Assembly: GCA_963783435.1 (NCBI GenBank)
Contig: CAWANQ010000004.1
Span: 148,560-212,559 of the forward strand
Reading direction: 5' to 3'
DNA length: 64,000 bases
Source of the DNA: an uncultured Bacteroidota bacterium
GTDB taxonomy: Bacteria; Bacteroidota; Bacteroidia; Bacteroidales; GCA-2748055
In this document: one piece after another, positions 1 through 64,000 of the stretch
Position numbering within the stretch: position 1 is the first letter of the stretch
Layout of the letters: each line of letters opens with the position of its first letter
Program-made: the position numbers and the translations under genes
Notes under the pieces: model-generated
Database searches by the model: none
What the model was told of the DNA's origin: nothing
The model's input: the letters and a program-made list of their open reading frames with translations, nothing else

Positions 1-1
1 C

Positions 2-1294
2 ATTGGACATGTATTAAACTTCAAACACTACAAATGGAACAAATCCAATATGATATCCAATGTTTACCTTTCCGGTAACATCAAATCCTCCGAGCAAGTC
101 AGCGACTTAACCAGCTTAGCTAATTCATGGGTAAATGCTCCAGCACTCTCCATTCATTCTCCCGGTTATTCAGGGGGTAGCTATGTACAACATGAACGTG
201 GTTATGTATTTCAAAAGACAGAAGCCGGTAGTTCCTTAGATGTTACAATTGATGCAAGTGCAGACAATCCATTAATCAGACCCTCTTTTGTAGTTCAGAA
301 CTGGGGAACTTTGAATGTTCCAGAAGTTACAATGAATGGCAGCGCTTTGGTTGACGGCACTGATTTTAAACATGGTATGGAGGGTGCTTACCTTGTGATA
401 TATCTAAATGTAGAAAGTACAAGTGCTGTGGAATTAAGCATAGAAGGGGGAGAAAATAAATACATGGCTCCCACCATCGAATTAACTGACCCAATGGATG
501 AAGCCTCTCATGTTTATGGAGATACACTTACTTTTTCTGCAACACCTTTTGATGAGGACGGTTCCATCACCAGTGTTTCATTTTTTATCAATGATGTACT
601 GGTAAAATCTATATCAGATAGCCCTTACACCTTCAATTGGATTGCAAGCGGAGATGGTGCACATACCATTTACGCAATTTCAACTGATAATGATGGTATT
701 GCCAGTGAGCATTCCGATACAGTGATAATTTCAATATCGGGTACGCCAGCTGCTCCCATTTGCAGCATAACATCCCCATCCAATGGAGCTGAGTTAAGTG
801 AAGTAGATATCATTACCATCAACGCTTCCGCGAGCTCAGATGAAAAAGGTTCAATCGCCAGTGTTATATTTTATATTAATGATGTTCCCTTAAACATTAA
901 AACAGAAAGCCCTTACGCTTTTGACTGGCGCCCCACAGCAGCCGGAGATTATACCATTCACACAGTAGCGACCGACAATTTTGGTGTGAGAAGCGAGCAT
1001 TCCAATTATGTGAAAATTAAAGTAAATAGTATTAATCCAACATCTGCCACGAACAGATCCATTGACTCAAATACCACCTTCAAGATTTACCCGAATCCAG
1101 CTTCTGATCATATCTTTCTGGATGTTGATGCAAAGCGCATTTCTATAGTAAATACCCTGGGGCAGAAAGTAAAAACCATAACAGAGTACAGAAGTGGACA
1201 AGCAATTGATGTAAATTCACTAAAAAAAGGAATCTATTTTCTTTCCGTTGAATCAAAGCAAAATACGCTAACCGACAAACTCATTTTAAAATAA
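2..1294 (+). CDS. Secreted protein, 5'-truncated by the window edge: C-terminal part of the recurrent unknown domain, two Ig-like repeats and a T9SS C-terminal sorting domain
   Basis: The frame of ORF 50..1294 stays open back to nt 2 (IGHVLNFKHYKWNKSN...), so the gene starts upstream of the window. The first ~150 aa align with the C-termini of ORFs 27995..29452 and 23532..25691 (GHVLNFKHYKWN vs GHTLNWWHYRRN; NPLIRPSFVVQNWG vs VNPAFVIENWG). Two ~90-aa repeats follow (DGSITSVSFFINDV..SPYTFNW / KGSIASVIFYINDV..SPYAFDW). The end IYPNPASDHIFLDV...GIYFLSVES..LILK is a typical T9SS CTD. Confidence 0.75.
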   Translation: MGHVLNFKHYKWNKSNMISNVYLSGNIKSSEQVSDLTSLANSWVNAPALSIHSPGYSGGSYVQHERGYVFQKTEAGSSLDVTIDASADNPLIRPSFVVQNWGTLNVPEVTMNGSALVDGTDFKHGMEGAYLVIYLNVESTSAVELSIEGGENKYMAPTIELTDPMDEASHVYGDTLTFSATPFDEDGSITSVSFFINDVLVKSISDSPYTFNWIASGDGAHTIYAISTDNDGIASEHSDTVIISISGTPAAPICSITSPSNGAELSEVDIITINASASSDEKGSIASVIFYINDVPLNIKTESPYAFDWRPTAAGDYTIHTVATDNFGVRSEHSNYVKIKVNSINPTSATNRSIDSNTTFKIYPNPASDHIFLDVDAKRISIVNTLGQKVKTITEYRSGQAIDVNSLKKGIYFLSVESKQNTLTDKLILK

Positions 1295-1395
1295 TTTGAA
1301 TTCATCTGATTATAATTCAGCATACGCGGTTTGCATTAACAGGAAAAATGCCTGTCCAACGCTACCCTGGTCCCAATATTGTTATTGTGCTATAA

Positions 1396-2157
1396 TTATG
1401 CGCAGTATACGCCACCGTTAATATCAAGTGTTGCCCCTGTGATAAAACCATCATATTCCGATGCCAAATAGATAACTGCCCTGGCCACATCTTGCGGCTT
1501 CCCACCCCTTTGTAAAGGAATTCCTTCAATGGTTTTTTGGGCAGATTCTTTCGTAGTATGCGTATTATGAAATTTGGTGTCAAGAATTAATCCAGGAGCA
1601 ATAGCATTTACACGTATTCCTTTCTCTGCCAATTCAATTGACAAAGCCCTGCTCCAGGTAAGAACAGCTCCTTTGTTGCTTGCATAGGCTAAAGAACCCG
1701 GATGTCCTCCTTTTCTCCCTGCCAGAGAAGAAATATTTATAATGCTCGATTGACCTGCTTTTTCCAATGCCGGTATTGCTTCTCGGGTAACATACATCAT
1801 TGATGTAGTATTTAAATCAAACACAGTTTGCCAGAATTTTTGATCCAGTTCTTCTATCATTTTTCTTGCAACAAGTCCACCTGAATTATTAATCAGAATG
1901 TCCAGGCCATTCATATAATCGACAGCATCTTTCACACATTTAATTGCCTGCTGTTCATCGGTCAAATCAGCCTGATGAAACTTTATTTTACAATCATTAT
2001 TATGAGCAATTTCTTCTAATTCGTTTTTGCCCTCAGTAGTAGAGAAATAATGAATGTAAACATCGCATCCTGACTCCAACAATCCTTTCGATATTTCACG
2101 TCCAATTCCCTGGTTACCCCCAGTTACTAAAGCCTTTTTATTTTTTAATGAGCCCAT
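1396..2157 (-). CDS. SDR-family oxidoreductase (short-chain dehydrogenase/reductase)
   Basis: 253 aa. Rossmann motif TGGNQGIGREI, NNSG, and catalytic Y-x3-K (YASNKGAV). Last gene of the minus-strand gene string 6867->1396. Confidence 0.9.
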   Translation of the reverse strand: MGSLKNKKALVTGGNQGIGREISKGLLESGCDVYIHYFSTTEGKNELEEIAHNNDCKIKFHQADLTDEQQAIKCVKDAVDYMNGLDILINNSGGLVARKMIEELDQKFWQTVFDLNTTSMMYVTREAIPALEKAGQSSIINISSLAGRKGGHPGSLAYASNKGAVLTWSRALSIELAEKGIRVNAIAPGLILDTKFHNTHTTKESAQKTIEGIPLQRGGKPQDVARAVIYLASEYDGFITGATLDINGGVYCA

Positions 2158-2178
2158 AGTTGTCCATTAAGAGATTGA

Positions 2179-3600
2179 TTAGTTAGAGGTTCCAGCGTTA
2201 GAAATCAGGCCAATATTAGTATTGGACTCAGATTCTATATTCATCCATACGATTAAGTCATCTGAATCAAGAGACTTTCTGATAGAGAATTCATAATCTT
2301 TTCCCTGGACAAGTTCCTTATCATTTAGCATTACTTTTAAGGCACTGCTATTCCAATTTTTGATGATGAATACCGGATGAATCAAAGGCGAGCTTGCCGA
2401 AGCTGAAATGTTAATTCTTAATGTGCTTTCAGACGAATCCAATTTGGTTAACAGATATGCTCTTTCGTTACGGCTAAAACCTTCATAGGAATATGTATTG
2501 CTTGCTCGATTAAGTTTTGGAGTATTAATCCAATACTTAGCAAATGGAACAGTTTTTTCAATAGGATCATTTGATAAGCCCATTATAAAACGGCCTTCCC
2601 AGGCACCATCAATTTTCCTGGGTCTATTGAATGGAATTGCCGAAGTAATCGCTGAACTACTAATTCTATCCGCTGCAAGGATAAATCTTCCATCACTTGG
2701 AATTTGTGTTACGGGCCAATGATTACGCCAGTGGAATTTTGACAATCTGTAATCTACTTCCCGGTTACCTCCACCATAGGGTCCTATATACGAACCTGGC
2801 TCATAAATGTAAAATGGCTTAGCCGCGGATTTTATATTTATGAAGGTGATGATTTCATTCTCTATGGCACCAGCAAATCTACCATCACTGTCAGCTGGCC
2901 ATTTCTCATATGTATGATGACTGACTTCTCCTTTAAGATTAGCCAGGGAGACAGCTTGTAAATTGATGTTGTCTTCAGGTTTTTCTCCCGGATTACTTAA
3001 CATCGCTGGTTCAGTAATACTGTACTGGAGTTCTATATGATCTGATGCATCAAAATTTTGAATTTGTTCTCGGCTATATTCGCCTAATCCATGTACTAAA
3101 AAATGACGAATAGCAATTCCATCGGGGTAGATATAATAATATTCATCTGCCCAATCTCCCCAATTTGTTACAGGGTCTGTGTTTGCTATTTGGTATTTTA
3201 TATCCGTTAAAGCATATCGCCAATGCACAACTACCCGAGCGCTACTATTTTCAATTAATCTTATGTGGCTGTAACGGTTTTGTTTGTCAGACATATGTTC
3301 CATACATCCTAATTCTCCAAAGGTTTCAGCACTCTGGTCCGCCACCCACTTGCCATTTTCTGTCACCAGGTTCATATTGTAATTCGTGCCTTTCCAAAAG
3401 ACCATAGAATAGTCTTCATTGGGGAATGTTACCACGATATCAGGATATTGATCATCTCTCCATAAAACATCCCAATCTTCGTCATATTTTAATTTGGTGT
3501 AAAAGGCTCCGAATTCATTCTTATTTGTATTTATTGCAGGCAATTTACGCCAGATCAGCTTTGGCTCGTTGTCTGGTTTTAATTCATTATATGTTTCCAA
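2179..3600 (-). CDS. Uncharacterised conserved-domain protein (paralog P1 of the recurrent family)
   Basis: 473 aa with a TTG start in the track. Colinear with residues ~290-719 of ORF 23532..25691 and with ORF 27995..29452. Shared blocks: ARVVVHWRYA, GDWADEYYYIYPDG, HWRNHWPVTQIPSDGRF, HPVFIIKNWN, LNDKELVQGKDYEF. No signal peptide of its own; it overlaps the upstream LamG ORF by 22 nt. Confidence 0.8.
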   Translation of the reverse strand: METYNELKPDNEPKLIWRKLPAINTNKNEFGAFYTKLKYDEDWDVLWRDDQYPDIVVTFPNEDYSMVFWKGTNYNMNLVTENGKWVADQSAETFGELGCMEHMSDKQNRYSHIRLIENSSARVVVHWRYALTDIKYQIANTDPVTNWGDWADEYYYIYPDGIAIRHFLVHGLGEYSREQIQNFDASDHIELQYSITEPAMLSNPGEKPEDNINLQAVSLANLKGEVSHHTYEKWPADSDGRFAGAIENEIITFINIKSAAKPFYIYEPGSYIGPYGGGNREVDYRLSKFHWRNHWPVTQIPSDGRFILAADRISSSAITSAIPFNRPRKIDGAWEGRFIMGLSNDPIEKTVPFAKYWINTPKLNRASNTYSYEGFSRNERAYLLTKLDSSESTLRINISASASSPLIHPVFIIKNWNSSALKVMLNDKELVQGKDYEFSIRKSLDSDDLIVWMNIESESNTNIGLISNAGTSN

Positions 3601-4358
3601 TAACTCATCTGAGGTTTAATCTGACGTGTAATTATTAACTCATCAATAATTCCATCAAAAGAGTAAGAAGCAGGTTCTCTTACAAAACCAGCCCTGTTTA
3701 AGGACGAAGGCGGAGTTAATTCATGGTTCCTGGCTATTTGTAATTCAAAATACCTGTCATTTAATAGATCGCCAACAACATTAAGTTCACCAACTTGTTC
3801 CCCGTTAACAAATACGGCCATACCTTTATCAGGATCATATGTTGCCGCGATATAGGACCATTCCATAAAGGGGATTTTCTTTTCGCTGACACATTCTCTC
3901 CATTGACGTGCGATGGCTGCATGTAAACCTATTCTACCTTCTCCGTCAATACCAAAAAATATTCCTCTTTGATGATGGTATTCCTGGTTATAAATGGCGC
4001 ACCAGTTCCATGGATAAGCCTGTGGAGCAACCCATGCTTCTATGGTAAATGGTCCACTAATACATGGAGCTTCATAACCATCGCGTGAAATACGTGTTGA
4101 AAATCCATCGCATTTTAAAGCTTTACCCTTTATGCCTTCAACCAGTTTGTAGTTACCCTTAATGATATCAGAAAAACCAGTTACTTCTTCGGGGGTTCTG
4201 TTATTCTCAACTTCATCGAAATTCCATTGAACTATGAGCTGACCGTCCTGAGCGCTTAATTTCTTAACAGGTATTGAAAACACAAACAGAAAAAATATAG
4301 CTCTGATCATTGTAAGGTGATGTAGTCTCATACAGCGAGATACTAGTAAATTCTTCAT
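3579..4358 (-). CDS. LamG / concanavalin-A-like lectin domain protein (probably the N-terminal half of a split LamG + unknown-domain gene)
   Basis: 259 aa with a signal peptide (IFFLFVFSIPVKKLSAQ). Aligns with the N-terminal ~280 aa of ORF 23532..25691 (WNFDE/WTFDD; FTIEAWV/FTIETWV; VFVNGEQV/VYVNGELK; FDGIIDELII/IDGILDELKL). Confidence 0.75.
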   Translation of the reverse strand: MKNLLVSRCMRLHHLTMIRAIFFLFVFSIPVKKLSAQDGQLIVQWNFDEVENNRTPEEVTGFSDIIKGNYKLVEGIKGKALKCDGFSTRISRDGYEAPCISGPFTIEAWVAPQAYPWNWCAIYNQEYHHQRGIFFGIDGEGRIGLHAAIARQWRECVSEKKIPFMEWSYIAATYDPDKGMAVFVNGEQVGELNVVGDLLNDRYFELQIARNHELTPPSSLNRAGFVREPASYSFDGIIDELIITRQIKPQMSYWKHIMN

Positions 4359-4489
4359 ACTGGCAAGATTAATTACTTATTTTCTAAAAGTAAGAAAGCT
4401 TATTAATCCTTCCAAAGCAGAACGCTTGAAAATTTGTTGAATCAGAATAGTAAAAAAAAAATGAAATGAAAGAAAAATCAAGCAGAAAA

Positions 4490-4509
4490 CATCCTTAAAA
4501 AGAAGGATG
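4490..4509 (-). terminator. Candidate intrinsic terminator or attenuator hairpin between the beta-helix gene and the LamG gene
   Basis: CATCCTT-aaaaag-AAGGATG (7-bp stem). On the minus strand it is followed by TTTTCTGCTTGATTTTTC. It lies 37 nt downstream of the stop at 4546. Confidence 0.35.
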
Positions 4510-4545
4510 GATTATATACTGAATTTGTGTTTTATTGATTGATCG

Positions 4546-6867
4546 TTATCTGAATCTCTCAGGAAAATCATCCCTGAGTCCCGCATCCCTTACATCAATT
4601 GACTTTATTCCCATTTTTAGTGCTGGTGATTCAGGCTTCAACCTGAAATCCCCATTTTCCCAATCAACAAACATAGGATCGGCATACAGGCCATTTCTGT
4701 CATGTCCCTCTGCTCTTAATCCGCTCAACGGGATGTCTTTACTACCTGGCGCTTCAGCATTGAAATAGAGGTTTTGATCTACGGTGCATTTATCAAAGTA
4801 CTCGTATAATCCAGGGGTCTCATCTCCATGACCTTCCCGGAGCTCAAATACATAGAATTGTTGCTTCGCTCCCGGTTCGAAAAGTATGTTGCGTTCGATA
4901 CGGGTTCCATCGACATAACGTCGGCCAACAATCATATATTGATTGGGTGTAACATCCACGATAAAATTATTGATCCAATAATTCTCATGTTTTACAAGAA
5001 CTCCGCAAAAGGTATTGGTCCTGAATATTACATTCTCTTCAATTAGGGTTCCCCGCTGATAGTCGTCAATACGAATGGCACTATGCAACATTGGGTTGTA
5101 GATATCATGTAGATAATTGCGGCGGATGATGTTCCCTTCTCCTGCCCCGCTGATATTTAACGCAGATCCATCTCCCATAATTTCTCCAACCCTGTATATC
5201 TCGTTGTATTCAACAATGTTATTACGGGTATGCAAATAAGGAGTGATCTCGGGCCATTCCCACACATCTACTCTGCCCCAGGGCATGCTGGCAGCTCTCT
5301 CTGTACAGGCTGCAGAGTCTTCTATTTCATACCAGCGAATGGAAGGGGCATTTTCCCGGAAGGGGGGATGTGCATGTTTCAGGAATTCATCATCAGGATC
5401 AAAGAATTGAGGACGAACTCCTGTCACACAGATTGCTTTTCGTGGCATATTGTGAATGGTATTATGCGCCACATGGTTTTCGCCACTTTGCCACAAAACA
5501 ATACCATGCGAGTGCCAATAGATCTCTCCGTTATGATGAATATGATTATTCACCACTTCGTTCTTCTTATTCACATCTTTTATGCCCGGGCCATATCCGA
5601 TTAAGAGGATTCCCGCACCACCCAGGTGATTGATTTCATTGTTATAGATTCTGTTATTCTGACAGTGCAGATCCAGGCGGATCGCGGAACCCCCACTATT
5701 ATAAAATTTACAGGCTTCAACCACACAGTTTTCAGCTCCCCGAAAACGCAGAAGTGCATCTGCTTTATCGATCATCTCCCAATCGTGCTGTATGGACTTA
5801 TCATCGATTTTTACCTTCCCCCTGTCGGCCTGGGTAAAGCCCAGGTCCTTGAAAACAATCCCTCGCACCGGTTTATCTTCAGGGCCTTCGAAGTCTATGG
5901 TCCCTTCAACACGGATGAGTTCCGTAAGGCATGGTGCAAAAATGTTATCACCTGGTTGGTCATCATAAGGCCAGAGGTAAAGTTTGCCTTTTTTACTGTC
6001 TAAGACCCATTCTCCCGGGCAATCAAGTGCTTCGAGGGTGTTCTCAACCCAAACAGCTGGTTCGCCCTCGGAGATTGCCTGGGGCCTTTGGTTTGTAATG
6101 GTATGTAATTTCCCATAGTTATGGATATCCGTTCTGGCCACTAAATTCTCCTCGTCAACAGACTCAAGAGAAAGTATCGTGATTGTAAAGTGCAATCGGC
6201 GCACTATAATTTCAACATCTTTCAGATTTGACCAATTTTTAATGGTGCCTTCTTCAAATTTAAATTCCCTGTGAGGATTCTTGATGGATTTATGCTCATC
6301 ATCTACTACATAGGCCTGGGATTGTGATCTGGGCAGTCTTTTGTCATGATCATATAAAGTACGAAATGGGCCGAGCCCTTCAGGAACGTCCGCTACCCAA
6401 ACTTTTGCCTTGGCCATCTCTGGTAATTCACTCGTTGATTCCTGGTATAGCTTCCAACCTCTCTCACTATATTGCTCCCATCCTTCAATTTTTACACCTG
6501 AACTAAAGATTGGTTCCTCACCCGGATAAGCAGCATATGTAATTGTATGACCTAGTGCGGCAGCATCCTTCAGGCCAAAAACAACTGTCTCTTTTAAAAA
6601 GTACCTTCCGCCTCTTATTAAAACAGAAATATCCCCTTTGCCTTCATCTTGCTTGAGTTTTAGCACTTCATCCCTGGCTTTTTCTAAAGTGGCAAATGGA
6701 CCATCGGAATTATCCTTATTGGGACTCTCGAGCTTACCCGACCAGGTATCATTCCCGTTTGTTGCAACATAAAAATCTGCATTCACTTCACTGCCTTCAA
6801 CAGGAGTATTTGCTTTCAGACTGAATAGTAAAATGAAGCAAGTAGATACTATTATTGTGTTTTTCAT
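4546..6867 (-). CDS. Secreted right-handed parallel beta-helix protein (pectate-lyase fold; candidate polysaccharide lyase/hydrolase)
   Basis: 773 aa with a signal peptide. N-terminal FYVATNGNDTWSGK..GPFATLEKA is typical of beta-helix enzymes. Repeated PbH1-like turns are present (NNRIYNNEINHLGGAGILL, VVNNHIHHNG, RNNIVEYNEIY, IIRRNYLHDI). Confidence 0.85.
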   Translation of the reverse strand: MKNTIIVSTCFILLFSLKANTPVEGSEVNADFYVATNGNDTWSGKLESPNKDNSDGPFATLEKARDEVLKLKQDEGKGDISVLIRGGRYFLKETVVFGLKDAAALGHTITYAAYPGEEPIFSSGVKIEGWEQYSERGWKLYQESTSELPEMAKAKVWVADVPEGLGPFRTLYDHDKRLPRSQSQAYVVDDEHKSIKNPHREFKFEEGTIKNWSNLKDVEIIVRRLHFTITILSLESVDEENLVARTDIHNYGKLHTITNQRPQAISEGEPAVWVENTLEALDCPGEWVLDSKKGKLYLWPYDDQPGDNIFAPCLTELIRVEGTIDFEGPEDKPVRGIVFKDLGFTQADRGKVKIDDKSIQHDWEMIDKADALLRFRGAENCVVEACKFYNSGGSAIRLDLHCQNNRIYNNEINHLGGAGILLIGYGPGIKDVNKKNEVVNNHIHHNGEIYWHSHGIVLWQSGENHVAHNTIHNMPRKAICVTGVRPQFFDPDDEFLKHAHPPFRENAPSIRWYEIEDSAACTERAASMPWGRVDVWEWPEITPYLHTRNNIVEYNEIYRVGEIMGDGSALNISGAGEGNIIRRNYLHDIYNPMLHSAIRIDDYQRGTLIEENVIFRTNTFCGVLVKHENYWINNFIVDVTPNQYMIVGRRYVDGTRIERNILFEPGAKQQFYVFELREGHGDETPGLYEYFDKCTVDQNLYFNAEAPGSKDIPLSGLRAEGHDRNGLYADPMFVDWENGDFRLKPESPALKMGIKSIDVRDAGLRDDFPERFR

Positions 6868-6943
6868 AATATATTGTTAATAATTGTAAGAGCTAAGCTC
6901 TGAACAAATCTATCCCCAATTTCGCCTTTTCATAATGCAATAT

Positions 6944-6972
6944 CTTCCGGAAAAAAGGGAAAGTCTTCCGAA
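6944..6972 (-). promoter_or_regulatory. Phased direct-repeat operator, site 1 (CTTCCGGAA-N12-CTTCCGAA, 21-bp phase)
   Basis: TTCCGGAA at 6945 and TTCCGAA at 6966, exactly 21 bp apart, 78 nt upstream of the start at 6867. Same architecture and orientation as sites at 16499, 21958 and 22111. Confidence 0.55.
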
Positions 6973-7070
6973 TTTGCATGAAGCATACTTCATGCTCCTG
7001 GATTGATTTGTATTTTTGATGGAGCCATATACTCCTTCACCAATAGGAGTTTGATTAAAAGCAAATCGTT

Positions 7071-7571
7071 ATGACAAAAACAATTGGTCTCGGAATCGTT
7101 TTAATGCTCATTTTGAACGGATGTGGATCAAAAAGTGAACAACAAGTTGCCAGAAGCTTTCAAAATACAGACGTCTCTTTCACCACTGGGTATGCGGATT
7201 TACAGGAATTATTCGACTCAGCTGAAGTAAAGGTTGTAGAAAACATCATATCGTATAATGATGAGTTCAGATTCATGATTGAAGGTGCCGTGTACCCCTT
7301 TGTATTTCTGGAAACGCAGCCCATGGATGAAGAATACGAATACACACAGGTTATCGGTGATAAAATATATACCCTGCATCAAAAAGACAATGTTCTGTCC
7401 GGGAAAGTGAATGACAACATACTCTTTATATGTACCGCCGGAGCTAAAATAAAAACCGATTTAGATGGGTCGGTTATAGATTTGGTAGGCATCGACTCAG
7501 TTTCCAGGAATATTGATTTGAGCTTCGGAAACAATTCGTATAGTTTCACGGCATCTCCAAATAGGGCTTAG
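7071..7571 (+). CDS. Hypothetical lipoprotein
   Basis: 166 aa. Lipobox-like LILNGC followed by GSKSEQ. No recognisable catalytic motif. Coding status supported only by ORF length, the signal peptide and its intergenic position. Confidence 0.45.
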   Translation: MTKTIGLGIVLMLILNGCGSKSEQQVARSFQNTDVSFTTGYADLQELFDSAEVKVVENIISYNDEFRFMIEGAVYPFVFLETQPMDEEYEYTQVIGDKIYTLHQKDNVLSGKVNDNILFICTAGAKIKTDLDGSVIDLVGIDSVSRNIDLSFGNNSYSFTASPNRA

Positions 7572-7664
7572 GCTTTCGAAGAAGATGCAAGGGTTATTAA
7601 AGAAGTGCCATTTAACTATCCATATAGAGAGTAGAATTTCTTGTCTTACTATAAATCTAAAAAT

Positions 7665-10079
7665 ATGCTGCGATTACTTCTTATATTAACATTAGTTACT
7701 TCTGTTCTTTTGAGTTGTTCTGCTCAGAAATTTGAAATGGTTCAGGATGGTATCATAATAAAGCTTGATAAAACAATATCAGGAGGTGCCTCTTCGATGC
7801 GATTAAAATTCATTTCCGATGATATTGTTCAGGTATTGGTTTTCCCAGGCGATGACCGAAAAGAACCTTTGAGCCTCTGTGTTGAAAACAAAGAATGGTC
7901 GCCAATTAAATTTGAGGTCACCGAAAGCAACAACAATATTTTAGTTAACACCAAAGATCTTCAACTTGAAATTAGCATGCCGGAAGGCATAATTACTTAC
8001 CTCGATAAATCGGGGAAAGTATTGCTTCAGGAGAATGGCAGGACTTTACAAGCGGTAACATTAGCAAATGACTCAGGAGTAAAAATAAAGCAGAATCTCA
8101 AACTTCGTGCTGATGAAGCTATCTATGGCTGGGGACAGTACGAAGGTGGTATTATGAACTGGAGAGGTCATGTTGCCGAACTAAAGCAGGAGAATACCGG
8201 TACTGCTGTTCCGGTGTTTGTTTCAACCAGGGGATATGGAATGCTTTGGGATAATTACTCGTTTACCAAATTTGTAGACAAACAACAAACTTTTATCACA
8301 TCTGAATTGGGCGACGCACTAAACTATTATTTCTTTTACGGACCTACCATAGATGAAGTAATATCAGCTTACAGAGAAGTAACAGGACCTGCACCCATGT
8401 TTCCGAAATGGGCATACGGTTATACACAATCAAGAGAAAATTACGAAAGTCAGGAAGATGTATTGTATGCTGCCAGAGAATTACGTCGCAGAGAAATTCC
8501 ATTTGATGTAATTATTAAGGACTGGAACTACTGGGAACAGGGACAATGGGGCCAGAAGTCACTGAGAGAGGACCTGTTTCCCGATCCGAACGCCATGATC
8601 GATGAATTGAACAACAAACTTAATGCCCATACGCTTATTTCGATCTGGCCGAATTTAGAGAAGGGCAGCCCCGATTATAATGAGTTTATTGATAAAGAAG
8701 ATTTTCACTTCCCAATGGAATCCTTTGATCCGGATGAAAATGGGTTTATTATCTATAATGCTTTTAATGAAGCAGCAAGAAAATTATACTGGCAGCAGGT
8801 TGAAGAAGGAATCCTGGTACATGGCTTTGACGGTTTATGGTGCGACTCTTCGGAACCAGAACCCGGCTTCCTTGATAATGACAATGACAAAAATAAAACC
8901 AAGCTAAGTTCAAATTTCGGATCTGGTACGCGCTATTTTAATGCATACCCTTTAATGCATGCAAAAGGCATTTACGAGAACTGGATGAATTCCGGTCGTT
9001 CAGCAAGACTGGTTAATTTAACACGATCAGGCTATGCGGGACAACAAAAGTATGGAACTATCTGCTGGTCTGGGGATATATCGGCAACATGGAATGTATT
9101 TAAAACGCAGATAGCGGCTGGTTTGAATTTTTGTATGACTGGCATACCCTACTGGGGGAATGATATCGGTGCATTTTTTGTTAAACCTGAGGTTAACGGT
9201 TATCTCGGTGGCGGAGATTATGAGCATGGGCCTGAAGATGATGGGTATAAAGAGCTTTACGTCCGTTGGATTCAATACGGTGCATTCTGTCCTCAAATGC
9301 GCTCTCACGGTACGGATTTTCCAAGGGAACCATGGCGTTTTGGCGAAGACGGAACCTGGGCATACGATGCTATTGTAAAAATGATAAATCTTCGATACAG
9401 GTTTATGCCTTACATATATTCCGCAGCAAATAAAGTCACCACTGAACATTATACCATGATGCGTGGGATGGCCATGGACTTCCAGGATGATGTGATGGTT
9501 TATGACATTGATGATCAGTACATGTTTGGCCCTGCAATTATGGTTAGTCCGGTAGTTCAAGAGAAGGTTAACCACAGAAACATATACCTTCCTGAAGGAA
9601 GCGGTTGGTATAATTTCTGGGATGGAAACTACCTGACAGGCGGACAGACCATTGTAGAACAAACTCCCATCGATATTATTCCACTCTATGTAAAATCAGG
9701 TTCAATTTTACCCCTGGGTCCCGATGTGCAATATGCCACAGAAAAAACAGGCCCGATTGAAATTCGAATTTTTGAAGGTGCTGATGGAGAATTTGAACTA
9801 TATGAAGATGATAATGAGACCTACAATTACAAAAATGGTGAGTTCAGTAAAATCAAATTTACATGGGATGACACAAATAAGATCCTGACCATTCATGATA
9901 TAGAGGGAGAATATCCGGGGATGAATCCTGAGCATACATTTCGTATAGTTTTATACAAGAAAAGGTCAAAACTTCATACATGGACTGGACTTGGATTGGA
10001 AGCTGGTTTGGAATTATCTGAAAATCCTGATGAAGTAATAAAGTACACCGGTGAGAAAGTAGATGTCAGTTTAAACTAG
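7665..10079 (+). CDS. GH31 glycoside hydrolase (alpha-xylosidase/alpha-glucosidase type)
   Basis: GH31 blocks KDWNYW, GFDGLWCDSSEPE, RSGYAGQQKYGTICWSGDISATW, GIPYWGNDIGAFF. The track start at 7641 is TTG; the ATG at 7665 gives a clean signal peptide (MLRLLLILTLVTSVLLSCSAQ). Confidence 0.9.
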   Translation: MLRLLLILTLVTSVLLSCSAQKFEMVQDGIIIKLDKTISGGASSMRLKFISDDIVQVLVFPGDDRKEPLSLCVENKEWSPIKFEVTESNNNILVNTKDLQLEISMPEGIITYLDKSGKVLLQENGRTLQAVTLANDSGVKIKQNLKLRADEAIYGWGQYEGGIMNWRGHVAELKQENTGTAVPVFVSTRGYGMLWDNYSFTKFVDKQQTFITSELGDALNYYFFYGPTIDEVISAYREVTGPAPMFPKWAYGYTQSRENYESQEDVLYAARELRRREIPFDVIIKDWNYWEQGQWGQKSLREDLFPDPNAMIDELNNKLNAHTLISIWPNLEKGSPDYNEFIDKEDFHFPMESFDPDENGFIIYNAFNEAARKLYWQQVEEGILVHGFDGLWCDSSEPEPGFLDNDNDKNKTKLSSNFGSGTRYFNAYPLMHAKGIYENWMNSGRSARLVNLTRSGYAGQQKYGTICWSGDISATWNVFKTQIAAGLNFCMTGIPYWGNDIGAFFVKPEVNGYLGGGDYEHGPEDDGYKELYVRWIQYGAFCPQMRSHGTDFPREPWRFGEDGTWAYDAIVKMINLRYRFMPYIYSAANKVTTEHYTMMRGMAMDFQDDVMVYDIDDQYMFGPAIMVSPVVQEKVNHRNIYLPEGSGWYNFWDGNYLTGGQTIVEQTPIDIIPLYVKSGSILPLGPDVQYATEKTGPIEIRIFEGADGEFELYEDDNETYNYKNGEFSKIKFTWDDTNKILTIHDIEGEYPGMNPEHTFRIVLYKKRSKLHTWTGLGLEAGLELSENPDEVIKYTGEKVDVSLN

Positions 10080-10150
10080 AACATGTATTTGTTGGTGTAC
10101 CAATTTCACTCTATCCTAAAAAACAACAGAATAAATAAAAATACGACGCA

Positions 10151-11704
10151 ATGAAAAACATAGGATTACTTCTTATTGGGGCACTTGGCTTAAGTGTTTT
10201 ATTCCAAAGCTGCATATCTGAAAAACCGATAGAACAACCAAATATTCTGTTTTGCATTTCCGATGATCAAAGCTGGATACACACATCAAATATGGGTACT
10301 CCTCAGTTAAAAACTCCTGCTTTCGACAGAGTAGCAGCAGAAGGGGTCCTGTTTAACAATGCATACTGTTCTGCCCCGTCCTGTGCCCCATCAAGAGCCA
10401 GTATCTTGACCGGTCGTCATATATATGATCTTAAAGAAGGTGGTTTGCTATTTGGAGGTATACCCAGAGAAATGGTCTTATTCACCGATTTGCTTGAAAA
10501 GAATGGCTACAGTGTTGGATATACAGGTAAGGGTTATGGCCCTGGTAATATGAATGATGATCAATACTGGAACGAGGCAGAAATTTTAGGGACAGAATAC
10601 TGGGAAGAAGAAATGGATGTTCCGGTAGAAATCATGGAATTGGACTATACCAGGAGTTTTAAGGTATTCCTGGAAGAGAATAGGGAATCTGAAAAGCCTT
10701 TCTTCTTTTGGTATGGAGGATTAGAGCCTCACAGGCCTTTTTATGAGGGAATTGGTGCACAAAATGGTATTAACCCCGATAGTGTTATTGTACCAGCTTT
10801 CCTGCCTGATAATCTTGAAACAAGAACCGATGTAGCCGATTACCTTTTCGAAATTGAATGGTTCGACAGGCATTTGGCTGCCATGATGGCTCTGCTGGAA
10901 GAAAAAGGCGAACTGGAAAACACCATTGTCATCGTTACTTCCGATAACGGGATGGCTTTCCCCCGGGCAAAAGCAACATTATACGAATACGGAACCCATA
11001 TGCCATTGGCCATCATGTGGGGAGATAAAATAAAAGGGGGAAGAGTAGTGGAAGACTTTACAGTTGCTGCTGATTTTGCTCCCACCATTCTGGATCTGGT
11101 TGGAGCCGAAATACCTGAAGCAGTTACGGGGAAAAGCCTCAGGAAAATTCTTGAATCATCAAAAGAAGGGTTGATAGATCCTGAACGCGACAAGGTTGTA
11201 ACCGCTATTGAAAGGCATACTTATTGCCGTCCCGGAGGATTACCCTATCCATCAAGAGCCATCAGAAAAGGCAACTGGACCTATATCATGAATTTTGAAC
11301 CTGATCGATATCCTGCTGGTCACCCAAATTTTATTTCCATCACAGGTCAGGTATACGGAGATGTTGATGCAGGTCTCTCCCGGAAATTCATGCTTGATAA
11401 CAAAGATCTTCCAGACGTGAATAAACTCTTTGAACTTTCATTCGGCAAAAGGCCAGAGGAAGAATTATATGACATCTCAAAGGATCATTATCAAATGAAT
11501 AACCTGGCTGAAAATTCGGCATATGCCGATATAAAGGAGGAGTTAAGGAAGGAGTTGTTCGAATACCTAACAGAAACAAGAGATCCCAGAATGAAGAATG
11601 AATCTCCCTGGGATAACTACCCCTTCTTTGCAGACGGTTATGAGCACAGAGCGTTTTTACCAATTGAAAAGAGAGATACGATTATTAACGGTTTCATTCA
11701 ATAA
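10151..11704 (+). CDS. S1 sulfatase (Cys-type formylglycine)
   Basis: 517 aa with a signal peptide. NILFCISDDQS metal-binding start, FGly motif SCAPSRASILTGR, and TSDNGMAF. Confidence 0.92.
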   Translation: MKNIGLLLIGALGLSVLFQSCISEKPIEQPNILFCISDDQSWIHTSNMGTPQLKTPAFDRVAAEGVLFNNAYCSAPSCAPSRASILTGRHIYDLKEGGLLFGGIPREMVLFTDLLEKNGYSVGYTGKGYGPGNMNDDQYWNEAEILGTEYWEEEMDVPVEIMELDYTRSFKVFLEENRESEKPFFFWYGGLEPHRPFYEGIGAQNGINPDSVIVPAFLPDNLETRTDVADYLFEIEWFDRHLAAMMALLEEKGELENTIVIVTSDNGMAFPRAKATLYEYGTHMPLAIMWGDKIKGGRVVEDFTVAADFAPTILDLVGAEIPEAVTGKSLRKILESSKEGLIDPERDKVVTAIERHTYCRPGGLPYPSRAIRKGNWTYIMNFEPDRYPAGHPNFISITGQVYGDVDAGLSRKFMLDNKDLPDVNKLFELSFGKRPEEELYDISKDHYQMNNLAENSAYADIKEELRKELFEYLTETRDPRMKNESPWDNYPFFADGYEHRAFLPIEKRDTIINGFIQ

Positions 11705-11717
11705 GAATAATATCAGT

Positions 11718-13337
11718 TTACTCTTCATCTTCTTCCTCATATATTTCAATAAATTTCTGGTCAAGTGCATCTGAGTCTCCATATTTCTCTCTTAACTCCA
11801 GAAGACGCACTTTCAAATCGAGGACAGTTTTAGCATGTCCCGGATCATCATAAATATTTATCATCTCATGAGGATCATTCTCCCTGTCGTATAACTCCCA
11901 TTCGTCAATATCGTAATAAAAATGGGCCAGCTTGTATCTCTTTGTAACAATCCCGTAATGCCGTTTAACTTCATGTGCGCCAGGATACTCATAATAGTGG
12001 TAGTAGACCTCTTCCCGTGACCAGCTGGCTGTGTCACCTTTTAATAAAGGGACTATGCTCTCTCCTTGCATATCCCCGGGAAATTCAATTCCTGCTGCTT
12101 CCAGGAGTGTTTGCGCAAAGTCAAGGTTTTGAACCATTTCATCCGAGGTGCTTTCTTCCTTCACAACTCCAGGCCATCTGATTATCAAAGGTGTCTTAAA
12201 TGACTCCTCGTAGATAAACCGCTTATCAAACCAGCCGTGTTCACCCAGGAAGAAGCCCTGATCAGAGGTGTAAACTATGATTGTATTTTCGGCCAAGCCA
12301 TTTTTATCCAGATAATCCAGCAATCGGCCTACATTATCATCCACTGAAGAGATACAGGCCAGATAGTCCTGCATATACCGCTGGTATTTCCATTTCAGTT
12401 TCTCTTCATCGGTCATGAATGGCCAATTCTCCTTGAAGAACTGACTAATTGAATCGATCGTAGGTTTATACAGGCGTTTCTGCTCTTCAGTTACCCGGTC
12501 GGAAAAAGGTTCACTAAAGGAATCCCACCATTCCTCGATAAACGGAGTAACATCCTCCATCTCTTCCATCGTCTCAGGCCATATTTTGTGATCATGACGG
12601 TAAAACATGTCCCTGAAAATGGTCATCGTATTCGCCTTGGCTGCAGTACCTCTGTTTGCATAATCATCATAGAGGTTGGCAGGTTCAGGAAAGGATTTGC
12701 GGCTAAATTCCCTGAATTTATCATGCCTTGGCCACCAGGGTCGGTGGGGTGCTTTGTGCAGGTAAAACAGTAAAAAGGGTTTATCTTCTTCCCGCCTGTG
12801 ATTTAACCAGTCCAGCGACAGGTCTGTGATAATATCAGTAGCATATCCTGTTATCGTCGTATCACCCCTATTGGTGTTGAAATCAGGGTTAATATAAAAT
12901 CCTTGATCGGGTAGGATTTTAAATTCATCAATACCCTTCGGATTATTCCCAAAATGCAATTTCCCAAACATGGCCGTCTGGTATCCTGCTTCTTGAAAGA
13001 TCATGGGAAATGTTGTTTGACTTGTATCAAACAGGGTATGATCATTATCGATTTTTCCATGAACATGGGCATGCTTGCCGGTAAGTATGGTTGCCCGCGA
13101 AGGACCACATATGGAATTTGTAACGCAGGCATTGGTAAATAACATGCCCTCATGAGCAAGCCGATCAATATGCGGAGTTTGGATTAATCTGCTGCCATAT
13201 GCGCTAATCGCCTGGTAGGCATGATCATCGGTCATTATAAAAATAATGTTGGGCCGGTTAGGATCTTCAGGAATCCGGCTGTTGGTATGGCATGAAACCA
13301 TGAATAACCCGATCGTAAAAATGAAAATTGCTTTCAT
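11718..13337 (-). CDS. S1 sulfatase (Cys-type)
   Basis: NIIFIMTDDH, FGly motif ICGPSRATILTGK, YTSDQGFFLGEHG. The start is moved to the internal ATG (MKAIFIFTIGLFMVSC), which gives a lipoprotein signal and removes the overlap with the upstream gene. Confidence 0.9.
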   Translation of the reverse strand: MKAIFIFTIGLFMVSCHTNSRIPEDPNRPNIIFIMTDDHAYQAISAYGSRLIQTPHIDRLAHEGMLFTNACVTNSICGPSRATILTGKHAHVHGKIDNDHTLFDTSQTTFPMIFQEAGYQTAMFGKLHFGNNPKGIDEFKILPDQGFYINPDFNTNRGDTTITGYATDIITDLSLDWLNHRREEDKPFLLFYLHKAPHRPWWPRHDKFREFSRKSFPEPANLYDDYANRGTAAKANTMTIFRDMFYRHDHKIWPETMEEMEDVTPFIEEWWDSFSEPFSDRVTEEQKRLYKPTIDSISQFFKENWPFMTDEEKLKWKYQRYMQDYLACISSVDDNVGRLLDYLDKNGLAENTIIVYTSDQGFFLGEHGWFDKRFIYEESFKTPLIIRWPGVVKEESTSDEMVQNLDFAQTLLEAAGIEFPGDMQGESIVPLLKGDTASWSREEVYYHYYEYPGAHEVKRHYGIVTKRYKLAHFYYDIDEWELYDRENDPHEMINIYDDPGHAKTVLDLKVRLLELREKYGDSDALDQKFIEIYEEEDEE

Positions 13338-13374
13338 TATACTTACTTGTTTAATGATCGCCAAATCAGGCCTA

Positions 13375-16300
13375 CTAGCGTTTAACAACCTTTCTTTTGG
13401 CCGATTGCCCCCCGGTTTTTACTTCGACAATGTAAATACCATTCGGGAAATCACTCATACTTACCAAACCTGTCGGATTCTTATCGGTGAGCAGTAATTC
13501 ACCCACCATACTATAGATCCGGATCTTTTCAATCCCTTCGCTAGCTTCAACTCTGATTTGATCTGTTGCAGGATTAGGATAGATCAATACAGCGCTATTT
13601 CCTTTATTCTCTGAAACTGATGTGTAGTCGGGAATTGTGCCAACTGGTGCTAATTCTTCAGGCTCGAAACCAATTTTCTCAACGGTAATTACCGTTTTAT
13701 TAATACTGCTGATTTCATAACCTCCCGTTACCGGGTATGTAACCGAGTCTGAGCCGAAAGTGCCCTGAATGTAGTATTCAAAGTCATATCCGGGATCTGC
13801 CAATGAAGCCGTCATAACGTAGCTGCTGTTATTTACAGGAGTAAGTGATATTGAAGAAAATGGGCCTGATGCACCTATTTTACGATAGTACATAGTTGGA
13901 TTTGCGACGGTCCCATTACCCATAAAGATTACTTTCTGCACAAAGTTTTCATTCTCATTTATCTGGGTAATTTCAGGGTAAGCCCGTACTGCATTATCTG
14001 CTTCAAATGTCACATCACGTTCTGTAATATCATACTCTCCTTTAAATAATCTGTCCCAGGTAGACTGTTGTAATTGGGCAATAACACCAAGCTCTGAGAC
14101 ATTTCTTACGCGATTTATTTCATGTTCCATTACCTTGGCCCAGGTTTTTATTATACTATCTTTTCTGGCAGGTGTGCGATCTTCCGCTCTATAAAAATAT
14201 TCATGAACTACTAATTTACTTAACTCAAGCTGAGCTTGAAAAAAATGATACCAATACAGGTATCGATCTATATTTCCCGTTCCAACAATATCGTCTTTGT
14301 ATGAACAAAACTGGGTATATACATACATGGCGTCAATAAAGGTCGGGTCTGTATAGTCTACAATATCACCGTCGTCCAACCAAAATTCAGTAATTGAACT
14401 TGGAAGCCATCTCGCCACCTTTGGAATACCCCCTTTTAATCCTCTCCGTATTTGATGAGATTCTCCTAATCTGTCGGCCATGGCCAGAAGCGACCCTATC
14501 TCATCTGATCTCTCAGGACCAAAATTAGCCTTTGCCCAGTCCTGATAATGTTTAGTAATCCAATTTACAAAACTGGGATCCTGACTCTCCAGCGGAGCAT
14601 CCCACTTATCAAAAAAACGGTATTTTTCAGCTCCCTCTGCAATACTAAGTAAATCACCATCCACGGTAGCCTTGTTATCCCAGGATAATTTTGCGTGGGC
14701 CAAAGAGGCTGGGGCAATAGAATTAACACGCCAATGTTTGGCAACCAGTGCCTGTGTTCCGCCAGCTCTCAAACCGGCCCCTACTTCAAACCAAGCATCC
14801 ATAGCTCTTAACTGAGGTTGTACAAGTCCCCAGTCCTCTTCGTACCAAACAGAAGACCACCCTTCACGACCAGCATCGATAACCGGCTTAATTCCCTGAG
14901 CATCATCCCATAATGTTCCAAATGGAACATCTAAGGGCAAATCGTCGTGAAATTCCAGTGAAGACCCGTATCCGACACTTCCAACCCTCCAGCCAAAGGT
15001 GGCCATTTTGATTGGCGTTTCCATTTTAGTCATAACTTCATTACAGTACCTGTAATCATCCGCAACAGCCTCAATCGCTTCATCATTTGTTCGATCACCC
15101 CCATAGGTCATCGTTTCGAAAGTCCAAAGCCAGAAGTAGTCCAACGGATGGGTACGCGCAATTCGGGTAAACAGCCCTTCATACATTCTTTTTGCAAACA
15201 CTTCGTTGGTATATCCTCTTGAGGTAGGCAAGGTTAATCCATGCACCTCTTGTGCCCGGTTTTGCACATCAACAGGTGTATAGTGAACTCTGTCTTGATA
15301 AACCTCTCTGTTATGTTTTGGAAGAAAACCCATTGGAGCAGTACTGCCCAATGCTGTTTTTACACCCAGTTGTTTGGCATGTGTGAACGATTCTCTTAAT
15401 AATTCCCCCACTTTATTGAAATTTGCCGCTTTCTCAGCTGGAGTAAGCGGTAGTTTAAAACCAATAGCCTCAGATGCTGCCTCATCATATGGAAACAGTC
15501 TATCCGCTCCATTGGTGAAATCGCTTGTTTTTATGGGTTCATTACTCCATGAATGATTCGCCCGGAATGTACTGGCCCAATAAGATTCATAAGCCGCCTC
15601 TGGCTTTACAGTTCCATCACTATTGACATCATCTCTATGACCAACCCATAAATGTGGTTCCGGCCCTTCCTTTGAATAATTTATAAATTCACCGTCACCG
15701 TCTACTCCAAGCGGCCCATATTGGTCATATTCACCATATACATGTAATCCGAAGAAGTTAAAACCCATTTTGGCTTGCTGTGAAATAAATGATTTATAAT
15801 CATTTGTCTCCCAAAGATCCGGACCAGCTAGAAAATTATGAAAAGGAAGACAACCACGCAATTCAAACCAGGGTTGGGCTTTTTCATCGAAATTGCCAAT
15901 ATCCAGCGGGAAGGTCAATTTCTGATCAGGAATAACATCTCCTGCTAGATTAAAATGACAACCAATAAGTTCGGCAAACCGGTATGCTGCATTCAAGGTA
16001 GTCAGCGTATCAGCACCGACGAGTACCAGTACATTTCTACCGTCTTTATTAATTGATTTAATTATATACCCATTGCGCTTATCAGAAGCTGGAGCATCCA
16101 CATTCCCATAATCCTGTTTTAGCTCAGTAATAATCTCGCGGCTGTTTCCAGAAACTACGATAACATCTCCCTCTGGTAAACTATTATATGTGTCTGCAGT
16201 AGCGATATCCGGAGCTGTTCCGGTACGAAGAAAGATATACCTCCTTAGCTCTTTGGCAGCCTGTAATTCAGTCTTTGATCCATCGCCCGGATAAACAATT

Positions 16301-16395
16301 GTTTGGGCTCCTAATTGAGAGGCAGAGAAGAGAATGATCATAACCAGCGAAAACTGTAATGCATGTATGGTCGGGAGGTGATGGTTCTTTTTCAT
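13375..16395 (-). CDS. Large secreted glycoside-hydrolase-like protein of unrecognised family, with a T9SS CTD
   Basis: 1006 aa with a signal peptide. The N-terminal module (LNAAYRFAELIGCHFNLAGDVIPDQ) resembles N-terminal domains of GH20/GH67/GH115-type enzymes. The central region has a TIM-barrel-like character (MGFNFFGLHVYGEYD, DYFWLWTFE, WYEEDWG). The C-terminus LIYPNPATDQIRVE..GIYIVEVK is a T9SS CTD. Confidence 0.8.
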   Translation of the reverse strand: MKKNHHLPTIHALQFSLVMIILFSASQLGAQTIVYPGDGSKTELQAAKELRRYIFLRTGTAPDIATADTYNSLPEGDVIVVSGNSREIITELKQDYGNVDAPASDKRNGYIIKSINKDGRNVLVLVGADTLTTLNAAYRFAELIGCHFNLAGDVIPDQKLTFPLDIGNFDEKAQPWFELRGCLPFHNFLAGPDLWETNDYKSFISQQAKMGFNFFGLHVYGEYDQYGPLGVDGDGEFINYSKEGPEPHLWVGHRDDVNSDGTVKPEAAYESYWASTFRANHSWSNEPIKTSDFTNGADRLFPYDEAASEAIGFKLPLTPAEKAANFNKVGELLRESFTHAKQLGVKTALGSTAPMGFLPKHNREVYQDRVHYTPVDVQNRAQEVHGLTLPTSRGYTNEVFAKRMYEGLFTRIARTHPLDYFWLWTFETMTYGGDRTNDEAIEAVADDYRYCNEVMTKMETPIKMATFGWRVGSVGYGSSLEFHDDLPLDVPFGTLWDDAQGIKPVIDAGREGWSSVWYEEDWGLVQPQLRAMDAWFEVGAGLRAGGTQALVAKHWRVNSIAPASLAHAKLSWDNKATVDGDLLSIAEGAEKYRFFDKWDAPLESQDPSFVNWITKHYQDWAKANFGPERSDEIGSLLAMADRLGESHQIRRGLKGGIPKVARWLPSSITEFWLDDGDIVDYTDPTFIDAMYVYTQFCSYKDDIVGTGNIDRYLYWYHFFQAQLELSKLVVHEYFYRAEDRTPARKDSIIKTWAKVMEHEINRVRNVSELGVIAQLQQSTWDRLFKGEYDITERDVTFEADNAVRAYPEITQINENENFVQKVIFMGNGTVANPTMYYRKIGASGPFSSISLTPVNNSSYVMTASLADPGYDFEYYIQGTFGSDSVTYPVTGGYEISSINKTVITVEKIGFEPEELAPVGTIPDYTSVSENKGNSAVLIYPNPATDQIRVEASEGIEKIRIYSMVGELLLTDKNPTGLVSMSDFPNGIYIVEVKTGGQSAKRKVVKR

Positions 16396-16498
16396 ATTGC
16401 CTTAATTTAGATAAGAAAAATTAAATCAGCTACGTGGACTTTTTGATTTATACCACACCATAAATTTAATTTTGATCCCTTGCTAATTGCTGAACTAT

Positions 16499-16527
16499 TT
16501 TCCGGAATAACAGGAAATCCTTCCGAA
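16499..16527 (-). promoter_or_regulatory. Phased direct-repeat operator, site 2
   Basis: TTCCGGAA at 16500 and TTCCGAA at 16521 (21-bp phase), 105 nt upstream of the start at 16395. Confidence 0.55.
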
Positions 16528-16610
16528 TTATCAGGAGCTGAATATCCAGCCACCAACTCCAACAATTTGTGAGCTTGCAGGGATAGATTAGATATTGACT
16601 CCCTTCACTG

Positions 16611-16689
16611 TAATACATAACCGGATTTGTTATATTGCCATTACCCAGGAATATTACATTTTGTTCAAAGGACTCATCTTCATAGATCT
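16611..16689. repeat. 79-bp perfect direct repeat, left copy
   Basis: Identical base-for-base to 19345..19423 (TAATACATAACCGGATTTG...CTTCATAGATCT). It overlaps the GH3 stop codon by 2 nt. Confidence 0.95.
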
Positions 16690-19114
16690 ACTTATTCTCT
16701 TCTATAAATTTTGCGGTTAACAATTTGTTTGTGTCTACAGAAATTTTTCTTGGATTATTGCTTCCATTTAGATCTCCACTCCAACTATCAAATTTCCATC
16801 CTTCTTCTGGAATAGCAACAATTGTTATGTCAGTTCCTGCGGTAAAGCTGCTAAGTGATTTATTAATAGTAATGCTGCCTTGTCCAATTGTATTGGTTGA
16901 TATATTATATGTTATAGTATTACTTGAAGACAGCTCTATAGAAGCTGTTTTTTTTATATCAGCTGATGAGGCTCCTAGCTGAATTTGGAAAGTGCCATCT
17001 TCTACTTTCCAGCTTGAGCTAACAGTATCCCAATGTGTAAAATCATCTCTGCTTAATGTAAAATCTACGGATTTGGTCTCACCAGCTTCAAGGTTTATGC
17101 GTTTAAAAGCTCTAAGTTTTTTCGAAGGTTTTATCAGATCTGAAGTAGGACTTTTGACATAAAGCTGAACGATTTCATCACCTCCTCGATCACCTGTATT
17201 GGTTACTTGAATAGATACAGATAGCTTTTCTGAAAAGTTGGCTGCATTTAAACTTGTTGATGTTAAATTCAGGTTATCGTAGCTAAAGCTTGTATAACTC
17301 AATCCGTATCCAAATGGGAATTGCGGTTCTTCTTTAAGAAACCAATAGGTTCTTCCTTTAGAAATATCGTAATCGTTCATAGGGAAAAGCTGTTTAGTTG
17401 ATGCATAAGCTGTTTGTGAAAGTTTTCCGCCCGGATTGTAATCGCCAAATATAACATCAGCAAGCGCTTCACCTATTCCTTGACCACCATAGCTTAGAAA
17501 GAGTAATGAGTGCACGTTTGATGGCACAGGAGGCACATGAGAGCTTATTAAAAGAACAACTGTATTAGGGTTGGTGATATTTTTCAATAATTTGACATAT
17601 GTAGCAGGCATCTCTATTTTTTTCAAGTCACTACCTTCTCCTGCACCTTCGTCAGAAATAACTATAATAGCTGCATCTGCACTATTTGCTGCCTTAACAG
17701 CTGTTTGATAATCGTCTGCTTTTCTATTTTCCCATTCTGTATACCCATTGTAATGAGAAACCATTGTTTCAGGGCCAACTTTATTTTTTATCCCATCATA
17801 TACTGTTATAACATTATTTTCATCGGGCATACCATAGTAGCCTCCATATAGATTTTCTTTAGCAAAAGGACCAAGCACAACAATATTTTTTAAAGCGCTT
17901 TTATCAAGTGGTAACACCTTGTTTTTTAATAGTACAGTTCCTTCTTTGGCAATTGTGTTAGATATTTCATGGTGTTTTTTAGAATTTAATAGGGAATCAG
18001 GAATATTGTCATATGGTGTACTATCATCAAACTCTCCAAGGAGGTAACGAACAGTAAATAAACGGATAACAGCTTTGTCGATATCTTCCGGGGTAATGCC
18101 TAGAATCCCTTTTTGCACAGCACTTTCCAAGTAGGTGTTATAAGCCAAACCCTGCTCTGAGCCCTGAGCTTCTGCACATGACAAATCCAATCCAGCCATA
18201 GCAGCTAGAGCAACAGCTTCTTCGGGGTCCATACCATGCTCATAAATTAAATCTTCAGTGGCTCCGCAGTCAGAAACCACAAGACCTTTAAAATCCCATT
18301 CCGTACGTAATACATCTGTTAAAAGAAATTTGCTGGCAGAACAATGGTCACCATTTAAACCGCTATACGCACTCATAATTCCAAATGTTGGACCTTCTTC
18401 AACAGAAGTTTTGTATGCCGGGAAATAATACTCTCTTAACCACCTTTCAGGTACTATTGAATTACCTTTAGGAAATTTTGTTTGACGAACTGATTCATAA
18501 TTGTTGGCCACAAAATGTTTATGGTTGGTTACTGTTTTCAAATAGTTTGTATTACCTGCATCCTGCATACCCAGACAAAAAGCTAATGACATTTGTCCCA
18601 TTAAATAAGGGTCTTCGCTGTAGCCCTCATCGTTACGTCCCCAACGAGGATCTCTAAGTATATTAATGGTTGGAGAAAAATAGTTGAGTTTTTTTCCATA
18701 TTGGTTATGAAGTATTCTTGCTTCTGTAGAAATAGCATCTGCCATGGTCTGAATTAATTCGGGATTCCAGGTGCAGCCCATTGCAAGCGGCGCAGGAAAG
18801 ACAGTAGCTGCACGATCTTTTTCAACCACTCCATGCAATGCTTCGTTCCACCAGCCGTCCGATTCTTCAAAACCATCTGAATCTTGATATTCCAGAACTG
18901 GTGGTTCAGTTGAGACAATTGCAGGAGCCCGATGAGACATTTGGGAGACTTTTTGAGCAAGTGTCATTTGTGAAACAAGTTTTGTTGCTTTTATCCTTGC
19001 AGCTTCAATCGCTTCTGGTGATATGCTTGTCCCGGTTTGGGCTTTTACTGGTGTTATTATATTCAGTAAAGCAATTAGTAAAAAGCCTAATATGAATAAT
19101 TTTCTTGTTTTCAT
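16688..19114 (-). CDS. GH3 beta-glycosidase (beta-glucosidase/xylosidase type) with a C-terminal repeat domain
   Basis: 808 aa with a signal peptide. GH3 blocks RDPRWGRNDEGYSEDP, KHFVANNYE, and GLVVSDCGA (nucleophile Asp region). The C-terminal ~70 aa (GWKFDSWSGDLNGSNNP) looks like a bacterial repeat/InlB-B-like module. Confidence 0.92.
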   Translation of the reverse strand: MKTRKLFILGFLLIALLNIITPVKAQTGTSISPEAIEAARIKATKLVSQMTLAQKVSQMSHRAPAIVSTEPPVLEYQDSDGFEESDGWWNEALHGVVEKDRAATVFPAPLAMGCTWNPELIQTMADAISTEARILHNQYGKKLNYFSPTINILRDPRWGRNDEGYSEDPYLMGQMSLAFCLGMQDAGNTNYLKTVTNHKHFVANNYESVRQTKFPKGNSIVPERWLREYYFPAYKTSVEEGPTFGIMSAYSGLNGDHCSASKFLLTDVLRTEWDFKGLVVSDCGATEDLIYEHGMDPEEAVALAAMAGLDLSCAEAQGSEQGLAYNTYLESAVQKGILGITPEDIDKAVIRLFTVRYLLGEFDDSTPYDNIPDSLLNSKKHHEISNTIAKEGTVLLKNKVLPLDKSALKNIVVLGPFAKENLYGGYYGMPDENNVITVYDGIKNKVGPETMVSHYNGYTEWENRKADDYQTAVKAANSADAAIIVISDEGAGEGSDLKKIEMPATYVKLLKNITNPNTVVLLISSHVPPVPSNVHSLLFLSYGGQGIGEALADVIFGDYNPGGKLSQTAYASTKQLFPMNDYDISKGRTYWFLKEEPQFPFGYGLSYTSFSYDNLNLTSTSLNAANFSEKLSVSIQVTNTGDRGGDEIVQLYVKSPTSDLIKPSKKLRAFKRINLEAGETKSVDFTLSRDDFTHWDTVSSSWKVEDGTFQIQLGASSADIKKTASIELSSSNTITYNISTNTIGQGSITINKSLSSFTAGTDITIVAIPEEGWKFDSWSGDLNGSNNPRKISVDTNKLLTAKFIEENK

Positions 19115-19119
19115 AAGGA

Positions 19120-21855
19120 TCAGAAGTCGACATTCTCAACAGTAATGACGGTTTTATTAATGTTATCGCTATCATTTCCACCCGTTACCGGATAGCTTAC
19201 CGTTTCTCCGTCTATAGAACCTTGTATGTAATATTCAAAATCATAACCCGGATTATCCAGATTGGATTTTCATGACATGCAGTACTGCTTTCAACAGAAG
19301 TAAGCGCTGAGCTTGAGAACGAGCCGTCAGTTCCAATCTCCCGATAATACATAACCGGATTTGTTATATTGCCATTACCCAGGAATATTACATTTTGTTC
19401 AAAGGACTCATCTTCATAGATCTGCGATATTTCAGGCATGGCTCTAACTGCACTTTCCCCCTCATAGGAAGTATTCAAATCAGTAATTCCATAGCGATCT
19501 CTGCATATATTATCCCATGTAGCCTGCTGTAATTGAAGGATTACTCCTAATTCTGATATATTTCTTACGCGTTGTATTTCATGTTTCATAATTCTCCCCC
19601 AACAAGCTATCAGGCTGTCTTTCTCTACGCTGGTCATCCCATCTTTCTGCAGCTGCGCACGATGACAGGCGAATCTGCCCATTTCTATTTGTGATTGAAA
19701 AAAATGATACCAATACATATAGCGGTCTTTGTTCCCGGTACCCACAATGTCATTCTTATAGGAGCAGAACTGATTATATATATCAAAAGCTTCAGCAAAC
19801 TTGCCCGTAAATGTCGTTGGTTCACCTCTGTCCGGATCGCTTGCTCTTATTACACTTGGTGCGGGTTCCCATGTTGAGATTGTTGGTATGGCATTTGGTA
19901 CTCCTGCCATAGGAGGTTTTGGCTCTCCAGCTCTATCCATTGAAGCTAATAGGTTTCCAATCTCAACGGACTTTTCCGGTCCAAAATTAGTTTTTGCCCA
20001 ATTCTGATAAAATTCCGTTATCCATTTTACATACACTGAGTCTTGTTCCTCGGTATTTCTCTGGAAGATATCTACTTCTGGAAAATGCTTGTTCTTCATC
20101 GCAATTCATTTGAAACAATCTCCCTGTTTTCCCAAACTAATTGTGCATGAGCTGCAGATGCAGGTGCTACTGAGTTAATACGCCAATGTTTGGCTATCAG
20201 AGCCTGCACACCTCCGATATCTAATCCAGCTCCTACTTCATTCCAGATTGTTGTAACTCTAAACTGAGGTTGGATCATACCCCAATCTTCTTCATACCAG
20301 CACGAAGACCATGCCTCACGACCCGCATCAATAACCGGCTTCAATCCTTCAGCCCTGTCCCAGAGTGTGCCAAATGGAACATCCAAAGGTAAATCATCAT
20401 GAAACTCTAATGGGCCCTTTCCTTTTGGTTGTTTAGTTCCCACAGTTCCCACTCTCCATCCAAATGTGGCTAATTTGAAGGGAGTATTCATCTCATTCAT
20501 TACTTCATTGCAATATCTGTAATCATCTGCAACGGCTTCAATTTGCTGTTTTGAGAGTCTGTGACCGAGATAGGTCCAGGTTTCGTAGGTCCAAAGCCAG
20601 AAATAATCCAGAGGGTGAGTCTTCATTATACGTGTAAATACTCCCTCATATAGTGCCTTTGTGAAAGCCTCGTTTACTGAACCTCTTTCTGTTGGTAAGG
20701 TAAAGCCATGAACATCTCTCATTCTGCTTTGTACATCCGGTGGGCAAGAGTGGATCCAGTCTGTTTCAACTAAGTGCTCTGGAATTACCTGGCTCAAAGC
20801 CCATCGGAGCTTCTGTCCCAATGGCCGTTTTAACACCCAGCTGGCGGGCATGTGAAAACGCATCCTTAAACATAAATCCCACATTGTTGAAGTTTGCTGC
20901 TTTTTCTGAAGGAGTTTCGGGCTCTTTTGAACCTATTGCTTCGGAAGCAACATAATCATTGACAAATAGTTTGTCGGCCCCACTGGTAAATTCCTTTGTT
21001 GTTACAGGAGCATACCCCCATATGCCTTCATTAGGATTACCCGCATAGAAATCACCCTTACGAAAAGAACTTGCCCAGTATGATTTATAAGCAGCCTCTT
21101 CTTTAACCGTGCCATCATCATTCAAATCATTTTTATGACCTATCCAGATGGAGGGTTCCGGTCCTTCCTGTGAGCCTTTAAATCCATTCTGGTTGTAATA
21201 ATGGAGACCAAAGAAATTAAAACCCATCTTCGCCTGTTGCGTAATAAATGATTTATAATCTTCAGTATTCCACAAATCAGGTCCGGTTGGAAAATCATGA
21301 AAGGGCAGACTACCTCGCAATTCAAACAAGGGTTGTGATTTCTCATCATACCCGCTCAAGGGAATTGGATAGCTTAACTTTTGATCAGGAATAACATCTC
21401 CTGCCAGATTAAAATGACAGCCTAATAATTCTGCAAATCTATAGGCCGCATTCAGGGTGGTTATTGTATCCGCTCCTGTAATGACCAGAATATCTCTTCC
21501 ATCATTTTTATTCACCGATTTTATCAGATAGCCCTTCCTGTTATCACTATCCGGAGCATCTACATTTCCGTATTCCTGCTTAAGTTCTGTAATAATATCC
21601 CGACTATCTTCCGAAACGATGATTACATCACCTTCAGGTAAACTGGCATATTGGTCTAGCAGTAGCGATCTCCGGAGCAGTGCCTGTGCGGAGGAAAATG
21701 TATCTTCTTACTTCTTTTGCTGCCTGGATTTCGGTGATCGATCCATCGCCAGGATAAAGCACCGTTTGGGCATTTAAATCACATGCTGAGATGAAAATAA
21801 ATACCAGAAACAACTTTATTCCATTAAATGCTGAGATCCGGTTGCTTGTTTTCAT
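19120..21855 (-). pseudogene. Pseudogenised tandem paralog of the 1006-aa hydrolase-like gene
   Basis: ORF fragments 21634..21942, 20766..21515, 20096..20884 and 19212..20099, plus an unannotated tail, are colinear with ORF 13375..16395. Examples: AQTVLYPGDGS../AQTIVYPGDGS..; TTLNAAYRFAELLGCHFNLAGDVIPDQKL; THPLDYFWLWTYE; VRNISELGVILQLQQATWD. They sit in at least 4 different frames. The first shift is an extra A at ~21655-21660 (GCT-A-GAC). The gene ends VITVENVDF* at 19120 and lacks the CTD. Confidence 0.85.
19345..19423. repeat. 79-bp perfect direct repeat, right copy (inside the pseudogene)
   Basis: Identical to 16611..16689. Here it encodes IYEDESFEQNVIFLGNGNITNPVMYY of the pseudogene. 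Confidence 0.95.
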
Positions 21856-21957
21856 TGCTTTGGTCTTTACCTTTGTTAAAGCACTTTCAATTTTAAAAGA
21901 TTGGCTTGTAGCTGTATATAAAAATAGACCCAATTTCTTCAATAAGACTGAATTATC

Positions 21958-21986
21958 TTCCGGATTAATAGGAAATACTTCCAGAA
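21958..21986 (-). promoter_or_regulatory. Phased direct-repeat operator, site 3
   Basis: TTCCGGAT at 21958 and TTCCAGAA at 21979 (21-bp phase), ~103 nt upstream of the pseudogene start at 21855. Confidence 0.5.
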
Positions 21987-22110
21987 TTGCAGTTTGTGAA
22001 ATTCCAATCCTTAGGCCCTGATTCTATTCTTAACGGGAGACAATCAAGCTCATTACCAAATTGGTTTTTATTGATTTCTACCCATTAGGAATGCTATAAT
22101 AACTCCATTA

Positions 22111-22138
22111 TCCGGAAGCTTCTCCCCTTTTTACGGAA
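22111..22138 (+). promoter_or_regulatory. Phased direct-repeat operator, site 4
   Basis: TCCGGAAG at 22111 and TACGGAAG at 22132 (21-bp phase), ending 51 nt upstream of the ATG at 22189. The orientation relative to its gene is the same as for sites 1-3. Confidence 0.5.
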
Positions 22139-22188
22139 GATAATTCTGTGCTAAGGAAGGATTAAGATTTATATTTACCTGTATTAAT

Positions 22189-23499
22189 ATGCTGATACTG
22201 AAAAACAACAAGACACTTCTTATTTCTGTAGTGACAATTCAGGCTTTTCTAACACTTGCCTGCACCAGGGCAAATCCAGGCATCGAATTGGATCCCCTGG
22301 TAATTGAGGGGCTCAAAGAACTCGGTTCCATTGAAGGATTTAAACCCTATGGGGCTAATCCGGTCTTGGCCACCGGACCCGAAGGATCTTTCGATGCAGG
22401 AGCACTGGGTTCTATGACTGTAGTTCTCGTTGACAGTGTTTTTCATCTATACTACGAAACCTGGGGAGTGCGGTCCGATGCCGAATGGGATGCGGATGAA
22501 TATGAATCTTTGACCGTGGGACATGCAATATCCCACGATGCTATAAACTGGAACAAAGATCCCGAAAATCCTGTTCTTGAAAGCGGTGGAGAAGCAGACT
22601 TTGACTACACGGGCGTATGGGATCCCTACGTCTTGTATGAGGATGGGGTCTTTAAAATGTGGTATGGGGGAGGCGGTGGCAGCCAGCCTAATCTGGGATG
22701 GGCCTATGCCACCTCTACCGATGGTACACATTTCGATAAACAGGGATTGATAGGGATCGGGAATCCCACCGGAGTGGAAGATTGTCATGTGGTTTTCGAT
22801 ACTGAATCGGGCCTTTATTATATGTACTACTGGTATGGATGGGATGAACCGGAAGGGCTCTATCTGGTCACTTCACCCACCGAGACAGGATTCAATTTCA
22901 ATGAAAAAATCCCTGTCAGGATCAAGGGAGACGATTCCTACATGAAAAAATTCGGACATGTGTTACGTGACAAAATGGGTTGGCACATGTTCTACTCCAA
23001 TTTTGTTCAACCCCATTGCCCGAACAGCATCACCCGCTATGCATATTCAACAGACGGGATCCACTGGGAGGCAAAGAATAAAAGATTGGTAAAGGGGCAT
23101 GATTCGGAAGTTTTAAAAGTCAGGGATGACCTCTTCCTGATGTTCTCCAGTCCCCGGAATGGCTTCGACAGGGTGGACTGTGACATTCGCCTTGCCATTT
23201 ATAGTGGAACACTGGAAGACCTTGCCAATAAAGCACCATTCTTTGAACTGCCTCAGGAAAGCAGCTTGTCAGGAAAAAAAATCACGATCAAAATACGGGA
23301 TGAGGAAGCCCTTGCTTTTCACTTCAAAGATGAGGGAGAAGTGGTTCTCTCGGAGGATACCAACAAAGAGGATCCATATACTTTTAACGCGCTATTTATT
23401 CATAAGGGGGAGCAGGTAATAATTAGCGGAGAAGGGATCAATCTGTCCGGGACCTATAATGGTAAAACACTTATACTGCGCGACAATGATACTGATTAA
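22189..23499 (+). CDS. Beta-propeller-fold glycoside-hydrolase-like lipoprotein (GH43/GH117/GH130-like clan)
   Basis: 436 aa with a lipobox (LTLAC). Repeated blade-like motifs FHLYYETWG, VWDPYVLYEDGVFKMWYGG, WAYATSTDGTHF, YYMYYWYGW, YAYSTDGIHW. Family assignment is uncertain. Confidence 0.6.
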   Translation: MLILKNNKTLLISVVTIQAFLTLACTRANPGIELDPLVIEGLKELGSIEGFKPYGANPVLATGPEGSFDAGALGSMTVVLVDSVFHLYYETWGVRSDAEWDADEYESLTVGHAISHDAINWNKDPENPVLESGGEADFDYTGVWDPYVLYEDGVFKMWYGGGGGSQPNLGWAYATSTDGTHFDKQGLIGIGNPTGVEDCHVVFDTESGLYYMYYWYGWDEPEGLYLVTSPTETGFNFNEKIPVRIKGDDSYMKKFGHVLRDKMGWHMFYSNFVQPHCPNSITRYAYSTDGIHWEAKNKRLVKGHDSEVLKVRDDLFLMFSSPRNGFDRVDCDIRLAIYSGTLEDLANKAPFFELPQESSLSGKKITIKIRDEEALAFHFKDEGEVVLSEDTNKEDPYTFNALFIHKGEQVIISGEGINLSGTYNGKTLILRDNDTD

Positions 23500-23531
23500 C
23501 CATAGAATTTAATCCAAACTTTAATCGGAAA

Positions 23532-25691
23532 ATGAAAAAACTAAGTTTTGTATTGCTGGCCTGTTTGACAGGGATAAGTACGGTTTTTGCACAGAAACCT
23601 TTAGCTCACTGGACCTTTGATGATATTAGAGTAGAGCGGAAAACTGTTGAAATGGTCCGGGGAGAAACCTATGTGCCCAAAGAAGTATTTGCCTACGTAA
23701 AGGAATCCGTCTCCGGAAAGGAAAATGAACTGCATGGTGTATACTATAAGGCAGTGCCTGGTGTGGTTGGAAATGCAGCCCTGCTGGATGGATATACAGC
23801 CTACCTTGAATTACAGATGGGCCAGGGTAAAAACGATCAATCATCGGGGGACCACATACCCCACATTACAGAAGATTTCACCATTGAAACATGGGTCGCA
23901 CTGGGAGCCTACCCGAAAAATATATGTCCGATCCTTGATAACCGAAGAGATGAAGCAGACGGGTACTACAATGGTTACAGCATGGAAATGGATGCCATGG
24001 GGCGCCTTGTACTGAAGGTTGCCACTGAAGGCAAATATGAAATAGCCATGTCGCATGAGACCATCCCTTTGAACGAGTGGACGCATCTGGCTGCCAGCTA
24101 CTCAAAAGAAAAGGGGCGCCTGGCAGTCTATGTAAATGGAGAACTAAAGGATGAAACCTTTGCAAGAGAGGCTTTCAAGCCAACTGCACGAGACTGGCAT
24201 TTTACATCTTTGCTCATCGGCAAGAGCAGGGCAGCCATGCGGCCCTACGGAACCATCAGGCCCGAAGGTACAGAGACGTCCTTCACTTTTATTGACGGCA
24301 TCCTGGATGAACTGAAACTTTATGAAGCAGCACTTGGTGATAAGCAGGTTGCTGAGATTTACAAGAGTCAGCGAATAACTGACGAACCTGAACTTCCCAA
24401 ACGTATTCTCCCATCGGGGCCCCAGTCACCAGGAACATTCCGGGCGGTGAATACACGCCTGAAGTATTACGAAGGGTGGGATGCCCCCTGGGCGATCCAT
24501 GACAATGCAGATATCGTTGTACAATTTGATGAAACAGACTGCAAATTCGTATTCTGGCATGGAACAAGCTATATTCCCTCCTGGGTGACGGAGAATAATA
24601 TCTGGTTCAACAATGGATTTAATGAGGGCTGGAACGAACATGGAAGCTGTGAGCCCATGTCTGATAAAAAGGCGAAATATTCCAGTGTAAAGATCGTTGA
24701 AAGCAATGAGGCACGCGTGGTGGTCCAGTGGCGTTACGCGCTGGTGGATGTAACAGGTATATTCGCTTTTGAAGATCCGGTTACCGGATGGGGTGACTGG
24801 ACCAACGAGACTTTTACTATTTACCCGGATATGGTTGGAGTGCGTGAAGACCTCCTGCTGAGCAATGCGCCCAATGCAGCCCATGAATGGCAGGAGAGCA
24901 TGATGGTCCTTGCCCCGGGTCAACGCCCCTCCGAGGTTTTGAACTTTGAGGCACTTTCCCTGGCAAATATCAAGGGTGAATCAAAGACCTATTCCTGGGA
25001 GCATGAAATACCGCCCCATCTCCCGCCCTATCCTGAAGAGCCGGTGGTGCAGGTGGTCAATACAAAATCGGAATACCATCCTTTCTCAGCGCTTAGACCG
25101 CAGGATGATCCTGGGATCGATATTTACAGCGGAGAGATCCGCAGAGATGTAGATGTTTTTCCCTGGTGGAACCACTGGCCCGTGGCCCCTCGGCCAACCG
25201 ATGGACGCTATGCAATGTTCGAGGACCGTGCAGCGCATGCATCGGTGTCACATTGGCTCTGGGACCCGTACAAGGTAACGGACCGGTCCATGACGAAATT
25301 GATGCTGAACGGAATGACCAATAAACCGGTTGAAGAACTCATTCCTGTAGTAAAAGCCTGGTCAAATCCTGCCGATATCATCCTGGTTGAGAAAAGTCAC
25401 AGTGCAAGCTATACACCCGAAGAAAAGGCCTATACCATCAATCTTTCCGGTGAAGTATCCAGCCTGGATTTCACACTAAAGGGCAGCGAAGATTCACCAA
25501 TCGTGAATCCGGCCTTCGTAATTGAAAACTGGGGCAATGCAGGCCTTGAAATCATGGTGAATGGAGAAAAAATAGAGCGGGGAAAGAATTTCAGATATGG
25601 ATTGCGGGAGTCGCTCGACAATCGTGACCTGATCGTTTGGCTGCGCATGGAGTCAGAAGAGGAAGGCAAATTCTCATTGCAGAAGAAATAG
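23532..25691 (+). CDS. LamG domain fused to the recurrent uncharacterised domain (paralog P2, the fused archetype)
   Basis: 719 aa with a signal peptide. Residues ~20-280 are LamG-like (FTIETWV, VYVNGELK, IDGILDELKLY). Residues ~290-719 carry the family blocks ARVVVQWRYA, GDWTNETFTIYPD, PWWNHWPVAPRPTDGRY, NPAFVIENWG, VNGEKIERGKNFRYG. Confidence 0.85.
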   Translation: MKKLSFVLLACLTGISTVFAQKPLAHWTFDDIRVERKTVEMVRGETYVPKEVFAYVKESVSGKENELHGVYYKAVPGVVGNAALLDGYTAYLELQMGQGKNDQSSGDHIPHITEDFTIETWVALGAYPKNICPILDNRRDEADGYYNGYSMEMDAMGRLVLKVATEGKYEIAMSHETIPLNEWTHLAASYSKEKGRLAVYVNGELKDETFAREAFKPTARDWHFTSLLIGKSRAAMRPYGTIRPEGTETSFTFIDGILDELKLYEAALGDKQVAEIYKSQRITDEPELPKRILPSGPQSPGTFRAVNTRLKYYEGWDAPWAIHDNADIVVQFDETDCKFVFWHGTSYIPSWVTENNIWFNNGFNEGWNEHGSCEPMSDKKAKYSSVKIVESNEARVVVQWRYALVDVTGIFAFEDPVTGWGDWTNETFTIYPDMVGVREDLLLSNAPNAAHEWQESMMVLAPGQRPSEVLNFEALSLANIKGESKTYSWEHEIPPHLPPYPEEPVVQVVNTKSEYHPFSALRPQDDPGIDIYSGEIRRDVDVFPWWNHWPVAPRPTDGRYAMFEDRAAHASVSHWLWDPYKVTDRSMTKLMLNGMTNKPVEELIPVVKAWSNPADIILVEKSHSASYTPEEKAYTINLSGEVSSLDFTLKGSEDSPIVNPAFVIENWGNAGLEIMVNGEKIERGKNFRYGLRESLDNRDLIVWLRMESEEEGKFSLQKK

Positions 25692-25710
25692 CAAGAAGGA
25701 GTATAAAACA

Positions 25711-26400
25711 ATGATAAAGAAGATTTTTATTGCAGCACTTATGTTTGTGTTAGTAGGCAATGCAAATGCCCAAAACGATCTAAGAGATTCTCGTGATGGC
25801 AATATCTATGGTGTAGTAAAAATTGGCGAACAGGTATGGATGGCGGAAAACCTGAAATATCTACCAGGGGTAGCAGGTCCCGGAACGGGTTCAGAAACAA
25901 AACCGTATTATTATGTGTATGGCTATAACGGAACAAGTGTAAGTGACGCCAAAGCCAATGCAAATTATGCAACCTACGGCGTATTGTACAATTGGCCTGC
26001 AGCTATGAATGAAACTGCAAGCAGCACAGCCAACCCAAGCCCTGTACAGGGGGTATGTCCGAGCGGCTGGCATTTACCAAGCGATGCAGAATGGACAGCG
26101 CTTACAGATCATTTAGGCAGGCGTGTTGCCGGTGGTAAACTAAAAGAAACAGGCACGAATCACTGGGACAGCCCCAATAAAGGAGCAAGCAACAAAACCG
26201 GCTTTACAGCCCTTCCGGGTGGCTACCGTAATGAGGATGGTACTTTCGTCAGTATGGGTGAAGACTTTGACTGCTGGAGTGCTTCTGAGTACAATACCAA
26301 TAACGCCTGGTTCCGGAATATACACTTCAATGACAATGATGTGGGCAGGAACAATTACAATAAGGCAACAGGCTTTTATATTCGCTGTGTGAGGGATTAA
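25711..26400 (+). CDS. Fibrobacter-succinogenes-major-paralogous-domain (FISUMP-type) secreted protein
   Basis: 229 aa with a signal peptide. Hallmark string DSRDGNIYGVVKIGEQVWMAENLKY...YGVLYNW..CPSGWHLPSDAEWTAL...GGKLKETGTNHWDSPN..GFTALPGGYR...IRCVRD. Confidence 0.85.
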   Translation: MIKKIFIAALMFVLVGNANAQNDLRDSRDGNIYGVVKIGEQVWMAENLKYLPGVAGPGTGSETKPYYYVYGYNGTSVSDAKANANYATYGVLYNWPAAMNETASSTANPSPVQGVCPSGWHLPSDAEWTALTDHLGRRVAGGKLKETGTNHWDSPNKGASNKTGFTALPGGYRNEDGTFVSMGEDFDCWSASEYNTNNAWFRNIHFNDNDVGRNNYNKATGFYIRCVRD

Positions 26401-26422
26401 TTAAAAACCAACAAGGACTGTC

Positions 26423-27964
26423 ATGAAAAAGTTTTTTTATCTATTGATTCTGGTGATCCTGGTGGTGAATTGCACCACCAAAACCGGAGAAAAACCAGCA
26501 TATCTCGATGGGGCTTACGAACCCGAATGGAGCTCACTTGCGAACCACGAAACACCCCAGTGGTTCGAAGATGCGGTACTGGGATTTTATTGGCACTGGG
26601 GCCCGTATTCCGTGCCCGCTTTTGGTTGCTGGGGAGGAAGGAACATGTACATGCCCGATGGGGGAACTTCAGAGAATTGGGGACACATAGAAGATCAATA
26701 CGCAAATACCTACGACTATGTGAAGAAGGTATACGGTGATCCCGGCCTGGAATGGGGATACAAAGACTTTATCCCCATGTTCAAAGCCGAGAATTGGGAT
26801 CCTGACGCCTGGGCAGAATTGTTTAAAATGGCCGGGGCAGATTTTGCAGGTCCGGTGGCCATTCATCATGATGGTTTTGCCATGTGGGCCAGCGAGCACC
26901 ACGAATACAATTCTGGCGATATGGGCCCTAAGCGGGATATCACCGGGGAGATTCTTGAGGCCGTCCGTAAACAGGACATGAAAACCTTTGCATCCTTTCA
27001 TTATTACACAAATTGGTTCTACTTCAATCCCGGACGCATGCTCTGTCCGTTCAAAACCGATGTGAATGATCCGAAGTATTCAGGATTGTACGGGCCGGTG
27101 AGGGATATTAAAGATCCATGGCAAAACGAACCCATTTCTGAAGCATTCCAGGAGGAATGGTACAAATGTGTAGCAGAAGTCATCGACAAATACAGTCCCG
27201 ATCAGCTCTGGTTTGAGATCGGCTTCAGCGATCCGGATGCCATTGGCGAGAACTATGTCCAAGCAAGCCTTGCACACTACTTCAATACGGCTGAGGCACA
27301 AAACAAGGAAGTGGTGGTTACGCGCAAAGATGATGACCTTCCGCTGAATTGTTCGGTCCTGGATATTGAAGCTGGTGAACTCGATTCACCCCGCGAAGTA
27401 GTCTGGCAAACCGATATCGCCCTGGGCCATAATCACTCCTGGGCCTATTCACCCGATGCCATTTGCCGACCCGTGAACATGATCATAGATGAAATCGTGG
27501 AGAGAAAGAGTAAGAATGGAGTAACCCTATATAGCCTGGCACCACTCGCTGACGGAACCCTCCCACCCTCCCAGGTTGAAGGACTAAAGGAACTGGGAAA
27601 GTGGATGGCCATCAATAAGGAGGCATTGCATGGCGCTAAACCCCCTGTTTTTACTGATGGTGCACCCGATATTTGGAAATCTGGTACAATCCGATTCCTC
27701 GCGAAAGGGGATTTTATTTATGCTATAGAATTGGGCAATGAGATCATGGAAGTGGAAGATGCTAAGCTTTATAGAGAAAGTATCGAACCAAAAGCGCCTT
27801 TTAAGATTCCCGGGCTCAAACCTTCTGAAGGATCAGAGATTGTAATGCTGGGTAGCCAAGAGGCACTTCCCTGGCACATGGAGGAAGAGCTCCTGGTCAT
27901 CGAGAACATACCCGATCCGCTGCCCTGTGAGCACGCCTGGAGCTTCAGGGTGCGCTACAAGTAA
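26423..27964 (+). CDS. GH29 alpha-L-fucosidase
   Basis: 513 aa with a signal peptide. GH29 blocks FYWHWGPYSVPAFG, WAELFKMAGADFAGPVAIHHDGFAMWAS, GPKRDI, SPDQLWFE. Confidence 0.9.
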   Translation: MKKFFYLLILVILVVNCTTKTGEKPAYLDGAYEPEWSSLANHETPQWFEDAVLGFYWHWGPYSVPAFGCWGGRNMYMPDGGTSENWGHIEDQYANTYDYVKKVYGDPGLEWGYKDFIPMFKAENWDPDAWAELFKMAGADFAGPVAIHHDGFAMWASEHHEYNSGDMGPKRDITGEILEAVRKQDMKTFASFHYYTNWFYFNPGRMLCPFKTDVNDPKYSGLYGPVRDIKDPWQNEPISEAFQEEWYKCVAEVIDKYSPDQLWFEIGFSDPDAIGENYVQASLAHYFNTAEAQNKEVVVTRKDDDLPLNCSVLDIEAGELDSPREVVWQTDIALGHNHSWAYSPDAICRPVNMIIDEIVERKSKNGVTLYSLAPLADGTLPPSQVEGLKELGKWMAINKEALHGAKPPVFTDGAPDIWKSGTIRFLAKGDFIYAIELGNEIMEVEDAKLYRESIEPKAPFKIPGLKPSEGSEIVMLGSQEALPWHMEEELLVIENIPDPLPCEHAWSFRVRYK

Positions 27965-27994
27965 GCCCGAATACATTAGATCAAGCAAGAGGAT

Positions 27995-29452
27995 ATGAAA
28001 ACAAATCTGCGTTTACTACTTCACCCCTTATTGATATGCATTTTGCTGGCATCGTGCAGTAGAAATAAGGGGGAAGAGGCCAGGGTAACTGAAACCTTGC
28101 TGCATCCTGCAGACTCATTCTATGCAGTCGGGCTTACAGATACTCTGGTTCAGTACATGGAACCTGGCTTTAAGGTCCCGCGCGAAGTGAGTAAGATAGC
28201 CTGTGAAGTGTATTTCGACCTGGTCCCTACAAAAATGCGATTCAGCATGCCCTGCTATCCCTGCATGGTCACAGAGAACAACATTCACTATTCCAGCGGT
28301 TGGACCGAAACCTATGATCCAAAAGCCTCCAGTTCCTGTGAGATTCTATGGGATAATGAGGCCCGGACAGCCAGGATGTGGATCGAAAGTCAGAACCCCG
28401 CACGGGTTGTTGTGCGCTTCAGGGCAGCTATAGCCGATCCGGACGGGTATATCGGACATTCTTACATTCCCAGCGGATCACCCTATGGAATGGGCGACTG
28501 GACAGACGAATGGTACTATATATACCCGGACGGTATGCACACCCGCCACGTAAGGATCTATACAGGTCTGGCCGGGCAGAGCCTGACAGTAACCGATGAA
28601 CAATTCGAAAGGATGGGACCCATCAGGGAAATTCCTCCAACGGTAGTGCATGAATTCCATGAAGAATTCATCTTCGGCCAGGATGGACATATCCCGGGAG
28701 ACGATATTGACCTTGAAGCCCTGACATTTATAAAAATGGACGGCAGCACACGGACCTTTTCATTTGATCCCTACCCCAGTGATTTTGGAGATTTCACCAT
28801 GGCCAATATCATGGTGGTTAATACCCGATCGGACTACAAACCCTACACGATCTTCATCCCCTATGGCCTGGAGAATCAGCCCTACCCTCTTGAAGGCAAA
28901 GCGCCTCATGTTTTCCAGACCTGGCCCAGCGATCCAGGAGATAAGGGATACTCCGTTTCACTCGGGCATACCCTGAACTGGTGGCATTACAGGCGCAATG
29001 ACACAATCCTGGAACAGGTATACCTTTCAGGCATGATACACGCTGAAGATCCGGGAAAGGAATTGCTGCCACTGGCAAAGTCCTGGCTGAACTATCCCAG
29101 GCTACTCATGGAAGGTCATGAAGTATCGTATACCCAGGCATCCTATGACCAGGCACAGCGGGCATATATTATTCCGGGAGAAGAAAATGGTCCACGGAAG
29201 ATAGCTCTGCAACTGGGGTTCCCGGAAAAATTCGAAGAGGAAGTATTAATCCCGGTCAATATCGTGAATCCAGCCTTCATTGTTCCCGATTGGGGAAGGT
29301 CTGACCTGGCAATTAAGGTCAATGGCAGGGAACTCAAGCAGGGCAAAGAATACCGTAAAGGCTACGAAGAAGGAAAAATGGGTACAGACCTTGTCATCTG
29401 GCTGAATTACAAAGCAAATAGGAAAACCTCGATCGAAATAATACCCATGTAA
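27995..29452 (+). CDS. Uncharacterised conserved-domain lipoprotein (paralog P3 of the recurrent family, no LamG)
   Basis: 485 aa with a lipobox (LLASC). Family blocks ARVVVRFRAA, GDWTDEWYYIYPDGMHTRH, NPAFIVPDWG, VNGRELKQGKEYRKGY. Confidence 0.8.
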   Translation: MKTNLRLLLHPLLICILLASCSRNKGEEARVTETLLHPADSFYAVGLTDTLVQYMEPGFKVPREVSKIACEVYFDLVPTKMRFSMPCYPCMVTENNIHYSSGWTETYDPKASSSCEILWDNEARTARMWIESQNPARVVVRFRAAIADPDGYIGHSYIPSGSPYGMGDWTDEWYYIYPDGMHTRHVRIYTGLAGQSLTVTDEQFERMGPIREIPPTVVHEFHEEFIFGQDGHIPGDDIDLEALTFIKMDGSTRTFSFDPYPSDFGDFTMANIMVVNTRSDYKPYTIFIPYGLENQPYPLEGKAPHVFQTWPSDPGDKGYSVSLGHTLNWWHYRRNDTILEQVYLSGMIHAEDPGKELLPLAKSWLNYPRLLMEGHEVSYTQASYDQAQRAYIIPGEENGPRKIALQLGFPEKFEEEVLIPVNIVNPAFIVPDWGRSDLAIKVNGRELKQGKEYRKGYEEGKMGTDLVIWLNYKANRKTSIEIIPM

Positions 29453-29500
29453 AATCGAATAATTATCCTTTCACTTTCACAGTGCAGGAATCCCCGCATC

Positions 29501-30739
29501 CTAGCGAAGTTCGAAATTAAGTACCTTATTAAGTATCAACGAAAAGGCTCCCATTATCGCGGCATTTAATCCAAATTCCACAGGCAGAATTTGAACCTGT
29601 CGAGCGGTGGGGTGCATACTGTTTTTCTGAACTGTAGCACGGATATTATCAAAAAAGATATCCCCGGCCATGGATACACCGCCACCGATCACGATCAGGT
29701 CGGGATTGAATATCCCGATCAGGTTGGATATTCCCAAGCCGATATATTCCATAGCCCTAGTAAAAACGTTCAGGGCCATTTCATCTCCCTGTTTTGCCGC
29801 ATCCGCGACCATTTTGGCCGTTACCTTGCTGTAATCACCGCCACACATCTCCTGAAGAATGCTTTCCTGTCCCCGTGCCAGGCGGCTCTGTGCTGTAAAC
29901 GAAATGGCCTTTCCGGATGCCAATGCTTCCAGGCAGCCGTATTTTTTACAGCTGCACTGGATATCGCTGTCTTTGTCTATCGTAATATGCCCGAATTCCC
30001 CGGCGAATCCGTCCGTTCCGGTGAGAAGTTTTCCATTTGCAATAATACCGGAACCGATCCCGTACCCGACATTGATACAAATAAAGTTCTGCAGCGTTTG
30101 CCCTTTCCCAAAACACATGCCTCCAAGTGCCATCAGCCGGGTCACATTGTCAAAGATAATAGGGAAATCCACCCTGCTTTCAAGAGCTTTCAGGATGTCC
30201 ACCCTGTTCCAGTCAAAGACCGGGGAGTATTCAACGATCTTCTTATTGAGGTCAACCAGTCCTGCCACAGCAATTCCCACCCCGTATATCCGCTCTTTCT
30301 TCACATTGCTCTTACTTTCAGACAACTGCTTGATCAGTTTGGCAACATCCGATATCACCGCATCAAACCCCTCGTCAAGCCGTGTGGGAAACTCGATCTC
30401 GGTAATGAATTTGCCATCAAGGTCTGAAAGGACTCCGCGTGTAGTAGTAGCCCCCAGGTCTATACCAATTACATAAGTCCTTTTACCGTCAAATTTCAAA
30501 AGCACAGGAGGTCTTCCGCCGCTCGAGGTGCCCTTACCAAGGGATACGACTAGCTTTTCTTGACGTATCAGGCTGTCAACGATGCGGGTGACTGTAGGTG
30601 CGCTCAGCCCGGATTTCTTTACCAGATCAGCCCTGGAAAGAATCCCGTGATCTCGTATTAAACCCAGTACACTAATCTTATTTAAACGATTGATATAGAT
30701 CGCATTACCCTTGGGCATATCATTTTCCACGTAAGTCAT
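29501..30739 (-). CDS. ROK-family transcriptional regulator (wHTH + ROK sugar-binding domain)
   Basis: 412 aa. N-terminal wHTH (SRADLVKKSGLSAPTVTRIVDSL). ROK core (IGIDLGATTTRG, GFAGEFGH) with a Cys-rich zinc motif CSCKKYGCLEA. Confidence 0.88.
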   Translation of the reverse strand: MTYVENDMPKGNAIYINRLNKISVLGLIRDHGILSRADLVKKSGLSAPTVTRIVDSLIRQEKLVVSLGKGTSSGGRPPVLLKFDGKRTYVIGIDLGATTTRGVLSDLDGKFITEIEFPTRLDEGFDAVISDVAKLIKQLSESKSNVKKERIYGVGIAVAGLVDLNKKIVEYSPVFDWNRVDILKALESRVDFPIIFDNVTRLMALGGMCFGKGQTLQNFICINVGYGIGSGIIANGKLLTGTDGFAGEFGHITIDKDSDIQCSCKKYGCLEALASGKAISFTAQSRLARGQESILQEMCGGDYSKVTAKMVADAAKQGDEMALNVFTRAMEYIGLGISNLIGIFNPDLIVIGGGVSMAGDIFFDNIRATVQKNSMHPTARQVQILPVEFGLNAAIMGAFSLILNKVLNFELR

Positions 30740-30756
30740 TTTTTAAATATTGCAAA

Positions 30757-30779
30757 AACTTTCTAAACTTATGAAAGTT
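30757..30779. promoter_or_regulatory. Candidate ROK-regulator operator (23-bp palindrome)
   Basis: AACTTTC-taaacttat-GAAAGTT lies in the 95-bp divergent region between the ROK regulator (start 30739) and the GH29 gene (start 30841). Confidence 0.4.
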
Positions 30780-30840
30780 ATCATATATTTGCTAAAATAA
30801 GAATTAAATCCTTTAAAAGAAGCTATTAATCCCATTGATT

Positions 30841-32658
30841 ATGAAAGCCTTTAGAAAGTTCATGTTTTTGCCGGTACTTGTTTTACTATTCTCGTGTACG
30901 GGGGACAATACAAAGCCAGGTTCACAAGAAAGATACGAGCCCACGTGGGAATCGGTAAGGCAGAATCCGACTCCGAAATGGCTAAGGGATGGAAAATTTG
31001 GCATATACACGCACTGGGGGCCCTATGCAGTTCATGCCTATGGCGAGAACACCACATGGTATTCTTACCAGTTGTATAAAAACGAGGACGGGGAAGAACG
31101 AAAGCACTTCGAGGAGAACTTCGGGAAACTAACCCCTGAATTCGGATACAAGGACCTCATCCCCCTGTTCACCGCGGAAAACTTTGATGCGGATGAATGG
31201 GCCGAGCTTTTTCAGAAAGCCGGTGCACGCTGGGCCGGTCCGGTAGCAGAACATCATGACGGTTTCGCCATGTGGGACACAAAATGGTCGGAGTGGAATG
31301 CAGCTAAGATGGGACCGAAACGGGATGTTGTGGCAGAACTTGAACAGGCTGTAAAAAAGCGTGGAATGAAATATGTGACCGCTTTTCACCACGCGGCCAA
31401 CTGGTTCTTCTTTCCGGTCTGGGATAAACGTTATGATACCGGTGATCCTGCAAACTCAGGATTGTACGGGCAATTCCACCTCGAAGGAGAAAAGCGGAAC
31501 CAGGATTTCCTGGATGAATGGTACGGAAAAATCATCGAAGTGATCGATAATTACAGTCCGGATTTTATCTGGTTCGACTTTGCATTGGATGAAATACCTG
31601 AAGGATATGTCAAAGATTTCCTGGCCTACTACTATAATCATGCACTGGATCACAACAAAGAGGTTGTCGTTACTTATAAAGGACACGACCTTGTTCCCTT
31701 TTCTGGTGTTCGTGACCTTGAGCTGGGACAGGAACCCAGACTAACCTATAACGAATGGATAACCGACAATTCGGTGGATGACCGGGGAGCCTGGGGATGG
31801 GCCAAGGACTTAACATTTAAAACTCCCAACCGACTGATTGATAACCTGGTCGACAGGGTTAGCAAGAACGGATACCTCCTGCTAAATGTGGGCCCAAAGC
31901 CGGACGGAAGCATCCCCGAAGGCGCCAGGGAAGTACTGCTCGCAATGGGTGAATGGCTTGAGATAAACGGCGAGGCAATCTATGAAACAACTCCCTGGAT
32001 CATCGCGGGTGAGGGTCCGGTGAACCTGGGCGAAGCCTCAGACATTGGCTTTAATGAATCTGGTGTCGAATATACTGCCAGGGATATACGTTTTACCATG
32101 AAAGGCGACAATCTTTATGCAACGCTGCTGGACTGGCCAGGAAAAATGGTCCTGATCACTACCCTGAGAGGAGTCCGGGAGGCAGCGGAAGTCGATGAAG
32201 AAGAGGACCAACTGCTGGTAGAACTGACAGCTGAAGACAGGAAAGTAGAAGGTAAAACCATTTCGGCAGAATTGGAAGGGGATGTATATACCTTTACATT
32301 CAAGGCTGAGGGTGAGGGATTTGTCTGCGGAGGCATTGCAGGAGAAGGTATAATCTTTGAATATGAGCAGGAAGGAACAGAGATCTGGATCGGCATCGAA
32401 GATGATGACTTCGAGGCCTACTATGACGGGGTGAATTTTGAAATAGAAGCCGATGCCGGTGTACAAAGTTATCCCGGATTTTATAAGGAGGAGATCAAAC
32501 GGATAACAATGCTTGGCGATGGCAGGGAACTGGAATGGGAACTCACGCCCAAAGGCCTTAGGGTGGTGTTACCCGAAGAGAAACCCTGCGATCACGCCTG
32601 GGTATTGAAGATTGAGAGATACCATCACCCCAAACTGTCAGAAATGAAAACAGATTAA
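30841..32658 (+). CDS. GH29 alpha-L-fucosidase with a C-terminal extension
   Basis: GH29 blocks IYTHWGPYAVHAYG, WAELFQKAGARWAGPVAEHHDGFAMWDT, GPKRDV, SPDFIWFD. The extra ~170-aa C-terminal region includes an acidic stretch (EVDEEEDQ). The track start at 30835 is TTG; the ATG at 30841 gives MKAFRKFMFLPVLVLLFSC. Confidence 0.9.
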   Translation: MKAFRKFMFLPVLVLLFSCTGDNTKPGSQERYEPTWESVRQNPTPKWLRDGKFGIYTHWGPYAVHAYGENTTWYSYQLYKNEDGEERKHFEENFGKLTPEFGYKDLIPLFTAENFDADEWAELFQKAGARWAGPVAEHHDGFAMWDTKWSEWNAAKMGPKRDVVAELEQAVKKRGMKYVTAFHHAANWFFFPVWDKRYDTGDPANSGLYGQFHLEGEKRNQDFLDEWYGKIIEVIDNYSPDFIWFDFALDEIPEGYVKDFLAYYYNHALDHNKEVVVTYKGHDLVPFSGVRDLELGQEPRLTYNEWITDNSVDDRGAWGWAKDLTFKTPNRLIDNLVDRVSKNGYLLLNVGPKPDGSIPEGAREVLLAMGEWLEINGEAIYETTPWIIAGEGPVNLGEASDIGFNESGVEYTARDIRFTMKGDNLYATLLDWPGKMVLITTLRGVREAAEVDEEEDQLLVELTAEDRKVEGKTISAELEGDVYTFTFKAEGEGFVCGGIAGEGIIFEYEQEGTEIWIGIEDDDFEAYYDGVNFEIEADAGVQSYPGFYKEEIKRITMLGDGRELEWELTPKGLRVVLPEEKPCDHAWVLKIERYHHPKLSEMKTD

Positions 32659-32703
32659 TTCCAAGCTATTGCCCTTGAGAAAACAATAGTGTAGTTTGAA
32701 TAA

Positions 32704-33029
32704 GGCGGGGCGGCAGCCCCCCCCGAACACCTGCCGCCCCGCCTGCCCAGCGCCGCAGGGCGCAAAAAGGCTTCAACTTCCAGGGAACTCGCTCTAATTC
32801 TGGGCACTTCTCTTTGAAGATCAGGCTGAAGCCTCCAAAAAACCAATCCGATCAACCTTTTTCGAGAGAGAAGAAGGTTGATCCGGATGGTTACAGGGCG
32901 GTTTCGGCCGGAACTTCCTTGAAATTGGTTTGGATCCCGGGAAAGATTCCTTTCAAAAAAATAACGACAAGAGCATTCCGCGCTTGCCCAGACACCTCAA
33001 GCACCCCGTAAATTTCCTGATTTCCTGCG
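32704..33029 (-). repeat. GC-rich structured interspersed repeat, copy A (full length, hairpin-terminated)
   Basis: ~85% identical (by eye) to the reverse complement of 61511..61750; its hairpin end matches the reverse complement of 62240..62375. It ends in a 13-bp GC hairpin GGCGGGGCGGCAG-N14-CTGCCGCCCCGCC (32704..32743), followed on the minus strand by TTATTCAAA. It carries a 65-nt extra hairpin (~32840..32900) that copy B lacks. Confidence 0.8.
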
Positions 33030-33130
33030 CGCGGGCAGAAGTTTCAAAGCCTGAGTTTGCTCTTTTCAGAAAGAAGAGTGCCCAAAGGGCGCGTTGTTTG
33101 AAATGGGCAAACCTGGCGGAGGAACTTTTA

Positions 33131-34600
33131 TTACTTTATAGCATCTTCTAATAAGTCCTGTTTATTAGCTGGCAATTGTTTAAAGACAGTGGCAGGTGGA
33201 ATGTTTTCATTAAACCATGTAGCTACATTATAAGGTAGAATCCTTTGTCCTTTCCATGGAATCATGTCTTCTTGAACATCCATCCTCCGGTTATTAACAA
33301 GCTGTTTCATCATTTCAAGGGCTTCTTTATTTTCATCTACCAAATTTTTTGTTTCATTAGGGTCATCAATAAGATTATAAAGTTCATAAGTCTTTATTTT
33401 ACGAGTCTTTAGGTAAGCTTGAAATGATGTTCCGGGCGTATAATCTTCAAAATAAGCATACACTTTCCAATCTCCATGACGAATAGCCATATGTTTTACA
33501 GCCATCCAAACAGGAGGTTTTTCACGATTCAGCTTTTCTCCCTCAATTGCAGGAAGCATACTTACACCATCAAGTGGGTCCTGGCTCATAGGCTCCATCC
33601 CAAAAAGGTTGTAGAAAGTAGGTACAAAATCAAAAAAGACTAAGGGTTCATTTATGGTTTTACCTCCTTCAAGTTTTCCTTTCCAATACATAACAGAAGG
33701 AACCCTATATCCTCCTTCATATAATTGACCTTTTCTTCCTCTTAGTCCATTAGTAGAACGACCTTCTAAATTCTTTGGACCATTGTCAGAGGTAAAGGTT
33801 ATCCATGAATTATTAGCTAGTTTGTTTTCATTTAAATAATTCATAAATCTACCTATCTGGAAATCCATATGATCTATGTTGGCATAGTACTCACCTGCTA
33901 TTTCGCCATATTTTTCATATTTCTTTGTAAAAGATTTTGGTTGAGCTAATACACGATGTGGTTCATGAAACCATAGTACCAGAAAAAAAGGTGTTGATTT
34001 ATCCTTTCTACTAGTTAACCATTCCATGGCATTATCAATAACAATCTGTGAACTGTACCCTTCTATTTTGCCTTCTGACTTACCATTTCTATAAAAATTT
34101 GTCGGATTTTTATGCGAAGGTTTTGCATTATTATGTGTAGCTAACCAATAATCAAAGCCTTGATCGTTAGGAAATGGCTGTGACTTATCCTCCATATCAC
34201 CTATTAGCCCCCATTTACCAAAAAAAGCAGTTTCATAACCTTGTTTTTTGCATATTTCAGCCAGTGTTACCTGCTCATCCCTCAAATGAACACATGAATT
34301 ATCGGGAATAAACGTACAGATGTTATTTCGAAAAGGAGTACGACCTGTCATCATACCTGCCCTGCTTGGCGAACAAGTAGGATGACCTGAATAAAATTGA
34401 GTAAATTTAACTCCATTGGAAGCTAATTGGTCAATGTTTGGAGTCTCGATTATTTTATTACCAAAACAGCCCACATCTCCATACCCTAGATCATCTGCCA
34501 TCATAATAATGATGTTAGGTTTCTCCTGACCTGTGATTTTATTACACGCAAGACAGATAGCACATATCACTATCATAAGAAGGATTTTGCGGATTTTCAT
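33131..34600 (-). CDS. S1 sulfatase (Cys-type)
   Basis: 489 aa with a signal peptide. NIIIMMADDLGYGD, FGly motif TCSPSRAGMMTGR, FTSDNGP. Confidence 0.92.
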   Translation of the reverse strand: MKIRKILLMIVICAICLACNKITGQEKPNIIIMMADDLGYGDVGCFGNKIIETPNIDQLASNGVKFTQFYSGHPTCSPSRAGMMTGRTPFRNNICTFIPDNSCVHLRDEQVTLAEICKKQGYETAFFGKWGLIGDMEDKSQPFPNDQGFDYWLATHNNAKPSHKNPTNFYRNGKSEGKIEGYSSQIVIDNAMEWLTSRKDKSTPFFLVLWFHEPHRVLAQPKSFTKKYEKYGEIAGEYYANIDHMDFQIGRFMNYLNENKLANNSWITFTSDNGPKNLEGRSTNGLRGRKGQLYEGGYRVPSVMYWKGKLEGGKTINEPLVFFDFVPTFYNLFGMEPMSQDPLDGVSMLPAIEGEKLNREKPPVWMAVKHMAIRHGDWKVYAYFEDYTPGTSFQAYLKTRKIKTYELYNLIDDPNETKNLVDENKEALEMMKQLVNNRRMDVQEDMIPWKGQRILPYNVATWFNENIPPATVFKQLPANKQDLLEDAIK

Positions 34601-34746
34601 AATTATTAATTTTGTTTCAAAAGTGCATATTTTCTTTTGTTAGAATTAATGCTTTTAAATCTATTGATTTGTTAATTTCAGACACATTGAAAGTAAGCTT
34701 GTTAATCCCTTCTGAAAATGAATAGTAATTACTTCATCATCTGGTT

Positions 34747-36087
34747 CTATTTTTGCCACGGAATTGTACCGGCTTTCCTAATGTGTTCCTGCAACTGGAT
34801 TCGTAGCTTTTTATACACCTCTTCACCCGAAGTATTCAAAGCGCTTTTTTCAAATTCATCATTTTTTATATTAAAATATTGAATAGGCTCAAAGGGTGTA
34901 TTTTGCAATATTTTGAAATCCTGATAGCGAGCTGAATAATAGGCTTGTCCTCCATAATAAATTCCTCCATCTCTGCGAACCCAAAACACATATCGATCGC
35001 TGGTAACTTGTTCCTTCCCCAGTAAAGTTGGTAAAATACTGATTCCATCAATTTCATTTAACTTTTCAACGTTTGCCACTTCACAAAATGTGGGAAATAA
35101 ATCCATTAGCATTGCAAAATTATTGCTTGCAGTACCCGGCTCAATTCTGTTTTTCCAGTAAAAGAAAGCTGGCACCCGAATTCCACCTTCATACATATCC
35201 TGTTTTCCACCCCTTAACAAACCATTGCTTTGAGCGTAGGCAAGTGCACCGCCATTATCAGAAGTAAATACCACTAAGGTATTTTCTTCCAATTTGTTTT
35301 CTTTAAGTGCTTGCATCACCCGACCTATATTAAAATCCAGGTGCTCAATCAAGGCTACATTTTTAGCTCTCTTTTCAGTGATATCAGTTTCCCGATCCCT
35401 TACCTTATTTAACCATTCCTGGGGTGGTTGTATTGGGAAATGAGGGGCATTGTAAGCGAGGTACAGAAAAAACGGCTTGTCTTCATTCTCTCGTTTATTT
35501 AAATAGTTAATTGCCCAATCAGTAAAGATATCCGTGGCATGGCCTTTCGGATTAATTTCTTTGTCATTATATCTCATCCAGTTAACACCACCCCTTAGAT
35601 GAGTCCAGTAATCATCCATCATATCTCCAAGGAATCCCTTAAAAAGATCGAATCCTTTTCCATTAGGAGTATTCGGGCTTTCAAACCCTAAATGCCATTT
35701 TCCAATCATTGCTGTATGATACCCCCCGGCTTTCAACACCGTTGGAATAAAAGTCACATCTTCCAATAAGTGTCCCCAGTTATTATTATTATTCTGCCTG
35801 ATAACTCCAGGAACACCTACCATATCAGGATATCGTCCTGATAAAAGAGATGCCCTGCTTGGTGAACAAACCGTACTATTTGCATAAAAATGTGTAAAAG
35901 TGATTCCTTCCTTGGCCAGATTATCAATATTCGGGGTTTGCATATCGGTGGCACCTTGTATTGATAGGTCTCCATAACCAAGGTCATCTACTAAAATACA
36001 TATGATATTGGGCTTTTCTGATTTCTGTGCATGACAAAGCCCTGATAATTGTAAACCCGTTAAAATCAATAAAACAAGATTCTTCAT
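34747..36087 (-). CDS. S1 sulfatase (Cys-type)
   Basis: 446 aa with a signal peptide. NIICILVDDLGYGD, VCSPSRASLLSGR, FTSDNGG. Confidence 0.92.
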   Translation of the reverse strand: MKNLVLLILTGLQLSGLCHAQKSEKPNIICILVDDLGYGDLSIQGATDMQTPNIDNLAKEGITFTHFYANSTVCSPSRASLLSGRYPDMVGVPGVIRQNNNNNWGHLLEDVTFIPTVLKAGGYHTAMIGKWHLGFESPNTPNGKGFDLFKGFLGDMMDDYWTHLRGGVNWMRYNDKEINPKGHATDIFTDWAINYLNKRENEDKPFFLYLAYNAPHFPIQPPQEWLNKVRDRETDITEKRAKNVALIEHLDFNIGRVMQALKENKLEENTLVVFTSDNGGALAYAQSNGLLRGGKQDMYEGGIRVPAFFYWKNRIEPGTASNNFAMLMDLFPTFCEVANVEKLNEIDGISILPTLLGKEQVTSDRYVFWVRRDGGIYYGGQAYYSARYQDFKILQNTPFEPIQYFNIKNDEFEKSALNTSGEEVYKKLRIQLQEHIRKAGTIPWQK

Positions 36088-36121
36088 TTGTTTATTTTCA
36101 AGTTAAAACTCAAATGGAGTC

Positions 36122-37450
36122 TTATGGAATTAATTGTTTTTTACTGCGATCCGAATATATAGTCAGTGCTTTTTCTAATGACCTGTATGCTTGTTTTTCT
36201 TCCTTGCTAAGGTTTTCAATAACGAGCGATTTTTTTTTATAAAAATCATCTTTCACATTATAAAATTCACCTGTAGAGTATAGTTTATATTCTGTATTCC
36301 TGGCAAATTCTATTAACTCCTCTGTTCTACCATGAGGGGAATACCAACTATAAATCCATTCTCTGGGATTTCCCGTCTTTCCAAGAAGTTGAGGGAAGAA
36401 ACTAATTCCATCAACATGAAGATTAGATGGAATCTCAATTTTAGCTGCATCACATATTGTTGGTAAAAAATCACTAAAATCAACAAAATCGAAGCATTCT
36501 ATATTGGCATCAACAGTACCATCCCACCTCACTATTAAAGGTACGTGAGTGCCATTATCAGTAGTGTATTTTTTGCCTCCCGGATACTTGTTGCCCCTAA
36601 GCATCGAAACTATGGGCTGGTCGGTTCCATTATCACCAGTAAAAATAATAAGTGTGTTTTCACCAAGCCCTAATTCATCAATTTTTGAAACAACCTTCCC
36701 AACCAGCTTATCCATATAGGAAACCATGTCAGGAAAATAAACTGGCTTTCCCTTGTAATCCGTTGCGCCCTTGCTTTGTGAATCCCAATCTTTCGAGTTG
36801 GGTGTTGGACTGAAAGGGCAATGTGTAAGCATCATTGGATAGTATGCGAAAAAAGATTGATTTTTGTTTTTTTCAATGAAATCACAAATGAAATCACTTG
36901 CAATATCGGGACCATATTCGCCATCTTTAAAGTGTTTTACTTCACCTTTAAATTCCAAAATTGGATTTGAGAATCGGGTATCATGACCAGCAGTATCAGT
37001 TCTTGGAAATGATTGCTGCCAAAGGCATGACTCCTCAAAGCCAAAATGTTGGGGAGAATCCTTTTCTTTACCTAACTGCCATTTGCCAGCTATAACAGTT
37101 CTGTAACCTGCATTTTTAAAAAGATTTCCAAAACTTATCTGACTTCTATCAAGTTCGCCAAATTGCGTGTAATTTCTATCATTGTATATACCTGTCATGA
37201 TCTGTACCCTTGAAGGAGTGCATACTGGTTGTGCATGGCAATTCTCAAACCTCATACCTTGCAATGCAAGTTTGTCTATATTTGGTGTTTGATAAGATGT
37301 ACCTCCGTTTGCGGTTATACACTCGAATCCCAAATCATCTGCCAATATCAGCACAATATTCAGGCACTTATCCTGAGCTTCGACATTTGAGCTAAAAACC
37401 AGACATAAAGTCGTCGTAATAATAGATTGTGTAATACGTTTCACATTCAT
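36122..37450 (-). CDS. S1 sulfatase (Cys-type)
   Basis: 442 aa with a signal peptide. NIVLILADDLG, VCTPSRVQIMTG, FTGDNGT. Confidence 0.9.
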   Translation of the reverse strand: MNVKRITQSIITTTLCLVFSSNVEAQDKCLNIVLILADDLGFECITANGGTSYQTPNIDKLALQGMRFENCHAQPVCTPSRVQIMTGIYNDRNYTQFGELDRSQISFGNLFKNAGYRTVIAGKWQLGKEKDSPQHFGFEESCLWQQSFPRTDTAGHDTRFSNPILEFKGEVKHFKDGEYGPDIASDFICDFIEKNKNQSFFAYYPMMLTHCPFSPTPNSKDWDSQSKGATDYKGKPVYFPDMVSYMDKLVGKVVSKIDELGLGENTLIIFTGDNGTDQPIVSMLRGNKYPGGKKYTTDNGTHVPLIVRWDGTVDANIECFDFVDFSDFLPTICDAAKIEIPSNLHVDGISFFPQLLGKTGNPREWIYSWYSPHGRTEELIEFARNTEYKLYSTGEFYNVKDDFYKKKSLVIENLSKEEKQAYRSLEKALTIYSDRSKKQLIP

Positions 37451-37561
37451 ATCTTATTATTATTTACTCGTTTAGCTAATGTCGATTGTTTAATGTCCTA
37501 CAACTCTGTTAAAAGTTCTGTAAAATCAAACGATCAAACTCTGAATTATGAATTATTCAAA

Positions 37562-37597
37562 GTAGCCCGAGAGAAAGAGTGAACATACTCGAGCTAC
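37562..37597 (-). terminator. Weak candidate terminator hairpin downstream of sulfatase 37605..39032
   Basis: GTAGCcCGAG-N16-CTCGaGCTAC (one mismatch). On the minus strand it is followed by TTTGAATAATT. Confidence 0.3.
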
Positions 37598-37604
37598 AAT
37601 TTTC

Positions 37605-39032
37605 TTAATACCTCTTACCCACATATGTCTTTTCCACCGGGTCAGCATTTACTAAAGGAAGGTGTTTTTTAAACTCATCTTTGACAGTCTGATATTTTGG
37701 ATCATTTGCCAGATTAGTCCATTCCAAAGGATCGACGTCGTGATCGTACAGTTCCTCCTGTCCATCCTGATAACGTATGTAACGCCATTTTTTACTACGT
37801 AAGCTATGACGGTTAAAACCCATGGTAGTCAATGATGGAATCTCCCAATTCGTATTTACATCTTCCAAAAGAGGAACAATACTATTTCCTTCATTTTCAG
37901 GATTTATAGGAATTCCGCACAATTCAGAAAGCGTAGGATACAGGTCTAATAAATTAACAGGACTTGAGCAACGTGAGCCTGCTTGTGTAAGTCCCGGCAC
38001 TTTTATAATCAATGGCATTTTACAACTTTCCTCCCACAATGTCCATTTCTTATAACGCATCTTTTCTCCCAGATGCCAGCCATGATCACCCCATAATACT
38101 ACAATGGTATTATCGGCGTATTTACTTTTTGCCAGTCCATCAAGTACAACTCCCACGCAAGAATCGGCGTAATTAATACAAGCCAGATACGCCTGAACAG
38201 CAGCCTGCTGCTTCTTATATTTTTTGGCTGCATAATAGTTTTTTGACGGTCTTACAGCTGAGCTTGGTATATCATCGTGGTCGTTTTCATTTATTTCGGG
38301 AATAAGCATTTCCTCTTCCTTAAATTTATCGAAAAACTCTTTTGGAACGTGCCATCTTAAATGAGGGCGATAAATGCCACATGCCAAAAAAAATGGTTTA
38401 TCGTAGTCTTTTTGAAGTTGATCCGCAGCCCATTTGGCATTGAGGTAGTCGGGAGTCTCTTCAAATACCCCATCGGTTGGCCCCCATTCGAAATTATCAT
38501 CGGCTTCGCCTTCAGGTATTCCATTGGCCATAAAGCCTGGCTCTTTTTTTACATTTCCATAATTTCCGATTTGTTTTACCCACTTGTCCCATGAAATTGT
38601 GTCAGCCTGTGGACCGTTTGCAGTATGAAATATTTTTCCGCGGGCAGTAGAAAAATATCCATGTTTTGAAAACCACTGCGGAATAGTCAGAGCTTCTTTT
38701 AAAACCGGCGAATCACGTAATTCATTGGCATTTCCGTAAATCCCTGAAGTTGATGGGCGATAACCACTCATTAATGCAGATCGCGAGGGATTACATAATG
38801 AAGCAGCACAATTGGCAATTTCAAAAACAACACCCTGCTGTGCAAGCTTGTCCATAGAGGGCGTTAGTGTTTGCGGATGTCCTCCTGCAAATCCGGTCCA
38901 GTCGTTTAGATCGTCGATGGCTATGAAAAGTACGTTGTAGGGTTGTTCTTTCTGCTCTTTTGTATTCGTGCTATTCGGGTTGCAAGATGTAATGAATGCA
39001 ACTACGGCTAAAACCAGAAAAGTAATTTTCAT
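37605..39032 (-). CDS. S1 sulfatase (Cys-type, iduronate-2-sulfatase-like)
   Basis: NVLFIAIDDLNDW, LCNPSRSALMSG, LWGDHGWHLGE. The track start at 39059 is TTG; the ATG at 39032 gives MKITFLVLAVVAFITSC. Confidence 0.9.
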   Translation of the reverse strand: MKITFLVLAVVAFITSCNPNSTNTKEQKEQPYNVLFIAIDDLNDWTGFAGGHPQTLTPSMDKLAQQGVVFEIANCAASLCNPSRSALMSGYRPSTSGIYGNANELRDSPVLKEALTIPQWFSKHGYFSTARGKIFHTANGPQADTISWDKWVKQIGNYGNVKKEPGFMANGIPEGEADDNFEWGPTDGVFEETPDYLNAKWAADQLQKDYDKPFFLACGIYRPHLRWHVPKEFFDKFKEEEMLIPEINENDHDDIPSSAVRPSKNYYAAKKYKKQQAAVQAYLACINYADSCVGVVLDGLAKSKYADNTIVVLWGDHGWHLGEKMRYKKWTLWEESCKMPLIIKVPGLTQAGSRCSSPVNLLDLYPTLSELCGIPINPENEGNSIVPLLEDVNTNWEIPSLTTMGFNRHSLRSKKWRYIRYQDGQEELYDHDVDPLEWTNLANDPKYQTVKDEFKKHLPLVNADPVEKTYVGKRY

Positions 39033-39062
39033 GTTAGGGAGTATATATTTAATATTCAAATG

Positions 39063-41363
39063 CTACCTTAAATCCTTTAACCACGTTTTATACCTTTCAT
39101 ACTTCATAGGAGGCGTATATGCTACATAGTGGTTACTGTAAGTTTGGCCATCAACTTTATATTCAATCATCCATAGTTCGTTTTTCGCAACTTTTGGCAA
39201 TTCATCCACTTTTAATTTTCCGTTGGTGTCCACCTCCACAGTCTTTGACAGAATTGTCCTTCCTGAATCTTTGTCCTTAATGGTGATTTCCACTTTCTGT
39301 TTGCTTCTGGTGTCATTAACTACTATCACAGGGTGACCGGTGTTTCCTTCACGAATATCACCTACCATAACGCACACATCAGTCTGTACATTTTTGATGT
39401 AGTCGTATGCCAGCTTTTTACCACCGTAGTAATCTACAATAGCATCAGAAACAATGGGCCAGCCATCACGCAGGTTCCACCAAAGGATGCCATTTCGTTG
39501 TCCCTTATTCATGCGCCAGAATTCAATAAAATATTTTTTAGCTTCGGCCTGTACAATTTGAGAAGCGGTAACAAAATCTTCCAATTCCATTGGGCACTCG
39601 CCAAAAACTTCACGTATCTGATTAACCATTAGAAAATTACGCTCTTTATTCGTTTGTGAATTAGCATTTGACCTGGTTGCTTTACATTGCCATTCCTCAT
39701 TCCAAACTAACTGTTCAGCCTTTTTAACTTCGCCAATTACTGTGACTACATCTTCTGTTTCTGCCTTTGCACCTTTTACCCATGGATAAACATTTTCCTT
39801 GGTCATCATTTTCTTTAGACTTTCCACATTCGGCGCACCATGATACCCAATTTCACTTACAAAGCGTGCGTTATTTTCGGTATAGAATGGCGCTTTATAA
39901 AAGCCACGTGGCCCCCATAGGTGCATTTCAGGAGACAATTCCGGACTAATTTTATTATGAACCTTAAATACTTCTTCACTAATAAATGGTGAGCTAGGCA
40001 GGTATGGAGTTTTGGGATCCCATTCGCGAACTGCAAGTGGTAAAACCTGACGGCTTATTACATCGGTATTGGGATTAATATGTGATTGGTCACCACCCCA
40101 TTGGAGCGAGACATCATTTTCATTGTTTCCGGCCCACAGAACAATTGAGGCATGATTCCTTAATCTTCTGATCACTTTATCTGCCTCAATTTTCACTTTC
40201 TTTTTGAACGCATCATTCTGTGGATATGTGGTACATCCAAAGGTGAAATCATGCCAAACCATGATCCCATTTTCATCACATAAGTTATAGAAGCGGTCAC
40301 TTTCGTAAACATTTCCACCCCACATACGAATCATGTTGCAATTTAAATCGGCCAACATGCCAACAGCTTCATCCACATGTTGAATATCGCGGCTGTGCAA
40401 TGCATCAAGTGGTACCCAGTTGGTTCCTTTTACGAAGATGTATTCGCCATTCACTTCAAAATGAAAGTCACCGGGTTCTTCCTCCGTATTGATGGGGGTT
40501 AAGATCAATTGTGCATTGCGAATTCCTATTTTTTGATTATTCTCACAAAGGACATTCCCATCGGCATCTTTCAGTTGTAATCGCGCATTGTACAGCGCCT
40601 GCTCACCAAAACCCCGGGGCCACCACAGATCCACTTCTTCCAATCCCCACAATCGCTCACGGGCAATTGTTGTAATAACAGGAAGCTCCCTCTTTAAAAT
40701 ATATTTTCCATTACGTTCCAGCTCGAACGAAATGGTCAGGTCATCAATATAAAGCCTGTCGGTATGAAATTGCCAATCGACATACATATTGGCTTTCTTA
40801 ACGTCAGGGTAAACCTCTTTCGTAACCCAGTATACCGAACTAAAATAAGATGCCGGAATAATTTCTAACTTCACATCTTTCCAGATTCCCGCACTCATCA
40901 AACGAGGCATGATATCCCAACCAAACATGTGAGGTGCTTTTCTTACACTTGATGCTTCACCGAGTTGGTCGTAGCGCACCCCAAAATTATTACGGAGGTA
41001 TTTGCGCGCTTCCAACTCTGTTGACTTAATATGCACATTTAGCGTATTTTCCTCTTTTAATAAATCGCTTACATCGTAGTGATGTTCAACAAACATATCT
41101 TCAACCGAAGCTATCATTTGGTTGTTTAACCAAATATCCGCAATGCAGTCGATACCCTCGAAAGCCAGTTCAACACGCTCGCCGGATTTCAGCTGCGGGG
41201 CATCAAATTCCCTGACATACCACCAATCATAAGCTTCAAATTTTCTTAAATCGTAAACGTTGGTTCCAAGCATTGGATCCTTAATAATACCTTCTCTTTC
41301 GAGATCAATTTCAACATTACCCGGAACAGTCGCCGAAATGTTTTTAAATTCAGATTGCAACAA
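39063..41363 (-). CDS. GH2 glycoside hydrolase (beta-mannosidase-like), separated from its signal peptide by a frameshift
   Basis: GH2 blocks WWYVREF, GIDCIADIWLNNQ, NMIRMWGGNVYE, WAGNNEN (acid/base region), FVSEIGYHG (nucleophile region). The reading frame stays open upstream of the TTG start (..EIISLNSTKSSEWTLYYGVQDKNAPQTPDELLQSEF) but contains no ATG. Confidence 0.85.
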   Translation of the reverse strand: MLQSEFKNISATVPGNVEIDLEREGIIKDPMLGTNVYDLRKFEAYDWWYVREFDAPQLKSGERVELAFEGIDCIADIWLNNQMIASVEDMFVEHHYDVSDLLKEENTLNVHIKSTELEARKYLRNNFGVRYDQLGEASSVRKAPHMFGWDIMPRLMSAGIWKDVKLEIIPASYFSSVYWVTKEVYPDVKKANMYVDWQFHTDRLYIDDLTISFELERNGKYILKRELPVITTIARERLWGLEEVDLWWPRGFGEQALYNARLQLKDADGNVLCENNQKIGIRNAQLILTPINTEEEPGDFHFEVNGEYIFVKGTNWVPLDALHSRDIQHVDEAVGMLADLNCNMIRMWGGNVYESDRFYNLCDENGIMVWHDFTFGCTTYPQNDAFKKKVKIEADKVIRRLRNHASIVLWAGNNENDVSLQWGGDQSHINPNTDVISRQVLPLAVREWDPKTPYLPSSPFISEEVFKVHNKISPELSPEMHLWGPRGFYKAPFYTENNARFVSEIGYHGAPNVESLKKMMTKENVYPWVKGAKAETEDVVTVIGEVKKAEQLVWNEEWQCKATRSNANSQTNKERNFLMVNQIREVFGECPMELEDFVTASQIVQAEAKKYFIEFWRMNKGQRNGILWWNLRDGWPIVSDAIVDYYGGKKLAYDYIKNVQTDVCVMVGDIREGNTGHPVIVVNDTRSKQKVEITIKDKDSGRTILSKTVEVDTNGKLKVDELPKVAKNELWMIEYKVDGQTYSNHYVAYTPPMKYERYKTWLKDLR

Positions 41364-41367
41364 TTCG

Positions 41368-41553
41368 TCAGGAGTTTGCGGAGCATTTTTGTCCTGTACA
41401 CCATAATACAGTGTCCACTCTGACGATTTCGTAGAATTTAATGATATGATCTCTTTGGTAGATAGGTTTGCTATTCACCTCTTTTAGCGTCTGCGCATGA
41501 ATGGAAAAGACACTAAACATTCCAATAATCATACAGTATAATAATCGTTTCAT
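41368..41553 (-). other. Orphan signal-peptide ORF: the displaced 5' end of the GH2 gene
   Basis: MKRLLYCMIIGMFSVFSIHAQ.. is a signal peptide. The ORF runs into the +1 frame of the GH2 N-terminus. The homologous leader of the next gene is 1 nt shorter in the stretch 41454..41468. Confidence 0.7.
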
Positions 41554-41575
41554 TCTGATATAGTTTTTATTGTTG
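41434..41575 (-). repeat. Duplicated 5' cassette (5' UTR + signal peptide + linker), GH2 copy
   Basis: ~75% identical (by eye) to 43294..43434, including TATATCAGA-ATGAAACGA, AGTGTCTTTTC.A.TCATGCGCA and CATATCATTAAATTC. Confidence 0.75.
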
Positions 41576-41576
41576 C

Positions 41577-43412
41577 TTATTTCGTTAGAATTATAGCTTT
41601 CATATCTATTGAACTCCCATTTGTGATATCCGATACATGAACAGTAATCTTGTTGGTCCCCTCAGAAACTTTCAGTTTGCCAATAGCTATCGTATTAAAC
41701 TTTTTATAACTGAATGCGTTGGGCTCAGATTTGCCCCTGTTAGGCACATTAAGGTATCCTTCGTCATAAGCTTGATTCATTGTAAATGAAAGCTTATCAT
41801 TTTCAGACTTCACATTAATTTTGCATCCAATATTGTCCTCAGTACATGCATATTTTAGCAATACCGTGTATGTGTTGGTATTCTTAACATCTAAATCCCA
41901 CCAAATTAAATCTTCACTACTGCTAATGTTGGTTAACCAGTCTGGATTAAATCCCTTTAAACCTGCAAATTTTACATTCCCGGAAAAATGAGCCTCATCT
42001 GCATATAATTCGTGTATTTTTGCTTCTTTGTCTCCGATTGGGCATAATGGTTTTTGAAAATCTGTTTTATTGATCTCGGACAAACACTTTTCTGTTTTGC
42101 CTCTCAATTCATTTGTTATTTCAGGATATTTCAATGCAATATCAATGGATTGGTTATGGTCATTTACCATATCATACAGCTCAATCTGATTTTTTCGTTT
42201 AACTAATCTATATTTATCCGTCCTGAGAGAATATTCCATTTCGTCGGATGGTGTGTTTTTATTGATTTGTCTGGCCGTAAAAATCTCTCTTTCAATAGAT
42301 TTTTTTTGTTGTGTTATATAAGGCAGAACATTAATTCCATCCACATCAACCCCCTTAGGAATATCACTGTTTGTTATGGAAGCCAAGGTTGGCAAAAGGT
42401 CGATATGGGCGGCCAGCATATTTAATTTCGAACCCGGCAAAATCTGTCCTTTCCAATAAATATATGCAGGTACCCTGGTCCCACCTTCGTCAACTGAGCC
42501 TTTACGGCCCCGCATACCACCATTGTAGCGATCCAGTATTCCCGGACCATTATCTGAAAGAAAAATGAGCAATGTGTTATCTGACAAGCTGTTTTGTTCC
42601 ATAAAATCGAATATTCTGCCAAGATTATCATCAAGGTTTTCCACCATGCCATAAATACTTGCTAAGGCAGGAGTGCATCCTTTGTCTGCGTAATAGTCAT
42701 AGTATTTGTCAGGGACCTGGAAGGGTGAGTGTGGAGCATTATAAGGGATATAGCAAAAAAAAGGTTTGTCTATATTTCTTTTCATAAAGCTAATTGCCTC
42801 GTCAGTAAGCACATCGGTAATGTAACCTTTTGTTGGATAATTGCGGTTATCGTTACGTTCAAGTGTTTCATCAAAATAATTAACAAGGTTTCCACCCCTA
42901 AACCCTACAAACTCATCAAATCCCTGACGAAGCGGATGCTGGTCATAATGTCTGCCAGTGTGCCACTTTCCAAAACAACCGGTAGTATAGCCATTTTCCT
43001 TTAAAATTTCAGCTATTGTAATTTCCGCGGTGGGTAAATTTTCATATCCTTGAGAAACTCCATGTACGCCTACTTTATGAGAATATTTACCTGTAAGCAG
43101 TGCACCTCGCGTAGGTGCACAGGAGGGATTGACATAAAAATGGTTGCAGGTGGCACCATTTGCTGCAAGAAGATCTATATGGGGAGTACAAATAATGCTG
43201 TTTCCGTTTGAAGTCACATCGCCCCATCCCTGATCATCGCTAAGGATTAGTATGATATTAGGTCTATCAGTATTAATATTTGATTTTTCAGCTGAATTTA
43301 ATGATATGGCCTCTTTTGCTGAAGATTTGCTAATTGACTCACTCATCTTTTGCGCATGAGTAGAAAAGACACTAACTATTACAATAATTACAAAATATAC
43401 CATTCGTTTCAT
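41577..43412 (-). CDS. S1 sulfatase (Cys-type) with a C-terminal beta-sandwich/CBM-like domain
   Basis: 611 aa with a signal peptide. NIILILSDDQGWGD, SCAPTRGALLTGK, FLSDNGP. The extra ~170 aa at the C-terminus (..LIWWDLDVKNTNTYTVLLKYA..KITVHVSD) is non-catalytic. Confidence 0.9.
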   Translation of the reverse strand: MKRMVYFVIIVIVSVFSTHAQKMSESISKSSAKEAISLNSAEKSNINTDRPNIILILSDDQGWGDVTSNGNSIICTPHIDLLAANGATCNHFYVNPSCAPTRGALLTGKYSHKVGVHGVSQGYENLPTAEITIAEILKENGYTTGCFGKWHTGRHYDQHPLRQGFDEFVGFRGGNLVNYFDETLERNDNRNYPTKGYITDVLTDEAISFMKRNIDKPFFCYIPYNAPHSPFQVPDKYYDYYADKGCTPALASIYGMVENLDDNLGRIFDFMEQNSLSDNTLLIFLSDNGPGILDRYNGGMRGRKGSVDEGGTRVPAYIYWKGQILPGSKLNMLAAHIDLLPTLASITNSDIPKGVDVDGINVLPYITQQKKSIEREIFTARQINKNTPSDEMEYSLRTDKYRLVKRKNQIELYDMVNDHNQSIDIALKYPEITNELRGKTEKCLSEINKTDFQKPLCPIGDKEAKIHELYADEAHFSGNVKFAGLKGFNPDWLTNISSSEDLIWWDLDVKNTNTYTVLLKYACTEDNIGCKINVKSENDKLSFTMNQAYDEGYLNVPNRGKSEPNAFSYKKFNTIAIGKLKVSEGTNKITVHVSDITNGSSIDMKAIILTK

Positions 43413-43434
43413 TCTGATATAACGTTAGTTTTTG
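43294..43434 (-). repeat. Duplicated 5' cassette, sulfatase copy
   Basis: See 41434..41575. This copy is in frame (119 nt versus 120 nt in the GH2 copy). Confidence 0.75.
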
Positions 43435-43464
43435 CCAATTTCTATTTTTTGCCACCTAACTTAT

Positions 43465-45441
43465 TTACTTAAAGGTTAATGATTCCAAAACCAGAGAACC
43501 TTTATACGCTTCCTGCGGATTAACACAAAAAACAAATTGAGTGATATATTCCATCGGCTCATACGCTTTTTGATATTGCTCCATTGCTTCAGATAAGTCA
43601 ATGGACAGCTCTTTTATTTCTCCATGGGTAGCCGGTAATTCTGTTGTTGACCATTCCGTCCAATTACCATTTGAAATAGCAATAAAACCAAATGACATCG
43701 GGGTACTATCCATTGTCTTATAATTCAATATCAGTTGTGAATTCTCATGCGCTCTGACATTTAAACCCTTGATATTAACCTTTTGCCAGTAATTAGCGGG
43801 ATGTTCAATGTCAATGTAAAGCAATTCATTATTTACAGATAATTGATAACCATCTGCTTGTTCCCACTTTTCATCCAAATCTCCGGTGGTAAATGATAGG
43901 GTTTCTTCTTCATTTGGTTTTGCCCGTCCCTTCTCATTTACATAACCAACATGAGGTGGTGCAACAGAATTATTTGAATTATTTACAACTCCTTTGGGTA
44001 ATGCATCTTTCCAGCCCGCATTTATTCTTTGGGATAATTCCTTAATAAGGGATTCATTCTCTTTTTTGTAAGCAATATTTATACTCTCAATGGCATCCTT
44101 CCTGTGATCGTATAGTTCAATAGAATCGATCTTCCCGTCTGAGAATCTCCATTCTGTATAGCGATAATCAGCAGTTCGTATACTATAGCCTTCCATCTTT
44201 CTTCCCCGGGGGAACTGGCTAAACACAGCAGTTTTCCATTCTCTATCCGGATTCTCCAACAAAGGTTTGAAACTGGTGCCCTCTGTGTATTCCGGAATTT
44301 CAATATCTGCCAGGTCGCAAAGAGTAGCATATAGATCAACATACTCTACAAGTTGAGTTGAGCGTTTCCCTTTCTTATAACCTGGAGCTGAAACAATAAG
44401 AGGAGCTCGTGTTGAATTCTCAAAATTAGTCGTTTTTCCCCACTTTTGCTGATGTCCCAGATGCCAGCCATGATCGGAAATAAATACAATAATGGTATTA
44501 TCATATTTGCCTGTCTCTTTAAGGCTTTCAATCAACTTACCTACCTGGGCATCAACAAAAGAAATACAGGCGGCATAAGCATGAATTAATTTGCGCTGGT
44601 AATCGTCCGGCAATACATGATCAGGAGAATTATAATAATTCAAACCAGCATAATTCGCAAGAGAGTTATGCGTAGTCGAATAAGAAGGAGAGTTCTCAGG
44701 ATGATATTGGTTTGGTGCCAGAGGCATTTCACTTTGCTCGTACAAATCCCAATATTTCTTTGGCGCAGTAAATGGCAAATGCGGTTTTTTGAATCCAACA
44801 GCTAAGAAAAAGGGCTTATCATTTTCCATCTGTTGCGATATAATTTTAACAGCCTCTTTGGCAATCAATCCGTCACGATAAGCTTCATCCGGCACATCAG
44901 CACATTCATAAGGAGGAGTTTCTTTTCCTCGCCCTCTCGTTCCTCCTTTCTCAATGTTTTCAGGAAGTGCATAATACTTTCCGGTATTCAGGCCTGTCTT
45001 AGGCATATAATGTTCTGTTTTGAGCATGTCAGGTGGTCCATGGTGTATTTTCCCAAAGGTGTGTGTGTAGTAACCATTTTGTTCAAAATATTCAGCTAAC
45101 ATGGGATGAGCAGGCCAAAATTCATTCATAAAATATTTGCTATACGGATAATCCACACCTGTAGTATTGGGGCGACATCCACTCAGGAAACTGGCTCTGG
45201 AAGCAGAACAAACAGCTTGTTGTACATGGGCATTATCAAATAGCACTCCATTCTTTGCCAAATTATCAATATTGGGAGAATGAATATATTCAGCACCATA
45301 ACAATTGAGTTCTGTGCGCATATCATCTGCAATAATGAGCAATATATTGGGCTTCTCATTGGGTTTTTCATGTGTACAGGAGAACATGAAAAAAGCTATA
45401 AAAAACAAAAATATTTTAGCTCTCATTTGCTTCATATTCAT
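43465..45441 (-). CDS. S1 sulfatase (Cys-type, C-S-A-S-R variant) with a C-terminal extra domain
   Basis: 658 aa with a lipoprotein signal (FFMFSC). NILLIIADDM, VCSASRASFLSG, FISDHGWHLG. The ~180-aa C-terminal domain is non-catalytic. Confidence 0.9.
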   Translation of the reverse strand: MNMKQMRAKIFLFFIAFFMFSCTHEKPNEKPNILLIIADDMRTELNCYGAEYIHSPNIDNLAKNGVLFDNAHVQQAVCSASRASFLSGCRPNTTGVDYPYSKYFMNEFWPAHPMLAEYFEQNGYYTHTFGKIHHGPPDMLKTEHYMPKTGLNTGKYYALPENIEKGGTRGRGKETPPYECADVPDEAYRDGLIAKEAVKIISQQMENDKPFFLAVGFKKPHLPFTAPKKYWDLYEQSEMPLAPNQYHPENSPSYSTTHNSLANYAGLNYYNSPDHVLPDDYQRKLIHAYAACISFVDAQVGKLIESLKETGKYDNTIIVFISDHGWHLGHQQKWGKTTNFENSTRAPLIVSAPGYKKGKRSTQLVEYVDLYATLCDLADIEIPEYTEGTSFKPLLENPDREWKTAVFSQFPRGRKMEGYSIRTADYRYTEWRFSDGKIDSIELYDHRKDAIESINIAYKKENESLIKELSQRINAGWKDALPKGVVNNSNNSVAPPHVGYVNEKGRAKPNEEETLSFTTGDLDEKWEQADGYQLSVNNELLYIDIEHPANYWQKVNIKGLNVRAHENSQLILNYKTMDSTPMSFGFIAISNGNWTEWSTTELPATHGEIKELSIDLSEAMEQYQKAYEPMEYITQFVFCVNPQEAYKGSLVLESLTFK

Positions 45442-45447
45442 GGTGTT

Positions 45448-46893
45448 TTAATTTTTGTTAATTTCTGAGAGTTTGTTTTGCAACTCAATTTTCATCCTTT
45501 CAAGCTGTTGCTTATAAGCCGGATTTTTATATAAGTTAAACTCTTCACCCGGATCATTCTTCAGGTCATACAATTCATTCATTTCATCGGTATCCAGGCC
45601 AACATATTTGACATATTTCCAATCCTTCGTTCTCACAGCTTGCCACGATGGTGTGTTTCGTGCTACTTTTTCGTGAAAATATTCTGCGTAAAAAGACGTT
45701 CTCCATTCGACCTCTTCTGACTTAAACAGCGGCAAAAATGATTTTCCATGTACAGGAATCAATGGTTCTACACCTACAACATCATATACAGTTGGTGCCC
45801 AATCAATATTTGACACCATTTCATCTATTTTACTTCCTGCTTCAATTATTTTTGGATATCGAATGAAAAATGGTACGCGCAATACATTGTCGTAAGCCCA
45901 CCGCTTTGTATGGAATCTATTATGTTCTCCCATAAGCATTCCATTATCGCTGGTATAAACAATAATTGTATGGTCCAGCTGCCCTTTTTCTTCAAGTACT
46001 TTTAATATTTCCCCAACACCTTCATCAACACTCAACAAACAGCGCATCTGGTCTGCAACTATGCTTGTTCTGTCGTTACCTCTTCCTCGTCTTGGCTCAC
46101 CCGGCTCAGGAACAATGCTCTCATATTCATAACTGGGTTTCCATGGCACATCCCTTTTTAATACAGGCTTACTCTCGATATTACCTTCGTTGACAAGCGG
46201 TGATTCGTACGCATAATCAGCATAGTAAGCATCATGTCTCTCAGCCGGTATTATGGGGGCATGAACCGCTTTATGTGAAAGAATCATCGCGAAGGGTTGA
46301 TTTTTGCTATTCTTCTTTAGAAATTCCACAGCCTGCTCATTAAGGTAATCGGTCATATTACCATCAATTTGTTTGATAGTCCCTTCATCATTAACTACGC
46401 CATTGACAAAAATTCCCTGTCCTTTGAAACTTAACCAACGATCAAATCCGGGACGACGAGAATCATCAAGCCCCATGTGCCATTTACCAATAAATGCAGT
46501 TTTATAACCGTTCTCGCGTAATTGCCGTGGCCATGTCATTAAGGTATGGCTGATTACATCGAGGCCTACGCGGTCGTTGTTTGTTACCTGATGTTGTTGC
46601 GCATACTGTCCGGTAAGAAAAGTGGCTCTACTTGGTGAACATAGCGGTGTAGCTACAAAGAATTTTTCAAATGTCGCCCCCTCTGCCGCAATTCTGTCAA
46701 TATTTGGAGTTTTTGAAACTGGATTTCCTTCAATACCAGTTAATCCACATTGTTGATCATCGGTGATAATGAAAATAATGTTAGGCAGATCAGAAGAACT
46801 CTGGCTCCCATTTGTACACGAAAGAAAAGAGGTCGCTATCATTAAAAATGCTAAGGATTTCAGACTAATTATATTTGCAGGCCTCATATTCAT
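45448..46893 (-). CDS. S1 sulfatase (Cys-type)
   Basis: 481 aa with a lipoprotein signal (SFLSC). NIIFIITDDQ, LCSPSRATFLTG, YTSDNGMLMGEH. Confidence 0.92.
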   Translation of the reverse strand: MNMRPANIISLKSLAFLMIATSFLSCTNGSQSSSDLPNIIFIITDDQQCGLTGIEGNPVSKTPNIDRIAAEGATFEKFFVATPLCSPSRATFLTGQYAQQHQVTNNDRVGLDVISHTLMTWPRQLRENGYKTAFIGKWHMGLDDSRRPGFDRWLSFKGQGIFVNGVVNDEGTIKQIDGNMTDYLNEQAVEFLKKNSKNQPFAMILSHKAVHAPIIPAERHDAYYADYAYESPLVNEGNIESKPVLKRDVPWKPSYEYESIVPEPGEPRRGRGNDRTSIVADQMRCLLSVDEGVGEILKVLEEKGQLDHTIIVYTSDNGMLMGEHNRFHTKRWAYDNVLRVPFFIRYPKIIEAGSKIDEMVSNIDWAPTVYDVVGVEPLIPVHGKSFLPLFKSEEVEWRTSFYAEYFHEKVARNTPSWQAVRTKDWKYVKYVGLDTDEMNELYDLKNDPGEEFNLYKNPAYKQQLERMKIELQNKLSEINKN

Positions 46894-46915
46894 ACTAAAT
46901 TAGAGAGGTGAAAAC

Positions 46916-48390
46916 TCACCGTTTTTTATAATCAGGATTAAGTCTTAGTTCTTTTGCCTCTACATCGGTTTTCCACTTGTGGAGTTTGCCTAAAAGCTCT
47001 TCCGCTTTTTGTGGCTCGGTACCCACCAGGTTATTTTCCTCTCCTATATCATCGGCCAGGTTATACAATTCGATATGTCCATCCTCAAGGTATTCCAGTA
47101 ATTTCCAGTTGCCATCACGTATTGCGCTGACCGGCCTCGTTTCATAATAGTTATGTGGAAAATGCCAGAACAAAGCCCTGTCTTCAAGAGTTTTCGCCTC
47201 TTTCCCTTCCAGTAAAGGCAAGAAGCTCTTCCCTTCAATATTCTCCAAATGATCAGGTATGCCTGCAATATCCAACACTGTGGGTAAATAATCGATTGTA
47301 CTAATTGGAATATCAATTTGTTGTCCCTTACCCGGATTCCTGGGATAATAAATCATGGTTGGTATGCGAATCCCTCCCTCATACAAAGAGCCTTTTCCCT
47401 CCCTTAGCGGGAAGTTATCGGTAACAACCTTGCCCTTATATTTCTGAATGACTCCTCCGTTGTCTGATGTAAACACTATTATTGTATTTTCTGAAATACC
47501 TAGTTCATCCAACTTATGGAGTAAGCGACCCACATTGTCGTCCACATTTTTCACCATAGCCGCATAGACTTCGTTTTGATGATGATACTCCGGTGAGAGC
47601 TTATTTTTAAAGTAGTCAATGTCTTCGGCTTTTGCCTCTAGTGGTACATGCACATTATAGTAAGATAAATTAAGAAAAAACGGGCGAGAACCGGCATCTT
47701 CAATCATTTTCATAGCTTCGTTCGTCAACCTGTCTGTGAGGTATTCACCTTCTCTATTGGTGAAATATTTTCCATTGGCACCCATCCCTAAATCGCCAAC
47801 GAAGCGAAATTCGTCATAAACAATACCCGTATAAGGGTAGAAGAAAGTGGGCGGAGCACCTCGTTGACTTGAGGCTACGCTTACATCAAAACCCTGTGTA
47901 TTAGGAAAGTGCATGTAATCTCCAATATGCCATTTACCCACATGAGCAGTCAGGTAATTTTTTTGGCGAAGTATCTCGGCAACAGTTGTCTCTTCAAGGG
48001 GCAGGTTTTCAAGGGTTAAGGGTGGAAGGTATTGAGATGTCTCTTTTCTCTTTCCTTCTGCGTTTGCCGTTGCCGCTTCGCTCCATACGGTATAGTTTAG
48101 CTTTGCCGGGGTTTTGCCTGTCATTATCGATGCCCGGGTTGGCGAGCATACAGGGCCTGCCGCATAGCTGCTGGTAAAAACCATGCTTTTCTCTGCAAGC
48201 CGATCGATATTGGGGAGTTTCGTGAAGTTCTGCACCATAGCAGCCCAGGTCAGCCCAGCCTAAATCATCGGTCACAATAAATAGAATATTGGGCTCAGTC
48301 ACCTGCTTGTATGGAGTTCTGTGTTTTATTGCAAGCGGATAGGATAATACTTACCAGCAAAATGATTAATAATATATTTTTCTTTTTCAT
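46916..48390 (-). pseudogene. S1 sulfatase interrupted by two frameshifts near the 5' end
   Basis: Three frames are involved. The signal peptide MKKKNILLIILLVSIILSAC runs from the ATG at 48390. TEPNILFIVTDDLGWADLGCYGAELHETP is in ORF 48009..48302. NIDRLAEKSMVF..VCSPTRASIMTGK.. is in ORF 46916..48238. The second shift is at a run of 4 C (plus-strand GGGG 48212..48215); removing one C restores ELHETPNIDRLA. Confidence 0.85.
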
Positions 48391-48430
48391 GTAACTAACC
48401 CATTAATACGTTCTTACTATTATGATTTAA

Positions 48431-50425
48431 TTATTTTATTGTCTCTGAGCAGAACGAAGCCGCCGGAAGCCCTTCTTCATTAAACAAATTTGGGATCGCG
48501 GTATCCGTCCATCCAAAACGTACATTTTTCGGAGACTTAACCTCAGGACTGTGGACAATTATATTATTCTTGTCAATTTCAGCAATAGCTTGATGGTACT
48601 TTCCATCCTCGCCGGCTATCTCAAAAAATGTTAGTCCCTTGTCTGGCGAGTATAAACCACTACCTACATTGTCAAAGCTAACTCTTATGCTGTTTCCTTC
48701 AACACACATACTTTTATAGAGAGGACCTGAGTAGACGATATCACTTTTGCCATAAGTCTTGTTCAATGCCCATAATGCTAATCGCTTGCCTACATCTTGC
48801 TTATTAGCTGGATGAATGGTCTGTAAACTTCCTATATCAGAAGTTACGACCATTCCTGTATTAGGTAACTTTAAGGCTAAGCGCTGTGCTTCTCTTAAAA
48901 TTGGCGCTTTTCCTGAACCGTAATTGTGAGGAGCTATCTGCACATAGTAAAATGGGAAATCGCCTTGAGACCAATTGCTGCGCCAAGCTTCTATCATAAG
49001 GGGGAATGATTTGGCGTATTCCTCGGCTTTCGCTACATTATTTTCACCCTGATACCATATAACGCCTTTTATTTTATATGGTATAAGTGGGGCAATCATT
49101 GCATTGTAAAGTACGGTTGGACTTTTTTGACTTAACAATAATTTTGGTCTGTTTTCTAAATTTAAAATAGTATTAAAAAGTCGAAAGGTTGATGGATTTT
49201 CAAAGCATCCCAACATTTTGTATTTCCAATCGCCTTTCAACGAAACAATCAGCTTATTTCCATTTCTGATGCTCGATTCTTCTTTGTAAATGCCTCCACC
49301 ACCTGCATTATCCATTACCCGAACAGCCACAACATTTCGACCATTTTTTAACAATCCTGCAGGAATTGTATAAACTCTATCAGTTTGCCAACCTTCCTTT
49401 CCTCCAATCTTGACTCCATTTAAGAAGGTGGCATCCAAATCATCTATTGGACCTAAAAATAATTTGTATTCTTCTCTTGAGATATCACCATTAAATATGA
49501 ATTCTTTACGGTACCAGACTATTGCATCAATGTCGCCAAATTGAGCCTCAAATCCATTTGGAATTTCGTGCTGTTCCCAATCTGCATCATCTTCATCTAA
49601 ACCATTGAATACTGGTAAAATTGAATCCATCAAGTCATTCATCTGACTGTATGACCGGTTTGAGAAATCGTATTTCTCCATTCCCTGTATCCAGTGCTGA
49701 TAACTAATTTTGCTTTGTTCATCAGTGCTAATGTCGTTACGAATATTGGTGAAGCGTTCAATTTTTTCTGCAAAGTCAACAGGCATCCAGCTTTCAACCG
49801 GAGTTCCTCCCCATGTAGATTGGATCAATCCAATGGGAACATCTAATTCCTGAGTTAAATTTTTGGCAAAAAAGTAGGCAACTGCAGAAAATTCACCTGC
49901 ATTTTCGGGTGTACATATCTTCCATGAGCCATCACATTCTTCTTGAGCAGACAGTGCCATTTCACGTTGTGTTTTAAACAATCGAATATTCTGAAAATTA
50001 GCCTTAGAAATTTCTTTTAAGGAATTGGCAATTGAGTCTTTTGGTAAAAAGCCTTTCAATGGCATTGCCATATTTGACTGACCCGAGCACAGCCAAACTT
50101 CACCAAGCATAACATTCTTAATAATAATGTTATTGGCAGATGAAATTTCGATCTGAAATGGACCCCCGGCAGATGTTGTTGCAATATATGCAGTAAACCT
50201 CCCGGTATTATCTGTTATTACAGCGATAGATTTATCATTCCAGGAGGTATGGATCTTTATTTTGGAATCAGGATTTGCCCATCCCCATAAAGGGACATTG
50301 CTTTGCTGTTGAAGCACCATATTATCCTGAAATAATGGCGCTAAAGAAATGTCAGATTTTTTTGTGCATGAGACAAAAAATCCTAAGCAAAAAACAATTA
50401 TTAACAGGATTGATCTTGTTCCCAT
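48431..50425 (-). CDS. SASA-family carbohydrate O-acetylesterase (sialate-O-acetylesterase-like)
   Basis: 664 aa with a lipoprotein signal (FFVSC). SGNH-like GQSNM motif (LCSGQSNMAMPL). WYQGENN. Confidence 0.85.
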   Translation of the reverse strand: MGTRSILLIIVFCLGFFVSCTKKSDISLAPLFQDNMVLQQQSNVPLWGWANPDSKIKIHTSWNDKSIAVITDNTGRFTAYIATTSAGGPFQIEISSANNIIIKNVMLGEVWLCSGQSNMAMPLKGFLPKDSIANSLKEISKANFQNIRLFKTQREMALSAQEECDGSWKICTPENAGEFSAVAYFFAKNLTQELDVPIGLIQSTWGGTPVESWMPVDFAEKIERFTNIRNDISTDEQSKISYQHWIQGMEKYDFSNRSYSQMNDLMDSILPVFNGLDEDDADWEQHEIPNGFEAQFGDIDAIVWYRKEFIFNGDISREEYKLFLGPIDDLDATFLNGVKIGGKEGWQTDRVYTIPAGLLKNGRNVVAVRVMDNAGGGGIYKEESSIRNGNKLIVSLKGDWKYKMLGCFENPSTFRLFNTILNLENRPKLLLSQKSPTVLYNAMIAPLIPYKIKGVIWYQGENNVAKAEEYAKSFPLMIEAWRSNWSQGDFPFYYVQIAPHNYGSGKAPILREAQRLALKLPNTGMVVTSDIGSLQTIHPANKQDVGKRLALWALNKTYGKSDIVYSGPLYKSMCVEGNSIRVSFDNVGSGLYSPDKGLTFFEIAGEDGKYHQAIAEIDKNNIIVHSPEVKSPKNVRFGWTDTAIPNLFNEEGLPAASFCSETIK

Positions 50426-50486
50426 AGTTTCTTAATTCTGACAATCAATGAAATATACCTTATAGCTACATAAAAAATTAGTTTAA

Positions 50487-51125
50487 TTACGCAAAAAAGT
50501 GATATTCCAGCATTTCGCAAAGCGTGTGATATACAGGCAGATGAAGTTCCTGTATCTGGGGAGTTGAGTTTCCACCCACATTAATCAATACGTCACAATA
50601 CGTATTAAATTCACCACCATCGCGCCCAACAAGCCCAATTACTTTCATTCCTTTCGCCCTGGCAACAAGCATTGCTGCAATAACATTTCTTGCCTTACCT
50701 GACGTAGATATTCCAAGTAAGACATCTTCTTTATTGCCATAACCAACAACCTGCTGTGCATAAATCAATTCTGCATCTACATCATTGGCAAAGGCTGAGC
50801 TTAAAGCACTATGGCCATTTAGCGAAATTGCAGGTAAGGCTCCTTCCAGGTTCTTAGCTAAATATTCACCCCGTTCGCCGAATTCTTTGACCAAATAACT
50901 TTGAACAGAGTCAGGGATTGACCTGTCTCTTGAAAACTGCTTCATGAGTTCACCTACAATATGGTCGGCATCTGCAGCACTACCCCCGTTCCCGCACACC
51001 AGAAGTTTCCCCCCCTTTTCATAGGAAGATCGTATTATTTCATATCCGCTGGCAATATCCGTAGCAGCCAGGGATAACTCCGGGTGGCGGTTAAAAAGGT
51101 CTTGTAATAATTCTTCCGTCCTCAT
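50487..51125 (-). CDS. SIS-domain sugar-phosphate isomerase (GmhA-like)
   Basis: 212 aa. GKLLVCGNGGSAADADH and ISTSGKARNV are the SIS/phosphoheptose-isomerase-type motifs. It overlaps the upstream kinase gene by 35 nt. Confidence 0.8.
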   Translation of the reverse strand: MRTEELLQDLFNRHPELSLAATDIASGYEIIRSSYEKGGKLLVCGNGGSAADADHIVGELMKQFSRDRSIPDSVQSYLVKEFGERGEYLAKNLEGALPAISLNGHSALSSAFANDVDAELIYAQQVVGYGNKEDVLLGISTSGKARNVIAAMLVARAKGMKVIGLVGRDGGEFNTYCDVLINVGGNSTPQIQELHLPVYHTLCEMLEYHFFA

Positions 51126-52113
51126 TGACTAATGTATTTATGTGGGAATATCCATCAATTGCTACGCTGAGAGCGGCATAATCGCCCACATTATCACCCA
51201 ATTCTGCAGGGACAATTTTGCACACATTCCATGCACCTGTTAAGGCTTCTTTTTCAATTACTTTTGTTGTCAAGTCATCAAATAATTGTGGATTTCTGGC
51301 GTAAACACTGCCAATAACAATCCGTTCAGGATTTATTATATCGATGATAATTGAAAGGCCTTCTCCAAGTTTCTCAGCCGATATTCTGAACAATTCCAGT
51401 GCATCTTCATCGCCCTCGTTGGCCATCTTTGCCAGTTTTGCTGTAGTAATGCTGTTCAAATCATCATGCGATTGGCAATACGAGGTTTTCTCACCGCTGG
51501 TTAGTTTTTCTTCGGCCTTTATCTGTGCCAGTTTGGTGATTCCGGAACCACTGCAGAATCCTTCAAATGAACCAGCCTTGTTATAACCGACAGGTCCATC
51601 TTCCTCAAGGCGTATATGCCCCACCTCTCCCGCATTATCGTTTGTTCCGGTATACAGCTGACCATTGAGGATTAAACCTGCTCCCAATCCTGTCCCAAAG
51701 GTTAAAAACACCATATTCTCGACCCCCTTCCCTGCACCGAATTTCCATTCGGCCAATGCACAGGCATTTGCATCATTCTGTATAAAAGCTGGTATTCCTG
51801 TTTTTTCTTTGATTATCTCTACGATGGCGATATTGTCCCATCCGGGTAGGTTTGGAGGTGAATATATGATGCCGGTTTTACTGCTCAAGGGTCCTCCGCA
51901 ACTAATTCCAATCGCTTTAAGGTTCCGCGATTTAAATATTTTTTGTAATTCAGCAATTCCTTCTACTATTTTTGAAATGGCATAATCGGGTCCTTTTTCT
52001 GTATGGGTAGCAAATTGAATCCGGTGCAAAATTTCCATTTCTTCGGTTCCGGCAAGAACCGTACATTTTGTTCCTCCTATATCAATTCCCAAATAATAGC
52101 TATCTATTTTCAT
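51091..52113 (-). CDS. ROK-family sugar kinase (no DNA-binding domain)
   Basis: 340 aa. YLGIDIGGTK ATP-binding start, ISCGGPL, NDANACALAE, AGEVGHIRL. No N-terminal wHTH. Confidence 0.85.
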   Translation of the reverse strand: MKIDSYYLGIDIGGTKCTVLAGTEEMEILHRIQFATHTEKGPDYAISKIVEGIAELQKIFKSRNLKAIGISCGGPLSSKTGIIYSPPNLPGWDNIAIVEIIKEKTGIPAFIQNDANACALAEWKFGAGKGVENMVFLTFGTGLGAGLILNGQLYTGTNDNAGEVGHIRLEEDGPVGYNKAGSFEGFCSGSGITKLAQIKAEEKLTSGEKTSYCQSHDDLNSITTAKLAKMANEGDEDALELFRISAEKLGEGLSIIIDIINPERIVIGSVYARNPQLFDDLTTKVIEKEALTGAWNVCKIVPAELGDNVGDYAALSVAIDGYSHINTLVNEDGRIITRPF

Positions 52114-53290
52114 CTGAATTACTTTTGCGTTTGTCTCCTGATTTTGATTTCATATACAAGCTTATGATCAGCAGATATAAAATCACGATTAACAGTACAA
52201 TGAAGCTTTGCACTACTCCAAATTTTGAACTTACAAATCCCATTAATGGCGGGATGAATGCACCGCCGGCCACCGCCATAATCATCAGTCCTGAGATTTC
52301 ATTCACACGATCCGGAAGTTTTTCGACTGCAAGAGAAAAAATCATTGGGAATATGTTGGCCGCTCCCAATCCAACTCCGAAAATTGCGATGCGTGCTATC
52401 CAGACACTGGGTGCAAACAGCAATAAAACAATACCTCCGGTTGCTAAAATTGCCGATAGTATGAAGAAATTCTTTGTTTTGATAAATCGTAAGAAAATCG
52501 CTCCAATAAACCGGCCAATCATTTCTGCGGTAAAAAAAAGGGTAATTCCCAAAGAGGCATTATCAAGGGTTAAATGAAACCTATTTTGCAGATAATTGGC
52601 AATATTTGAATTCATTCCCACCTCAGCTCCGACAATCATGAATATGCCGATTACCAGGAGTAAAATTGTCCGGTTTCCCAACAAGGAGAAACAGGAGCGA
52701 AAAGTCGCCGGTTTTTGTTTCAGTTTTGCTTCGGAAATTGGAGTCAGGAATAACCACAAAGTAGTTAAGAATGAAACACCCGCATAAACGGCAAAAACCA
52801 ATTTCCAGTTTCCAAACCGCACCGCCATAAAAGCGGCGATGACGGGCCCAAGCAATGAGCTGCTTGCTTTAACAAACTGGCTTAGACTCATGTAGCTGGA
52901 ATACTTATCTTTCGCTACCACATCATGTAGCAGAGGATTTGCTGCAACCTGCACGATCGTATTTCCAATACCAAGAACAACAAAGGCACCTAACATTGTC
53001 GCAAATGAATAATGCACAAAAGGCACTATCATCGACAATCCGGTCAATAGCATACCGATATTGGTTAGATTCTTCTTGCCGAAACGTTCAATCAATAAAC
53101 CGGCCGGAACGGAAAAGAGGAAAAACCAGATAAGCGCCATTGAAGGCAGAAACTGGGCCACATTATCTTCCAATCCAAAATCATTCTTAATATATCCGGT
53201 GGAAACCCCAACGATGTCGATGAAACCCATAACAATGTATACCATGAAAACAGGCATAACCTTAACGGAATTGCTTTTTAATTGCGACAT
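52100..53290 (-). CDS. MFS sugar:H+ symporter (FucP / glucose-galactose transporter type)
   Basis: 396 aa, ~12 hydrophobic segments. The N-terminal region GFIDIVGVSTGYIKNDF and ERFGKK loop resemble FucP/GluP transporters. Confidence 0.8.
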   Translation of the reverse strand: MSQLKSNSVKVMPVFMVYIVMGFIDIVGVSTGYIKNDFGLEDNVAQFLPSMALIWFFLFSVPAGLLIERFGKKNLTNIGMLLTGLSMIVPFVHYSFATMLGAFVVLGIGNTIVQVAANPLLHDVVAKDKYSSYMSLSQFVKASSSLLGPVIAAFMAVRFGNWKLVFAVYAGVSFLTTLWLFLTPISEAKLKQKPATFRSCFSLLGNRTILLLVIGIFMIVGAEVGMNSNIANYLQNRFHLTLDNASLGITLFFTAEMIGRFIGAIFLRFIKTKNFFILSAILATGGIVLLLFAPSVWIARIAIFGVGLGAANIFPMIFSLAVEKLPDRVNEISGLMIMAVAGGAFIPPLMGFVSSKFGVVQSFIVLLIVILYLLIISLYMKSKSGDKRKSNSDENR

Positions 53291-53370
53291 AGACTATTGT
53301 TTATTCGTTTTTTCAATGGGTAATGCACTCAGCACGATTCCCTGTATGGTCCTTTAAAACCAGAGAAAAA

Positions 53371-53398
53371 GGAGCCATGACTAAATAGCCATGGCTCC
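53371..53398 (-). terminator. Intrinsic terminator downstream of the tandem beta-helix gene
   Basis: GGAGCCATG-N10-CATGGCTCC (9-bp GC-rich stem). On the minus strand it is followed directly by TTTTTCTCTGGTTTT. It lies between the stop at 53447 and the MFS start at 53290. Confidence 0.6.
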
Positions 53399-53446
53399 CA
53401 GATTTTCATGTACCAGACTATCAAAAATGATTCTTTCGCTTCTGAT

Positions 53447-56400
53447 TTATTTTGTCAGGATCATTTTTGAAGTGCTGATCTGGCCTTCATTCATAAAGCT
53501 ACAATAGTAGATTCCGGCAGGCATATGGCTTGCATCCCAGATTACTGTATGCAATCCTTCACTTCGTTCCTCGTCTACCAATACCTGAACAAGGCTCCCG
53601 ATTGAGTTATAAACCTCTAGCGTTACATGTGAATGATTTTCCATCGAGAACTCAATCTGGACTGCAGATTTAAATGGATTCGGATAAGTCTTTAATCCGG
53701 GATTTCCGGAGGCTGTCAGGTTTGCATCTTTATTTGAAACTTCCGTTTCATAGGCCTGAAGAATGGCACTCAATGAAGCTTCAGAATCAAAACCATCAAT
53801 TTCACTGGTCCAGTGCAATGCTCCGATCGAATATCCATCGCTCTCTGACTTAAAGCTTGCTCCGATAGAAAAATCTTCTATCATGTCTGAGAATAGGGTA
53901 ATCCCATCGCCATCTTCCGTTTCTACACCCGGTATGGTGGTCGGATCAAAATCGCCAAAATAATAGCCGCTGAAATCCGGAGTTCCTGTTTCTTCCGCAA
54001 CTTCATACATTTTACGCATCCAGATAGCAAGTTGTTCGGCTGCAGCTTCTGAGATCCCCTCTGTTGCCAGCTGTGGATCCTGGCCAAGAATGTTATTCTC
54101 TTCCTTGATTCCGCTGTAGTTGGCAAAAAAGGCATTTTCTCTTTCTGCCATCCAGTTTGCGGGCACATTTACGGTATGAGGGCCGGCTGTTCCAAACCAG
54201 TTAATGTATGATACAGGATTGTCGGCTATGGCATTATATTCTCCATTGTAATACTTATCCAATGTGGACTCATTGAAATAGATATTGTCGGCCACATACG
54301 TTTTATAGTTGTTTATATCATTATATGGAGCTAACAGGGCCGTTGAATCGGCATTCATGGCATATCCGGGAAGAGCTTTCGTCCCTATCTTGATATCAAG
54401 GGTATCAAAAGGTATAATAGGTGTAGATACTTTATCCGGAGCCGCCTGAATAATGTTAAAATCTTCGCCGATCATGTTGCAGTTATAAAACACATTGTTG
54501 GTAATATATGACTCGTAATTATAATGGTTCAGCGTTAAAAATGTACTTGTATTGATAAATGTGTTATGGTTAATGAGGGCATATTTCACAAATTGCTGTT
54601 GTAAGAGCAACACGCATTGTCCGTTGGATACTGTATTATTTTCAAATACCAGTTTTTCTACAGGGACATACTTGGCATCTATGACATTCCCGGCCCACAA
54701 TTGACCTCCATTAAAGAAGTCCCTGAAATAATTGTTCCTCATTTCTATTTCAAGGCCCTGAGGCACATCCTGCAGTTTGAAACCTCTCTGTGCAAATTCG
54801 ATCAGGCAATCCTCAACAGTCAGCTTCCTGTCATTCCCTATTAATATAAACAAGTAGTTTTTCCAATAGCCGCCTTCGTCATTCCGGCCTTGTATATGGA
54901 GATTTTTTAACTCCAGGCTGGAAGTTATCCTGTTTTGCCCCGGTTCAACACCATTATCTACCACAGGAATAATAACGGGTTTCTTGCCCCCTTCAGCTCC
55001 CACTATTTTTATGGTGCCGCCATCGTTTTGTACATTAATGGCTGACTTGACAAAGTGAAAGCCTTCCTCTAATTTGTAAACCCTGTCAGGATGAATACGG
55101 TTACCGTCTCCATCCTTGTCTCCGTTAATGGTAGTCTCCAGAAGCCCTGCATTTTCCGGGCCGCTAGCAATAACGATGGTGTCCTCCTGGCTTGCCTGGG
55201 TGCTGTAGGCCAGAAGAATCGCATTCAATGAAGTTTCAGAATCAAAACCATCAATTTCACTGGTCCAGTGCAATGCACCGATCGAGAATCCGTCGCTCTC
55301 TGACTTAAAGCTTGCTCCGATGGAAAAATCTTCGATCAGGTCTGAGAATTGGGTAATCCCGTCGCCATCTTCCGTTTCTACGCCCGGTATGGTGGTCGGA
55401 TCAAAATCGCCAAAATAGTAGCCACTGAAATCCGGAGTCCCTGTTTCTTCCGCAACTTCGTACATTTTACGCATCCAGATAGCAAGTTGTTCGGCTGCAG
55501 CTTCTGAGATCCCCTCTGTTGCCAGCTGTGGATCCTGGCCAAGAATGTTATTCTCTTCCTTGATTCCGCTGTAGTTGGCAAAAAAGGCATTTTCTCTTTC
55601 TGCCATCCAGTTTGCGGGCACATTTACGGTATGAGGGCCGGCTGTTCCAAACCAGTTAATGTATGATACAGGATTGTCGGCTATGGCATTATATTCTCCA
55701 TTGTAATACTTATCCAATGTGGACTCATTGAAATAGATATTGTCGGCCACATACGTTTTATAGTTGTTTATATCATTATATGGAGCTAACAGGGCCGTTG
55801 AATCGGCATTCATGGCATATCCGGGAAGAGCTTTCGTCCCTATCTTGATATCAAGGGTATCAAAAGGTATAATAGGTGTAGATACTTTATCCGGAGCCGC
55901 CTGAATAATGTTAAAATCTTCGCCGATCATGTTGCAGTTATAAAACACATTATTGGTAATATATGACTCGTAATTATAATGGTTCAGCGTTAAAAATGTA
56001 CTTGTATTGATAAATGTGTTATGGTTAATGAGGGCATATTTCACAAATTGCTGTTGTAAGAGCAACACGCATTGTCCGTTGGATACTGTATTATTTTCAA
56101 ATACCAGTTTTTCTACAGGGACATACTTGGCATCTATGACATTCCCGGCCCACAGTTGACCTCCATTAAAGAAGTCCCTGAAATAATTGTTCCTCATTTC
56201 TATTTCAAGGCCCTGAGGCACATCCTGCAGTTTGAAACCTCTCTGTGCAAATTCGATCAGGCAATCCTCAACAGTCAGCTTCCTGTCATTCCCTATTAAT
56301 ATAAACAAGTAGTTTTTCCAATAGCCGCCTTCGTCATTCCGGCCTTGTATATGGAGATTTTTTAACTCCAGGCTGGAAGTTATCCTGTTTTGCCCCGGTT

Positions 56401-56725
56401 CAACACCATTATCTACCACAGGAATAATAACGGGTTTCTTGCCCCCTTCAGCTCCCACTATTTTTATGGTGCCGCCATCGTTTTGTACATTAATGGCTGA
56501 CTTGACAAAGTGAAAGCCTTCCTCTAATTTGTAAACCCTGTCAGGATGAATACGGTTACCGTCTCCATCCTTGTCTCCGTTAATGGTAGTCTCCAGAAGC
56601 CCTGCATTTTCCGGGCCGCTGGCAATAACGATGGTGTCCTGGTCTGCTGGCACTTGCGCGTAAGTTATTGTGGTTGTTATCGCCACAATAAAAGCCACAA
56701 TCAAAAGTAAAGTTCTCTTTTTCAT
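53447..56725 (-). CDS. T9SS-secreted protein made of two near-identical ~485-aa beta-helix-like modules
   Basis: 1092 aa with a signal peptide. Each module carries beta-helix-like turns (NLHIQGRND, VEDCLIEF, IEMRNNYFRD, VFENNTVSNG, LINHNTFINT, ITNNVFYNC). The C-terminus KTYPNPFKSAVQIEF..GIYYCSF..ILTK is a T9SS CTD. Confidence 0.88.
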   Translation of the reverse strand: MKKRTLLLIVAFIVAITTTITYAQVPADQDTIVIASGPENAGLLETTINGDKDGDGNRIHPDRVYKLEEGFHFVKSAINVQNDGGTIKIVGAEGGKKPVIIPVVDNGVEPGQNRITSSLELKNLHIQGRNDEGGYWKNYLFILIGNDRKLTVEDCLIEFAQRGFKLQDVPQGLEIEMRNNYFRDFFNGGQLWAGNVIDAKYVPVEKLVFENNTVSNGQCVLLLQQQFVKYALINHNTFINTSTFLTLNHYNYESYITNNVFYNCNMIGEDFNIIQAAPDKVSTPIIPFDTLDIKIGTKALPGYAMNADSTALLAPYNDINNYKTYVADNIYFNESTLDKYYNGEYNAIADNPVSYINWFGTAGPHTVNVPANWMAERENAFFANYSGIKEENNILGQDPQLATEGISEAAAEQLAIWMRKMYEVAEETGTPDFSGYYFGDFDPTTIPGVETEDGDGITQFSDLIEDFSIGASFKSESDGFSIGALHWTSEIDGFDSETSLNAILLAYSTQASQEDTIVIASGPENAGLLETTINGDKDGDGNRIHPDRVYKLEEGFHFVKSAINVQNDGGTIKIVGAEGGKKPVIIPVVDNGVEPGQNRITSSLELKNLHIQGRNDEGGYWKNYLFILIGNDRKLTVEDCLIEFAQRGFKLQDVPQGLEIEMRNNYFRDFFNGGQLWAGNVIDAKYVPVEKLVFENNTVSNGQCVLLLQQQFVKYALINHNTFINTSTFLTLNHYNYESYITNNVFYNCNMIGEDFNIIQAAPDKVSTPIIPFDTLDIKIGTKALPGYAMNADSTALLAPYNDINNYKTYVADNIYFNESTLDKYYNGEYNAIADNPVSYINWFGTAGPHTVNVPANWMAERENAFFANYSGIKEENNILGQDPQLATEGISEAAAEQLAIWMRKMYEVAEETGTPDFSGYYFGDFDPTTIPGVETEDGDGITLFSDMIEDFSIGASFKSESDGYSIGALHWTSEIDGFDSEASLSAILQAYETEVSNKDANLTASGNPGLKTYPNPFKSAVQIEFSMENHSHVTLEVYNSIGSLVQVLVDEERSEGLHTVIWDASHMPAGIYYCSFMNEGQISTSKMILTK
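53746..56655 (-). repeat. In-frame tandem duplication, 2 x 1455 bp
   Basis: Period 1455 bp; track ORFs 54617..54844 and 56072..56299 encode identical peptides, and 53923..54168 and 55378..55623 near-identical ones. I compared the two copies line by line. There are only 3 differences (all synonymous) across 54006..55185 vs 55461..56640, but ~18 differences across the 255 bp 53751..54005 vs 55206..55460. Confidence 0.95.
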
Positions 56726-56808
56726 AATGTTTTATTTAAATTAAACATGAGAAGGGATGAATAAAAGTTGGCAGCCCTTCTTTTGCTGCTGCTTTATGGT
56801 ATTTTAAG

Positions 56809-59800
56809 TTAAAACCGATAACCCGCTCCCAATTGAAATCTGCTGCCGTAATATTGACTGCTTACCGGCAACCGCACATCTCCATAATAAATTTTATAGT
56901 CTTCGTCAATATGATTGGTCAGGTTGGTCGCATTAAAATATATGTACAGACCTTTGTAAACCCGCATTTTCAAACTAATATCCAGCAACTGGAATTTGTC
57001 CGCATAATTATCTGCAAAAGAGTATTTAGCATCCAGTCCGCTGAGTGTTTTTCCTTGAAAACGGTAAGACACCCTGGCACTAAATCCTTTGTAATCCCAT
57101 CCCAGTATAACATTCGTAATAAAGCTGGGCTGAGATACCATCTTCCCTTCCCTGGTATTGTACTGATACCCGATGATATCTTTTGGCAGGAAACCAGAAC
57201 TGTCAACGCCTACCACTACATTTTCAAAATATGGGTACTTCGTTCTGGAATTAATAAATGTTAGATTCACATCTAATACAAACCCCCTTAGCCATTCATT
57301 ACCCAGACTCCAAAGATTCCTTTGATAGGACAACTCCACTCCATAGTATTCTGCTTTTTCAGGATTGTTAATGGGTATTCCTGTACTGCTCGAGTTCGTC
57401 AAATCATCTACAGGGTAGAAATCAGTTCCTGGCAGTGATCCTACAAATCCATCCGGGGCCTCCACAATTCTATCGTTTCGAAGCGGAAAATAGTTGGGAA
57501 GATGAGATATAAAATGATCTATTTGCTTATAAAAAGGATTGACAGTCAAAAGTCCAAATTTACTGTTGTACACCTCTAAAGAGATGTCATAATTCCAGGC
57601 AGTGGATGGTTCCAGAAAAGGATTGGCTGATGTAAATACGGTTTTAGCCTGATCCGAATCGATAATGGTTTTAGGAGATAACTGGAGAAAGCCCGGGCGG
57701 GAAACACTCTTGTAAACAGCTCCCCTCAAAGCGACAGATTCACCAAATTGATATTTTGCGTTTACAGATGGGAAAAATAAAAGATTATCACGTTCTACCG
57801 ATACCGAATCAGGAACCCCGGAAAGTCCATTTGCGTTCACACTATTCGTTACTATGGCAAAGGCATCATATTGGGTATTGACTTTTTCCATGCGTATTCC
57901 AGGCACCAACAGCAGCTTCCCAATATTTAATTCAGCCATGATATAGGCTGCTATTTGTTCTTCCCTATTGTTATAGTCGTTCGTATAACTTTCGAAGCCC
58001 CTGGCATTATATAAAAGAGGGTAACTGGCATAGAGCTGGGATTGCATATCTTTCATCAAACCTATATCCGGCGACCAATTCAGGGCATATTTCCCATCGA
58101 GAAATTCCCCCGGATCATAATCCGGATCAACAAAGTTTGTTGCAGTTATCCCGGTTTGATCCCCGTCAGGCCAATCTACCCAGGGGAATAGAGATAGATA
58201 TGTGGATTTTGCTCCCTGTCCCTTGCCAGCACGGTAATCCACATAAATAGCATCTGAATTGCTAACTCTTTCCAATAAATGGTATTTCCCTCCCACTGAT
58301 AAAACGCCATCTGTTCTTAGTTTTACAAGATTAAAGGGAATGCGCCATTCTAAATCCAGATCATAGTTCTTATCTGTCAATTCTGAATTGTTGAGATCAT
58401 CTGTTTGAAGTTTGTTAGCAGGAATGCTGGTTTCTCCATAGAGGTCCAGCACCTCTTCCGGCTCCCTGAATATTAACCAGTCCTGATCTATATCCTCCCC
58501 TGTTGTACTGACTTCTCTGAAAGGAAAAAGATGAGTAATGCCATCCGTGTTGACATGGGTATAAGACAGACTCAAGTTCAGTTCCGTACCTAGAAATCGC
58601 AATTTGTTCTCTAATAAATGGGTGGAATTTATGCGCTCATTTTCCCCGGATGAAGCATTCAGTCTGAATGGATATGTTGGATCTGAAAAGTTATGGTTCT
58701 CCTGTCTGTTAATAACATCATCTGTACTTCTATTGATAAGATTCAGGAAAGCCACATCATAAAAATCACTCTTAAAATCCAGCACCATGCTTACACCAAT
58801 ACGCTCACGGTTGGTGTTTACCAGGGATAAGCTTGCGCTTTGTGTCCTTGATATAAAAGATTCTTCACCTGTTAAATTGCCTGTGGAATCCAGCTCCTGC
58901 TGTATAATGGGACCTGAATACCCGGCTCCGAAACGTTGGGAAGAAAGCTGTTTCCTCTCATAAGTTGCCTGGGCTTTAATCCCGAATCTGTTCTGAAGAA
59001 AACGCGTACTCCCTCCAAGTGATGTCTTGGAATCGCCAATATTTGAGAACAAATTGCTATATCCGACTTCTGTCATAGCGTTTAAACCAGGTTTATTGTT
59101 CGCTGTTGCCAACCTCAGGTCAACCGTTCCTCCAATAGCACCTGCATCCATATCCGCGCGCAGTGTTTTAGAAACCTCTACACCAGATAGCATCTCACTT
59201 TGTATCATGCTCAAGTCGGCACTTCTATCTCCAGCATTTGTGGAGGCCATTTTTACTCCCGCAATGGTTACATTATTCTGAGCAGACGACACCCCCCTGA
59301 TTACGATCTTATTTGCTTCACCAGAAGATCTTTGCAGAGAAATACCCGGGAGTCTACCGATTGCCTCTGCAGCGTTTGCATCTGGTAATTCCTCCATTTT
59401 TTCTGCAGATACCACATTGACAATTTTATTGGAGGCCACCTGTTCCCTGATCGCCGAATTCTGCCCCAAAACCTGTACAGTTACAGTAACCTCCTCAAGT
59501 ACTTCGCCAACAATCAGTTCAAAGTTCAGAGTTACCGTTTGATTGCTATTGACCACAACCTGCTTCTCCAGGGAGTTATACCCGATAAAGGAGGCAACCA
59601 GGGTATATGTTCCAGGTCTCACGCTGATCTCATACTTCCCTTCCAGATCGGTGGAGGTCCCAATGGTGGTGCCCGGAATAGAGACATTGGCAAACTGCAG
59701 GGGCAGTTTCGTTGAAGCATCCGATACCTTGCCGATAATTGCTCCATTTGACTGGGCCCATCCGGTGGCGGCAAAGTACAAAACGAATATGGCCATCACA

Positions 59801-59880
59801 GCCAGTGATTTTAATACTTCTGCTCCTTTTGTCCGGGACTTTTCTTTAAGCTGATAGTCCTTTTTCGTGAATCCAGTCAT
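56809..59880 (-). CDS. TonB-dependent outer-membrane receptor with a carboxypeptidase-regulatory-like N-terminal domain; no adjacent SusD-like gene
   Basis: 1023 aa with a signal peptide. N-terminal IIGKVSDASTKLPLQFANVSIPGT..GKYEISVRPGTYTLVASFIGY. Plug region (IGRLPGISLQRSSGE..IVIRG). Long beta-barrel ending ..QLGAGYRF. Confidence 0.9.
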   Translation of the reverse strand: MTGFTKKDYQLKEKSRTKGAEVLKSLAVMAIFVLYFAATGWAQSNGAIIGKVSDASTKLPLQFANVSIPGTTIGTSTDLEGKYEISVRPGTYTLVASFIGYNSLEKQVVVNSNQTVTLNFELIVGEVLEEVTVTVQVLGQNSAIREQVASNKIVNVVSAEKMEELPDANAAEAIGRLPGISLQRSSGEANKIVIRGVSSAQNNVTIAGVKMASTNAGDRSADLSMIQSEMLSGVEVSKTLRADMDAGAIGGTVDLRLATANNKPGLNAMTEVGYSNLFSNIGDSKTSLGGSTRFLQNRFGIKAQATYERKQLSSQRFGAGYSGPIIQQELDSTGNLTGEESFISRTQSASLSLVNTNRERIGVSMVLDFKSDFYDVAFLNLINRSTDDVINRQENHNFSDPTYPFRLNASSGENERINSTHLLENKLRFLGTELNLSLSYTHVNTDGITHLFPFREVSTTGEDIDQDWLIFREPEEVLDLYGETSIPANKLQTDDLNNSELTDKNYDLDLEWRIPFNLVKLRTDGVLSVGGKYHLLERVSNSDAIYVDYRAGKGQGAKSTYLSLFPWVDWPDGDQTGITATNFVDPDYDPGEFLDGKYALNWSPDIGLMKDMQSQLYASYPLLYNARGFESYTNDYNNREEQIAAYIMAELNIGKLLLVPGIRMEKVNTQYDAFAIVTNSVNANGLSGVPDSVSVERDNLLFFPSVNAKYQFGESVALRGAVYKSVSRPGFLQLSPKTIIDSDQAKTVFTSANPFLEPSTAWNYDISLEVYNSKFGLLTVNPFYKQIDHFISHLPNYFPLRNDRIVEAPDGFVGSLPGTDFYPVDDLTNSSSTGIPINNPEKAEYYGVELSYQRNLWSLGNEWLRGFVLDVNLTFINSRTKYPYFENVVVGVDSSGFLPKDIIGYQYNTREGKMVSQPSFITNVILGWDYKGFSARVSYRFQGKTLSGLDAKYSFADNYADKFQLLDISLKMRVYKGLYIYFNATNLTNHIDEDYKIYYGDVRLPVSSQYYGSRFQLGAGYRF

Positions 59881-59885
59881 TATTA

Positions 59886-59901
59886 GCTAAATGGTTTTAG
59901 C
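59886..59901. promoter_or_regulatory. Candidate LacI-family operator O1 (GCTAAA-TGGT-TTTAGC)
   Basis: A 16-bp palindrome with perfect 6-bp arms, 6 nt upstream of the TBDR start codon. Confidence 0.5.
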
Positions 59902-59961
59902 AATATTGGCAAATAAAAATTCCTTAGTGGATCAACTTTTTCATTTTTCTTTGACACAAGC

Positions 59962-59977
59962 GCTAAATTGTTTTAGC
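59962..59977. promoter_or_regulatory. Candidate LacI-family operator O2 (GCTAAA-TTGT-TTTAGC)
   Basis: Same palindrome as O1, 76 bp away, between the LacI stop and the TBDR start. Confidence 0.5.
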
Positions 59978-59997
59978 AAATTAATGACAAAAAAAAA

Positions 59998-61014
59998 TTA
60001 AACGCAAGAATTTCTTGAAATATAATCAACTTTTAATTGGATTCTTTCTGGTTCGCGGTCTGGTTTGTCATCCTTTATCATTGAAAATAGTATTCTAATG
60101 GCCTCTTTGCTCATTTTTTCGAGCGGCTGTTTTATGGCAGAAATTGTTGTGGAGGATATCCGGTAAGCATCTGTATCGTCAAAACTGATAACAGCCAGGT
60201 CTTCAGGAATAGAGAGTCCAAGCTCCCTGATACATTCAATACCGGTGATCCCCAATTTATTCGTCGTAAAAAGAATTGCATCTGCTTTTTGTTCCACGAT
60301 TCCCTTAATGGCCCTCATGATGGGACTTTTTTCGTGACTGAATTTCAAATTTTTAATGATGGACGGATCGGGAATAATTCCATGCTGTACCAGGGCATCG
60401 GCATATCCTTCTGCTCTTTGTTGCATAGATACCAATTGTCTGTTTGTATTGAGAAGTGCAATCCGTTTTCTGTTGTAATTAATGAGTCTAACGGTTGCAT
60501 CATAAGCGGCGGTGTGATTATTGATATTTACCGAGGAAGCCTTGACCTCTGGAAAAAGCCTGTCAAGAATCACATACGGTATTCCATCTCTTATTAAACC
60601 CGAAAGCAGTTTTTCACTTCCAATCGGCGGGGTGATAATCAATCCTTCCACATGCCTCTCTTTTAGTATATTCAGCTGGACAGTAAATTTTGTTTTATTC
60701 TCATCCGAACTGCTGAATACTACCATGTAATCGTGCTTAAAAGCCTCTATCTCAATAAACCTGGCAAGGCTGGCAAAGAAGGGATTGGAAATATCGGCAA
60801 GAATTACACCGATGGTTCTGGACTTACCGGTCCTCAGGCTCTTTGCAAGATAATTGGGCCGGTAATTCATGCTTTCTGCCATCTCAAGTACCTTTGCCGT
60901 CATCTCCTTACTGATCCGCATCTCCTTGCTTTTTCCATTGAGCACGAAAGAAACCAGTGTAACGGACACACCAAGTTTATTGGCGATATCGGTAATTGTT
61001 TTTCGTCTGGACAT
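59998..61014 (-). CDS. LacI-family transcriptional regulator
   Basis: 338 aa. N-terminal HTH TITDIANKLGVSVTLVSFVLNGK followed by a periplasmic-binding-protein-like sugar-binding core. Confidence 0.9.
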   Translation of the reverse strand: MSRRKTITDIANKLGVSVTLVSFVLNGKSKEMRISKEMTAKVLEMAESMNYRPNYLAKSLRTGKSRTIGVILADISNPFFASLARFIEIEAFKHDYMVVFSSSDENKTKFTVQLNILKERHVEGLIITPPIGSEKLLSGLIRDGIPYVILDRLFPEVKASSVNINNHTAAYDATVRLINYNRKRIALLNTNRQLVSMQQRAEGYADALVQHGIIPDPSIIKNLKFSHEKSPIMRAIKGIVEQKADAILFTTNKLGITGIECIRELGLSIPEDLAVISFDDTDAYRISSTTISAIKQPLEKMSKEAIRILFSMIKDDKPDREPERIQLKVDYISRNSCV

Positions 61015-61077
61015 CAGATACTTCGAATTAAGCCGGAAACGTTCCAGCCAAACAAATATATTCGATTAATTTGATTA

Positions 61078-61093
61078 GCAAAAACGTTTTAGT
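61078..61093. promoter_or_regulatory. Candidate LacI-family operator O3 (GCAAAA-ACGT-TTTAGT), upstream of the LacI gene
   Basis: One mismatch per arm relative to O1/O2. The central AAAACGTTTT is a perfect palindrome. It lies 64 nt upstream of the LacI start. Confidence 0.4.
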
Positions 61094-61510
61094 TATTAAT
61101 ATTATTTGTTGATGATGAACCGACAGTGTTGGAGCAGGAAGTGTTTTCCTTCAGGTATCTTGTACGTGTGCTTGTTAACAAATATAGGCTGGTGGTTCTT
61201 TCCACAGATATACAGACCGGTATAATAATCATCACTGAGCGTCTTTTTATCAAGGTCGATTTCAAATGATTTTAAGAAAGAATTTCAATCTACTCGTTTC
61301 AACGACTTCGCCAAATAGACCCTGATACAGGTATTAACATCGACCACAAGCTTCTAAATAACAATCTTAGTAAGATATTTCAATAATGAATTTTAGCCTA
61401 AAAAGTAAGAACCACTTACGAGTATTATAGGTACTGAGTAGGGCTTTACTTTTTGCTTGCTCGGGTACTATGCATGCAAAATGTAAAGCTGGGGTGGAAA
61501 AAAAGCGGTG

Positions 61511-61750
61511 GCGAAGAAATCAAGAAATTTACGGAGTGCTTTGAGGTGCCTGGATAAGCCCGGAATACTCTTGTTGTTCTATTTTTTGAAAGGGATCTTT
61601 CCCGGGATCCAAACCATTTTCCAGGAAGATACGGCCGAAATAGGCATCAGTCTGATCTTCAAAGAGAAGCGCCCGGAATTAGAGCGAGTTCCCTGGAAGT
61701 TGAAGCCTTTCTGCGCCCTGCGGTGCAGGACGTGCGGGGCGGCAGCCCCC
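61511..61750 (+). repeat. GC-rich structured repeat, copy B (3'-truncated within the terminal hairpin; lacks the 65-nt insert)
   Basis: Reverse-complement match to 32760..33029 (GAAATCAAGAAATTTACGGAGTGC.., GGGATCCAAACC, CTTCAAAGAGAAGCGCCCGGAATTAGAGCGAGTTCCCTGGAAGTTGAAGCC). It stops after the left arm GCGGGGCGGCAGCCCCC. Confidence 0.8.
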
Positions 61751-61904
61751 AGGACCACCTGACGATGGAGCAAACTACCGGGGAAATGAAATTAAAAGGC
61801 TTGCGGCCATATGCACCAAGGCCGGACCAATCCACAGAAATTGACAGTATTAACAGAATTGGGCAGAAACAGCAAAAAATCAGCCTGGGCACCCATTTTC
61901 TTTC

Positions 61905-62211
61905 TCGAAGTAGGTTCGAACTTCGTTCAGAAGTTCCCGACAATGAAACCAAAGCCCGGCAAAATTGCCAGGCTTGATTTTCAGTGTCGGGGTAGAGATT
62001 ATTCGCTCACAAAGTTCGCTCATGATCATTTGGGGGGTGTCCTAAAAGAGAAACAGACCATAGCACTACGTGCTGTTTTTCCGTTTCTTGCCCCTTACAG
62101 ATGCAAGCATCTGACGGGCCATGAAACGAAAAAACCACCAATCGCTTTCGCGTTTGGTGGTCTGTTTCTCTTTTGTCGGGGACTACTAGACGAAGTTCGA
62201 ACTCACTTCGA
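61905..62211. repeat. 307-bp MITE-like element / structured-RNA candidate with 39-bp imperfect terminal inverted repeats
   Basis: TIR-L 61905..61943 (TCGAAGTAGGTTCGAACTTCGTTCAGAAGTTCCCGACAA) versus the reverse complement of TIR-R 62173..62211 (TCGAAGTGAGTTCGAACTTCGTCTAGTAGTCCCCGACAA): 33/39 identical. The interior holds a 17-bp long-range stem (62044..62060 with 62158..62174) and at least 4 hairpins. No credible ORF. Confidence 0.65.
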
Positions 62212-62239
62212 AGGAGGAATTGGGTACCCATTCTAATTT

Positions 62240-62375
62240 GGAGTTGGTTTTGGCCGGATATTCAAAGAGAATCGCCCGATTCGGTCGCGATCCTCTTGAA
62301 GTTGAAGCTTTTTTGCGCCCTGCTCCGCAGGGCGGGCGGGGCGGCAGGTGTTCGGGGGGGGGCTGCCGCCCCGCC
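62240..62375 (+). repeat. GC-rich structured repeat, copy C (5'-truncated, intact terminal hairpin)
   Basis: TTCAAAGAGAATCGCCCG..CTTGAAGTTGAAGC..GCGCCCTGC..GCAGGGCG, then the hairpin GGCGGGGCGGCAG-N15-CTGCCGCCCCGCC (62335..62375), followed by TCTAATGCTTTATTT. It is the reverse complement of the copy A end. Confidence 0.8.
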
Positions 62376-62530
62376 TCTAATGCTTTATTTACTCCTGATA
62401 TTCGATGCAGAACGCACACCGTGATCTACTTGCCGGTTGTTCTTTACCCCGCTCCGCAGGCATTTACCGCCTTTGGCAGATTAATAGGACCTCTTTTTGA
62501 TGGGTCTTCCAAAGCTTAAATATCTTTTGC

Positions 62531-63994
62531 TCATTTGTCGTCGCCTTTCATCTTCTTTTCAATATCCTTCAGAAAAGGAAAGGAGAAGCTGAAGATGAAG
62601 CGCCAGCGGCTCCACCTTATCTCTGTGTCATCATCAGAGTCAAAAATTCCTTCATCGTCTTCTCCCTCATCGGGAAAATCAATGGGCCGCGGAATTAATT
62701 CACGGGCCCAGGCATGGGTGGCACCCAGTGTAATATCAGCTCTGTTCATTTTCAGGATAACGCCCATACCGACATGATTGAAATCCGCCCTGAAATTGGA
62801 ATTTGCTGCTTCCTCATCTAAATCGGTATACCTTGAAACATCAGAAGGTACATAAGATCTGTCCATGGCATAACTAAGATAGGATGACCACATCTTGCCT
62901 GTAATAATCTCGATTCCCGCCCCATAATTGAATACTGGTTCATGCTGATCATATAGCGCAAAACTGATTTCCTCACCTGTACTTTGGCCAATAAAAGAAG
63001 TGGGCTGCATTAAAGTGTATTTCGGAATCTTGTTGTACCATTCTCCACTCAGGTGGAGCAGGTGTTTATTGAATAGCTTGAAGCTCATCCCTCCCCCGAT
63101 GGCAAATGGGGATTTGCTCCTGGCCGCAAGCTCGCTCTGAATGCTCGACTTAAAATACGGGATCCTCACGGTATCAGGCAGTCCGGAAAGAAAATCCTCG
63201 TAAACAAAATCGCCGGAACCTGCCAGGTGTATCTTGGGTGTGGTAAGCGTGAGGCCCAGGTCCATCCATGGAAGGCTTCAGGTCATTCCAAATTTCCATA
63301 GCAATCCGTGATCATTAAAACTGATCGTACGGGTCCCGACCATCTGTACCACTTCGCTCTTATTATCATACAACAGCTGCAGCATCATTTCAATATTGCG
63401 TTTGGAACTTGATGCTACATAAGCTGTGGTAATCCCAATGCTAAGGTTTTCCTTCAGCGGATAAGACCAGGTAAGGCTTGTCCATTCATCTTTGTAACGG
63501 CTTGCAAGATTGAGGCGCCCGGTAAAGACATCCTCACCTGAAATTTCTTGGAAATGATCACCCTCTTTCTCGGCGCGTGTCGAAAAATCATAATCCATGT
63601 TCTGCCGGGTGAGCAGCGCATATGCAAAATGATGCCTGGGCATAAATCCTATCTTGAATGTCCCCGCCACCAGTCCGGGCACTTCCCCGAATTTTCTTTT
63701 CTGAAGGTCGTTTTCCTCGTCCAGGGCATTCAGGAAGGTTAACCTCTCTAGCTGGTAAAGCTTGGCGCTCAGCATGAAGGCAGGATTCTCAATCTGGGCA
63801 AGGCACCCTGGATTGTATAAGACCGCTCCCAGGTCTTCCACCCCTCCGATCACCGAGCCGCTCATCAGAATGGATCGGGTTCCCTATTGTTCGGTCCAGT
63901 AGTGTCCGTCCTGAGTAAATGCCTCCTGTTTTGTAGTCAAGCAAAATATCAGTTTGGTACCATTCAGATAAAATATCCATCTGCGTTTTTTCAT
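62531..63994 (-). pseudogene. Outer-membrane beta-barrel (FadL/porin-like) gene interrupted by two in-frame stop codons
   Basis: The ATG at 63994 (MKKRRWIFYL..), ORF 63278..63865 and ORF 62531..63265 are all in one frame. They are separated by TAG at 63884..63886 and TGA at 63278..63280. The sequence reads through sensibly (..HYWTEQ*GTRSILMSGSVIGGVEDLGAVLYNPG..; ..LLWKFGMT*SLPWMDLGLTLTT..). There is an alternating beta-strand pattern and an aromatic-rich end RWRFIFSFSF. Confidence 0.75.
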
Positions 63995-64000
63995 GACTTA

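Follow-up and report, generated by a model that had tools for sequence, protein, structure and literature searches.

The GH3 locus and its direct repeat

The segment described here belongs to a window of 64,000 nucleotides from an uncultured Bacteroidota bacterium, in which it forms part of a fucose/sulfated-glycan locus organized as a polysaccharide-utilisation operon. A GH3 gene is the sole ORF within an interval of 2.65 kb, whose neighbours are an upstream paralog that is now a pseudogene (P2), an intact downstream paralog (P1) and sulfatases. P2, GH3 and P1 lie on the minus strand, along which the order is P2(A-R-M)-T1-GH3-R-T2-spacer-P1, where R is a repeated stretch of 79 bp, M the P2 sequence at 19344-19173, and T1 and T2 two versions of the P2 tail. 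The copies of R are called left and right by their forward coordinates, and the sides of the insert are named as read along the coding strand.

19120..21855, minus strand: P2, upstream paralog, pseudogene, L035-like (about 93% nucleotide identity over most of its length)
19345..19423, minus strand: right copy of R, the putative source copy, inside the P2 coding sequence (IYEDESFEQNVIFLGNGNITNPVMYY)
19120..19172, minus strand: T1, final 53 nt of the P2 frame (ending in NINKTVITVENVDF and the stop), abutting GH3, 5 nt before its ATG
16688..19114, minus strand: GH3 gene, 808 aa, the putative imported cargo (Pfam and NCBIfam)
16611..16689, minus strand: left copy of R, where the GH3 insert ends on its right side
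16588..16610, minus strand: T2, last 23 nt of the resident P2, (ATTA)CAGTGAAGGGAGTCAATATCTAA, encoding ITVKGVNI and a stop (three-way alignment A2)
16396..16587, minus strand: original P2-P1 spacer with the P1 promoter region, 172/192 identical to L035, ungapped
13375..16395, minus strand: P1, downstream paralog, intact, 1006 aa, with a T9SS C-terminal sorting domain (CTD)

The original prediction of a perfect direct repeat around GH3 holds at all 79 positions (16611-16689 against 19345-19423), and a repeat search of the window places the two copies in direct orientation with a start-to-start spacing of 2734 bp. Both copies are at this locus, and they are the only two found by a whole-genome search of the 6.39-Mb assembly. 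As had also been proposed, the right copy is an internal piece of P2 coding sequence, which matches the P2 gene of the closest relative contig (L035) at 73 of 79 positions. The left copy overlaps the end of GH3 in the way described, beginning at the AG of its TAG (16690-16688), so that its first two bases complete the stop codon. Two substitutions private to this genome (19371 C and 19356 G) are present in both copies. At the level of the assembled sequence, the repeat is confirmed as a real feature.

The protein encoded by GH3 combines a Sec signal peptide, the N and C domains of the family, an Fn3-like domain and one Flg_new_2 (InlB B-repeat) domain, the Pfam matches being PF00933 (2.5e-44), PF01915 (4.2e-41) and PF14310 (3.5e-24). 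Its translation contains GLVVSDCGA, which we take to be the nucleophile motif, and neither Pfam nor NCBIfam detects a T9SS CTD in it. The suggested comparison of base composition and codon usage with other genes sets it apart, with a GC content of 0.377 and a GC3 of 0.257, the minimum among the 384 long ORFs of the contig, and with a codon-usage distance at the 97th percentile of the same set. No homolog above 47% identity was found among 5.8e9 proteins, the nearest one being at 47%, and the same protein search turned up no donor in which a GH3 gene of this type follows a P2-like gene. The lowest GC3, the absence of the gene at this site in relatives and the distance to its nearest homolog mark GH3, as far as sequence features can tell, as a gene of foreign origin.

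The empty site and the native end of P2

Synteny in related genomes, proposed as a check on whether GH3 is absent between the paralogs, supplies the empty site. The L035 contig carries a GH43-like gene on the opposite strand, an intact P2 of 910 aa, a spacer of 192 nt and the start of P1, without GH3, and at the protein level its P2 and the conceptual P2 of the window share 86% identity. In alignment A2 the end of GH3 is followed by R, a gap of 200-202 nt, the tail from ATTACAG to TAA, the spacer and P1, in colinear order with the R-M-T-spacer-P1 of L035. The gene is absent at this site from L035, G022, L036 and L037. Among genomes of the same genus, close orthologs of P1 and P2 occur only in G022, in the order P1-sulfatase-P2 and with no GH3 of this type. 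Exact-pattern scans of metagenome and genome contigs with the spacer motif and with the first 28 nt of R returned no closer relatives. As read from the sequence of this one close relative, GH3 is thus a gain/loss difference located exactly at the P2-P1 site.

The reading frame of P2 does end with VENVDF just before GH3, as reported (TGA at 19122-19120, ATG at 19114), but the gap measures 5 nt and not 6. The suggestion that GH3 had been placed within the 3′ end of P2 does not stand, because this end is the native stop of the gene, shared by G022, L035, L036 and L037, which implies that GH3 landed outside the P2 reading frame. Orthologs of the P2 type (P0163, P0166 and P0153, of 899-911 aa, and also G022 C70) terminate at the same stop codon as the pseudogene and lack PF18962. 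The annotation of P2 is corrected accordingly, as this pseudogene never had a T9SS tail and is not truncated; its only lesions are six extra bases, at 21657, ~20778, ~20100/20099, 19282 and 19266.

The distance between the window and L035 along successive segments of P2 is 0.056, 0.072, 0.076 and 0.112, and rises to 0.340 in the last 53 nt. This final stretch, T1, is nearer to L037 (0.226) than to L035, and the switch of lineage has a Fisher p value of 0.0014 and a rate-corrected Poisson p value of 0.0013. T1 and the L035 tail are separated by 4 synonymous and 0 non-synonymous changes in the conserved INKTVITVE codons; this indicates that both are old functional alleles and that neither has decayed from the other. 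From these distances, T1 derives from a lineage other than that of the remaining P2, and it was probably imported alongside GH3. A foreign origin of M was considered and rejected, as its distance of 0.112 to L035 exceeds that of the upstream sequence by a factor of only about 1.5, in keeping with a stretch that is generally more variable in all pairs; M is treated here as resident sequence on that basis.

The sequence after the left copy

A decayed remnant of a T9SS CTD had been proposed to follow the left copy of R. The sequence found there consists of the last 23 nt of P2, stop codon included, and of the P2-P1 spacer, and the frame of the repeat reads it with a shift of one base. Searches of the region in three frames gave no Pfam match at E <= 10, and its Smith-Waterman alignment with the P1 tail scores 20, against a shuffle mean of 18.8, a value reached by 98 of 300 shuffles. 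Alignments to the CTD-coding ends of P1, of the G022 P1 and of the GH3 paralog likewise stay at the level of chance in shuffle-controlled nucleotide comparisons, and the CTD reading was discarded.

The T2 tail is joined to the left copy of R through a common ATTA, and matches the L035 tail at 20 of 27 positions and T1 at 17 of 27. The P2 sequence that separates R from the tail in L035 (200-202 nt) is missing between the left copy and T2. The two copies of R differ at 0 of 79 positions and the P2 tails that flank them at 10 of 23 (Fisher p = 5e-8). The recency proposed for the event, or at least for the repeat, is borne out by the 0/79 differences between the copies as compared to 6/79 with L035, and on this sequence evidence the event appears to be recent. 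As a separate observation, removal of the 79 nt would extend the GH3 frame by 7 codons into T2, ending in ENKSVKGVNI and a stop, which is possible and not informative.

A proposed import, homologous on one side and illegitimate on the other

The reading that we prefer, to which we assign a probability of roughly 0.55, is an import of a P2-like tail together with GH3, homologous on one side and illegitimate on the other, with the 79 nt as a templated copy joined through ATTA. The ancestral locus would have resembled that of L035, with a P2 gene without CTD, a spacer of 192 nt and P1, and the incoming foreign DNA would have comprised ~55-80 nt from the end of a P2-like gene, then a gap of 5 nt and the GH3 gene. 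On the left side, a homologous crossover would have taken place in the conserved 3′ part of P2, at about 19.2 kb, whereas the right side would have been closed by an illegitimate join about 25 nt ahead of the resident P2 stop codon. This right junction would have received a filler or patch of 79 nt, templated by a stretch of P2 located 200 nt ahead of the break; this patch would join the resident tail through the 4-nt ATTA microhomology and the end of GH3 with an overlap of no more than 2 nt (AG). In this best model, the left copy of R is thus the templated copy at the illegitimate junction. We infer that the structure arose in a single event, that its entry route was homology-facilitated illegitimate recombination (HFIR), and that GH3 lost a CTD at the junction. 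Some features count against the model: a templated filler of 79 nt is long for bacterial illegitimate junctions, its left junction is almost devoid of microhomology, and the lineage switch is supported by 53 nt only, in the fast-evolving end of a gene. Moreover, the six frameshifts imply that P2 last functioned some time ago, which is slightly at odds with a very recent event unless the gene had been broken beforehand.

As cited in PMC6382021, HFIR with junctions of 3-10 bp of microhomology is documented in naturally transformable bacteria (de Vries & Wackernagel 2002; Prudhomme et al. 2002; Meier & Wackernagel 2003). The present case resembles it in having, at one end, a homology anchor within the 3′ part of P2 and, on the other, the 4 nt of ATTA, within the 3-10 bp range given in that account (PMC6382021), as well as in the foreign composition of the cargo. 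The shared gene shows a lineage switch, from distances of 0.06-0.11 up to ~19.2 kb to 0.34 beyond, over a short stretch (53 nt), and the microhomology is found as an ATTA common to the end of R and to the context of the resident tail (GTGATTA followed by CAG in L035). It differs in that the illegitimate junction holds a templated 79-nt copy of nearby resident sequence, and in that it is deduced from one genome and one relative, as opposed to an experiment. Short ectopic single strands, including those from intragenomic donors, are likewise documented to integrate at microhomologies (bioRxiv 10.1101/2023.11.22.568220). With such SPDIR events the locus has in common a short intragenomic stretch at a non-homologous place and a microhomology at one junction, although the junction between GH3 and R overlaps by <=2 nt and the patch borders a foreign insert of 2.5 kb, not otherwise unchanged sequence.

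Campbell-type integration, with its attL and attR ends, would also leave identical direct repeats (here 79/79) around an inserted gene, which recombination between them would remove. However, the empty site of L035 is not of the flank-R-flank type, since its left flank is contiguous with R and the 200 nt of M precede the right flank T2; besides, the left copy of R is of the resident and not of the donor type, and no site-specific recombinase or integrase was found in or beside the 2.65-kb interval. Of the two routes originally put forward, Campbell-type or illegitimate, the illegitimate one fits, whereas a plain Campbell exchange at the 79 bp is contradicted by the 200 nt of the empty site, the resident-type left copy and the lack of a recombinase. 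A target-site duplication by a transposon or IS (2-14 bp) was rejected as well, given the 79-bp length of the repeat and the absence of terminal inverted repeats and of a transposase ORF. The join points of tandem duplications and amplifications offer a further likeness, as a gene between direct repeats is an amplification-ready architecture, but here the intervening segment is single-copy and the two P2 tails belong to different lineages.

Alternative histories of the repeat

An older and more complete duplication would explain why P2 tails are found on both sides of GH3. A Campbell single crossover or unequal exchange would have doubled the 3′ end of P2 (R-M-tail) around GH3, after which the second copy would have lost 200 nt by slippage between imperfect repeats (TAACAAA..ATTACAG), while gene conversion would have preserved or restored the identity of R. 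In L035, GH3 would have been absent from the start or removed by recombination between the copies. The end of R resembles the sequence before the tail over ~22 nt, a similarity on which such a deletion could readily occur, the BLAST alignment of the L035 tail runs into R, to 16632, and the L035 tail and T2 have derived states in common, as expected if L035 had retained the tail of the second copy. We nevertheless consider this history unlikely: it requires three or four events and a conversion tract spanning the full 79 nt up to both novel junctions, the probability of 0/79 differences is ~0.002 for a copy as old as the L035 split, and the insert carries no recombinase gene. A Campbell exchange also predicts a donor-type left R, and the copy found is of the resident type, though the tail adjacent to GH3 is 34% diverged from L035; the L035 tail, with its 4 synonymous and 0 non-synonymous changes, shows purifying selection, which is not the decay of a junk-like sequence. 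A history in two steps, in which GH3 and a P2-like tail were first joined to the resident tail and a SPDIR-like patch of 79 nt came later, as ectopic single-stranded DNA of the nearby P2 taken in at microhomologies during replication, would account for an identical R beside strongly diverged tails and for the ATTA at the junction of R and T2, by a mechanism documented with intragenomic donors (bioRxiv 10.1101/2023.11.22.568220). It is a doubtful alternative, as the later patch must hit the older junction exactly, and nothing in the data in hand separates it from the one-step import.

Some de Bruijn assemblers use a k of 79, and the bin shows some strain heterogeneity (a 12.8-kb stretch is common to C1 and C23 at 98.4%; contamination is 2.98%) as well as six odd single-base insertions in P2, all of which would suit an assembly artefact, either strain variants with and without GH3 that were mis-joined or an error of consensus or polishing. 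This explanation appears very improbable. A self-BLAST of the genome gives no surplus of exact 79-bp repeats, the only other 79-bp match being a tandem repeat with a period of 51 bp, there is no alternative contig for the locus, and neither GH3 nor P1, the flanking genes, is damaged. Moreover, both junction sequences need reads behind them to assemble at all, and the assembly resolves a perfect tandem duplication of 818 bp and near-identical repeats of 5-12 kb in contigs of up to 1.1 Mb, which indicates that it was probably built from long reads, far above 79 bp or the 2.7-kb interval. The idea that the pair is a functional element seems to us scarcely credible. Direct repeats of 79 bp can serve RecA-dependent deletion or amplification, so the pair might act as a switch for programmed excision or amplification of GH3, and the left copy, which lies between GH3 and the P1 promoter motif, might act there as a regulatory or RNA element. 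Yet the site has no recombinase gene, inverted repeats or terminator-like hairpin, the repeated stretch is an arbitrary segment from inside a coding sequence and is not conserved as an element elsewhere, and the deletion would yield a broken gene.

Consequences for the operon

Recombination between the copies would remove GH3, as originally proposed, but P2 would be left without 200 nt, out of frame and unlike the ancestral site. No function attaches to the repeat itself; RecA-type recombination could use it as a substrate to delete the 2.7-kb GH3 segment or to amplify it in tandem. The structure is a tidy but ordinary recombination scar, a case of structural variation and not a working element, and it brings neither a new kind of element nor a new question. 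In a bolder and, in our view, highly improbable extension, GH3 would be a small homology-armed cassette (a P2-like end, a 5-nt gap and GH3) that one-sided homologous capture moves from one lineage to another among fucoidan-type polysaccharide loci, the perfect 79-bp repeat keeping it poised for deletion or amplification in sub-populations according to substrate supply.

The locus is of interest because it shows, cleanly and in nature, how one carbohydrate-active enzyme gene comes to be inserted in a polysaccharide-utilisation operon that was already there; both junctions can be read to the base, and the empty site survives in a relative. Between GH3 and P1 the coding strand shows no terminator-like site. 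An operator-like motif at 16500-16524, in the P2-P1 spacer, occurs also upstream of P2, at 21958-21982, and the import seems to have re-used the putative promoter/operator of a neighbouring gene that has since decayed.

The repeat pair and the genes around it

The two copies of the 79-bp repeat (R), at 16611-16689 and 19345-19423, match each other at 79/79 positions as direct repeats with 2,734 bp from start to start, just as the original prediction had described them, and they are the only two in the whole assembly (6.39 Mb, 25 contigs), in which the window is C4:148560-212559. The right copy lies inside P2, the paralog upstream of GH3, and the left one follows GH3, ahead of the intact downstream paralog P1:

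Features around GH3 (all on the minus strand)
21855 to 19120: P2, frameshifted paralog, with its stop TGA at 19122-19120
5 nt: gap between P2 and GH3
19114 to 16688: GH3, 808 aa, with a signal peptide, GH3 N and C domains, an Fn3-like domain and one Flg_new_2, without a T9SS CTD
16611-16689: left R copy, starting at the AG of the GH3 stop codon TAG
215 nt: non-coding, between the left R copy and P1
16395 to 13375: P1, intact paralog, 1006 aa, with a T9SS CTD
after P1: sulfatase

An assembly artefact is an unlikely origin for this pair. It finds little support in an assembly that resolves, within large contigs, a perfect tandem duplication of 818 bp and several near-identical repeats of 5-12 kb, and for which reads far exceeding the 2.7-kb interval are therefore the most likely source. 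Moreover, a whole-genome self-comparison revealed no exact repeats piling up at 79 bp, the sole other match of this length being an overlapping tandem repeat. Elsewhere in this genome (G000), 12.8 kb are common to C1:4943-17734 and C23:26311-39100 with 98.4% identity, which suggests a second strain or a haplotig in the assembly. A perfect tandem duplication at C7:479573-481202 (812-bp unit, identical 209-aa ORF in each copy) reflects either very recent copying or an error of assembly. It follows directly behind a 400-aa ORF whose sequence, judged by eye, is tyrosine recombinase-like.

An empty site in the closest relative

The closest relative of the window P2 is found in contig L035 (NCBI GCA_029935835.1, JAPOGW010023394.1), where the P2 protein, P0163, shares 86% identity with the conceptual product of the window gene. 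In L035, P2 (910 aa) comes after an opposite-strand GH43-like gene, and a 192-nt spacer separates it from the start of P1; GH3 is missing between the paralogs, in line with its proposed insertion. GH3 is likewise absent at the corresponding loci of the same-genus genome G022 and of two other contigs with P2-type orthologs (L036, L037), where the order is P1 - sulfatase - (esterase) - P2.

A three-way alignment shows two colinear arrangements, 'GH3 end, R, ATTA·CAGTGAAGGGAGTCAATATCTAA, spacer, P1' in the window and 'R, 200 nt, GTGATTACAGTAGAGAGAGTCGAAAAGTAA, spacer, P1' in L035; the P2-P1 spacers are identical, ungapped, at 172/192 positions. Given this colinearity, the 23 nt behind the left R copy (T2) are the closing codons and stop of a P2 gene (ITVKGVNI*; L035 counterpart ITVERVEK*). 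The same stretch (SEGSQYLIYPCK..) had been taken for a decayed T9SS CTD, a reading that does not hold: no frame matches any Pfam family, and the stretch aligns no better than chance with the CTD-coding DNA of P1, the G022 P1 and the GH3 paralog. The 'LIYP' of that reading is the stop codon plus the first spacer bases, in the frame of the repeat, one base off. The spacer also harbours an operator-like motif (16500-16524) that recurs upstream of P2 (21958-21982), with no occurrence expected by chance in the window; a third, weaker copy of this GGAAGnATTTCCnnTTAnTCCGGAA motif, with 3 mismatches, lies at 6945-6969 (minus strand).

The P2 pseudogene and the GH3 gene

The P2-type orthologs P0163, P0166 and P0153, from three metagenomic/NCBI contigs (899-911 aa), end in ..VITVERVEK*, ..VILVEKVAF* and ..VITVKNAGF*, respectively, and that of G022 in ..INKTVIIIKKTAT*. 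All P2-type orthologs compared share the stop codon position with the window ..VITVENVDF*, so the stop beside the GH3 ATG is the native one, and PF18962 is absent from P0163, P0166 and P0153. Contrary to the earlier view of a truncated pseudogene losing its CTD, P2 is thus not truncated, and it has never carried a CTD. Compared with four orthologs, its sole lesions are six extra bases (21657, ~20778, the adjacent ~20100/20099, 19282 and 19266; none in homopolymers), with neither deletions nor nonsense substitutions; when these bases are omitted, the frame spans 909 codons up to the native stop. Bacterial pseudogenes usually show deletion bias, and the all-insertion spectrum of P2 goes against it.

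P1 and P2 (13375-16395 and 19120-21855, minus strand) belong to a small family, with 134 clusters at E <= 1e-30 among 5.8e9 proteins. It comes mainly from marine metagenomes and Verrucomicrobia/Bacteroidota, and exists in two forms, with CTD (sometimes plus Flg_new_2) and without it. Besides the CTD, the family gave no Pfam, NCBIfam or PDB matches; distant members contain PF03648, the GH67 N-terminal domain.

As for GH3, its GC is 0.377, its GC3 (0.257) is the lowest among the 384 long ORFs of the contig and its codon usage lies at the 97th percentile of distance, so that the suggested compositional comparison does set the gene apart. Low GC3 is also seen in P1 and the L035 P2 (0.34-0.35 vs a contig mean of 0.48). 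No GH3 homolog exceeds 47% identity among 5.8 billion proteins. The stop codon is formed at the junction itself (T + AG) and 9 of the 10 other Flg_new_2 proteins in two search lists also have a CTD, from which we infer that GH3 may have lost a CTD at its right junction. A paralog about 2-5 kb before the window start (C4:143546-146760; 1084 aa, 44% identity, two Flg_new_2 repeats, an extra domain and a T9SS CTD) exemplifies the CTD-bearing version of such an enzyme in the same genome. The public GH3 gene call (P0001, 759 aa) begins 49 codons after the ATG at 19114, and leaves out a good Sec signal peptide, MKTRKLFILGFLLIALLNIITPVKAQ, of the gene (16688-19114, minus strand).

Mosaic ancestry and age of the repeat

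Over 2.9 kb, the P2 genes of the window and L035 are 90.6% identical, and the value for the spacer together with the start of P1 is 89%, whereas the divergently transcribed GH43-like neighbour (22236-23580) reaches only 75%. The P2-spacer-P1 block (within 15883-22005) keeps about 89-93% identity, which drops to 64-84% in the first ~300 nt of P2 and the region upstream, so that the whole block looks like a segment recently exchanged between otherwise more distant genomes.

Distance to L035 along P2 (minus strand)
21400-20400: segment U1, 0.056
20399-19424: segment U2, 0.072
19423-19345: R, 0.076
19344-19173: M, between R and the tail, 0.112
19172-19120: T1, last 53 nt, 0.340

In T1, the window is nearer to L037 (0.226) than to L035, a switch of nearest relative with Fisher p = 0.0014; the excess divergence, corrected for faster gene-end evolution, has a Poisson p = 0.0013. 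The conserved INKTVITVE codons of T1 and the L035 tail differ by 4 synonymous and 0 non-synonymous changes; the two are therefore functional alleles of long standing, neither being a decayed copy of the other. T2, contiguous with the spacer, matches L035 at 20/27 positions vs 17/27 for T1, and is the L035-type allele. The window thus appears as a mosaic of an L035-like P2 body, foreign T1 and GH3, R, and L035-like T2, spacer and P1.

The R copies differ at 0/79 positions vs 10/23 for the tails 23 nt away (Fisher p = 5e-8). The 6/79 differences between the window R and L035 include two substitutions, 19371 C and 19356 G, that are particular to this genome and that also occur in the left copy. 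For a left copy dating back to the split from the L035 block, the chance of seeing 0/79 would be ~0.002. The left copy therefore arose recently from the resident P2, and the recent origin predicted from the perfect identity is upheld, at least for the repeat.

A model for the origin of the structure

The simplest account is a single event of homology-facilitated illegitimate recombination. On the left side, a homologous crossover would have occurred in a conserved P2 stretch around 19.2 kb, where a 49-nt block identical between window and L035 P2 ends at 19197. The right side would be an illegitimate join about 25 nt ahead of the resident P2 stop, including 79 nt templated on P2 sequence 200 nt upstream, with ATTA (R end ..GTATTA; resident context ..GTGATTA|CAG) as a 4-nt microhomology at their fusion with the resident tail, compared with the 3-10 bp typical of such junctions (PMC6382021). 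In the documented process SPDIR, ectopic short single strands of intragenomic origin are integrated at microhomologies (bioRxiv 10.1101/2023.11.22.568220). With only 5 nt from the T1 stop to the GH3 ATG, the spacing is as expected for an operon junction native to the donor.

Alternatively, the whole R-M-tail could have been duplicated at an earlier time, by a Campbell-type event or unequal exchange, and then have lost 200 nt while R was homogenised. This path is possible but requires more events, and predicts a donor-type left R where the resident type is found. A two-step path, with GH3 arriving first and the 79-nt patch afterwards, is not separable from the one-step model with the present data. 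The structure is a well-resolved, ordinary recombination scar: the observation was real and its interpretation partly right, since GH3 is indeed absent between the L035 paralogs, while the CTD remnant, a landing of GH3 inside the P2 reading frame and a plain Campbell crossover at the repeat do not fit.

Consequences for GH3

At 79 bp, the copies are long enough to let homologous recombination delete or amplify the GH3 segment. The proposed excision could thus occur, but not as a precise one: the predicted product, P2-R-T2 without the 200 nt, would be out of frame and not ancestral. A 'designed switch' has little support. No promoter of its own is recognisable in the 5-nt gap ahead of GH3. Its transcription is presumably driven by the promoter and operator of P2, across 2.7 kb of pseudogene that is not translated. 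For P1, a separate operator-like motif is still in place downstream of the left R copy.

Follow-up and report, generated by a model that had tools for sequence, protein, structure and literature searches.

A tandem CGGAAG site with 21-bp spacing, a predicted HTCS activator site upstream of four transcription units of an uncultured Bacteroidota bacterium

Four tandem sites, S1 to S4, lie upstream of four predicted transcription units in a 64-kb stretch of DNA from an uncultured Bacteroidota bacterium (the "window", meaning the whole stretch analysed). Judged from sequence and gene context, they are probably class-II-like activator sites of a dimeric HTCS, whose AraC-type domains would occupy the two tandem units. 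Each site combines two copies of a bipartite unit in direct repeat with a Bacteroidota promoter box at a nearly constant distance, and the whole arrangement is kept in related genomes.

In the orientation of the downstream gene, 4/4 sites in the window conform to YGGAAG-N15-CGGAAR. A preliminary description of this DNA had reported four sites with half-sites 21 bp apart and no further copy. The four are present where it placed them, within 1-2 nt, the hexamers start exactly 21 bp apart in S1, S2, S3, and S4, and both pattern and weight-matrix searches of the window return only these (Table 1). The pattern TTCCGGA-N14-TTCCRRA, with at most one mismatch, yields four matches in the 64-kb window versus 0.11 expected, a count reached by none of 100 shuffles. 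With a weight matrix of 38 columns derived from the sites themselves, S1-S4 are the sole window matches, at 48-56 bits, and the top score in shuffled windows (n=20) is 10 bits. Isolated single units are few elsewhere in the window, none adjoins S1-S4, and they were treated as chance. All four sites are intergenic and each is oriented toward its downstream gene, as had been noticed; the interval from the end of the proximal hexamer to the start codon is 76, 103, 101, and 49 nt for S1 to S4, respectively. One correction concerns the start of the S3 gene, which is ATG 21855; the TTG ORF listed from 21942 overruns the promoter. Rfam and tRNA searches of the 64-kb window gave no matches.

Table 1. 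Tandem sites, -7 boxes, and predicted target genes in the window.
Feature	Coordinates	Strand	Details
S1	6937..6970	-	distal unit CGGAAGACTTTCC, 6970-6958; proximal unit CGGAAGATATTGC, 6949-6937
S1 -7 box	6905..6912	-	TAGATTTG; 31 nt past proximal hexamer, 37 nt before ATG 6867
S1 target operon (predicted)	1396..6867	-	Pfam; operon from same-strand genes with short gaps
GH141-like beta-helix protein	4546-6867	-	S1 operon; Pfam
LamG protein	3579-4358	-	S1 operon; Pfam
473-aa protein	2179-3600	-	S1 operon; no Pfam match
SDR	1396-2157	-	S1 operon; Pfam
S2	16492..16525	-	distal unit CGGAAGGATTTCC, 16525-16513; proximal unit CGGAAAATAGTTC, 16504-16492
S2 -7 box	16461..16468	-	TAAATTTA; 30 nt past proximal hexamer
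S2 target (predicted)	11718..16395	-	1006-aa secreted protein, then overlapping sulfatase
1006-aa secreted protein, T9SS C-terminal domain	13375-16395	-	catalytic Pfam match absent
Sulfatase	11718-13388	-	overlaps the 1006-aa gene
S3	21950..21983	-	distal unit TGGAAGTATTTCC, 21983-21971; proximal unit CGGAAGATAATTC, 21962-21950
S3 -7 box	21919..21926	-	TATTTTTA; 30 nt past proximal hexamer
S3 target, broken paralog of the 1006-aa gene	19212..21855	-	translations match the 1006-aa protein; ATG 21855
S4	22113..22146	+	distal unit CGGAAGCTTCTCC, 22113-22125; proximal unit CGGAAGATAATTC, 22134-22146
S4 -7 box	22170..22177	+	TATATTTA; 30 nt past proximal hexamer, 11 nt before ATG 22189
S4 target operon (predicted)	22189..29452	+	same gene order after the site in L002

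The anatomy of the repeat was derived from an alignment of 14 non-redundant sites, the four of the window and 10 from related metagenome/MAG loci. The repeat unit is a 13-bp bipartite element, YGGAAG-N-T-NN-T-N-C. Positions 1-6 form box A (CGGAAG), common to both units, and T11 and C13 (box B) are invariant in both units at 14/14 sites. T8 is invariant in the proximal unit but is found in only half of the distal units. The two sub-boxes of a unit are separated by approximately one helical turn (about 10 bp). Throughout the alignment, both units lie on the same strand, head-to-tail, at a spacing of exactly 21 bp (14/14 sites). The spacer core noticed at first sight (GGAAA/GGGAA, or TTTCC/TTCCC) is real: it belongs to the distal unit, as its second sub-box, and corresponds to the invariant T11 and C13. 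A bipartite unit is as expected for an AraC domain with its two HTH motifs, and we infer that boxes A and B would each be contacted by one of them. An AraC-type monomer contacts two successive major grooves, as in the MarA-DNA structure (1BL0).

A Bacteroidota -7 box, TAnnTTTG/A, begins 30-31 nt past the proximal hexamer at all 14 sites; TAnnTTTG is the -7 promoter consensus of this phylum (PMC7366714). A looser composite, consisting of the unit, 23-24 nt, and TAnnTT, occurs four times in the window against an expectation of 0.06 per 64 kb. A generic sigma-70 promoter scan is uninformative for Bacteroidota. From the alignment, the second sub-box of the proximal unit would sit about where a -33 element lies. 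The site is thus directly upstream of a primary-sigma promoter, which is the geometry of an activator site. The sites had been termed operators; the idea of a bound site is retained, but not the repressor sense of the word, since sites located upstream of the core promoter are better explained by an activator. One feature counts against the activator model: the short gap between the -7 box and the ATG of the S4 gene (11 nt) implies a very short 5’ leader.

ECF promoters typically display a GGAA-containing -35 element and a spacer of ~16 nt, a point in favor of reading the two hexamers as the -35 and -10 elements of an alternative, ECF-type sigma promoter. Furthermore, ECF sigma/anti-sigma pairs control many Bacteroidota glycan loci (PMC3878776). 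We nevertheless consider this reading very unlikely. Both elements are one sequence in direct repeat, a misfit for two different sigma domains, and the primary-sigma -7 box fixed downstream of every site is left unexplained. Neither the window nor the related loci contain a sigma or anti-sigma gene. Finally, the divergent sites of the related loci L002/L070 share a palindromic distal box, which fits protein binding sites and not -35 elements.

In Proteobacteria, AraC/XylS activator sites (AraC I1-I2, XylS at Pm, RhaS) are 21-bp direct repeats, the proximal one abutting or overlapping the upstream promoter element. S1-S4 resemble them in both respects. AraC/XylS promoters, however, are of the sigma-70 -35/-10 type, whereas those of S1-S4 are of the Bacteroidota -33/-7 type, and AraC/XylS regulators are soluble, ligand-binding proteins, whereas the candidate here is a membrane HTCS.

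Among the window ORFs of at least 100 aa, Pfam detects no AraC, response-regulator, LytTR, or sigma domain. The earlier statement that AraC and HTCS proteins are not encoded in the window holds for every one of these ORFs, although ROK-type and LacI-type regulators are present. S1-S4 might be conceived as operators of the ROK protein (29501-30739), whose gene adjoins the end of the S4 operon, or of the LacI protein (59998-61014), both genes being in the window. ROK and LacI operators, however, are typically palindromic and usually recur at the regulator's own promoter, whereas S1-S4 are direct repeats; their position upstream of the core promoter also fits activation over repression. In comparative regulon reconstruction, palindromic models were used to search for the sites of both families (PMC3878776). 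Upstream of the ROK gene itself lies a perfect palindrome of another sequence, and the CGGAAG unit is missing there. With direct repeats on one side and this different palindrome on the other, both proteins were rejected as the cognate factor, and such a role is extremely improbable. The palindrome itself, AACTTTC-N9-GAAAGTT, spans 23 bp (30757-30779) in the 95-bp gap between the ROK gene (29501-30739, minus strand) and a GH29 fucosidase gene (30835-32658, plus strand). No second good copy is found in the 64-kb window, and the palindrome is likely the ROK operator.

Sites orthologous to S4 are found upstream of orthologs of the 436-aa protein in L002/L070 (74% protein identity), which originate from a White Oak River-type sediment metagenome, as well as in L076 and L090 (81% over a fragment). 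In these same loci, a second site, on the opposite strand and orthologous to S3, precedes the ortholog of the 1006-aa gene and reproduces the divergent S3/S4 layout. A four-way alignment of the S4 promoter (L002, L076, L090, and the window) is conserved across the block that begins with the distal unit and ends with the -7 box, and becomes unalignable upstream of the distal unit. S1 has counterparts upstream of the GH141-like orthologs of L006 (>90% protein identity) and L070, in which substitutions fall in the spacer and the flanks and none affects the hexamers or the -7 box. The phylogenetic footprinting that had been proposed for orthologous promoters thereby finds the site boxes kept in at least four related genomes (loci L002, L006, L070, L076, and L090) and the upstream flanks diverged. 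Divergent sites of the S3/S4 type are 125-227 bp apart in the window, L076, and L090. In L002 (2124-2183, equivalent to L070 11897-12022, L077, and L089), the divergent sites share one palindromic distal unit, TTCCGGAA, a layout with three CCGG cores phased at 21 bp.

Beyond orthologous promoters, a full site of the same geometry occurs in L045, a GTDB Bacteroidales MAG locus (identical to L085), before a non-homologous GH95 gene, and a second site is located on the other strand 200 bp from the first. This second site (L045 1-340, minus strand) precedes a 43-codon ORF with a lipoprotein-type signal peptide, followed by an apparent sulfatase-type C-terminal end; this is probably a deletion remnant. 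To the idea that the repeats are non-functional, either leftovers of promoter duplication or chance occurrences, we give next to no credence. S2 and S3 do precede paralogous genes, hence these two sites share ancestry, but S1, S4, and the GH95 site of L045 precede unrelated genes. Moreover, the flanks cannot be aligned while the unit boxes and the -7 box can, and the observed counts are never reached by shuffles.

The more distant orthologs of the 436-aa protein (L001, L003, L004, L091, and L092; 65-73% identity) have no site, and the motif is therefore clade-restricted. Scanning 185,579 species genomes with a strict pattern gave 47 loci, nearly all of them single matches in unrelated taxa. 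Except for L045, these matches were rejected, as none has a -7 box at the right distance; many, of Lachnospiraceae type, have near-identical flanks, which suggests conserved genes. The strict pattern was over-fitted, demanding YY before GGAA, and the genuine L006 site fails it. A scan of JGI metagenomes with the pattern and the -7 box gave 36 loci, with genuine sites in L070, L077, L082, L089, L076, and L085. Four others (L075, L081, L086, and L088), scoring at most 22 bits and located before unrelated genes, were rejected as chance. On the basis of the genome and JGI metagenome scans, the motif is confined to a narrow, uncultured Bacteroidales clade.

The cognate factor had been predicted to lie outside the window. 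Pursuit of the GH95 lead brought up an HTCS gene in L093, which is located with L090 on one 176-kb contig, ~25 kb from the orthologous sites of L090, in the gene order GH95-GH3-HTCS-SusC-like. This HTCS possesses Reg_prop/Y_Y_Y, HisKA, HATPase, and receiver domains, with the AraC HTH in the next frame because the assembly is frameshift-prone. In the gap between the HTCS gene and susC, CCAAAGATTTTAC and TGGAAGATTTTAC form a tandem repeat with a spacing of exactly 21 bp (17.7 bits), and a -7-like box, TAAATTGC, lies 30 nt past the second hexamer. In L094, from a second organism, an HTCS ortholog (66% identity) is part of the order GH3, HTCS, SusC, SusD, T9SS protein, and LamG protein. There, the composite signature appears twice, once between the HTCS gene and susC and once between susD and the gene that follows it, with degenerate distal units. 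Taken together, the two HTCS loci (41.5 kb) display three composite matches versus ~0.04 expected, all in intergenic gaps flanking susC/D, and ~70 kb of related loci devoid of the full tandem site (L001, L003, L004, L091, and L092) display none.

Close homologs of this HTCS are few, ~13 in a set of 5.8 billion proteins. Among them is P0256, assigned to a contig of 1,148,419 bp, the length also recorded for the contig of the window's own proteins, and thus apparently to the source contig of the window, beyond the 64 kb, in agreement with the predicted location of the factor. Both recognition helices are identical in P0256 and in the L093 and L094 proteins. P0256 is N-terminally short, with 1095 residues versus ~1460 for its orthologs, and aligns to these only from about their residue 378. 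Either the first propeller of the periplasmic sensor is largely absent or this part was called as a separate ORF; P0256 may be split or defective in the assembly. The family and the motif have a similarly narrow distribution and co-occur on two contigs. The AraC-type/HTCS-site reading, already put forward in the preliminary description, is thus supported by the architecture, the bipartite units, the orthologous promoters, and the HTCS linkage in relatives.

The HTCS-adjacent sites nevertheless score far below those of the window. They reach 17.7, 11.5, and 9.0 bits versus 27.7-56 bits for bona fide sites, and their second sub-box differs, as they end in TTACTC and not in TTCTG/TTCAG. They could therefore be of a related but distinct specificity, and a paralogous regulator could serve the window sites. 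In a broader form of this alternative, another tandem-binding regulator (LytTR-type, stand-alone AraC/XylS, or paralogous HTCS) acts at S1-S4, and the susC-linked HTCS is unrelated. We regard it as doubtful, though worth keeping in mind: a direct repeat with a 21-bp period just upstream of the core promoter cannot, by its architecture alone, separate these regulator families. LytTR sites (e.g., that of AgrA) are imperfect 9-10-bp direct repeats with a 12-13-bp spacer, hence, like S1-S4, repeats ~21 bp apart from centre to centre just upstream of a core promoter. Unlike them, the unit described here has two separated sub-boxes and recurs, in weaker form, in the susC promoter of an AraC-type HTCS. 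Also speaking for the HTCS are the three composite matches around susC/D and the shared distribution of family and motif; in addition, no LytTR or soluble AraC gene is detected by Pfam in the window or in the motif-bearing loci. More unlikely still, S1-S4 would be not HTCS targets but the recognition sequence of a regulator type new to Bacteroidota. That regulator would coordinate T9SS-secreted and lipoprotein enzymes acting on sulfated fucose-rich glycans, a dispersed set independent of susC/D, and S1-S4 would look like the HTCS-adjacent sites only because the two specificities are related or in competition.

Returning to HTCS control, the tandem architecture of ~21 bp matches what has already been reported in Bacteroides. 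All 16 predicted Bacteroides HTCS motifs (16/16) are direct repeats, on average ~21 bp apart (Ravcheev et al. 2013, PMC3878776). Footprints of BT4124 reveal tandem half-sites ~21 bp apart, and AlphaFold models of its DNA-binding domain with DNA place two recognition helices in adjacent major grooves (PMC13292587). S1-S4 share with these sites the tandem half-sites at ~21 bp, the location upstream of carbohydrate-active-enzyme operons, a half-site long enough for a two-HTH AraC domain, and, in relatives, a similar though weaker motif between the HTCS gene and susC. They differ by their host, an uncultured sediment-type Bacteroidales clade instead of gut Bacteroides, and by the absence of susC/D from the operons that follow the strongest sites. 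Such operons encode, among others, proteins with T9SS C-terminal domains or lipoprotein-type signal peptides, and are ~25 kb from the HTCS gene in the one relative allowing measurement. CGGAAG is only incidental in the supplementary alignments of PMC3878776, and a fixed distance of 30-31 nt to the -7 box was not found stated for published HTCS sites. SusR-like sites are also direct repeats upstream of Bacteroidota glycan-utilisation operons, but their predicted spacing is 67 or 77 bp (PMC3878776), compared to 21 bp here.

In the proposed mechanism, the two AraC-type domains of a dimeric regulator would fill the two tandem units head-to-tail. The proximal domain would abut the -33 region and recruit RNA polymerase to an otherwise weak promoter, in a class-II-like manner. 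The candidate is an HTCS with a periplasmic Reg_prop/Y_Y_Y sensor, a histidine kinase, a receiver, and an AraC HTH, P0256 being the ortholog on the contig of the window. The periplasmic sensor would respond to an oligosaccharide derived from the breakdown of a fucose-containing, probably sulfated, glycan. The HTCS would then switch on the GH141-like operon, the 1006-aa enzyme with its sulfatase, and the 436-aa/LamG/GH29 operon, and would also drive the promoter of the broken 1006-aa paralog. Binding, activation over repression, the inducer, and the choice of this HTCS over a paralog are what we infer here. BT4124, the one footprinted HTCS, is a repressor (PMC13292587), and tandem HTCS sites do not prove activation on their own.

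What is modestly new in this description is the exact, invariant spacing from the proximal unit to the -7 box, and the predicted reach of the regulon to operons without susC/D in an uncultured host clade. The 30-31-nt spacing may provide a simple model of how AraC-type HTCS outputs engage the Bacteroidota -33/-7 promoter. It is also suggested that the influence of one HTCS may extend outside the susC/D locus to which it belongs, as far as operons located tens of kilobases away. Current concepts of Bacteroidota glycan regulation are left unchanged. The outcome is a concrete predicted regulon for an uncultured Bacteroidales lineage degrading fucose-rich, probably sulfated, glycans, with a defined site, defined promoters, a candidate HTCS family, and target operons. 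Its targets include two families without a Pfam match: the 1006-aa enzyme, for which the catalytic match is missing, and the 473/485-aa paralogs.

The S4 operon comprises genes for a 436-aa GH43/GH130-like protein, a 719-aa LamG protein, a Fib_succ_major protein, a GH29 alpha-L-fucosidase, and a 485-aa protein. The latter (27995-29452, plus strand) and the 473-aa protein of the S1 operon are paralogs (26% identity, E = 4e-35) with a common WYYIYPDG stretch, and each gene shares its operon with a LamG-domain gene. They belong to an uncharacterised family, predicted from its genomic setting to be co-regulated with fucosidase-type enzymes. The reading frame of the S3 target is disrupted, leaving at least four fragments in different frames (21634-21942, 20766-21515, 20096-20884, and 19212-20099), through either recent pseudogenisation or assembly frameshifts; the S3 site and its -7 box are intact despite the broken gene. 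Pfam analysis of the window reveals 11 sulfatases, two GH29 fucosidases, and GH2, GH3, GH31, and GH141-like enzymes, as well as T9SS sorting domains, which point to Bacteroidota. This gene content, together with the GH95 target of L045, points to the breakdown of a fucose-containing and probably sulfated glycan as the theme of the regulon; fucoidan is a plausible assignment from gene content.

Two other regions of the window deserve mention. In 56809-61014, a LacI-family gene lies upstream of a TonB-dependent receptor gene without a SusD partner, followed by genes for a beta-helix T9SS protein, an MFS transporter, a ROK kinase, and a SIS-domain protein. This region, which lacks a CGGAAG site, resembles an independent regulatory unit. 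Furthermore, the gene of a 1092-aa beta-helix protein with a T9SS C-terminal domain (53447-56725, minus strand) harbors an internal tandem duplication with a period of 1455 bp. Its copies are 94% identical over 300 nt (at 53751 and 55206), with identical 26-mers at 54861 and 56316.

Follow-up and report, generated by a model that had tools for sequence, protein, structure and literature searches.

A large exported domain without a named family as a candidate enzyme for the breakdown of fucose-rich polysaccharides

Among marine polysaccharides, fucoidans and other sulfated glycans rich in fucose belong to the most recalcitrant, and they are of importance for carbon sequestration. To our knowledge, only a handful of families that cleave the fucan backbone have been described (GH107, GH168, GH174, GH187 and, recently, GH141), and we know of many fucosidase-rich loci with no recognisable endo-enzyme. 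A stretch of 64,000 nucleotides from an uncultured Bacteroidota bacterium, here called the window, raises the question of whether a recurrent domain that carries no family name, referred to below as domain X, could supply such an activity. Considering its sequence conservation and genomic surroundings together, we give a probability of roughly 0.5 to domain X being an exported, so far unclassified carbohydrate-active catalytic module on L-fucose-containing glycans. It would then probably be an endo-acting hydrolase that feeds GH29; catalysis, the hydrolase class and the endo mode of action are what we infer.

The initial annotation described four genes with one colinear domain, and its open reading frames exist in the window. 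A tblastn search with the full 719-aa product of 23532..25691 agrees with this description, as it returned exactly three further colinear matches in the window, at 2206..3606 plus 3636..4310 on the minus strand (E 1.4e-92), at 28115..29425 (E 3e-37) and at 26..445 (E 2.8e-14). Domain X spans about 430 aa and is 28-35% identical among the four paralogs, which are listed here together with the modules of the focal gene.

2..1294, plus strand: fourth paralog, truncated at the edge of the window; last ~150 aa of domain X (2..~480), two Big_7 Ig domains and a T9SS C-terminal domain
2179..4358, minus strand: third paralog, LamG-X, split into ORFs 3579..4358 and 2179..3600 (tblastn colinearity)
23532..25691, plus strand: focal gene, 719 aa; signal peptide, LamG and domain X (ORF and translation; Laminin_G_3 is the sole Pfam match)
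23868..24353, plus strand: LamG (Laminin_G_3) module, residues 113-274 (PF13385, E 3.1e-17, 63.5 bits, cut-off 27.6)
24399..25688, plus strand: domain X, residues 290-719 (no Pfam, NCBIfam or PDB match; AF2 model all-beta)
27995..29452, plus strand: paralog consisting of domain X alone, 485 aa, lipoprotein-type signal (alignment and tblastn)

The sequence blocks quoted earlier for these genes are present in the translations and in the alignment, namely ARVVV[QRH][WF]R[YA]A, GDW[TA][ND]E..IYPD and a C-terminal NP[AV]F..NW[GN], with WNHWPV..DGR in two of the copies. Export signals, likewise claimed to lie on or next to the copies, were found directly: the focal protein has a type-I signal peptide, 27995..29452 a lipoprotein signal (LLASC) and 3579..4358 a signal-like N-terminus, and residues 362-430 of the 2..1294 product match the T9SS C-terminal sorting domain (PF18962, 57.5 bits; TIGR04183, 47.4 bits). 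In the focal protein the PF13385 match is confined to the N-terminal module, a probable carbohydrate-binding accessory module, and domain X lies outside it. Two of the four paralogs are LamG-X fusions, one of them split by a frameshift. The ORFs 3579..4358 and 2179..3600 had been taken for two genes and are instead one, colinear with focal residues 1-261 (frame -3) and 272-716 (frame -2), with a PF13385 match of 58.2 bits in 3579..4358; reading of the junction sequence places a single frameshift at ~3606-3636, so that 2179..4358 is either a pseudogene or an assembly error.

Domain X had been presented as a domain that fits no named family, and the databases agree: it has no match in Pfam, NCBIfam (June 2026) or PDB sequences, and neither the single sequence nor a 42-sequence profile retrieved anything from the PDB at E<=10. 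At the same time it represents a large and real family, with 1,644 clusters at 50% identity at E<=1e-3 and 461 at E<=1e-30 in an exhaustive HMM search. A genome scan gave 359 relatives, the best 80 of which belong to Bacteroidota, Planctomycetota, Verrucomicrobiota, Lentisphaeria, Acidobacteriota, Aminicenantes, Hydrogenedentota and others, the closest among them being Cytophagales-like and 'Bacteroidales' MAGs. Soil Acidobacteriota have the domain in abundance and cultured Flavobacteriaceae only rarely (best 80 of the 359 relatives and homologue search), the latter appearing among the relatives listed only as Flagellimonas, Allomuricauda and Seonamhaeicola. Cultured carriers include Flagellimonas algicola AsT0115 and Agaribacillus aureus BMA12. 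Judged from these sequences the family is large and old. Its named homologues are called 'LamG domain-containing' or 'hypothetical' and nothing else, and the cluster members of ten representatives of ~860-920 aa bear only the names 'LamG' or 'hypothetical'. A tblastn search of 72,556 plasmids, a collection that might include megaplasmids for fucoidan degradation, gave no match. In the literature on LamG and fucoidan and on new fucoidan-active families we found nothing describing domain X; a large 2026 screen of ~120 unknown proteins from GH29-containing PULs reported four new families, none of them fucan-active or fitting the description of domain X (bioRxiv 10.64898/2026.05.19.726164).

The structure prediction and fold search proposed in the initial annotation point to a large supersandwich-like module rather than a simple lectin. 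The AF2 model of domain X (pLDDT 88.6, pTM 0.91) is all-beta with two short helices and has a C-terminal beta-sandwich at about residues 615-719. Its best Foldseek matches are LacZ, presumably through the galactose-mutarotase-like domain 5, L. lactis GalM and the PL15 alginate lyase Atu3025 (E 1e-5 to 1e-4), with 330-370 aligned columns, TM scores of 0.28-0.42, an rmsd of 9-11 Å and 6-11% identity. The best structural neighbours are mostly non-catalytic accessory domains (LacZ and the PL15 sandwich) or a mutarotase, and the resemblance to galactose-mutarotase-like supersandwiches is at most a distant one of fold class; with TM scores of only 0.3-0.4, the fold gives neither proof nor hint of any particular chemistry. 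When the N-terminal half was modelled alone (pLDDT 83.5), Foldseek gave no match at E<0.1, and domain X thus behaves as one unit.

To describe conservation we used 140 diverse full-length representatives taken from the 50%-identity clusters, numbered as in the focal protein. Seven polar residues in the first half of the domain stand out: R395 (100%), D378, Y431 and D433 (99% each), E374 (98%), R401 (96%) and E365 (94%), and they are kept in all three full-length paralogs of the window. Polar conservation at this level is typical of active sites, and a site for Ca2+ or for sugar binding could be built just as well from the same Asp, Glu and Arg residues. The near-invariant acidic residues that had been predicted are therefore present; the GDWxDE block that had been singled out among them is not the best catalytic candidate, because the focal protein has Asn at position 425, where 86% of the family have Asp, and because E374, D378 and D433 are more strictly conserved.

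The architectures are those of exported proteins. About 80% of the members have signal-peptide-like N-termini by a crude heuristic, and an architecture of ~860-900 aa is common. LamG is fused to domain X in 35 of the 42 long members, which also carry pentaxin, Calx-beta, F5/8-C, NPCBM, PA14, CE2_N, dockerin and T9SS C-terminal domains, so that the recurrent partners in this sample are solely binding, Ig-like or sorting modules. Among the 42 there is no recurrent partner with a known catalytic role; GH115_C, isochorismatase and sialidase-related domains occur in one or two members each. As read from these fusions, the domain logic is that of a CAZyme.

In the window, the focal gene is part of a run, 22189..29452, with spacings of 20-33 nt, and the genes in and around this run and beside the frameshifted paralog are the following.

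22189..23499, plus strand: first gene of the run, 436 aa; no Pfam match, weakly similar to GH130 beta-1,2-mannoside phosphorylases
25711..26400, plus strand: Fib_succ_major (FISUMP) domain protein in the run (PF09603, E 1.1e-39)
26423..27964, plus strand: GH29 alpha-L-fucosidase between two X genes of the same run (PF01120, E 1.1e-76)
29501..30739, minus strand: ROK-family regulator with a MarR-like HTH; homologues recur beside X genes in Bacteroidota (ROK cluster, 9 loci)
30835..32658, plus strand: second GH29 alpha-L-fucosidase (PF01120, E 1.7e-96)
4546..6867, minus strand: GH141-like beta-helix protein adjoining the frameshifted LamG-X gene (Beta_helix and GH141_M matches)

Homologues of 22189..23499 adjoin LamG-X genes in loci L007, L008, L023 and L025 and, by clustering, also in L027. 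The surroundings described earlier, with two GH29 enzymes, about a dozen S1 sulfatases and beta-helix proteins, were seen as claimed. The accompanying statement that no recognisable endo-fucanase is present in the window is weak, since 4546..6867 scores as GH141 and a second beta-helix T9SS protein is encoded at 53447..56725; in a fucoidan cluster, enzymes of GH141 have proved to be endo-fucanases (PMC12786026). We also compared the unassigned ORFs 13375..16395 and 19212..21515 with the PDB in search of a hidden known fucanase and obtained no enzyme match.

The genomic association was observed across phyla by clustering all neighbours within +/-10 kb at 79 loci from Bacteroidota, Planctomycetota, Acidobacteriota and other phyla, which makes the context unbiased evidence. 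The commonest neighbours are a Zn-ADH (29 loci), an SSF symporter (25), GH29 (24) and S1 sulfatase (20), followed by a rhaM-type mutarotase (13), two SusC/TBDR clusters (13 and 12), SusD (12), GH141 (11), an Amidohydro_2 protein that is a fuconolactonase-like amidohydrolase (11), an aldo-keto reductase (10) and ROK (9); GH95 is present in L001, L002, L014 and L016. A GH141 cluster occurs in 10 of the 25 acidobacterial loci, and in those with the gene order read it is divergently adjacent to the X gene. In the Planctomycetota loci L034 and L035, five to six X paralogs stand in tandem, with a single GH29, an SSF symporter and a Zn-ADH after them, and domain X is the only endo-enzyme candidate among their classifiable ORFs, with one or two flanking ORFs per locus unannotated. 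In soil and peat Acidobacteriota the partners are GH29, GH141 and L-fucose catabolism genes, often with no sulfatase near. The association with glycan-utilisation loci is thus strong and extends far beyond this genome, but the narrower link to sulfated fucan does not: because the acidobacterial loci often have no sulfatase, the common denominator is fucose-containing glycans in a wider sense. Since, in six bacterial phyla or more, it lies beside fucosidases and genes of L-fucose catabolism, domain X makes a credible but unproven new enzyme family for the breakdown of fucose-rich polysaccharides. The findings that the initial annotation had named as speaking against its proposal did not appear: there is no confident match to a characterised family and no purely lectin-like predicted fold, catalytic-type residues are conserved, and polysaccharide loci of other genomes carry the domain.

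Several known families can be set aside. The endo-fucanases of GH107 and GH168 have a (beta/alpha)8 barrel as catalytic domain and solved structures in the PDB, and membership is ruled out by the all-beta model with its two short helices and by the lack of a PDB sequence match. The periplasmic beta-1,2-glucanases OpgD and OpgG (GH186) consist of a catalytic beta-supersandwich followed by a small C-terminal Ig-like beta-sandwich; they resemble domain X in combining a large supersandwich with a C-terminal sandwich and in being extracytoplasmic, and differ from it in substrate context. By this precedent, which implies no homology, glycoside hydrolases can be built as a supersandwich with an Ig-like domain at the C-terminus. 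Domain X does not itself belong to GH186, as it has no MdoG match in Pfam (E<=1) and an hhalign probability of 0.4% against E. coli OpgG, and OpgG and OpgD are not among the 50 Foldseek matches listed. GH141 and GH29 share loci, and presumably substrates, with domain X, but as a beta-helix and a TIM barrel their folds are entirely unlike it, and Pfam and Foldseek gave no similarity. The FdlA-type fucoidan lyase, which we take to be the founder of PL43, is ruled out by the lack of a PDB sequence or profile match and by the sandwich type of the fold matches shown. FdlA-type lyases are right-handed parallel beta-helices with solved structures in the PDB (PMC9410043).

Closer to domain X are the endo-alpha-1,3-L-fucanases of GH174 (Fun174A/Rm/Sb/Ri) and GH187 (Fun187A), which are likewise secreted and beta-sheet-dominated with similar sizes (PMC11943901, PMC12534559, PMC11685898), occur in marine Bacteroidota and Planctomycetota among fucan-utilisation genes and are absent from Pfam-type libraries. 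Domain X could already be in CAZy, as the catalytic domain of GH187 or of some other very recent family for which Pfam and NCBIfam have no model, although we consider this quite unlikely. GH174 and GH187 are reported to escape reliable detection by dbCAN v3 (PMC11685898), both are described as beta-sheet-dominated, as domain X is, and their phyla overlap with those found here in Bacteroidota, Planctomycetota and Verrucomicrobiota (PMC12534559). The founder of GH187, Fun187A, is an endo-alpha-1,3-L-fucanase of Wenyingzhuangia aestuarii, and the family was set up from the catalytic domain of this multidomain protein of ~101 kDa (PMC11943901), a size near that of the ~860-900-aa X proteins. Yet Wenyingzhuangia appears neither among the named homologues nor in the best 80 of the 359 genome loci, nor among the named matches of a third homologue search seeded with Flagellimonas; NCBIfam of June 2026 holds no model for domain X, and the NCBI name is only 'LamG domain-containing'. 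Moreover, the fucoidan-degrading Planctomycetota strains 892 and 913 are reported to have only one or two GH187 homologues, those of strain 892 lying outside PULs (PMC11685898), whereas domain X typically forms tandem arrays in that phylum. For GH174, a structure study of 2024 is cited in PMC12534559, yet profile and Foldseek searches found no PDB relative of domain X, an argument that counts only if that structure is a crystal structure and is in the PDB data searched. The critical residues reported for Fun174A (PMC11943901) are the adjacent D119 and E120 with E218 ~98 residues downstream, a spacing unlike that of domain X, whose sole invariant adjacent D-E pair (GDWxDE) is followed by invariant Glu at +48 and +51; this argument is weak, as it compares numbering and not an alignment. 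Directly behind the other invariant Asp, 97 of 101 aligned sequences have R, K, N or D. The comparison with GH174 thus draws on PDB profile and fold searches and on residue spacing, and that with GH187 on published descriptions.

It is also conceivable, if unlikely, that domain X is non-catalytic, a large surface glycan-binding or capture module (SGBP- or adhesin-like) that with LamG would tether fucose-rich polymers to the cell while GH29, GH95, GH141 and other enzymes alone cleave them. The domain is all-beta and fused to lectin-like LamG, it occurs within SusC/SusD PULs, where SGBPs are common, its fold neighbours are mainly accessory sandwich domains, and no activity has been reported for any named homologue. 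However, binding modules tend to conserve aromatic platforms, and a domain of 430 aa with seven polar residues 94-100% identical across phyla would be unusual among them. The X proteins already carry bona fide binding modules and dockerins, the domain is equally common in Planctomycetota and Acidobacteriota, which are without SusD-type systems, and the arrays of five to six paralogs with a single GH29 would be left with no depolymerase among their annotated genes. Still less do we favour another chemistry on the same substrates, which appears very unlikely; domain X would then act as a polysaccharide lyase, remove esters or modify the substrate in some other way, or be an extracytoplasmic enzyme of epimerase or mutarotase type, as would suit its distant galactose-mutarotase-like fold. 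Weak Foldseek matches to galactose mutarotase (TMt 0.37-0.42) and to the PL15 alginate lyase 3a0o are in favour of this alternative, and lyase active sites, too, typically have invariant Arg, Tyr and Asp. Against GalM, however, the alignment reaches a TMq of only 0.31-0.35 with an rmsd of about 9 Å, and identity with aldose 1-epimerase was rejected since domain X has no Pfam Aldose_epim match and an hhalign probability of 0.2% against an Aldose_epim protein of locus L003. In addition, rhaM-type mutarotases, and in one case an Aldose_epim mutarotase, are already encoded in the loci, no uronate-catabolism genes recur among the neighbours at the 79 loci, and export together with fusion to binding modules argues for a polymeric substrate.

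Returning to domain X as an exported catalytic module, it would work at the first, extracellular or periplasmic step of the use of L-fucose-containing glycans. For the marine Bacteroidota locus studied here the substrates would be fucoidan-like polymers or sulfated fucans, and for soil Acidobacteriota they would be fucosylated glycans that are non-sulfated or weakly sulfated. LamG and the other appended binding modules may hold the polymer while the beta-supersandwich cuts internal or branch glycosidic bonds, with candidate catalytic carboxylates from E365, E374, D378 and D433 and with R395 and R401 positioning the substrate. The S1 sulfatases encoded nearby could then remove sulfate from the released oligosaccharides, with GH29, GH95 and GH141 trimming them; the SSF symporter would import the freed L-fucose, and the mutarotase, dehydrogenase and lactonase of the locus would catabolise it. 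Several paralogs per locus may reflect different linkage or sulfation specificities. We lean against, but put forward as a tentative extension, the stronger proposal that domain X is a new glycoside-hydrolase family, possibly a new catalytic fold class of CAZymes with a supersandwich that resembles galactose mutarotase only distantly, and the main endo-depolymerase for fucose-rich glycans in Planctomycetota, Acidobacteriota, Verrucomicrobiota and Cytophagia-type Bacteroidota. If true, it would supply the missing endo-activity in loci where the exo-acting GH29 is the one glycosidase that can be recognised, and would link marine fucoidan turnover with an unrecognised pathway of fucosylated-glycan turnover in soils and peat.

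With more than 1,600 clusters found together with GH29, GH141, sulfatases and L-fucose catabolic genes, domain X is a well-defined and directly testable candidate, and thousands of proteins now named 'LamG domain-containing' or hypothetical stand to gain an annotation. Its abundance in peat and soil Acidobacteriota points to a little-studied pool of fucosylated substrates on land. Even if domain X should prove to be GH187, the range and context of that family would be considerably extended. The stand-alone paralog 27995..29452 belongs to a subfamily separate from LamG-X, with 555 homologues, and members of both subfamilies lie on the same contigs in other organisms; a protein identical to the product of 23532..25691 is present in public data.

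The 719-residue product of 23532..25691 carries a signal peptide and a Laminin_G_3 domain at residues 113-274 (63.5 bits; Pfam), while its remaining 430 residues (290-719, hereafter domain X) had no match in either Pfam-A or NCBIfam with the cut-off relaxed to E<=1, in agreement with the unassigned status given to them in the initial annotation. Searching the whole window with this protein by tblastn we recovered three further colinear copies and no others, so that the four genes proposed to share X do so. All the motif blocks originally quoted are present in the alignment of the window paralogs, where identity is 28-35%.

23532..25691, + strand: focal LamG-X gene
27995..29452, + strand: stand-alone X with a lipoprotein signal (tblastn E 3e-37)
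2179..4358, - strand: LamG-X (tblastn E 1.4e-92, two frames)
first 480 bases, + strand: X at the window edge, followed by two Big_7 domains and a T9SS sorting domain (tblastn E 2.8e-14; Pfam)
22189..23499, + strand: GH130-like protein of 436 aa, directly upstream of the focal gene

The ORFs 3579..4358 and 2179..3600 are one LamG-X gene broken by a single frameshift between about 3606 and 3636, where there is no long homopolymer. True LamG-X fusions are therefore two of the four copies, and the LamG ORF earlier described as adjacent to X belongs to the same gene.

Word-indexed searches retrieved 1,715 LamG-X and 555 stand-alone relatives, named only "LamG domain-containing" or "hypothetical". 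When 1.84 billion representatives were searched exhaustively with an HMM, 1,644 clusters (50% identity) scored E<=1e-3, 461 of them E<=1e-30. Members come in four architectures: X by itself (about 450-490 aa), its fusion to LamG (about 700-730 aa), proteins of about 860-920 aa that have X in their C-terminal half, and giant proteins of 1,100-1,900 aa; the stand-alone and LamG-X subfamilies share contigs in other organisms too. According to Pfam, LamG accompanies X in 35 of 42 long members, the other recurrent partners being modules for binding or sorting or with an Ig-like fold, namely pentaxin, Calx-beta, fn3, F5/8-C, NPCBM, PA14, CE2_N, dockerin and the T9SS CTD. No known catalytic domain recurs among these 42 proteins, with GH115_C, isochorismatase and sialidase-related matches found in just one or two each. 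The expected export is borne out by the signals on the focal and stand-alone proteins and by a signal-peptide-like N-terminus, scored with a crude heuristic, in about 80% of complete members. Extra partial copies, present in about a third of the representatives listed, cover the N-terminal half of X (HMM positions ~40-196) and in some cases the C-terminal sandwich as well (~352-475). Some of the longer proteins, P0245, P0301 and P0275 among others, have a reduced copy lacking the central ~150 residues upstream of the complete one. The sequences suggest that X is built from separable modules and has undergone internal duplication.

Conservation was assessed over 140 full-length representatives from the 50% identity clusters. 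The eight most conserved polar positions, E365 (94%), E374 (98%), D378 (99%), R395 (100%), R401 (96%), Y431 (99%), D433 (99%) and R438 (87%), fall without exception in the N-terminal half of the domain, and each of the three full-length window paralogs retains them. The earlier remark on conserved acidic residues is borne out, with E374, D378 and D433, not the GDWxDE block, as the best catalytic candidates. Catalytic carboxylates would come from among E365, E374, D378 and D433. Residue 425 of the focal protein is Asn (GDWTNE), where 86% of the family and the other two full-length window paralogs have Asp; this substitution could mark changed specificity or lower activity in the focal copy.

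The AlphaFold2 model of X, built from a 42-sequence alignment (pLDDT 88.6, pTM 0.91), is all-beta, with about 31 strands, two short helices and a C-terminal beta-sandwich of about 100 residues. Its Foldseek matches in the PDB are distant (E 1e-5 to 1e-4, TM 0.28-0.42, rmsd 9-11 A) and include LacZ, presumably through its mutarotase-like domain 5, the PL15 alginate lyase 3a0o and the galactose mutarotase of L. lactis. When modelled by itself, the N-terminal half had no Foldseek match. Given such distant matches and a matchless N-terminal half, any kinship of X with the galactose-mutarotase-like supersandwich class is remote at best, and X has no solved homologue. In GH186 (OpgD/OpgG) the supersandwich is catalytic and is accompanied by a C-terminal Ig-like domain, which makes this family the closest to X in architecture; homology is not detectable, and profile comparison of X with OpgG showed no relationship.

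The focal gene lies in a tight run (gaps 20-33 nt) that comprises, in order, the GH130-like protein, LamG-X, a Fib_succ_major protein, a GH29 and the stand-alone X; next come a ROK regulator, in divergent orientation, and another GH29. The remainder of the window forms a very large locus for sulfated glycans, with about twelve S1 sulfatases, GH2, GH3, GH31, a SASA esterase, two beta-helix proteins (one GH141-like, the other a T9SS protein), a TonB-dependent receptor and an MFS transporter.

For X loci in other genomes, 84 loci were taken, ORFs were called, all 900 neighbour proteins were clustered without prior labels and the biggest clusters were then annotated by Pfam. Counts refer to 79 loci, within +/-10 kb of X after removal of duplicate contigs, and are lower bounds, short contigs being common among the loci: Zn-dependent alcohol dehydrogenase (Zn-ADH; 29 loci), sodium:solute symporter (SSF; 25), GH29 alpha-L-fucosidase (24), S1 sulfatase (20), rhaM-type mutarotase (13), SusC and TonB-dependent receptors (13 and 12), SusD (12), GH141 (11), Amidohydro_2 (11), aldo-keto reductase (AKR; 10), ROK regulator (9) and Fe-dependent alcohol dehydrogenase (8), with GH95 in several loci as well. 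L-fucono-1,5-lactonase, of the non-phosphorylative L-fucose route, belongs to the Amidohydro_2 family. The anticipated association with polysaccharide loci thus extends beyond this genome, and the pattern is seen within each phylum separately. The 25 acidobacterial loci, mostly from soil, peat and bog MAGs, hold TonB-dependent receptors (12), GH141 (10), Zn-ADH (10), GH29 (9), SSF (9), rhaM (7), lactonase-like proteins (7) and AKR (7), with a sulfatase in only 5; the proposed substrate class therefore has to be widened from sulfated fucan to fucose-containing glycans.

Where gene order was read in acidobacterial loci, TonB-dependent receptor, rhaM and GH141 diverge from X, Zn-ADH, SSF, AKR and amidohydrolase. 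This order is conserved in the soil and peat loci L050, L051, L054 and L056, carried by Acidobacteriota and one Candidatus Aquilonibacter MAG, which often also include a GntR/FCD regulator and a PdxA-like/SBD_N pair; it has the look of an entire acidobacterial locus for fucoside utilisation that has gone undescribed. In the Planctomycetota loci L034 and L035, five or six tandem X paralogs are directly followed by one GH29, SSF and Zn-ADH, with no other recognisable glycosidase among classifiable ORFs and one or two flanking ORFs per locus unannotated. Planctomycetota arrays of four to six paralogs (L034 3..12831; L035 3531..15230; L082 9191..18108; L005 3715..11251) mix architectures of about 480, 700, 830 and 910-960 aa. 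Extra genes in some Bacteroidota X loci (L002 12492..14125; L016 15711..17344; L010 18334..19677) encode 3keto-disac_hyd (DUF1080-type), a xylose-isomerase-like TIM protein (AP_endonuc_2) and a GFO/IDH/MocA oxidoreductase, a trio linked with pathways that cleave glycosides oxidatively (3-keto).

Export, decoration with binding modules, the lack of any other catalytic domain and active-site-like conservation, together with the paralog arrays and the consistent linkage to exo-fucosidases, L-fucose uptake and catabolism, all point the same way: X may be a catalytic module active on carbohydrates that attacks fucose-containing glycans ahead of GH29. We assign a probability of about 0.5 to X being an enzyme on fucosylated glycans. 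The most likely chemistry is that of an endo-acting or branch-cleaving glycoside hydrolase, and an endo-fucanase-type hydrolase specifically is a tentative proposal; catalysis, hydrolase chemistry and endo mode are all three what we infer from this evidence. A non-catalytic capture protein is unlikely in view of the same conservation and arrays. Another chemistry, such as that of a lyase or epimerase-type enzyme, is very improbable; an alginate lyase and a mutarotase are among the distant fold matches, and profile comparison with aldose 1-epimerase revealed no relationship.

Whether the enzyme is new is a separate matter. GH107 and GH168, whose solved structures show TIM barrels, are ruled out, because X is all-beta in the model and has no sequence match in the PDB. 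GH141 is a beta-helix family, found in the window as a protein separate from X. An FdlA-type fucoidan lyase is likewise ruled out, FdlA being a beta-helix (PMC9410043). A beta-sheet-dominated fold is described for both GH174 and GH187 (PMC12534559), and the two are said to escape reliable detection with dbCAN v3 (PMC11685898). GH174 is an unlikely identity, because neither profile nor fold search found a PDB relative of X, which bears on GH174 only if the PDB copy includes its structure (a 2024 study, as cited in PMC12534559), and because the reported critical residues D119/E120/E218 are spaced unlike the invariant DE...E residues of X, as judged from numbering. That X belongs to a family CAZy already has would leave the biology unchanged and affect novelty only; we consider this rather improbable, and identity with GH187, on which novelty hinges, equally so. 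For GH187 the comparison is one of descriptions and occurrence: its founder, at 101 kDa (PMC11943901), is near a common X architecture, but only 1-2 copies are reported in fucoidan-degrading Planctomycetota (PMC11685898) against tandem X arrays, and no Wenyingzhuangia homologue of X appeared among the named matches listed or the best 80 of 359 genome loci. The evidence, which is indirect, leans against GH187.

New GH families turn up regularly, and what would be new in X is the family and fold, a secreted PUL-type glycan-degrading module being a known kind. X is a well-delimited, very widespread candidate CAZyme family of unusual fold that is open to experiment and shows a striking tie to fucose metabolism across biomes. 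The initial annotation stands on the family, its unassigned status, acidic residues, export and locus association, and needs amending on substrate, catalytic block and the endo-fucanase gap. The argument from that gap, its "missing endo-fucanase", is weakened because the window holds GH141-type proteins, and GH141 enzymes of a fucoidan cluster are endo-fucanases (PMC12786026). Two large beta-helix proteins, 53447..56725 (-) and 4546..6867 (-), one with a T9SS tail and the other scored as GH141 (GH141_M, 31.7 bits), are further candidates for cleaving the backbone here, as alternatives to X, since GH141 endo-fucanases and FdlA are both beta-helices.

The 22189..23499 product had no Pfam match and is weakly similar to GH130 beta-1,2-mannoside phosphorylases (PDB 9fj8, E 6e-7); its homologues adjoin LamG-X in several related loci (L007, L008, L023, L025, L027). 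Flanked by sulfatases and a GH3, 13375..16395 (-) encodes a 1,006-aa protein recognisable only by its T9SS C-terminal sorting domain, ~930 residues having no match in Pfam or PDB; it is a second candidate unassigned secreted enzyme, with a size in the range reported for Fun187A, the GH187 founder. At 19212..21515 (-), three overlapping ORFs (249, 262 and 295 aa) apparently form one ~770-800-aa gene with two frameshifts. Its product gave neither Pfam nor PDB sequence matches. Visual inspection shows a likeness between its N-terminus (DILVITGADTITTLNAAYRFAELLG...) and the N-terminal domains of GH115/GH20-type enzymes, and a further unclassified CAZyme or a pseudogene are both conceivable. The frameshifts here and in 2179..4358 suggest either real pseudogenisation in the locus or assembly indel errors.

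Follow-up and report, generated by a model that had tools for sequence, protein, structure and literature searches.

A GC-rich, hairpin-bearing repeat stands in inverted orientation on either side of a 28-kb block of sulfatase and transport genes in the genome of an uncultured Bacteroidota bacterium, which raises the question of what these repeats are and what they delimit. We address this question for a stretch of 64,000 nucleotides ('the window'; G000:C4:148560-212559) of a genome of 6.4 Mb with a GC content of 44.8%. Positions without a prefix are those of the window, C4 is the contig, and other genomes and loci are given as G and L numbers. An earlier note on this DNA had offered three options: a small RNA (sRNA) gene family, a non-autonomous mobile element, or recombination scars at the boundaries of an acquired module. 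The third came closest, as the repeats look like the arms of site-specific junctions; the module in question, however, is not the 28-kb block. Judging from sequence comparison, we consider it likely that the repeats are copies of the attP P arm of a tRNA-Pro-targeting element with a large serine recombinase (LSR) gene that spans attP, and that they mark both old and current insertion junctions around large blocks of genes for sugar degradation.

Copies and architecture of the repeat

Repeat finding and BLAST located copies A (32704-33029), B (61511-61750) and C (62240-62375) at the coordinates that had been claimed, with A being the reverse complement of B and C. In BLAST searches against the 6.4-Mb genome, the three copies gave E-values of 1e-29 to 1e-36; A matched B at 87% identity over 125 nt and 90% over 104 nt, and C at 84% over 126 nt. 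The claimed number of three has to be raised to four in the window by the addition of E (61733-61942), which has the orientation of A and is 80-89% identical to the family members L030, L061, L081, L067 and L103. Three further copies lie on the contig outside the window, namely D (C4:276658-276950; 95.9% identical to C over 293 nt) and the partial copies s1 (C4:78418-78543) and s7 (C4:~981772). Counts are four to seven copies per genome, all on one contig and close to tRNA-Pro-type cores in this genome, and at most four in each relative.

In the orientation of B and C, a full arm consists of an 8-nt core (TGTCGGGG) that is common to the arm and the 3' end of tRNA-Pro, about 20 codons with the conserved peptide CRGLLxEVRTxFEG..G... 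and a stop, a variable body of 60-190 nt, which occurs as four interchangeable, unrelated types, and two GC hairpins (S2 and H). Read in the orientation of A, the order is H, S2, body and a conserved stretch of about 60 nt ending in GGTTCGAACTTCGTnnAGTAGTCCCCGACA, after which a hairpin and a T-run follow; this last hairpin varies by locus and is most often the terminator of tRNA-Pro itself. Homology between copies breaks off exactly after CCCGAC(A), with unrelated terminators beyond, as in C versus D, in L075 and L091 versus L085, and in many other cases.

Copy C (plus strand) is not truncated at its 5' end, as had been supposed: it extends from 62174 to 62460, with the core TGTCGGGG, 20 tail codons and a stop at 62174-62236 (peptide CRGLLDEVRTHFEGGIGYPF), a 3'-UTR-like body and stem S2 at 62237-62334, hairpin H at 62335-62375, and a cargo-proximal extension at 62376-62460 that is common to D (89% identical over 83 nt to L020:6658-6740). 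Two genes of 244 and 195 aa without a Pfam match lie on the cargo side of arm C (62531-63865). Copy B (61511-61745, plus strand) comprises module Y, body X1, S2 and the 5' arm of H, and has neither tail codons nor core. Its presumed clean 3' truncation is refuted by the hairpin arm that it shares head to head with E; at this fusion, the loop is flipped in orientation and about 62 nt are gone after CTG. Copy E (minus strand) accordingly consists of the H arm, the flipped loop, CTG, the deletion point, a type-d body, a tail ORF (61942 down to 61880; peptide CRELLNEVRTYFEKENGCPG, followed by a stop) and a core.

Arm A (minus strand) opens with hairpin H (32704-32743), continues with a degenerate S2 and the 3'-UTR-like body X1 (32744-32840; 90% identical to B over the 104 nt cited above, and 80-86% identical to copies in congeneric genomes), and then carries a 52-nt palindrome (32841-32892). 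The palindrome corresponds to what had been described as a 65-nt hairpin insert; it derives from a hairpin (P) present in every full copy. Compared with the aligned type-a copies, it is an extended, mirrored version of this hairpin, standing in place of tail codons and core. Module Y follows (32893-33029, minus strand; 87% identity over 125 nt between A and B) and is common to A and B only: a search of 41 relatives gave no match to it. The flank that comes after the arm in G013 and L071 is the counterpart of its outer end, with nt 1-65 of the Y of B being 81% identical to L071. On the other side, the cargo-proximal extension of A, module L (32650-32703, minus strand), starts at the fucosidase stop codon; it is 92% identical to C4:78493-78543 beside s1 and also lies to the left of the hairpin in G006 and in the metagenome copies L059 and L074. 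Module Z (33016-33133, minus strand; 89% identical to C4:982147-982218) is directly downstream of the last sulfatase gene and contains a hairpin (33078-33092) that a terminator scan called terminator-like on the plus strand; the module recurs within a few kilobases of arms in L012, L061, L096 and L087.

The 13-bp perfect stem of H (GGCGGGGCGGCAG/CTGCCGCCCCGCC) with a poly-C/G loop was confirmed at 32704-32743, where the loop is C-rich and 14 nt long, and at 62335-62375; the fold in A has -29.5 kcal/mol (z = -5.5), and S2 and H together in C reach -51.4 kcal/mol. The second stem, S2 (consensus GCCCTGC-NNN-GCAGGGC), exists as claimed, but the variant in B forms a T-G wobble only when the minus strand is read, opposite to the strand of the terminator that had been proposed. 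The hairpin H is thus very strong; the tail after it contains Ts (TCTAATGCTTTATTT / TTATTCAAAC) but no canonical U tract, and the terminator scan left H uncalled at A, B and C. The loops of H, S2 and P occur in both orientations among the copies (e.g. GGA and TCC in S2), with loop sites in the window at 32717-32730, 61746-61758 and 62348-62362, and the G-run in H varies from five to nine; together, these features point to recurrent DNA-level flip-flop and slippage. The statement that the element is far more GC-rich than its surroundings is correct for the hairpin end only, which has 57.5% GC compared with 31-40% for the sulfatase side; the fucosidase side has 46-53%. The fucosidase/LamG operon region (22100-32700) has a GC content of 47.5%, compared with 40.4% and 39.9% in the adjoining sequences, and its end coincides exactly with arm A.

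Occurrence in related genomes and metagenomes

A search of 41 genomes, made up of this one, its congeners and further members of the order, found copies in 10, all of them from this genus, at 80-86% identity. When metagenome contigs were scanned with a pattern, 45 loci matched, of which about 25 are true members; most of these, to judge by the contig names, originate from estuarine or marine sediments. Body X is 80-86% identical across species, whereas orthologous fucosidase DNA reaches at most 74%, and the arms are thus better conserved than genes.

Translation of the arms in the frame of the LSR yields a conserved peptide. A stop stands at codon 21 of this frame in 21 of 30 unique arms. Body types a and b, although their DNA differs there, both retain the motif LLxEVRTxFEG..G, which is present as well in the arm beside a 56%-identical LSR in L075. 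Among the first 11 tail codons, changes at the three codon positions numbered 18, 13 and 15, with no third-position excess, so that a constraint on recombinase-binding DNA could explain some of the conservation; it is the fixed stop position and the retention of the motif across divergent DNA that carry the argument for coding.

At L062, L095, L096, L081 and L029 (metagenome and G022 contigs), arms form co-directional arrays in which cassettes of one or two genes (ORF6N-domain, HicAB, RhuM/Fic) separate them; in L062, two arms enclose at least four ORF6N paralogues. At L030:~1165-2203 (minus strand), a gene for an IS110-family (DEDD) transposase is located some 350 nt away from a copy with H, and similar DNA is present in L018 and L029; this adjacency may reflect a target preference for the repeat. 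A second array, at tRNA-Pro(CGG) of this genome (C4:981600-989355, outside the window), contains module Z and the arm relic s7, which has a terminator of the tRNA-Pro(TGG) type.

The recombinase gene and its inversion

The earlier note had reported no transposase nearby. None was identified among the subset of window ORFs scanned; a recombinase gene does, however, stand beside D, about 67 kb downstream of C. It encodes an LSR (525-547 aa) with Resolvase, Recombinase and Zn_ribbon_recom domains (PF00239, PF07508 and PF13408 on L020:7650-9293, a locus of this genome), the nearest solved structure of which, in a PDB search, is SPbeta YokA/SprA (E = 4e-8). The gene lies between D and the 3' flank of tRNA-Pro(TGG), a tRNA gene present once in the genome (C4:279237-279312). 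D ends in GTTCGAACTTCGTCTAGTAGTCCCCGACA; a terminator and about 200 nt follow, which repeat the tRNA-Pro(TGG) 3' flank in inverted form (215 nt, 87%). The sequence CCCCGACA is common to the tRNA-Pro end, C, D and the tRNA of G013, and the flanks diverge right after it.

The 2.3-kb LSR segment between the 215-nt inverted repeats (L020:6931-9248 = C4:276930-279247, outside the window) differs in orientation between species: this genome and G006 have one, and G022, L059 and L075 have the other. Thus, L020:6937-9244 aligns inverted to G022 L032:2505-195 (89% over 2314 nt), with both flanks being colinear. In this genome and G006, the LSR ORF continues past the repeat and enters tRNA-Pro in antisense, where it ends in CRGREIRTPDPLLPKQVR and a stop. 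Residues 469-537 are encoded a second time at C4:277126-276914, in the upstream inverted copy. In G022 and L059, by comparison, the reading frame passes over the core, enters the arm and terminates in CRGLLHEVRTFFEGEEGCSG and a stop; in all, the LSR reads into the arm in three organisms. Inversion of the segment therefore exchanges the last 15-17 residues of the recombinase.

Because the LSR ORF reads into the arm, what resembles a pseudo-tRNA end can be understood as the last approximately 20 recombinase codons and the variable body as a 3' UTR. The sense orientation is then that of B and C, as the earlier note had it, and its idea of a terminator remains plausible, but the transcript is a different one, namely the recombinase mRNA. 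Whenever the ORF reads across attP, S2 and H are located about 100-200 nt past its stop, a position from which they may terminate the recombinase transcript and protect the cargo.

The same layout recurs at a different tRNA: in G177, of another family of the order, a 57%-identical LSR adjoins tRNA-Phe(GAA). At L105 (G177:C174), 77-nt inverted repeats (670-746 and 2868-2944; 96%) contain the LSR 3' end. The tyrosine integrase of G018 was considered as the responsible enzyme and set aside, as its 38-kb island ends at its own tRNA-end repeat and the arm lies outside the island.

Probable insertion junctions in this genome

By their junction homologies, C can be identified as the attR of a resident 68.5-kb insertion with the order tRNA-Pro (attL), LSR, D, 66 kb and C, and D as an inverted spare attP. 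The core of C at 62174 has the same orientation as the tRNA. Beyond it lies a mini-unit of about 185 nt (62007-62173, minus strand; 73% identical over 112 nt to G013 L010:441-549), followed by a relic of the tRNA-Pro 3' end (GCGAATAATCTCTACCCCGACA; 61985-62006, minus strand), as recognised by comparison with tRNA-Pro(TGG). Sequence of the mini-unit directly follows an intact tRNA-Pro or an arm core in G013, L046 and L093, and it is also present in L011; in G013, it comes immediately after tRNA-Pro (L010:334-409). We conclude from this arrangement that it represents the ancestral downstream flank (B') here. Since the genes upstream of the G013 tRNA-Pro are, moreover, syntenic with C4:280.4-283.0k, upstream of the tRNA-Pro of this genome, G013 displays the empty site, relative to which the 68.5 kb from C to the tRNA are an insertion. 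The mini-unit itself (62007-62173; L010:410-592 in G013) sits between two tRNA-Pro end copies and has a 16-nt terminal inverted repeat (AAAGAGAAACAGACCA / TGGTCTGTTTCTCTTT), which differs in sequence in the G013 version and still pairs, an internal terminator and a conserved GTCAnATGCTTGCAyyTGTAAG.

Copies A, B and E are probably decayed arms of older events. Between the core of E and the relic tRNA end lies a shared terminator hairpin (61952-61975; 10-bp stem with a T-rich tail, minus strand), and the series of relic tRNA end, shared terminator and E reproduces the figure of tRNA, LSR and D, with the LSR missing. E and B would thus constitute a cargo-less older unit fused at H, with the core side of B running on into module Y. 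A and s1 bracket C4:78.5-181.3k; they stand 103 kb apart, with cores outward and in the same geometry as C and D, and both have module L on the hairpin side (92% identical). A, together with s1, would accordingly be the arm of a still older unit, the core of which would have been lost in a hairpin-centred palindromic rearrangement. Since A and B are devoid of core and tail codons, their assignment is based on homology of the UTR and hairpins.

Both A and s1 are situated at synteny breakpoints in comparisons with G022 and L059. The LSR-linked arm of G022 adjoins orthologues (74-85% aa) of the genes at 24.8-29.4 kb of the window, which makes A its positional homologue, and the LSR-linked arm of L059 adjoins orthologues of C4:78.5-84.2k, at the s1 end (62-93% aa; five of six at 76% or more). 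ORFs in the 66-kb segment between D and C look chromosomal (sulfatase, CorA-like, permease-like, PAS histidine kinase): no other mobility genes were recognised among ten translations read, and Pfam searches with two right-end ORFs gave a PAS kinase and, for the other ORF, no match. As far as these few ORFs indicate, both the 66-kb and the 103-kb segments have a chromosomal appearance, and the arms may therefore mark recombinase-driven rearrangement rather than transfer. Arrays of other composition occur in relatives, namely tRNA-Pro, mini-unit, second tRNA end, ORF6N cassette and arm in G013, and tRNA-Pro(CGG), 38-kb tyrosine-integrase island, tRNA-end repeat, HicAB and arm in G018.

The 28-kb block and alternative explanations

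All long ORFs in the block (33131-61014) are on the minus strand, as the earlier note had stated, and the block is probably accessory: its TonB receptor has a best match of 59% in 46 congeners, with others at 45% or less, compared with 71-85% for typical orthologues and 74-85% for genes of the neighbouring fucose operon. With 39.9% GC, it falls at the 1.7th percentile of 28-kb windows. These properties, and its being flanked by inverted repeats of about 230 nt with 87-90% identity, would suit a reading in which A and B are the sites where a sulfatase/transport module, either invertible or of recent acquisition, recombines. We nevertheless regard this reading as unlikely. In C and D and in relatives, cargo is found next to the hairpins of an arm, as is the case in the intact units (C/D, G022, L059); A and B, however, face the block with their outer, core-side ends, so that the block is not their cargo, and their cores are lost, which leaves no site for a recombinase. 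C bounds the 68.5-kb insertion on its other side, and A bounds the fucosidase region to its left. The block does not stand out by composition: GC content was tried as a boundary marker and discarded, since window positions 1-22.1 kb are equally GC-poor (40.4%). Repeats of 87-90% identity over about 230 nt are, furthermore, a poor substrate for frequent homologous inversion, and the block was found in the other orientation in none of the genomes compared. G004 has orthologues of the ROK and fucosidase genes (71% aa) in a different context, and the genus is too diverged for a synteny test of the block.

That the copies are genes for an sRNA of about 200-300 nt, with H serving as a 5' stabilising hairpin (orientation of A) or a 3' terminator (orientation of B and C), is a proposal that we hold to be very unlikely. 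Strong conserved hairpins, a canonical terminator after the core in the orientation of A in nearly all full copies, and two single changes in H that both lead to G-T wobble pairs are what would be expected of such a family. Yet Rfam yielded no family at gathering thresholds across the window and, at E <= 1 in seven loci, only tRNA and chance miRNA-type matches; the RNAalifold covariation term is -0.65 kcal/mol, with compensatory double changes in 2 of 36 pairs; between hairpins and core, four unrelated types of body replace one another; the loops of the three hairpins H, S2 and P flip at the level of DNA; and the conserved distal 60 nt are the in-frame end of the LSR ORF. Other RNA-based ideas fared no better: ARAGORN found nothing tRNA-like or tmRNA-like in the copies, and the motif GGTTCGAAC, considered as a T arm, forms none and consists of the codons for E-V-R-T. 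An IS200/IS605 PATE or TnpB guide-RNA relic, suggested by a subterminal hairpin with variable sequence after a conserved scaffold, was dropped because the variable hairpins proved to belong to the flanks, as terminators of tRNA type, and neither TnpA nor TnpB is nearby. A self-spreading non-autonomous transposable element (MITE/PATE-like) or a REP/BIME-like repeat would likewise have a modular mosaic structure, subterminal hairpins and intergenic copies, and IS110-family transposase DNA does lie beside an H-bearing copy in two relatives (L030, with similar DNA in L018). This option is nonetheless highly improbable, given only four to seven copies per genome, the absence of terminal inverted repeats and target-site duplications, and the invariable end of every full copy at a tRNA-Pro-type core followed by a tRNA-type terminator; the copies, moreover, cluster at tRNA-Pro loci beside LSR, ORF6N and HicAB cassettes.

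Proposed course of events

The preferred reading of the repeats as P arms of an LSR element would entail the following course of events. The element would insert at the 3' end of tRNA-Pro by means of its LSR, the gene of which would run across attP, so that the arm comprises the core, the last approximately 20 codons, the 3' UTR and the hairpins S2 and H. Integration would sever the arm from the recombinase gene and leave it at the far junction (attR), while an inverted spare attP would be kept just upstream of the LSR gene. Recombination between this spare site and the tRNA-side junction would flip the 2.3-kb LSR segment and thereby swap the last 15-17 residues. What the comparisons establish is how the arm is laid out, the homology at the junctions, the existence of an empty site, the inversion of the segment between species and the conservation of the peptide; the LSR would presumably be the catalyst of these events.

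A further-reaching and decidedly tentative possibility is that the arms function as components of a self-inverting LSR system at tRNA-Pro, which brackets segments of 66-103 kb that are rich in polysaccharide-utilisation genes, toggles its own C-terminus and flips or moves segments on the scale of polysaccharide-utilisation loci. This possibility fits the occurrence of opposite ends of the same gene block beside the LSR (the fucose-operon end in G022 and the C4:78.5k end in L059), and it fits the location of arms at synteny breakpoints.

Relation to known systems and implications

In its combination of Resolvase, Recombinase and zinc-ribbon domains, the enzyme resembles the integrases of phiC31, Bxb1, A118/LI and SPbeta (SprA/YokA), and the element shares with large serine integrase elements a short core at attL, attR and attP and an empty site in a relative. 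It differs from them in its target, which is here the 3' end of a tRNA gene; in an LSR ORF that crosses attP, so that the last 15-17 residues differ between the integrated and the attP-type joint; in an inverted spare attP beside the gene, with the gene segment occurring in both orientations; and in a P arm that is conserved over 200-300 nt and carries GC hairpins. Known serine-integrase attP sites normally need only about 50 bp, and recombination alone thus leaves conservation over 200-300 nt unexplained.

An attP located inside a gene, such that integration alters the product, is known from SSV1-type integrases and from the integration-dependent immunity of mycobacteriophages. Both systems depend on tyrosine recombinases, and in mycobacteriophages the gene concerned is that of the repressor; to our knowledge, neither has an inverted spare attP or undergoes flipping, features that distinguish the arrangement described here, which otherwise shares with them the attP within a gene.

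Tandem accretion at tRNA genes, as in CIME/ICESt-type elements and tycheposons, offers another parallel: there, as here, relics of tRNA 3' ends punctuate the arrays, and units without a recombinase lie beside complete ones. The inverted spare site and the split end of the recombinase gene set the present arrays apart from the CIME and tycheposon descriptions. Tycheposons are the nearest published analogue of these tRNA-anchored arrays; those of Prochlorococcus have mostly tyrosine recombinases and few LSRs (bioRxiv 10.1101/2020.12.28.424599). In a full-text literature search, we found no published description of a design that combines a gene across attP, an inverted spare attP and a gene segment in both orientations.

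On the reading preferred here, each copy of the repeat would mark a junction at a tRNA-Pro-type site, and the history of a glycan-degradation region of about 200 kb would become readable from the copies. The locus would also provide a Bacteroidales example of an LSR design with large bracketed segments, in this case 66-103 kb with polysaccharide-utilisation genes. If the enzyme does swap its own tail by inversion, the direction of recombination could be controlled without a separate factor, which would be of interest both to mobile-element biology and to those who use serine integrases for genome engineering. Should the more tentative self-inverting system prove to be real, sediment Bacteroidales would have a route for shuffling their carbohydrate-degradation loci that requires neither conjugative machinery nor a directionality factor in the element itself.
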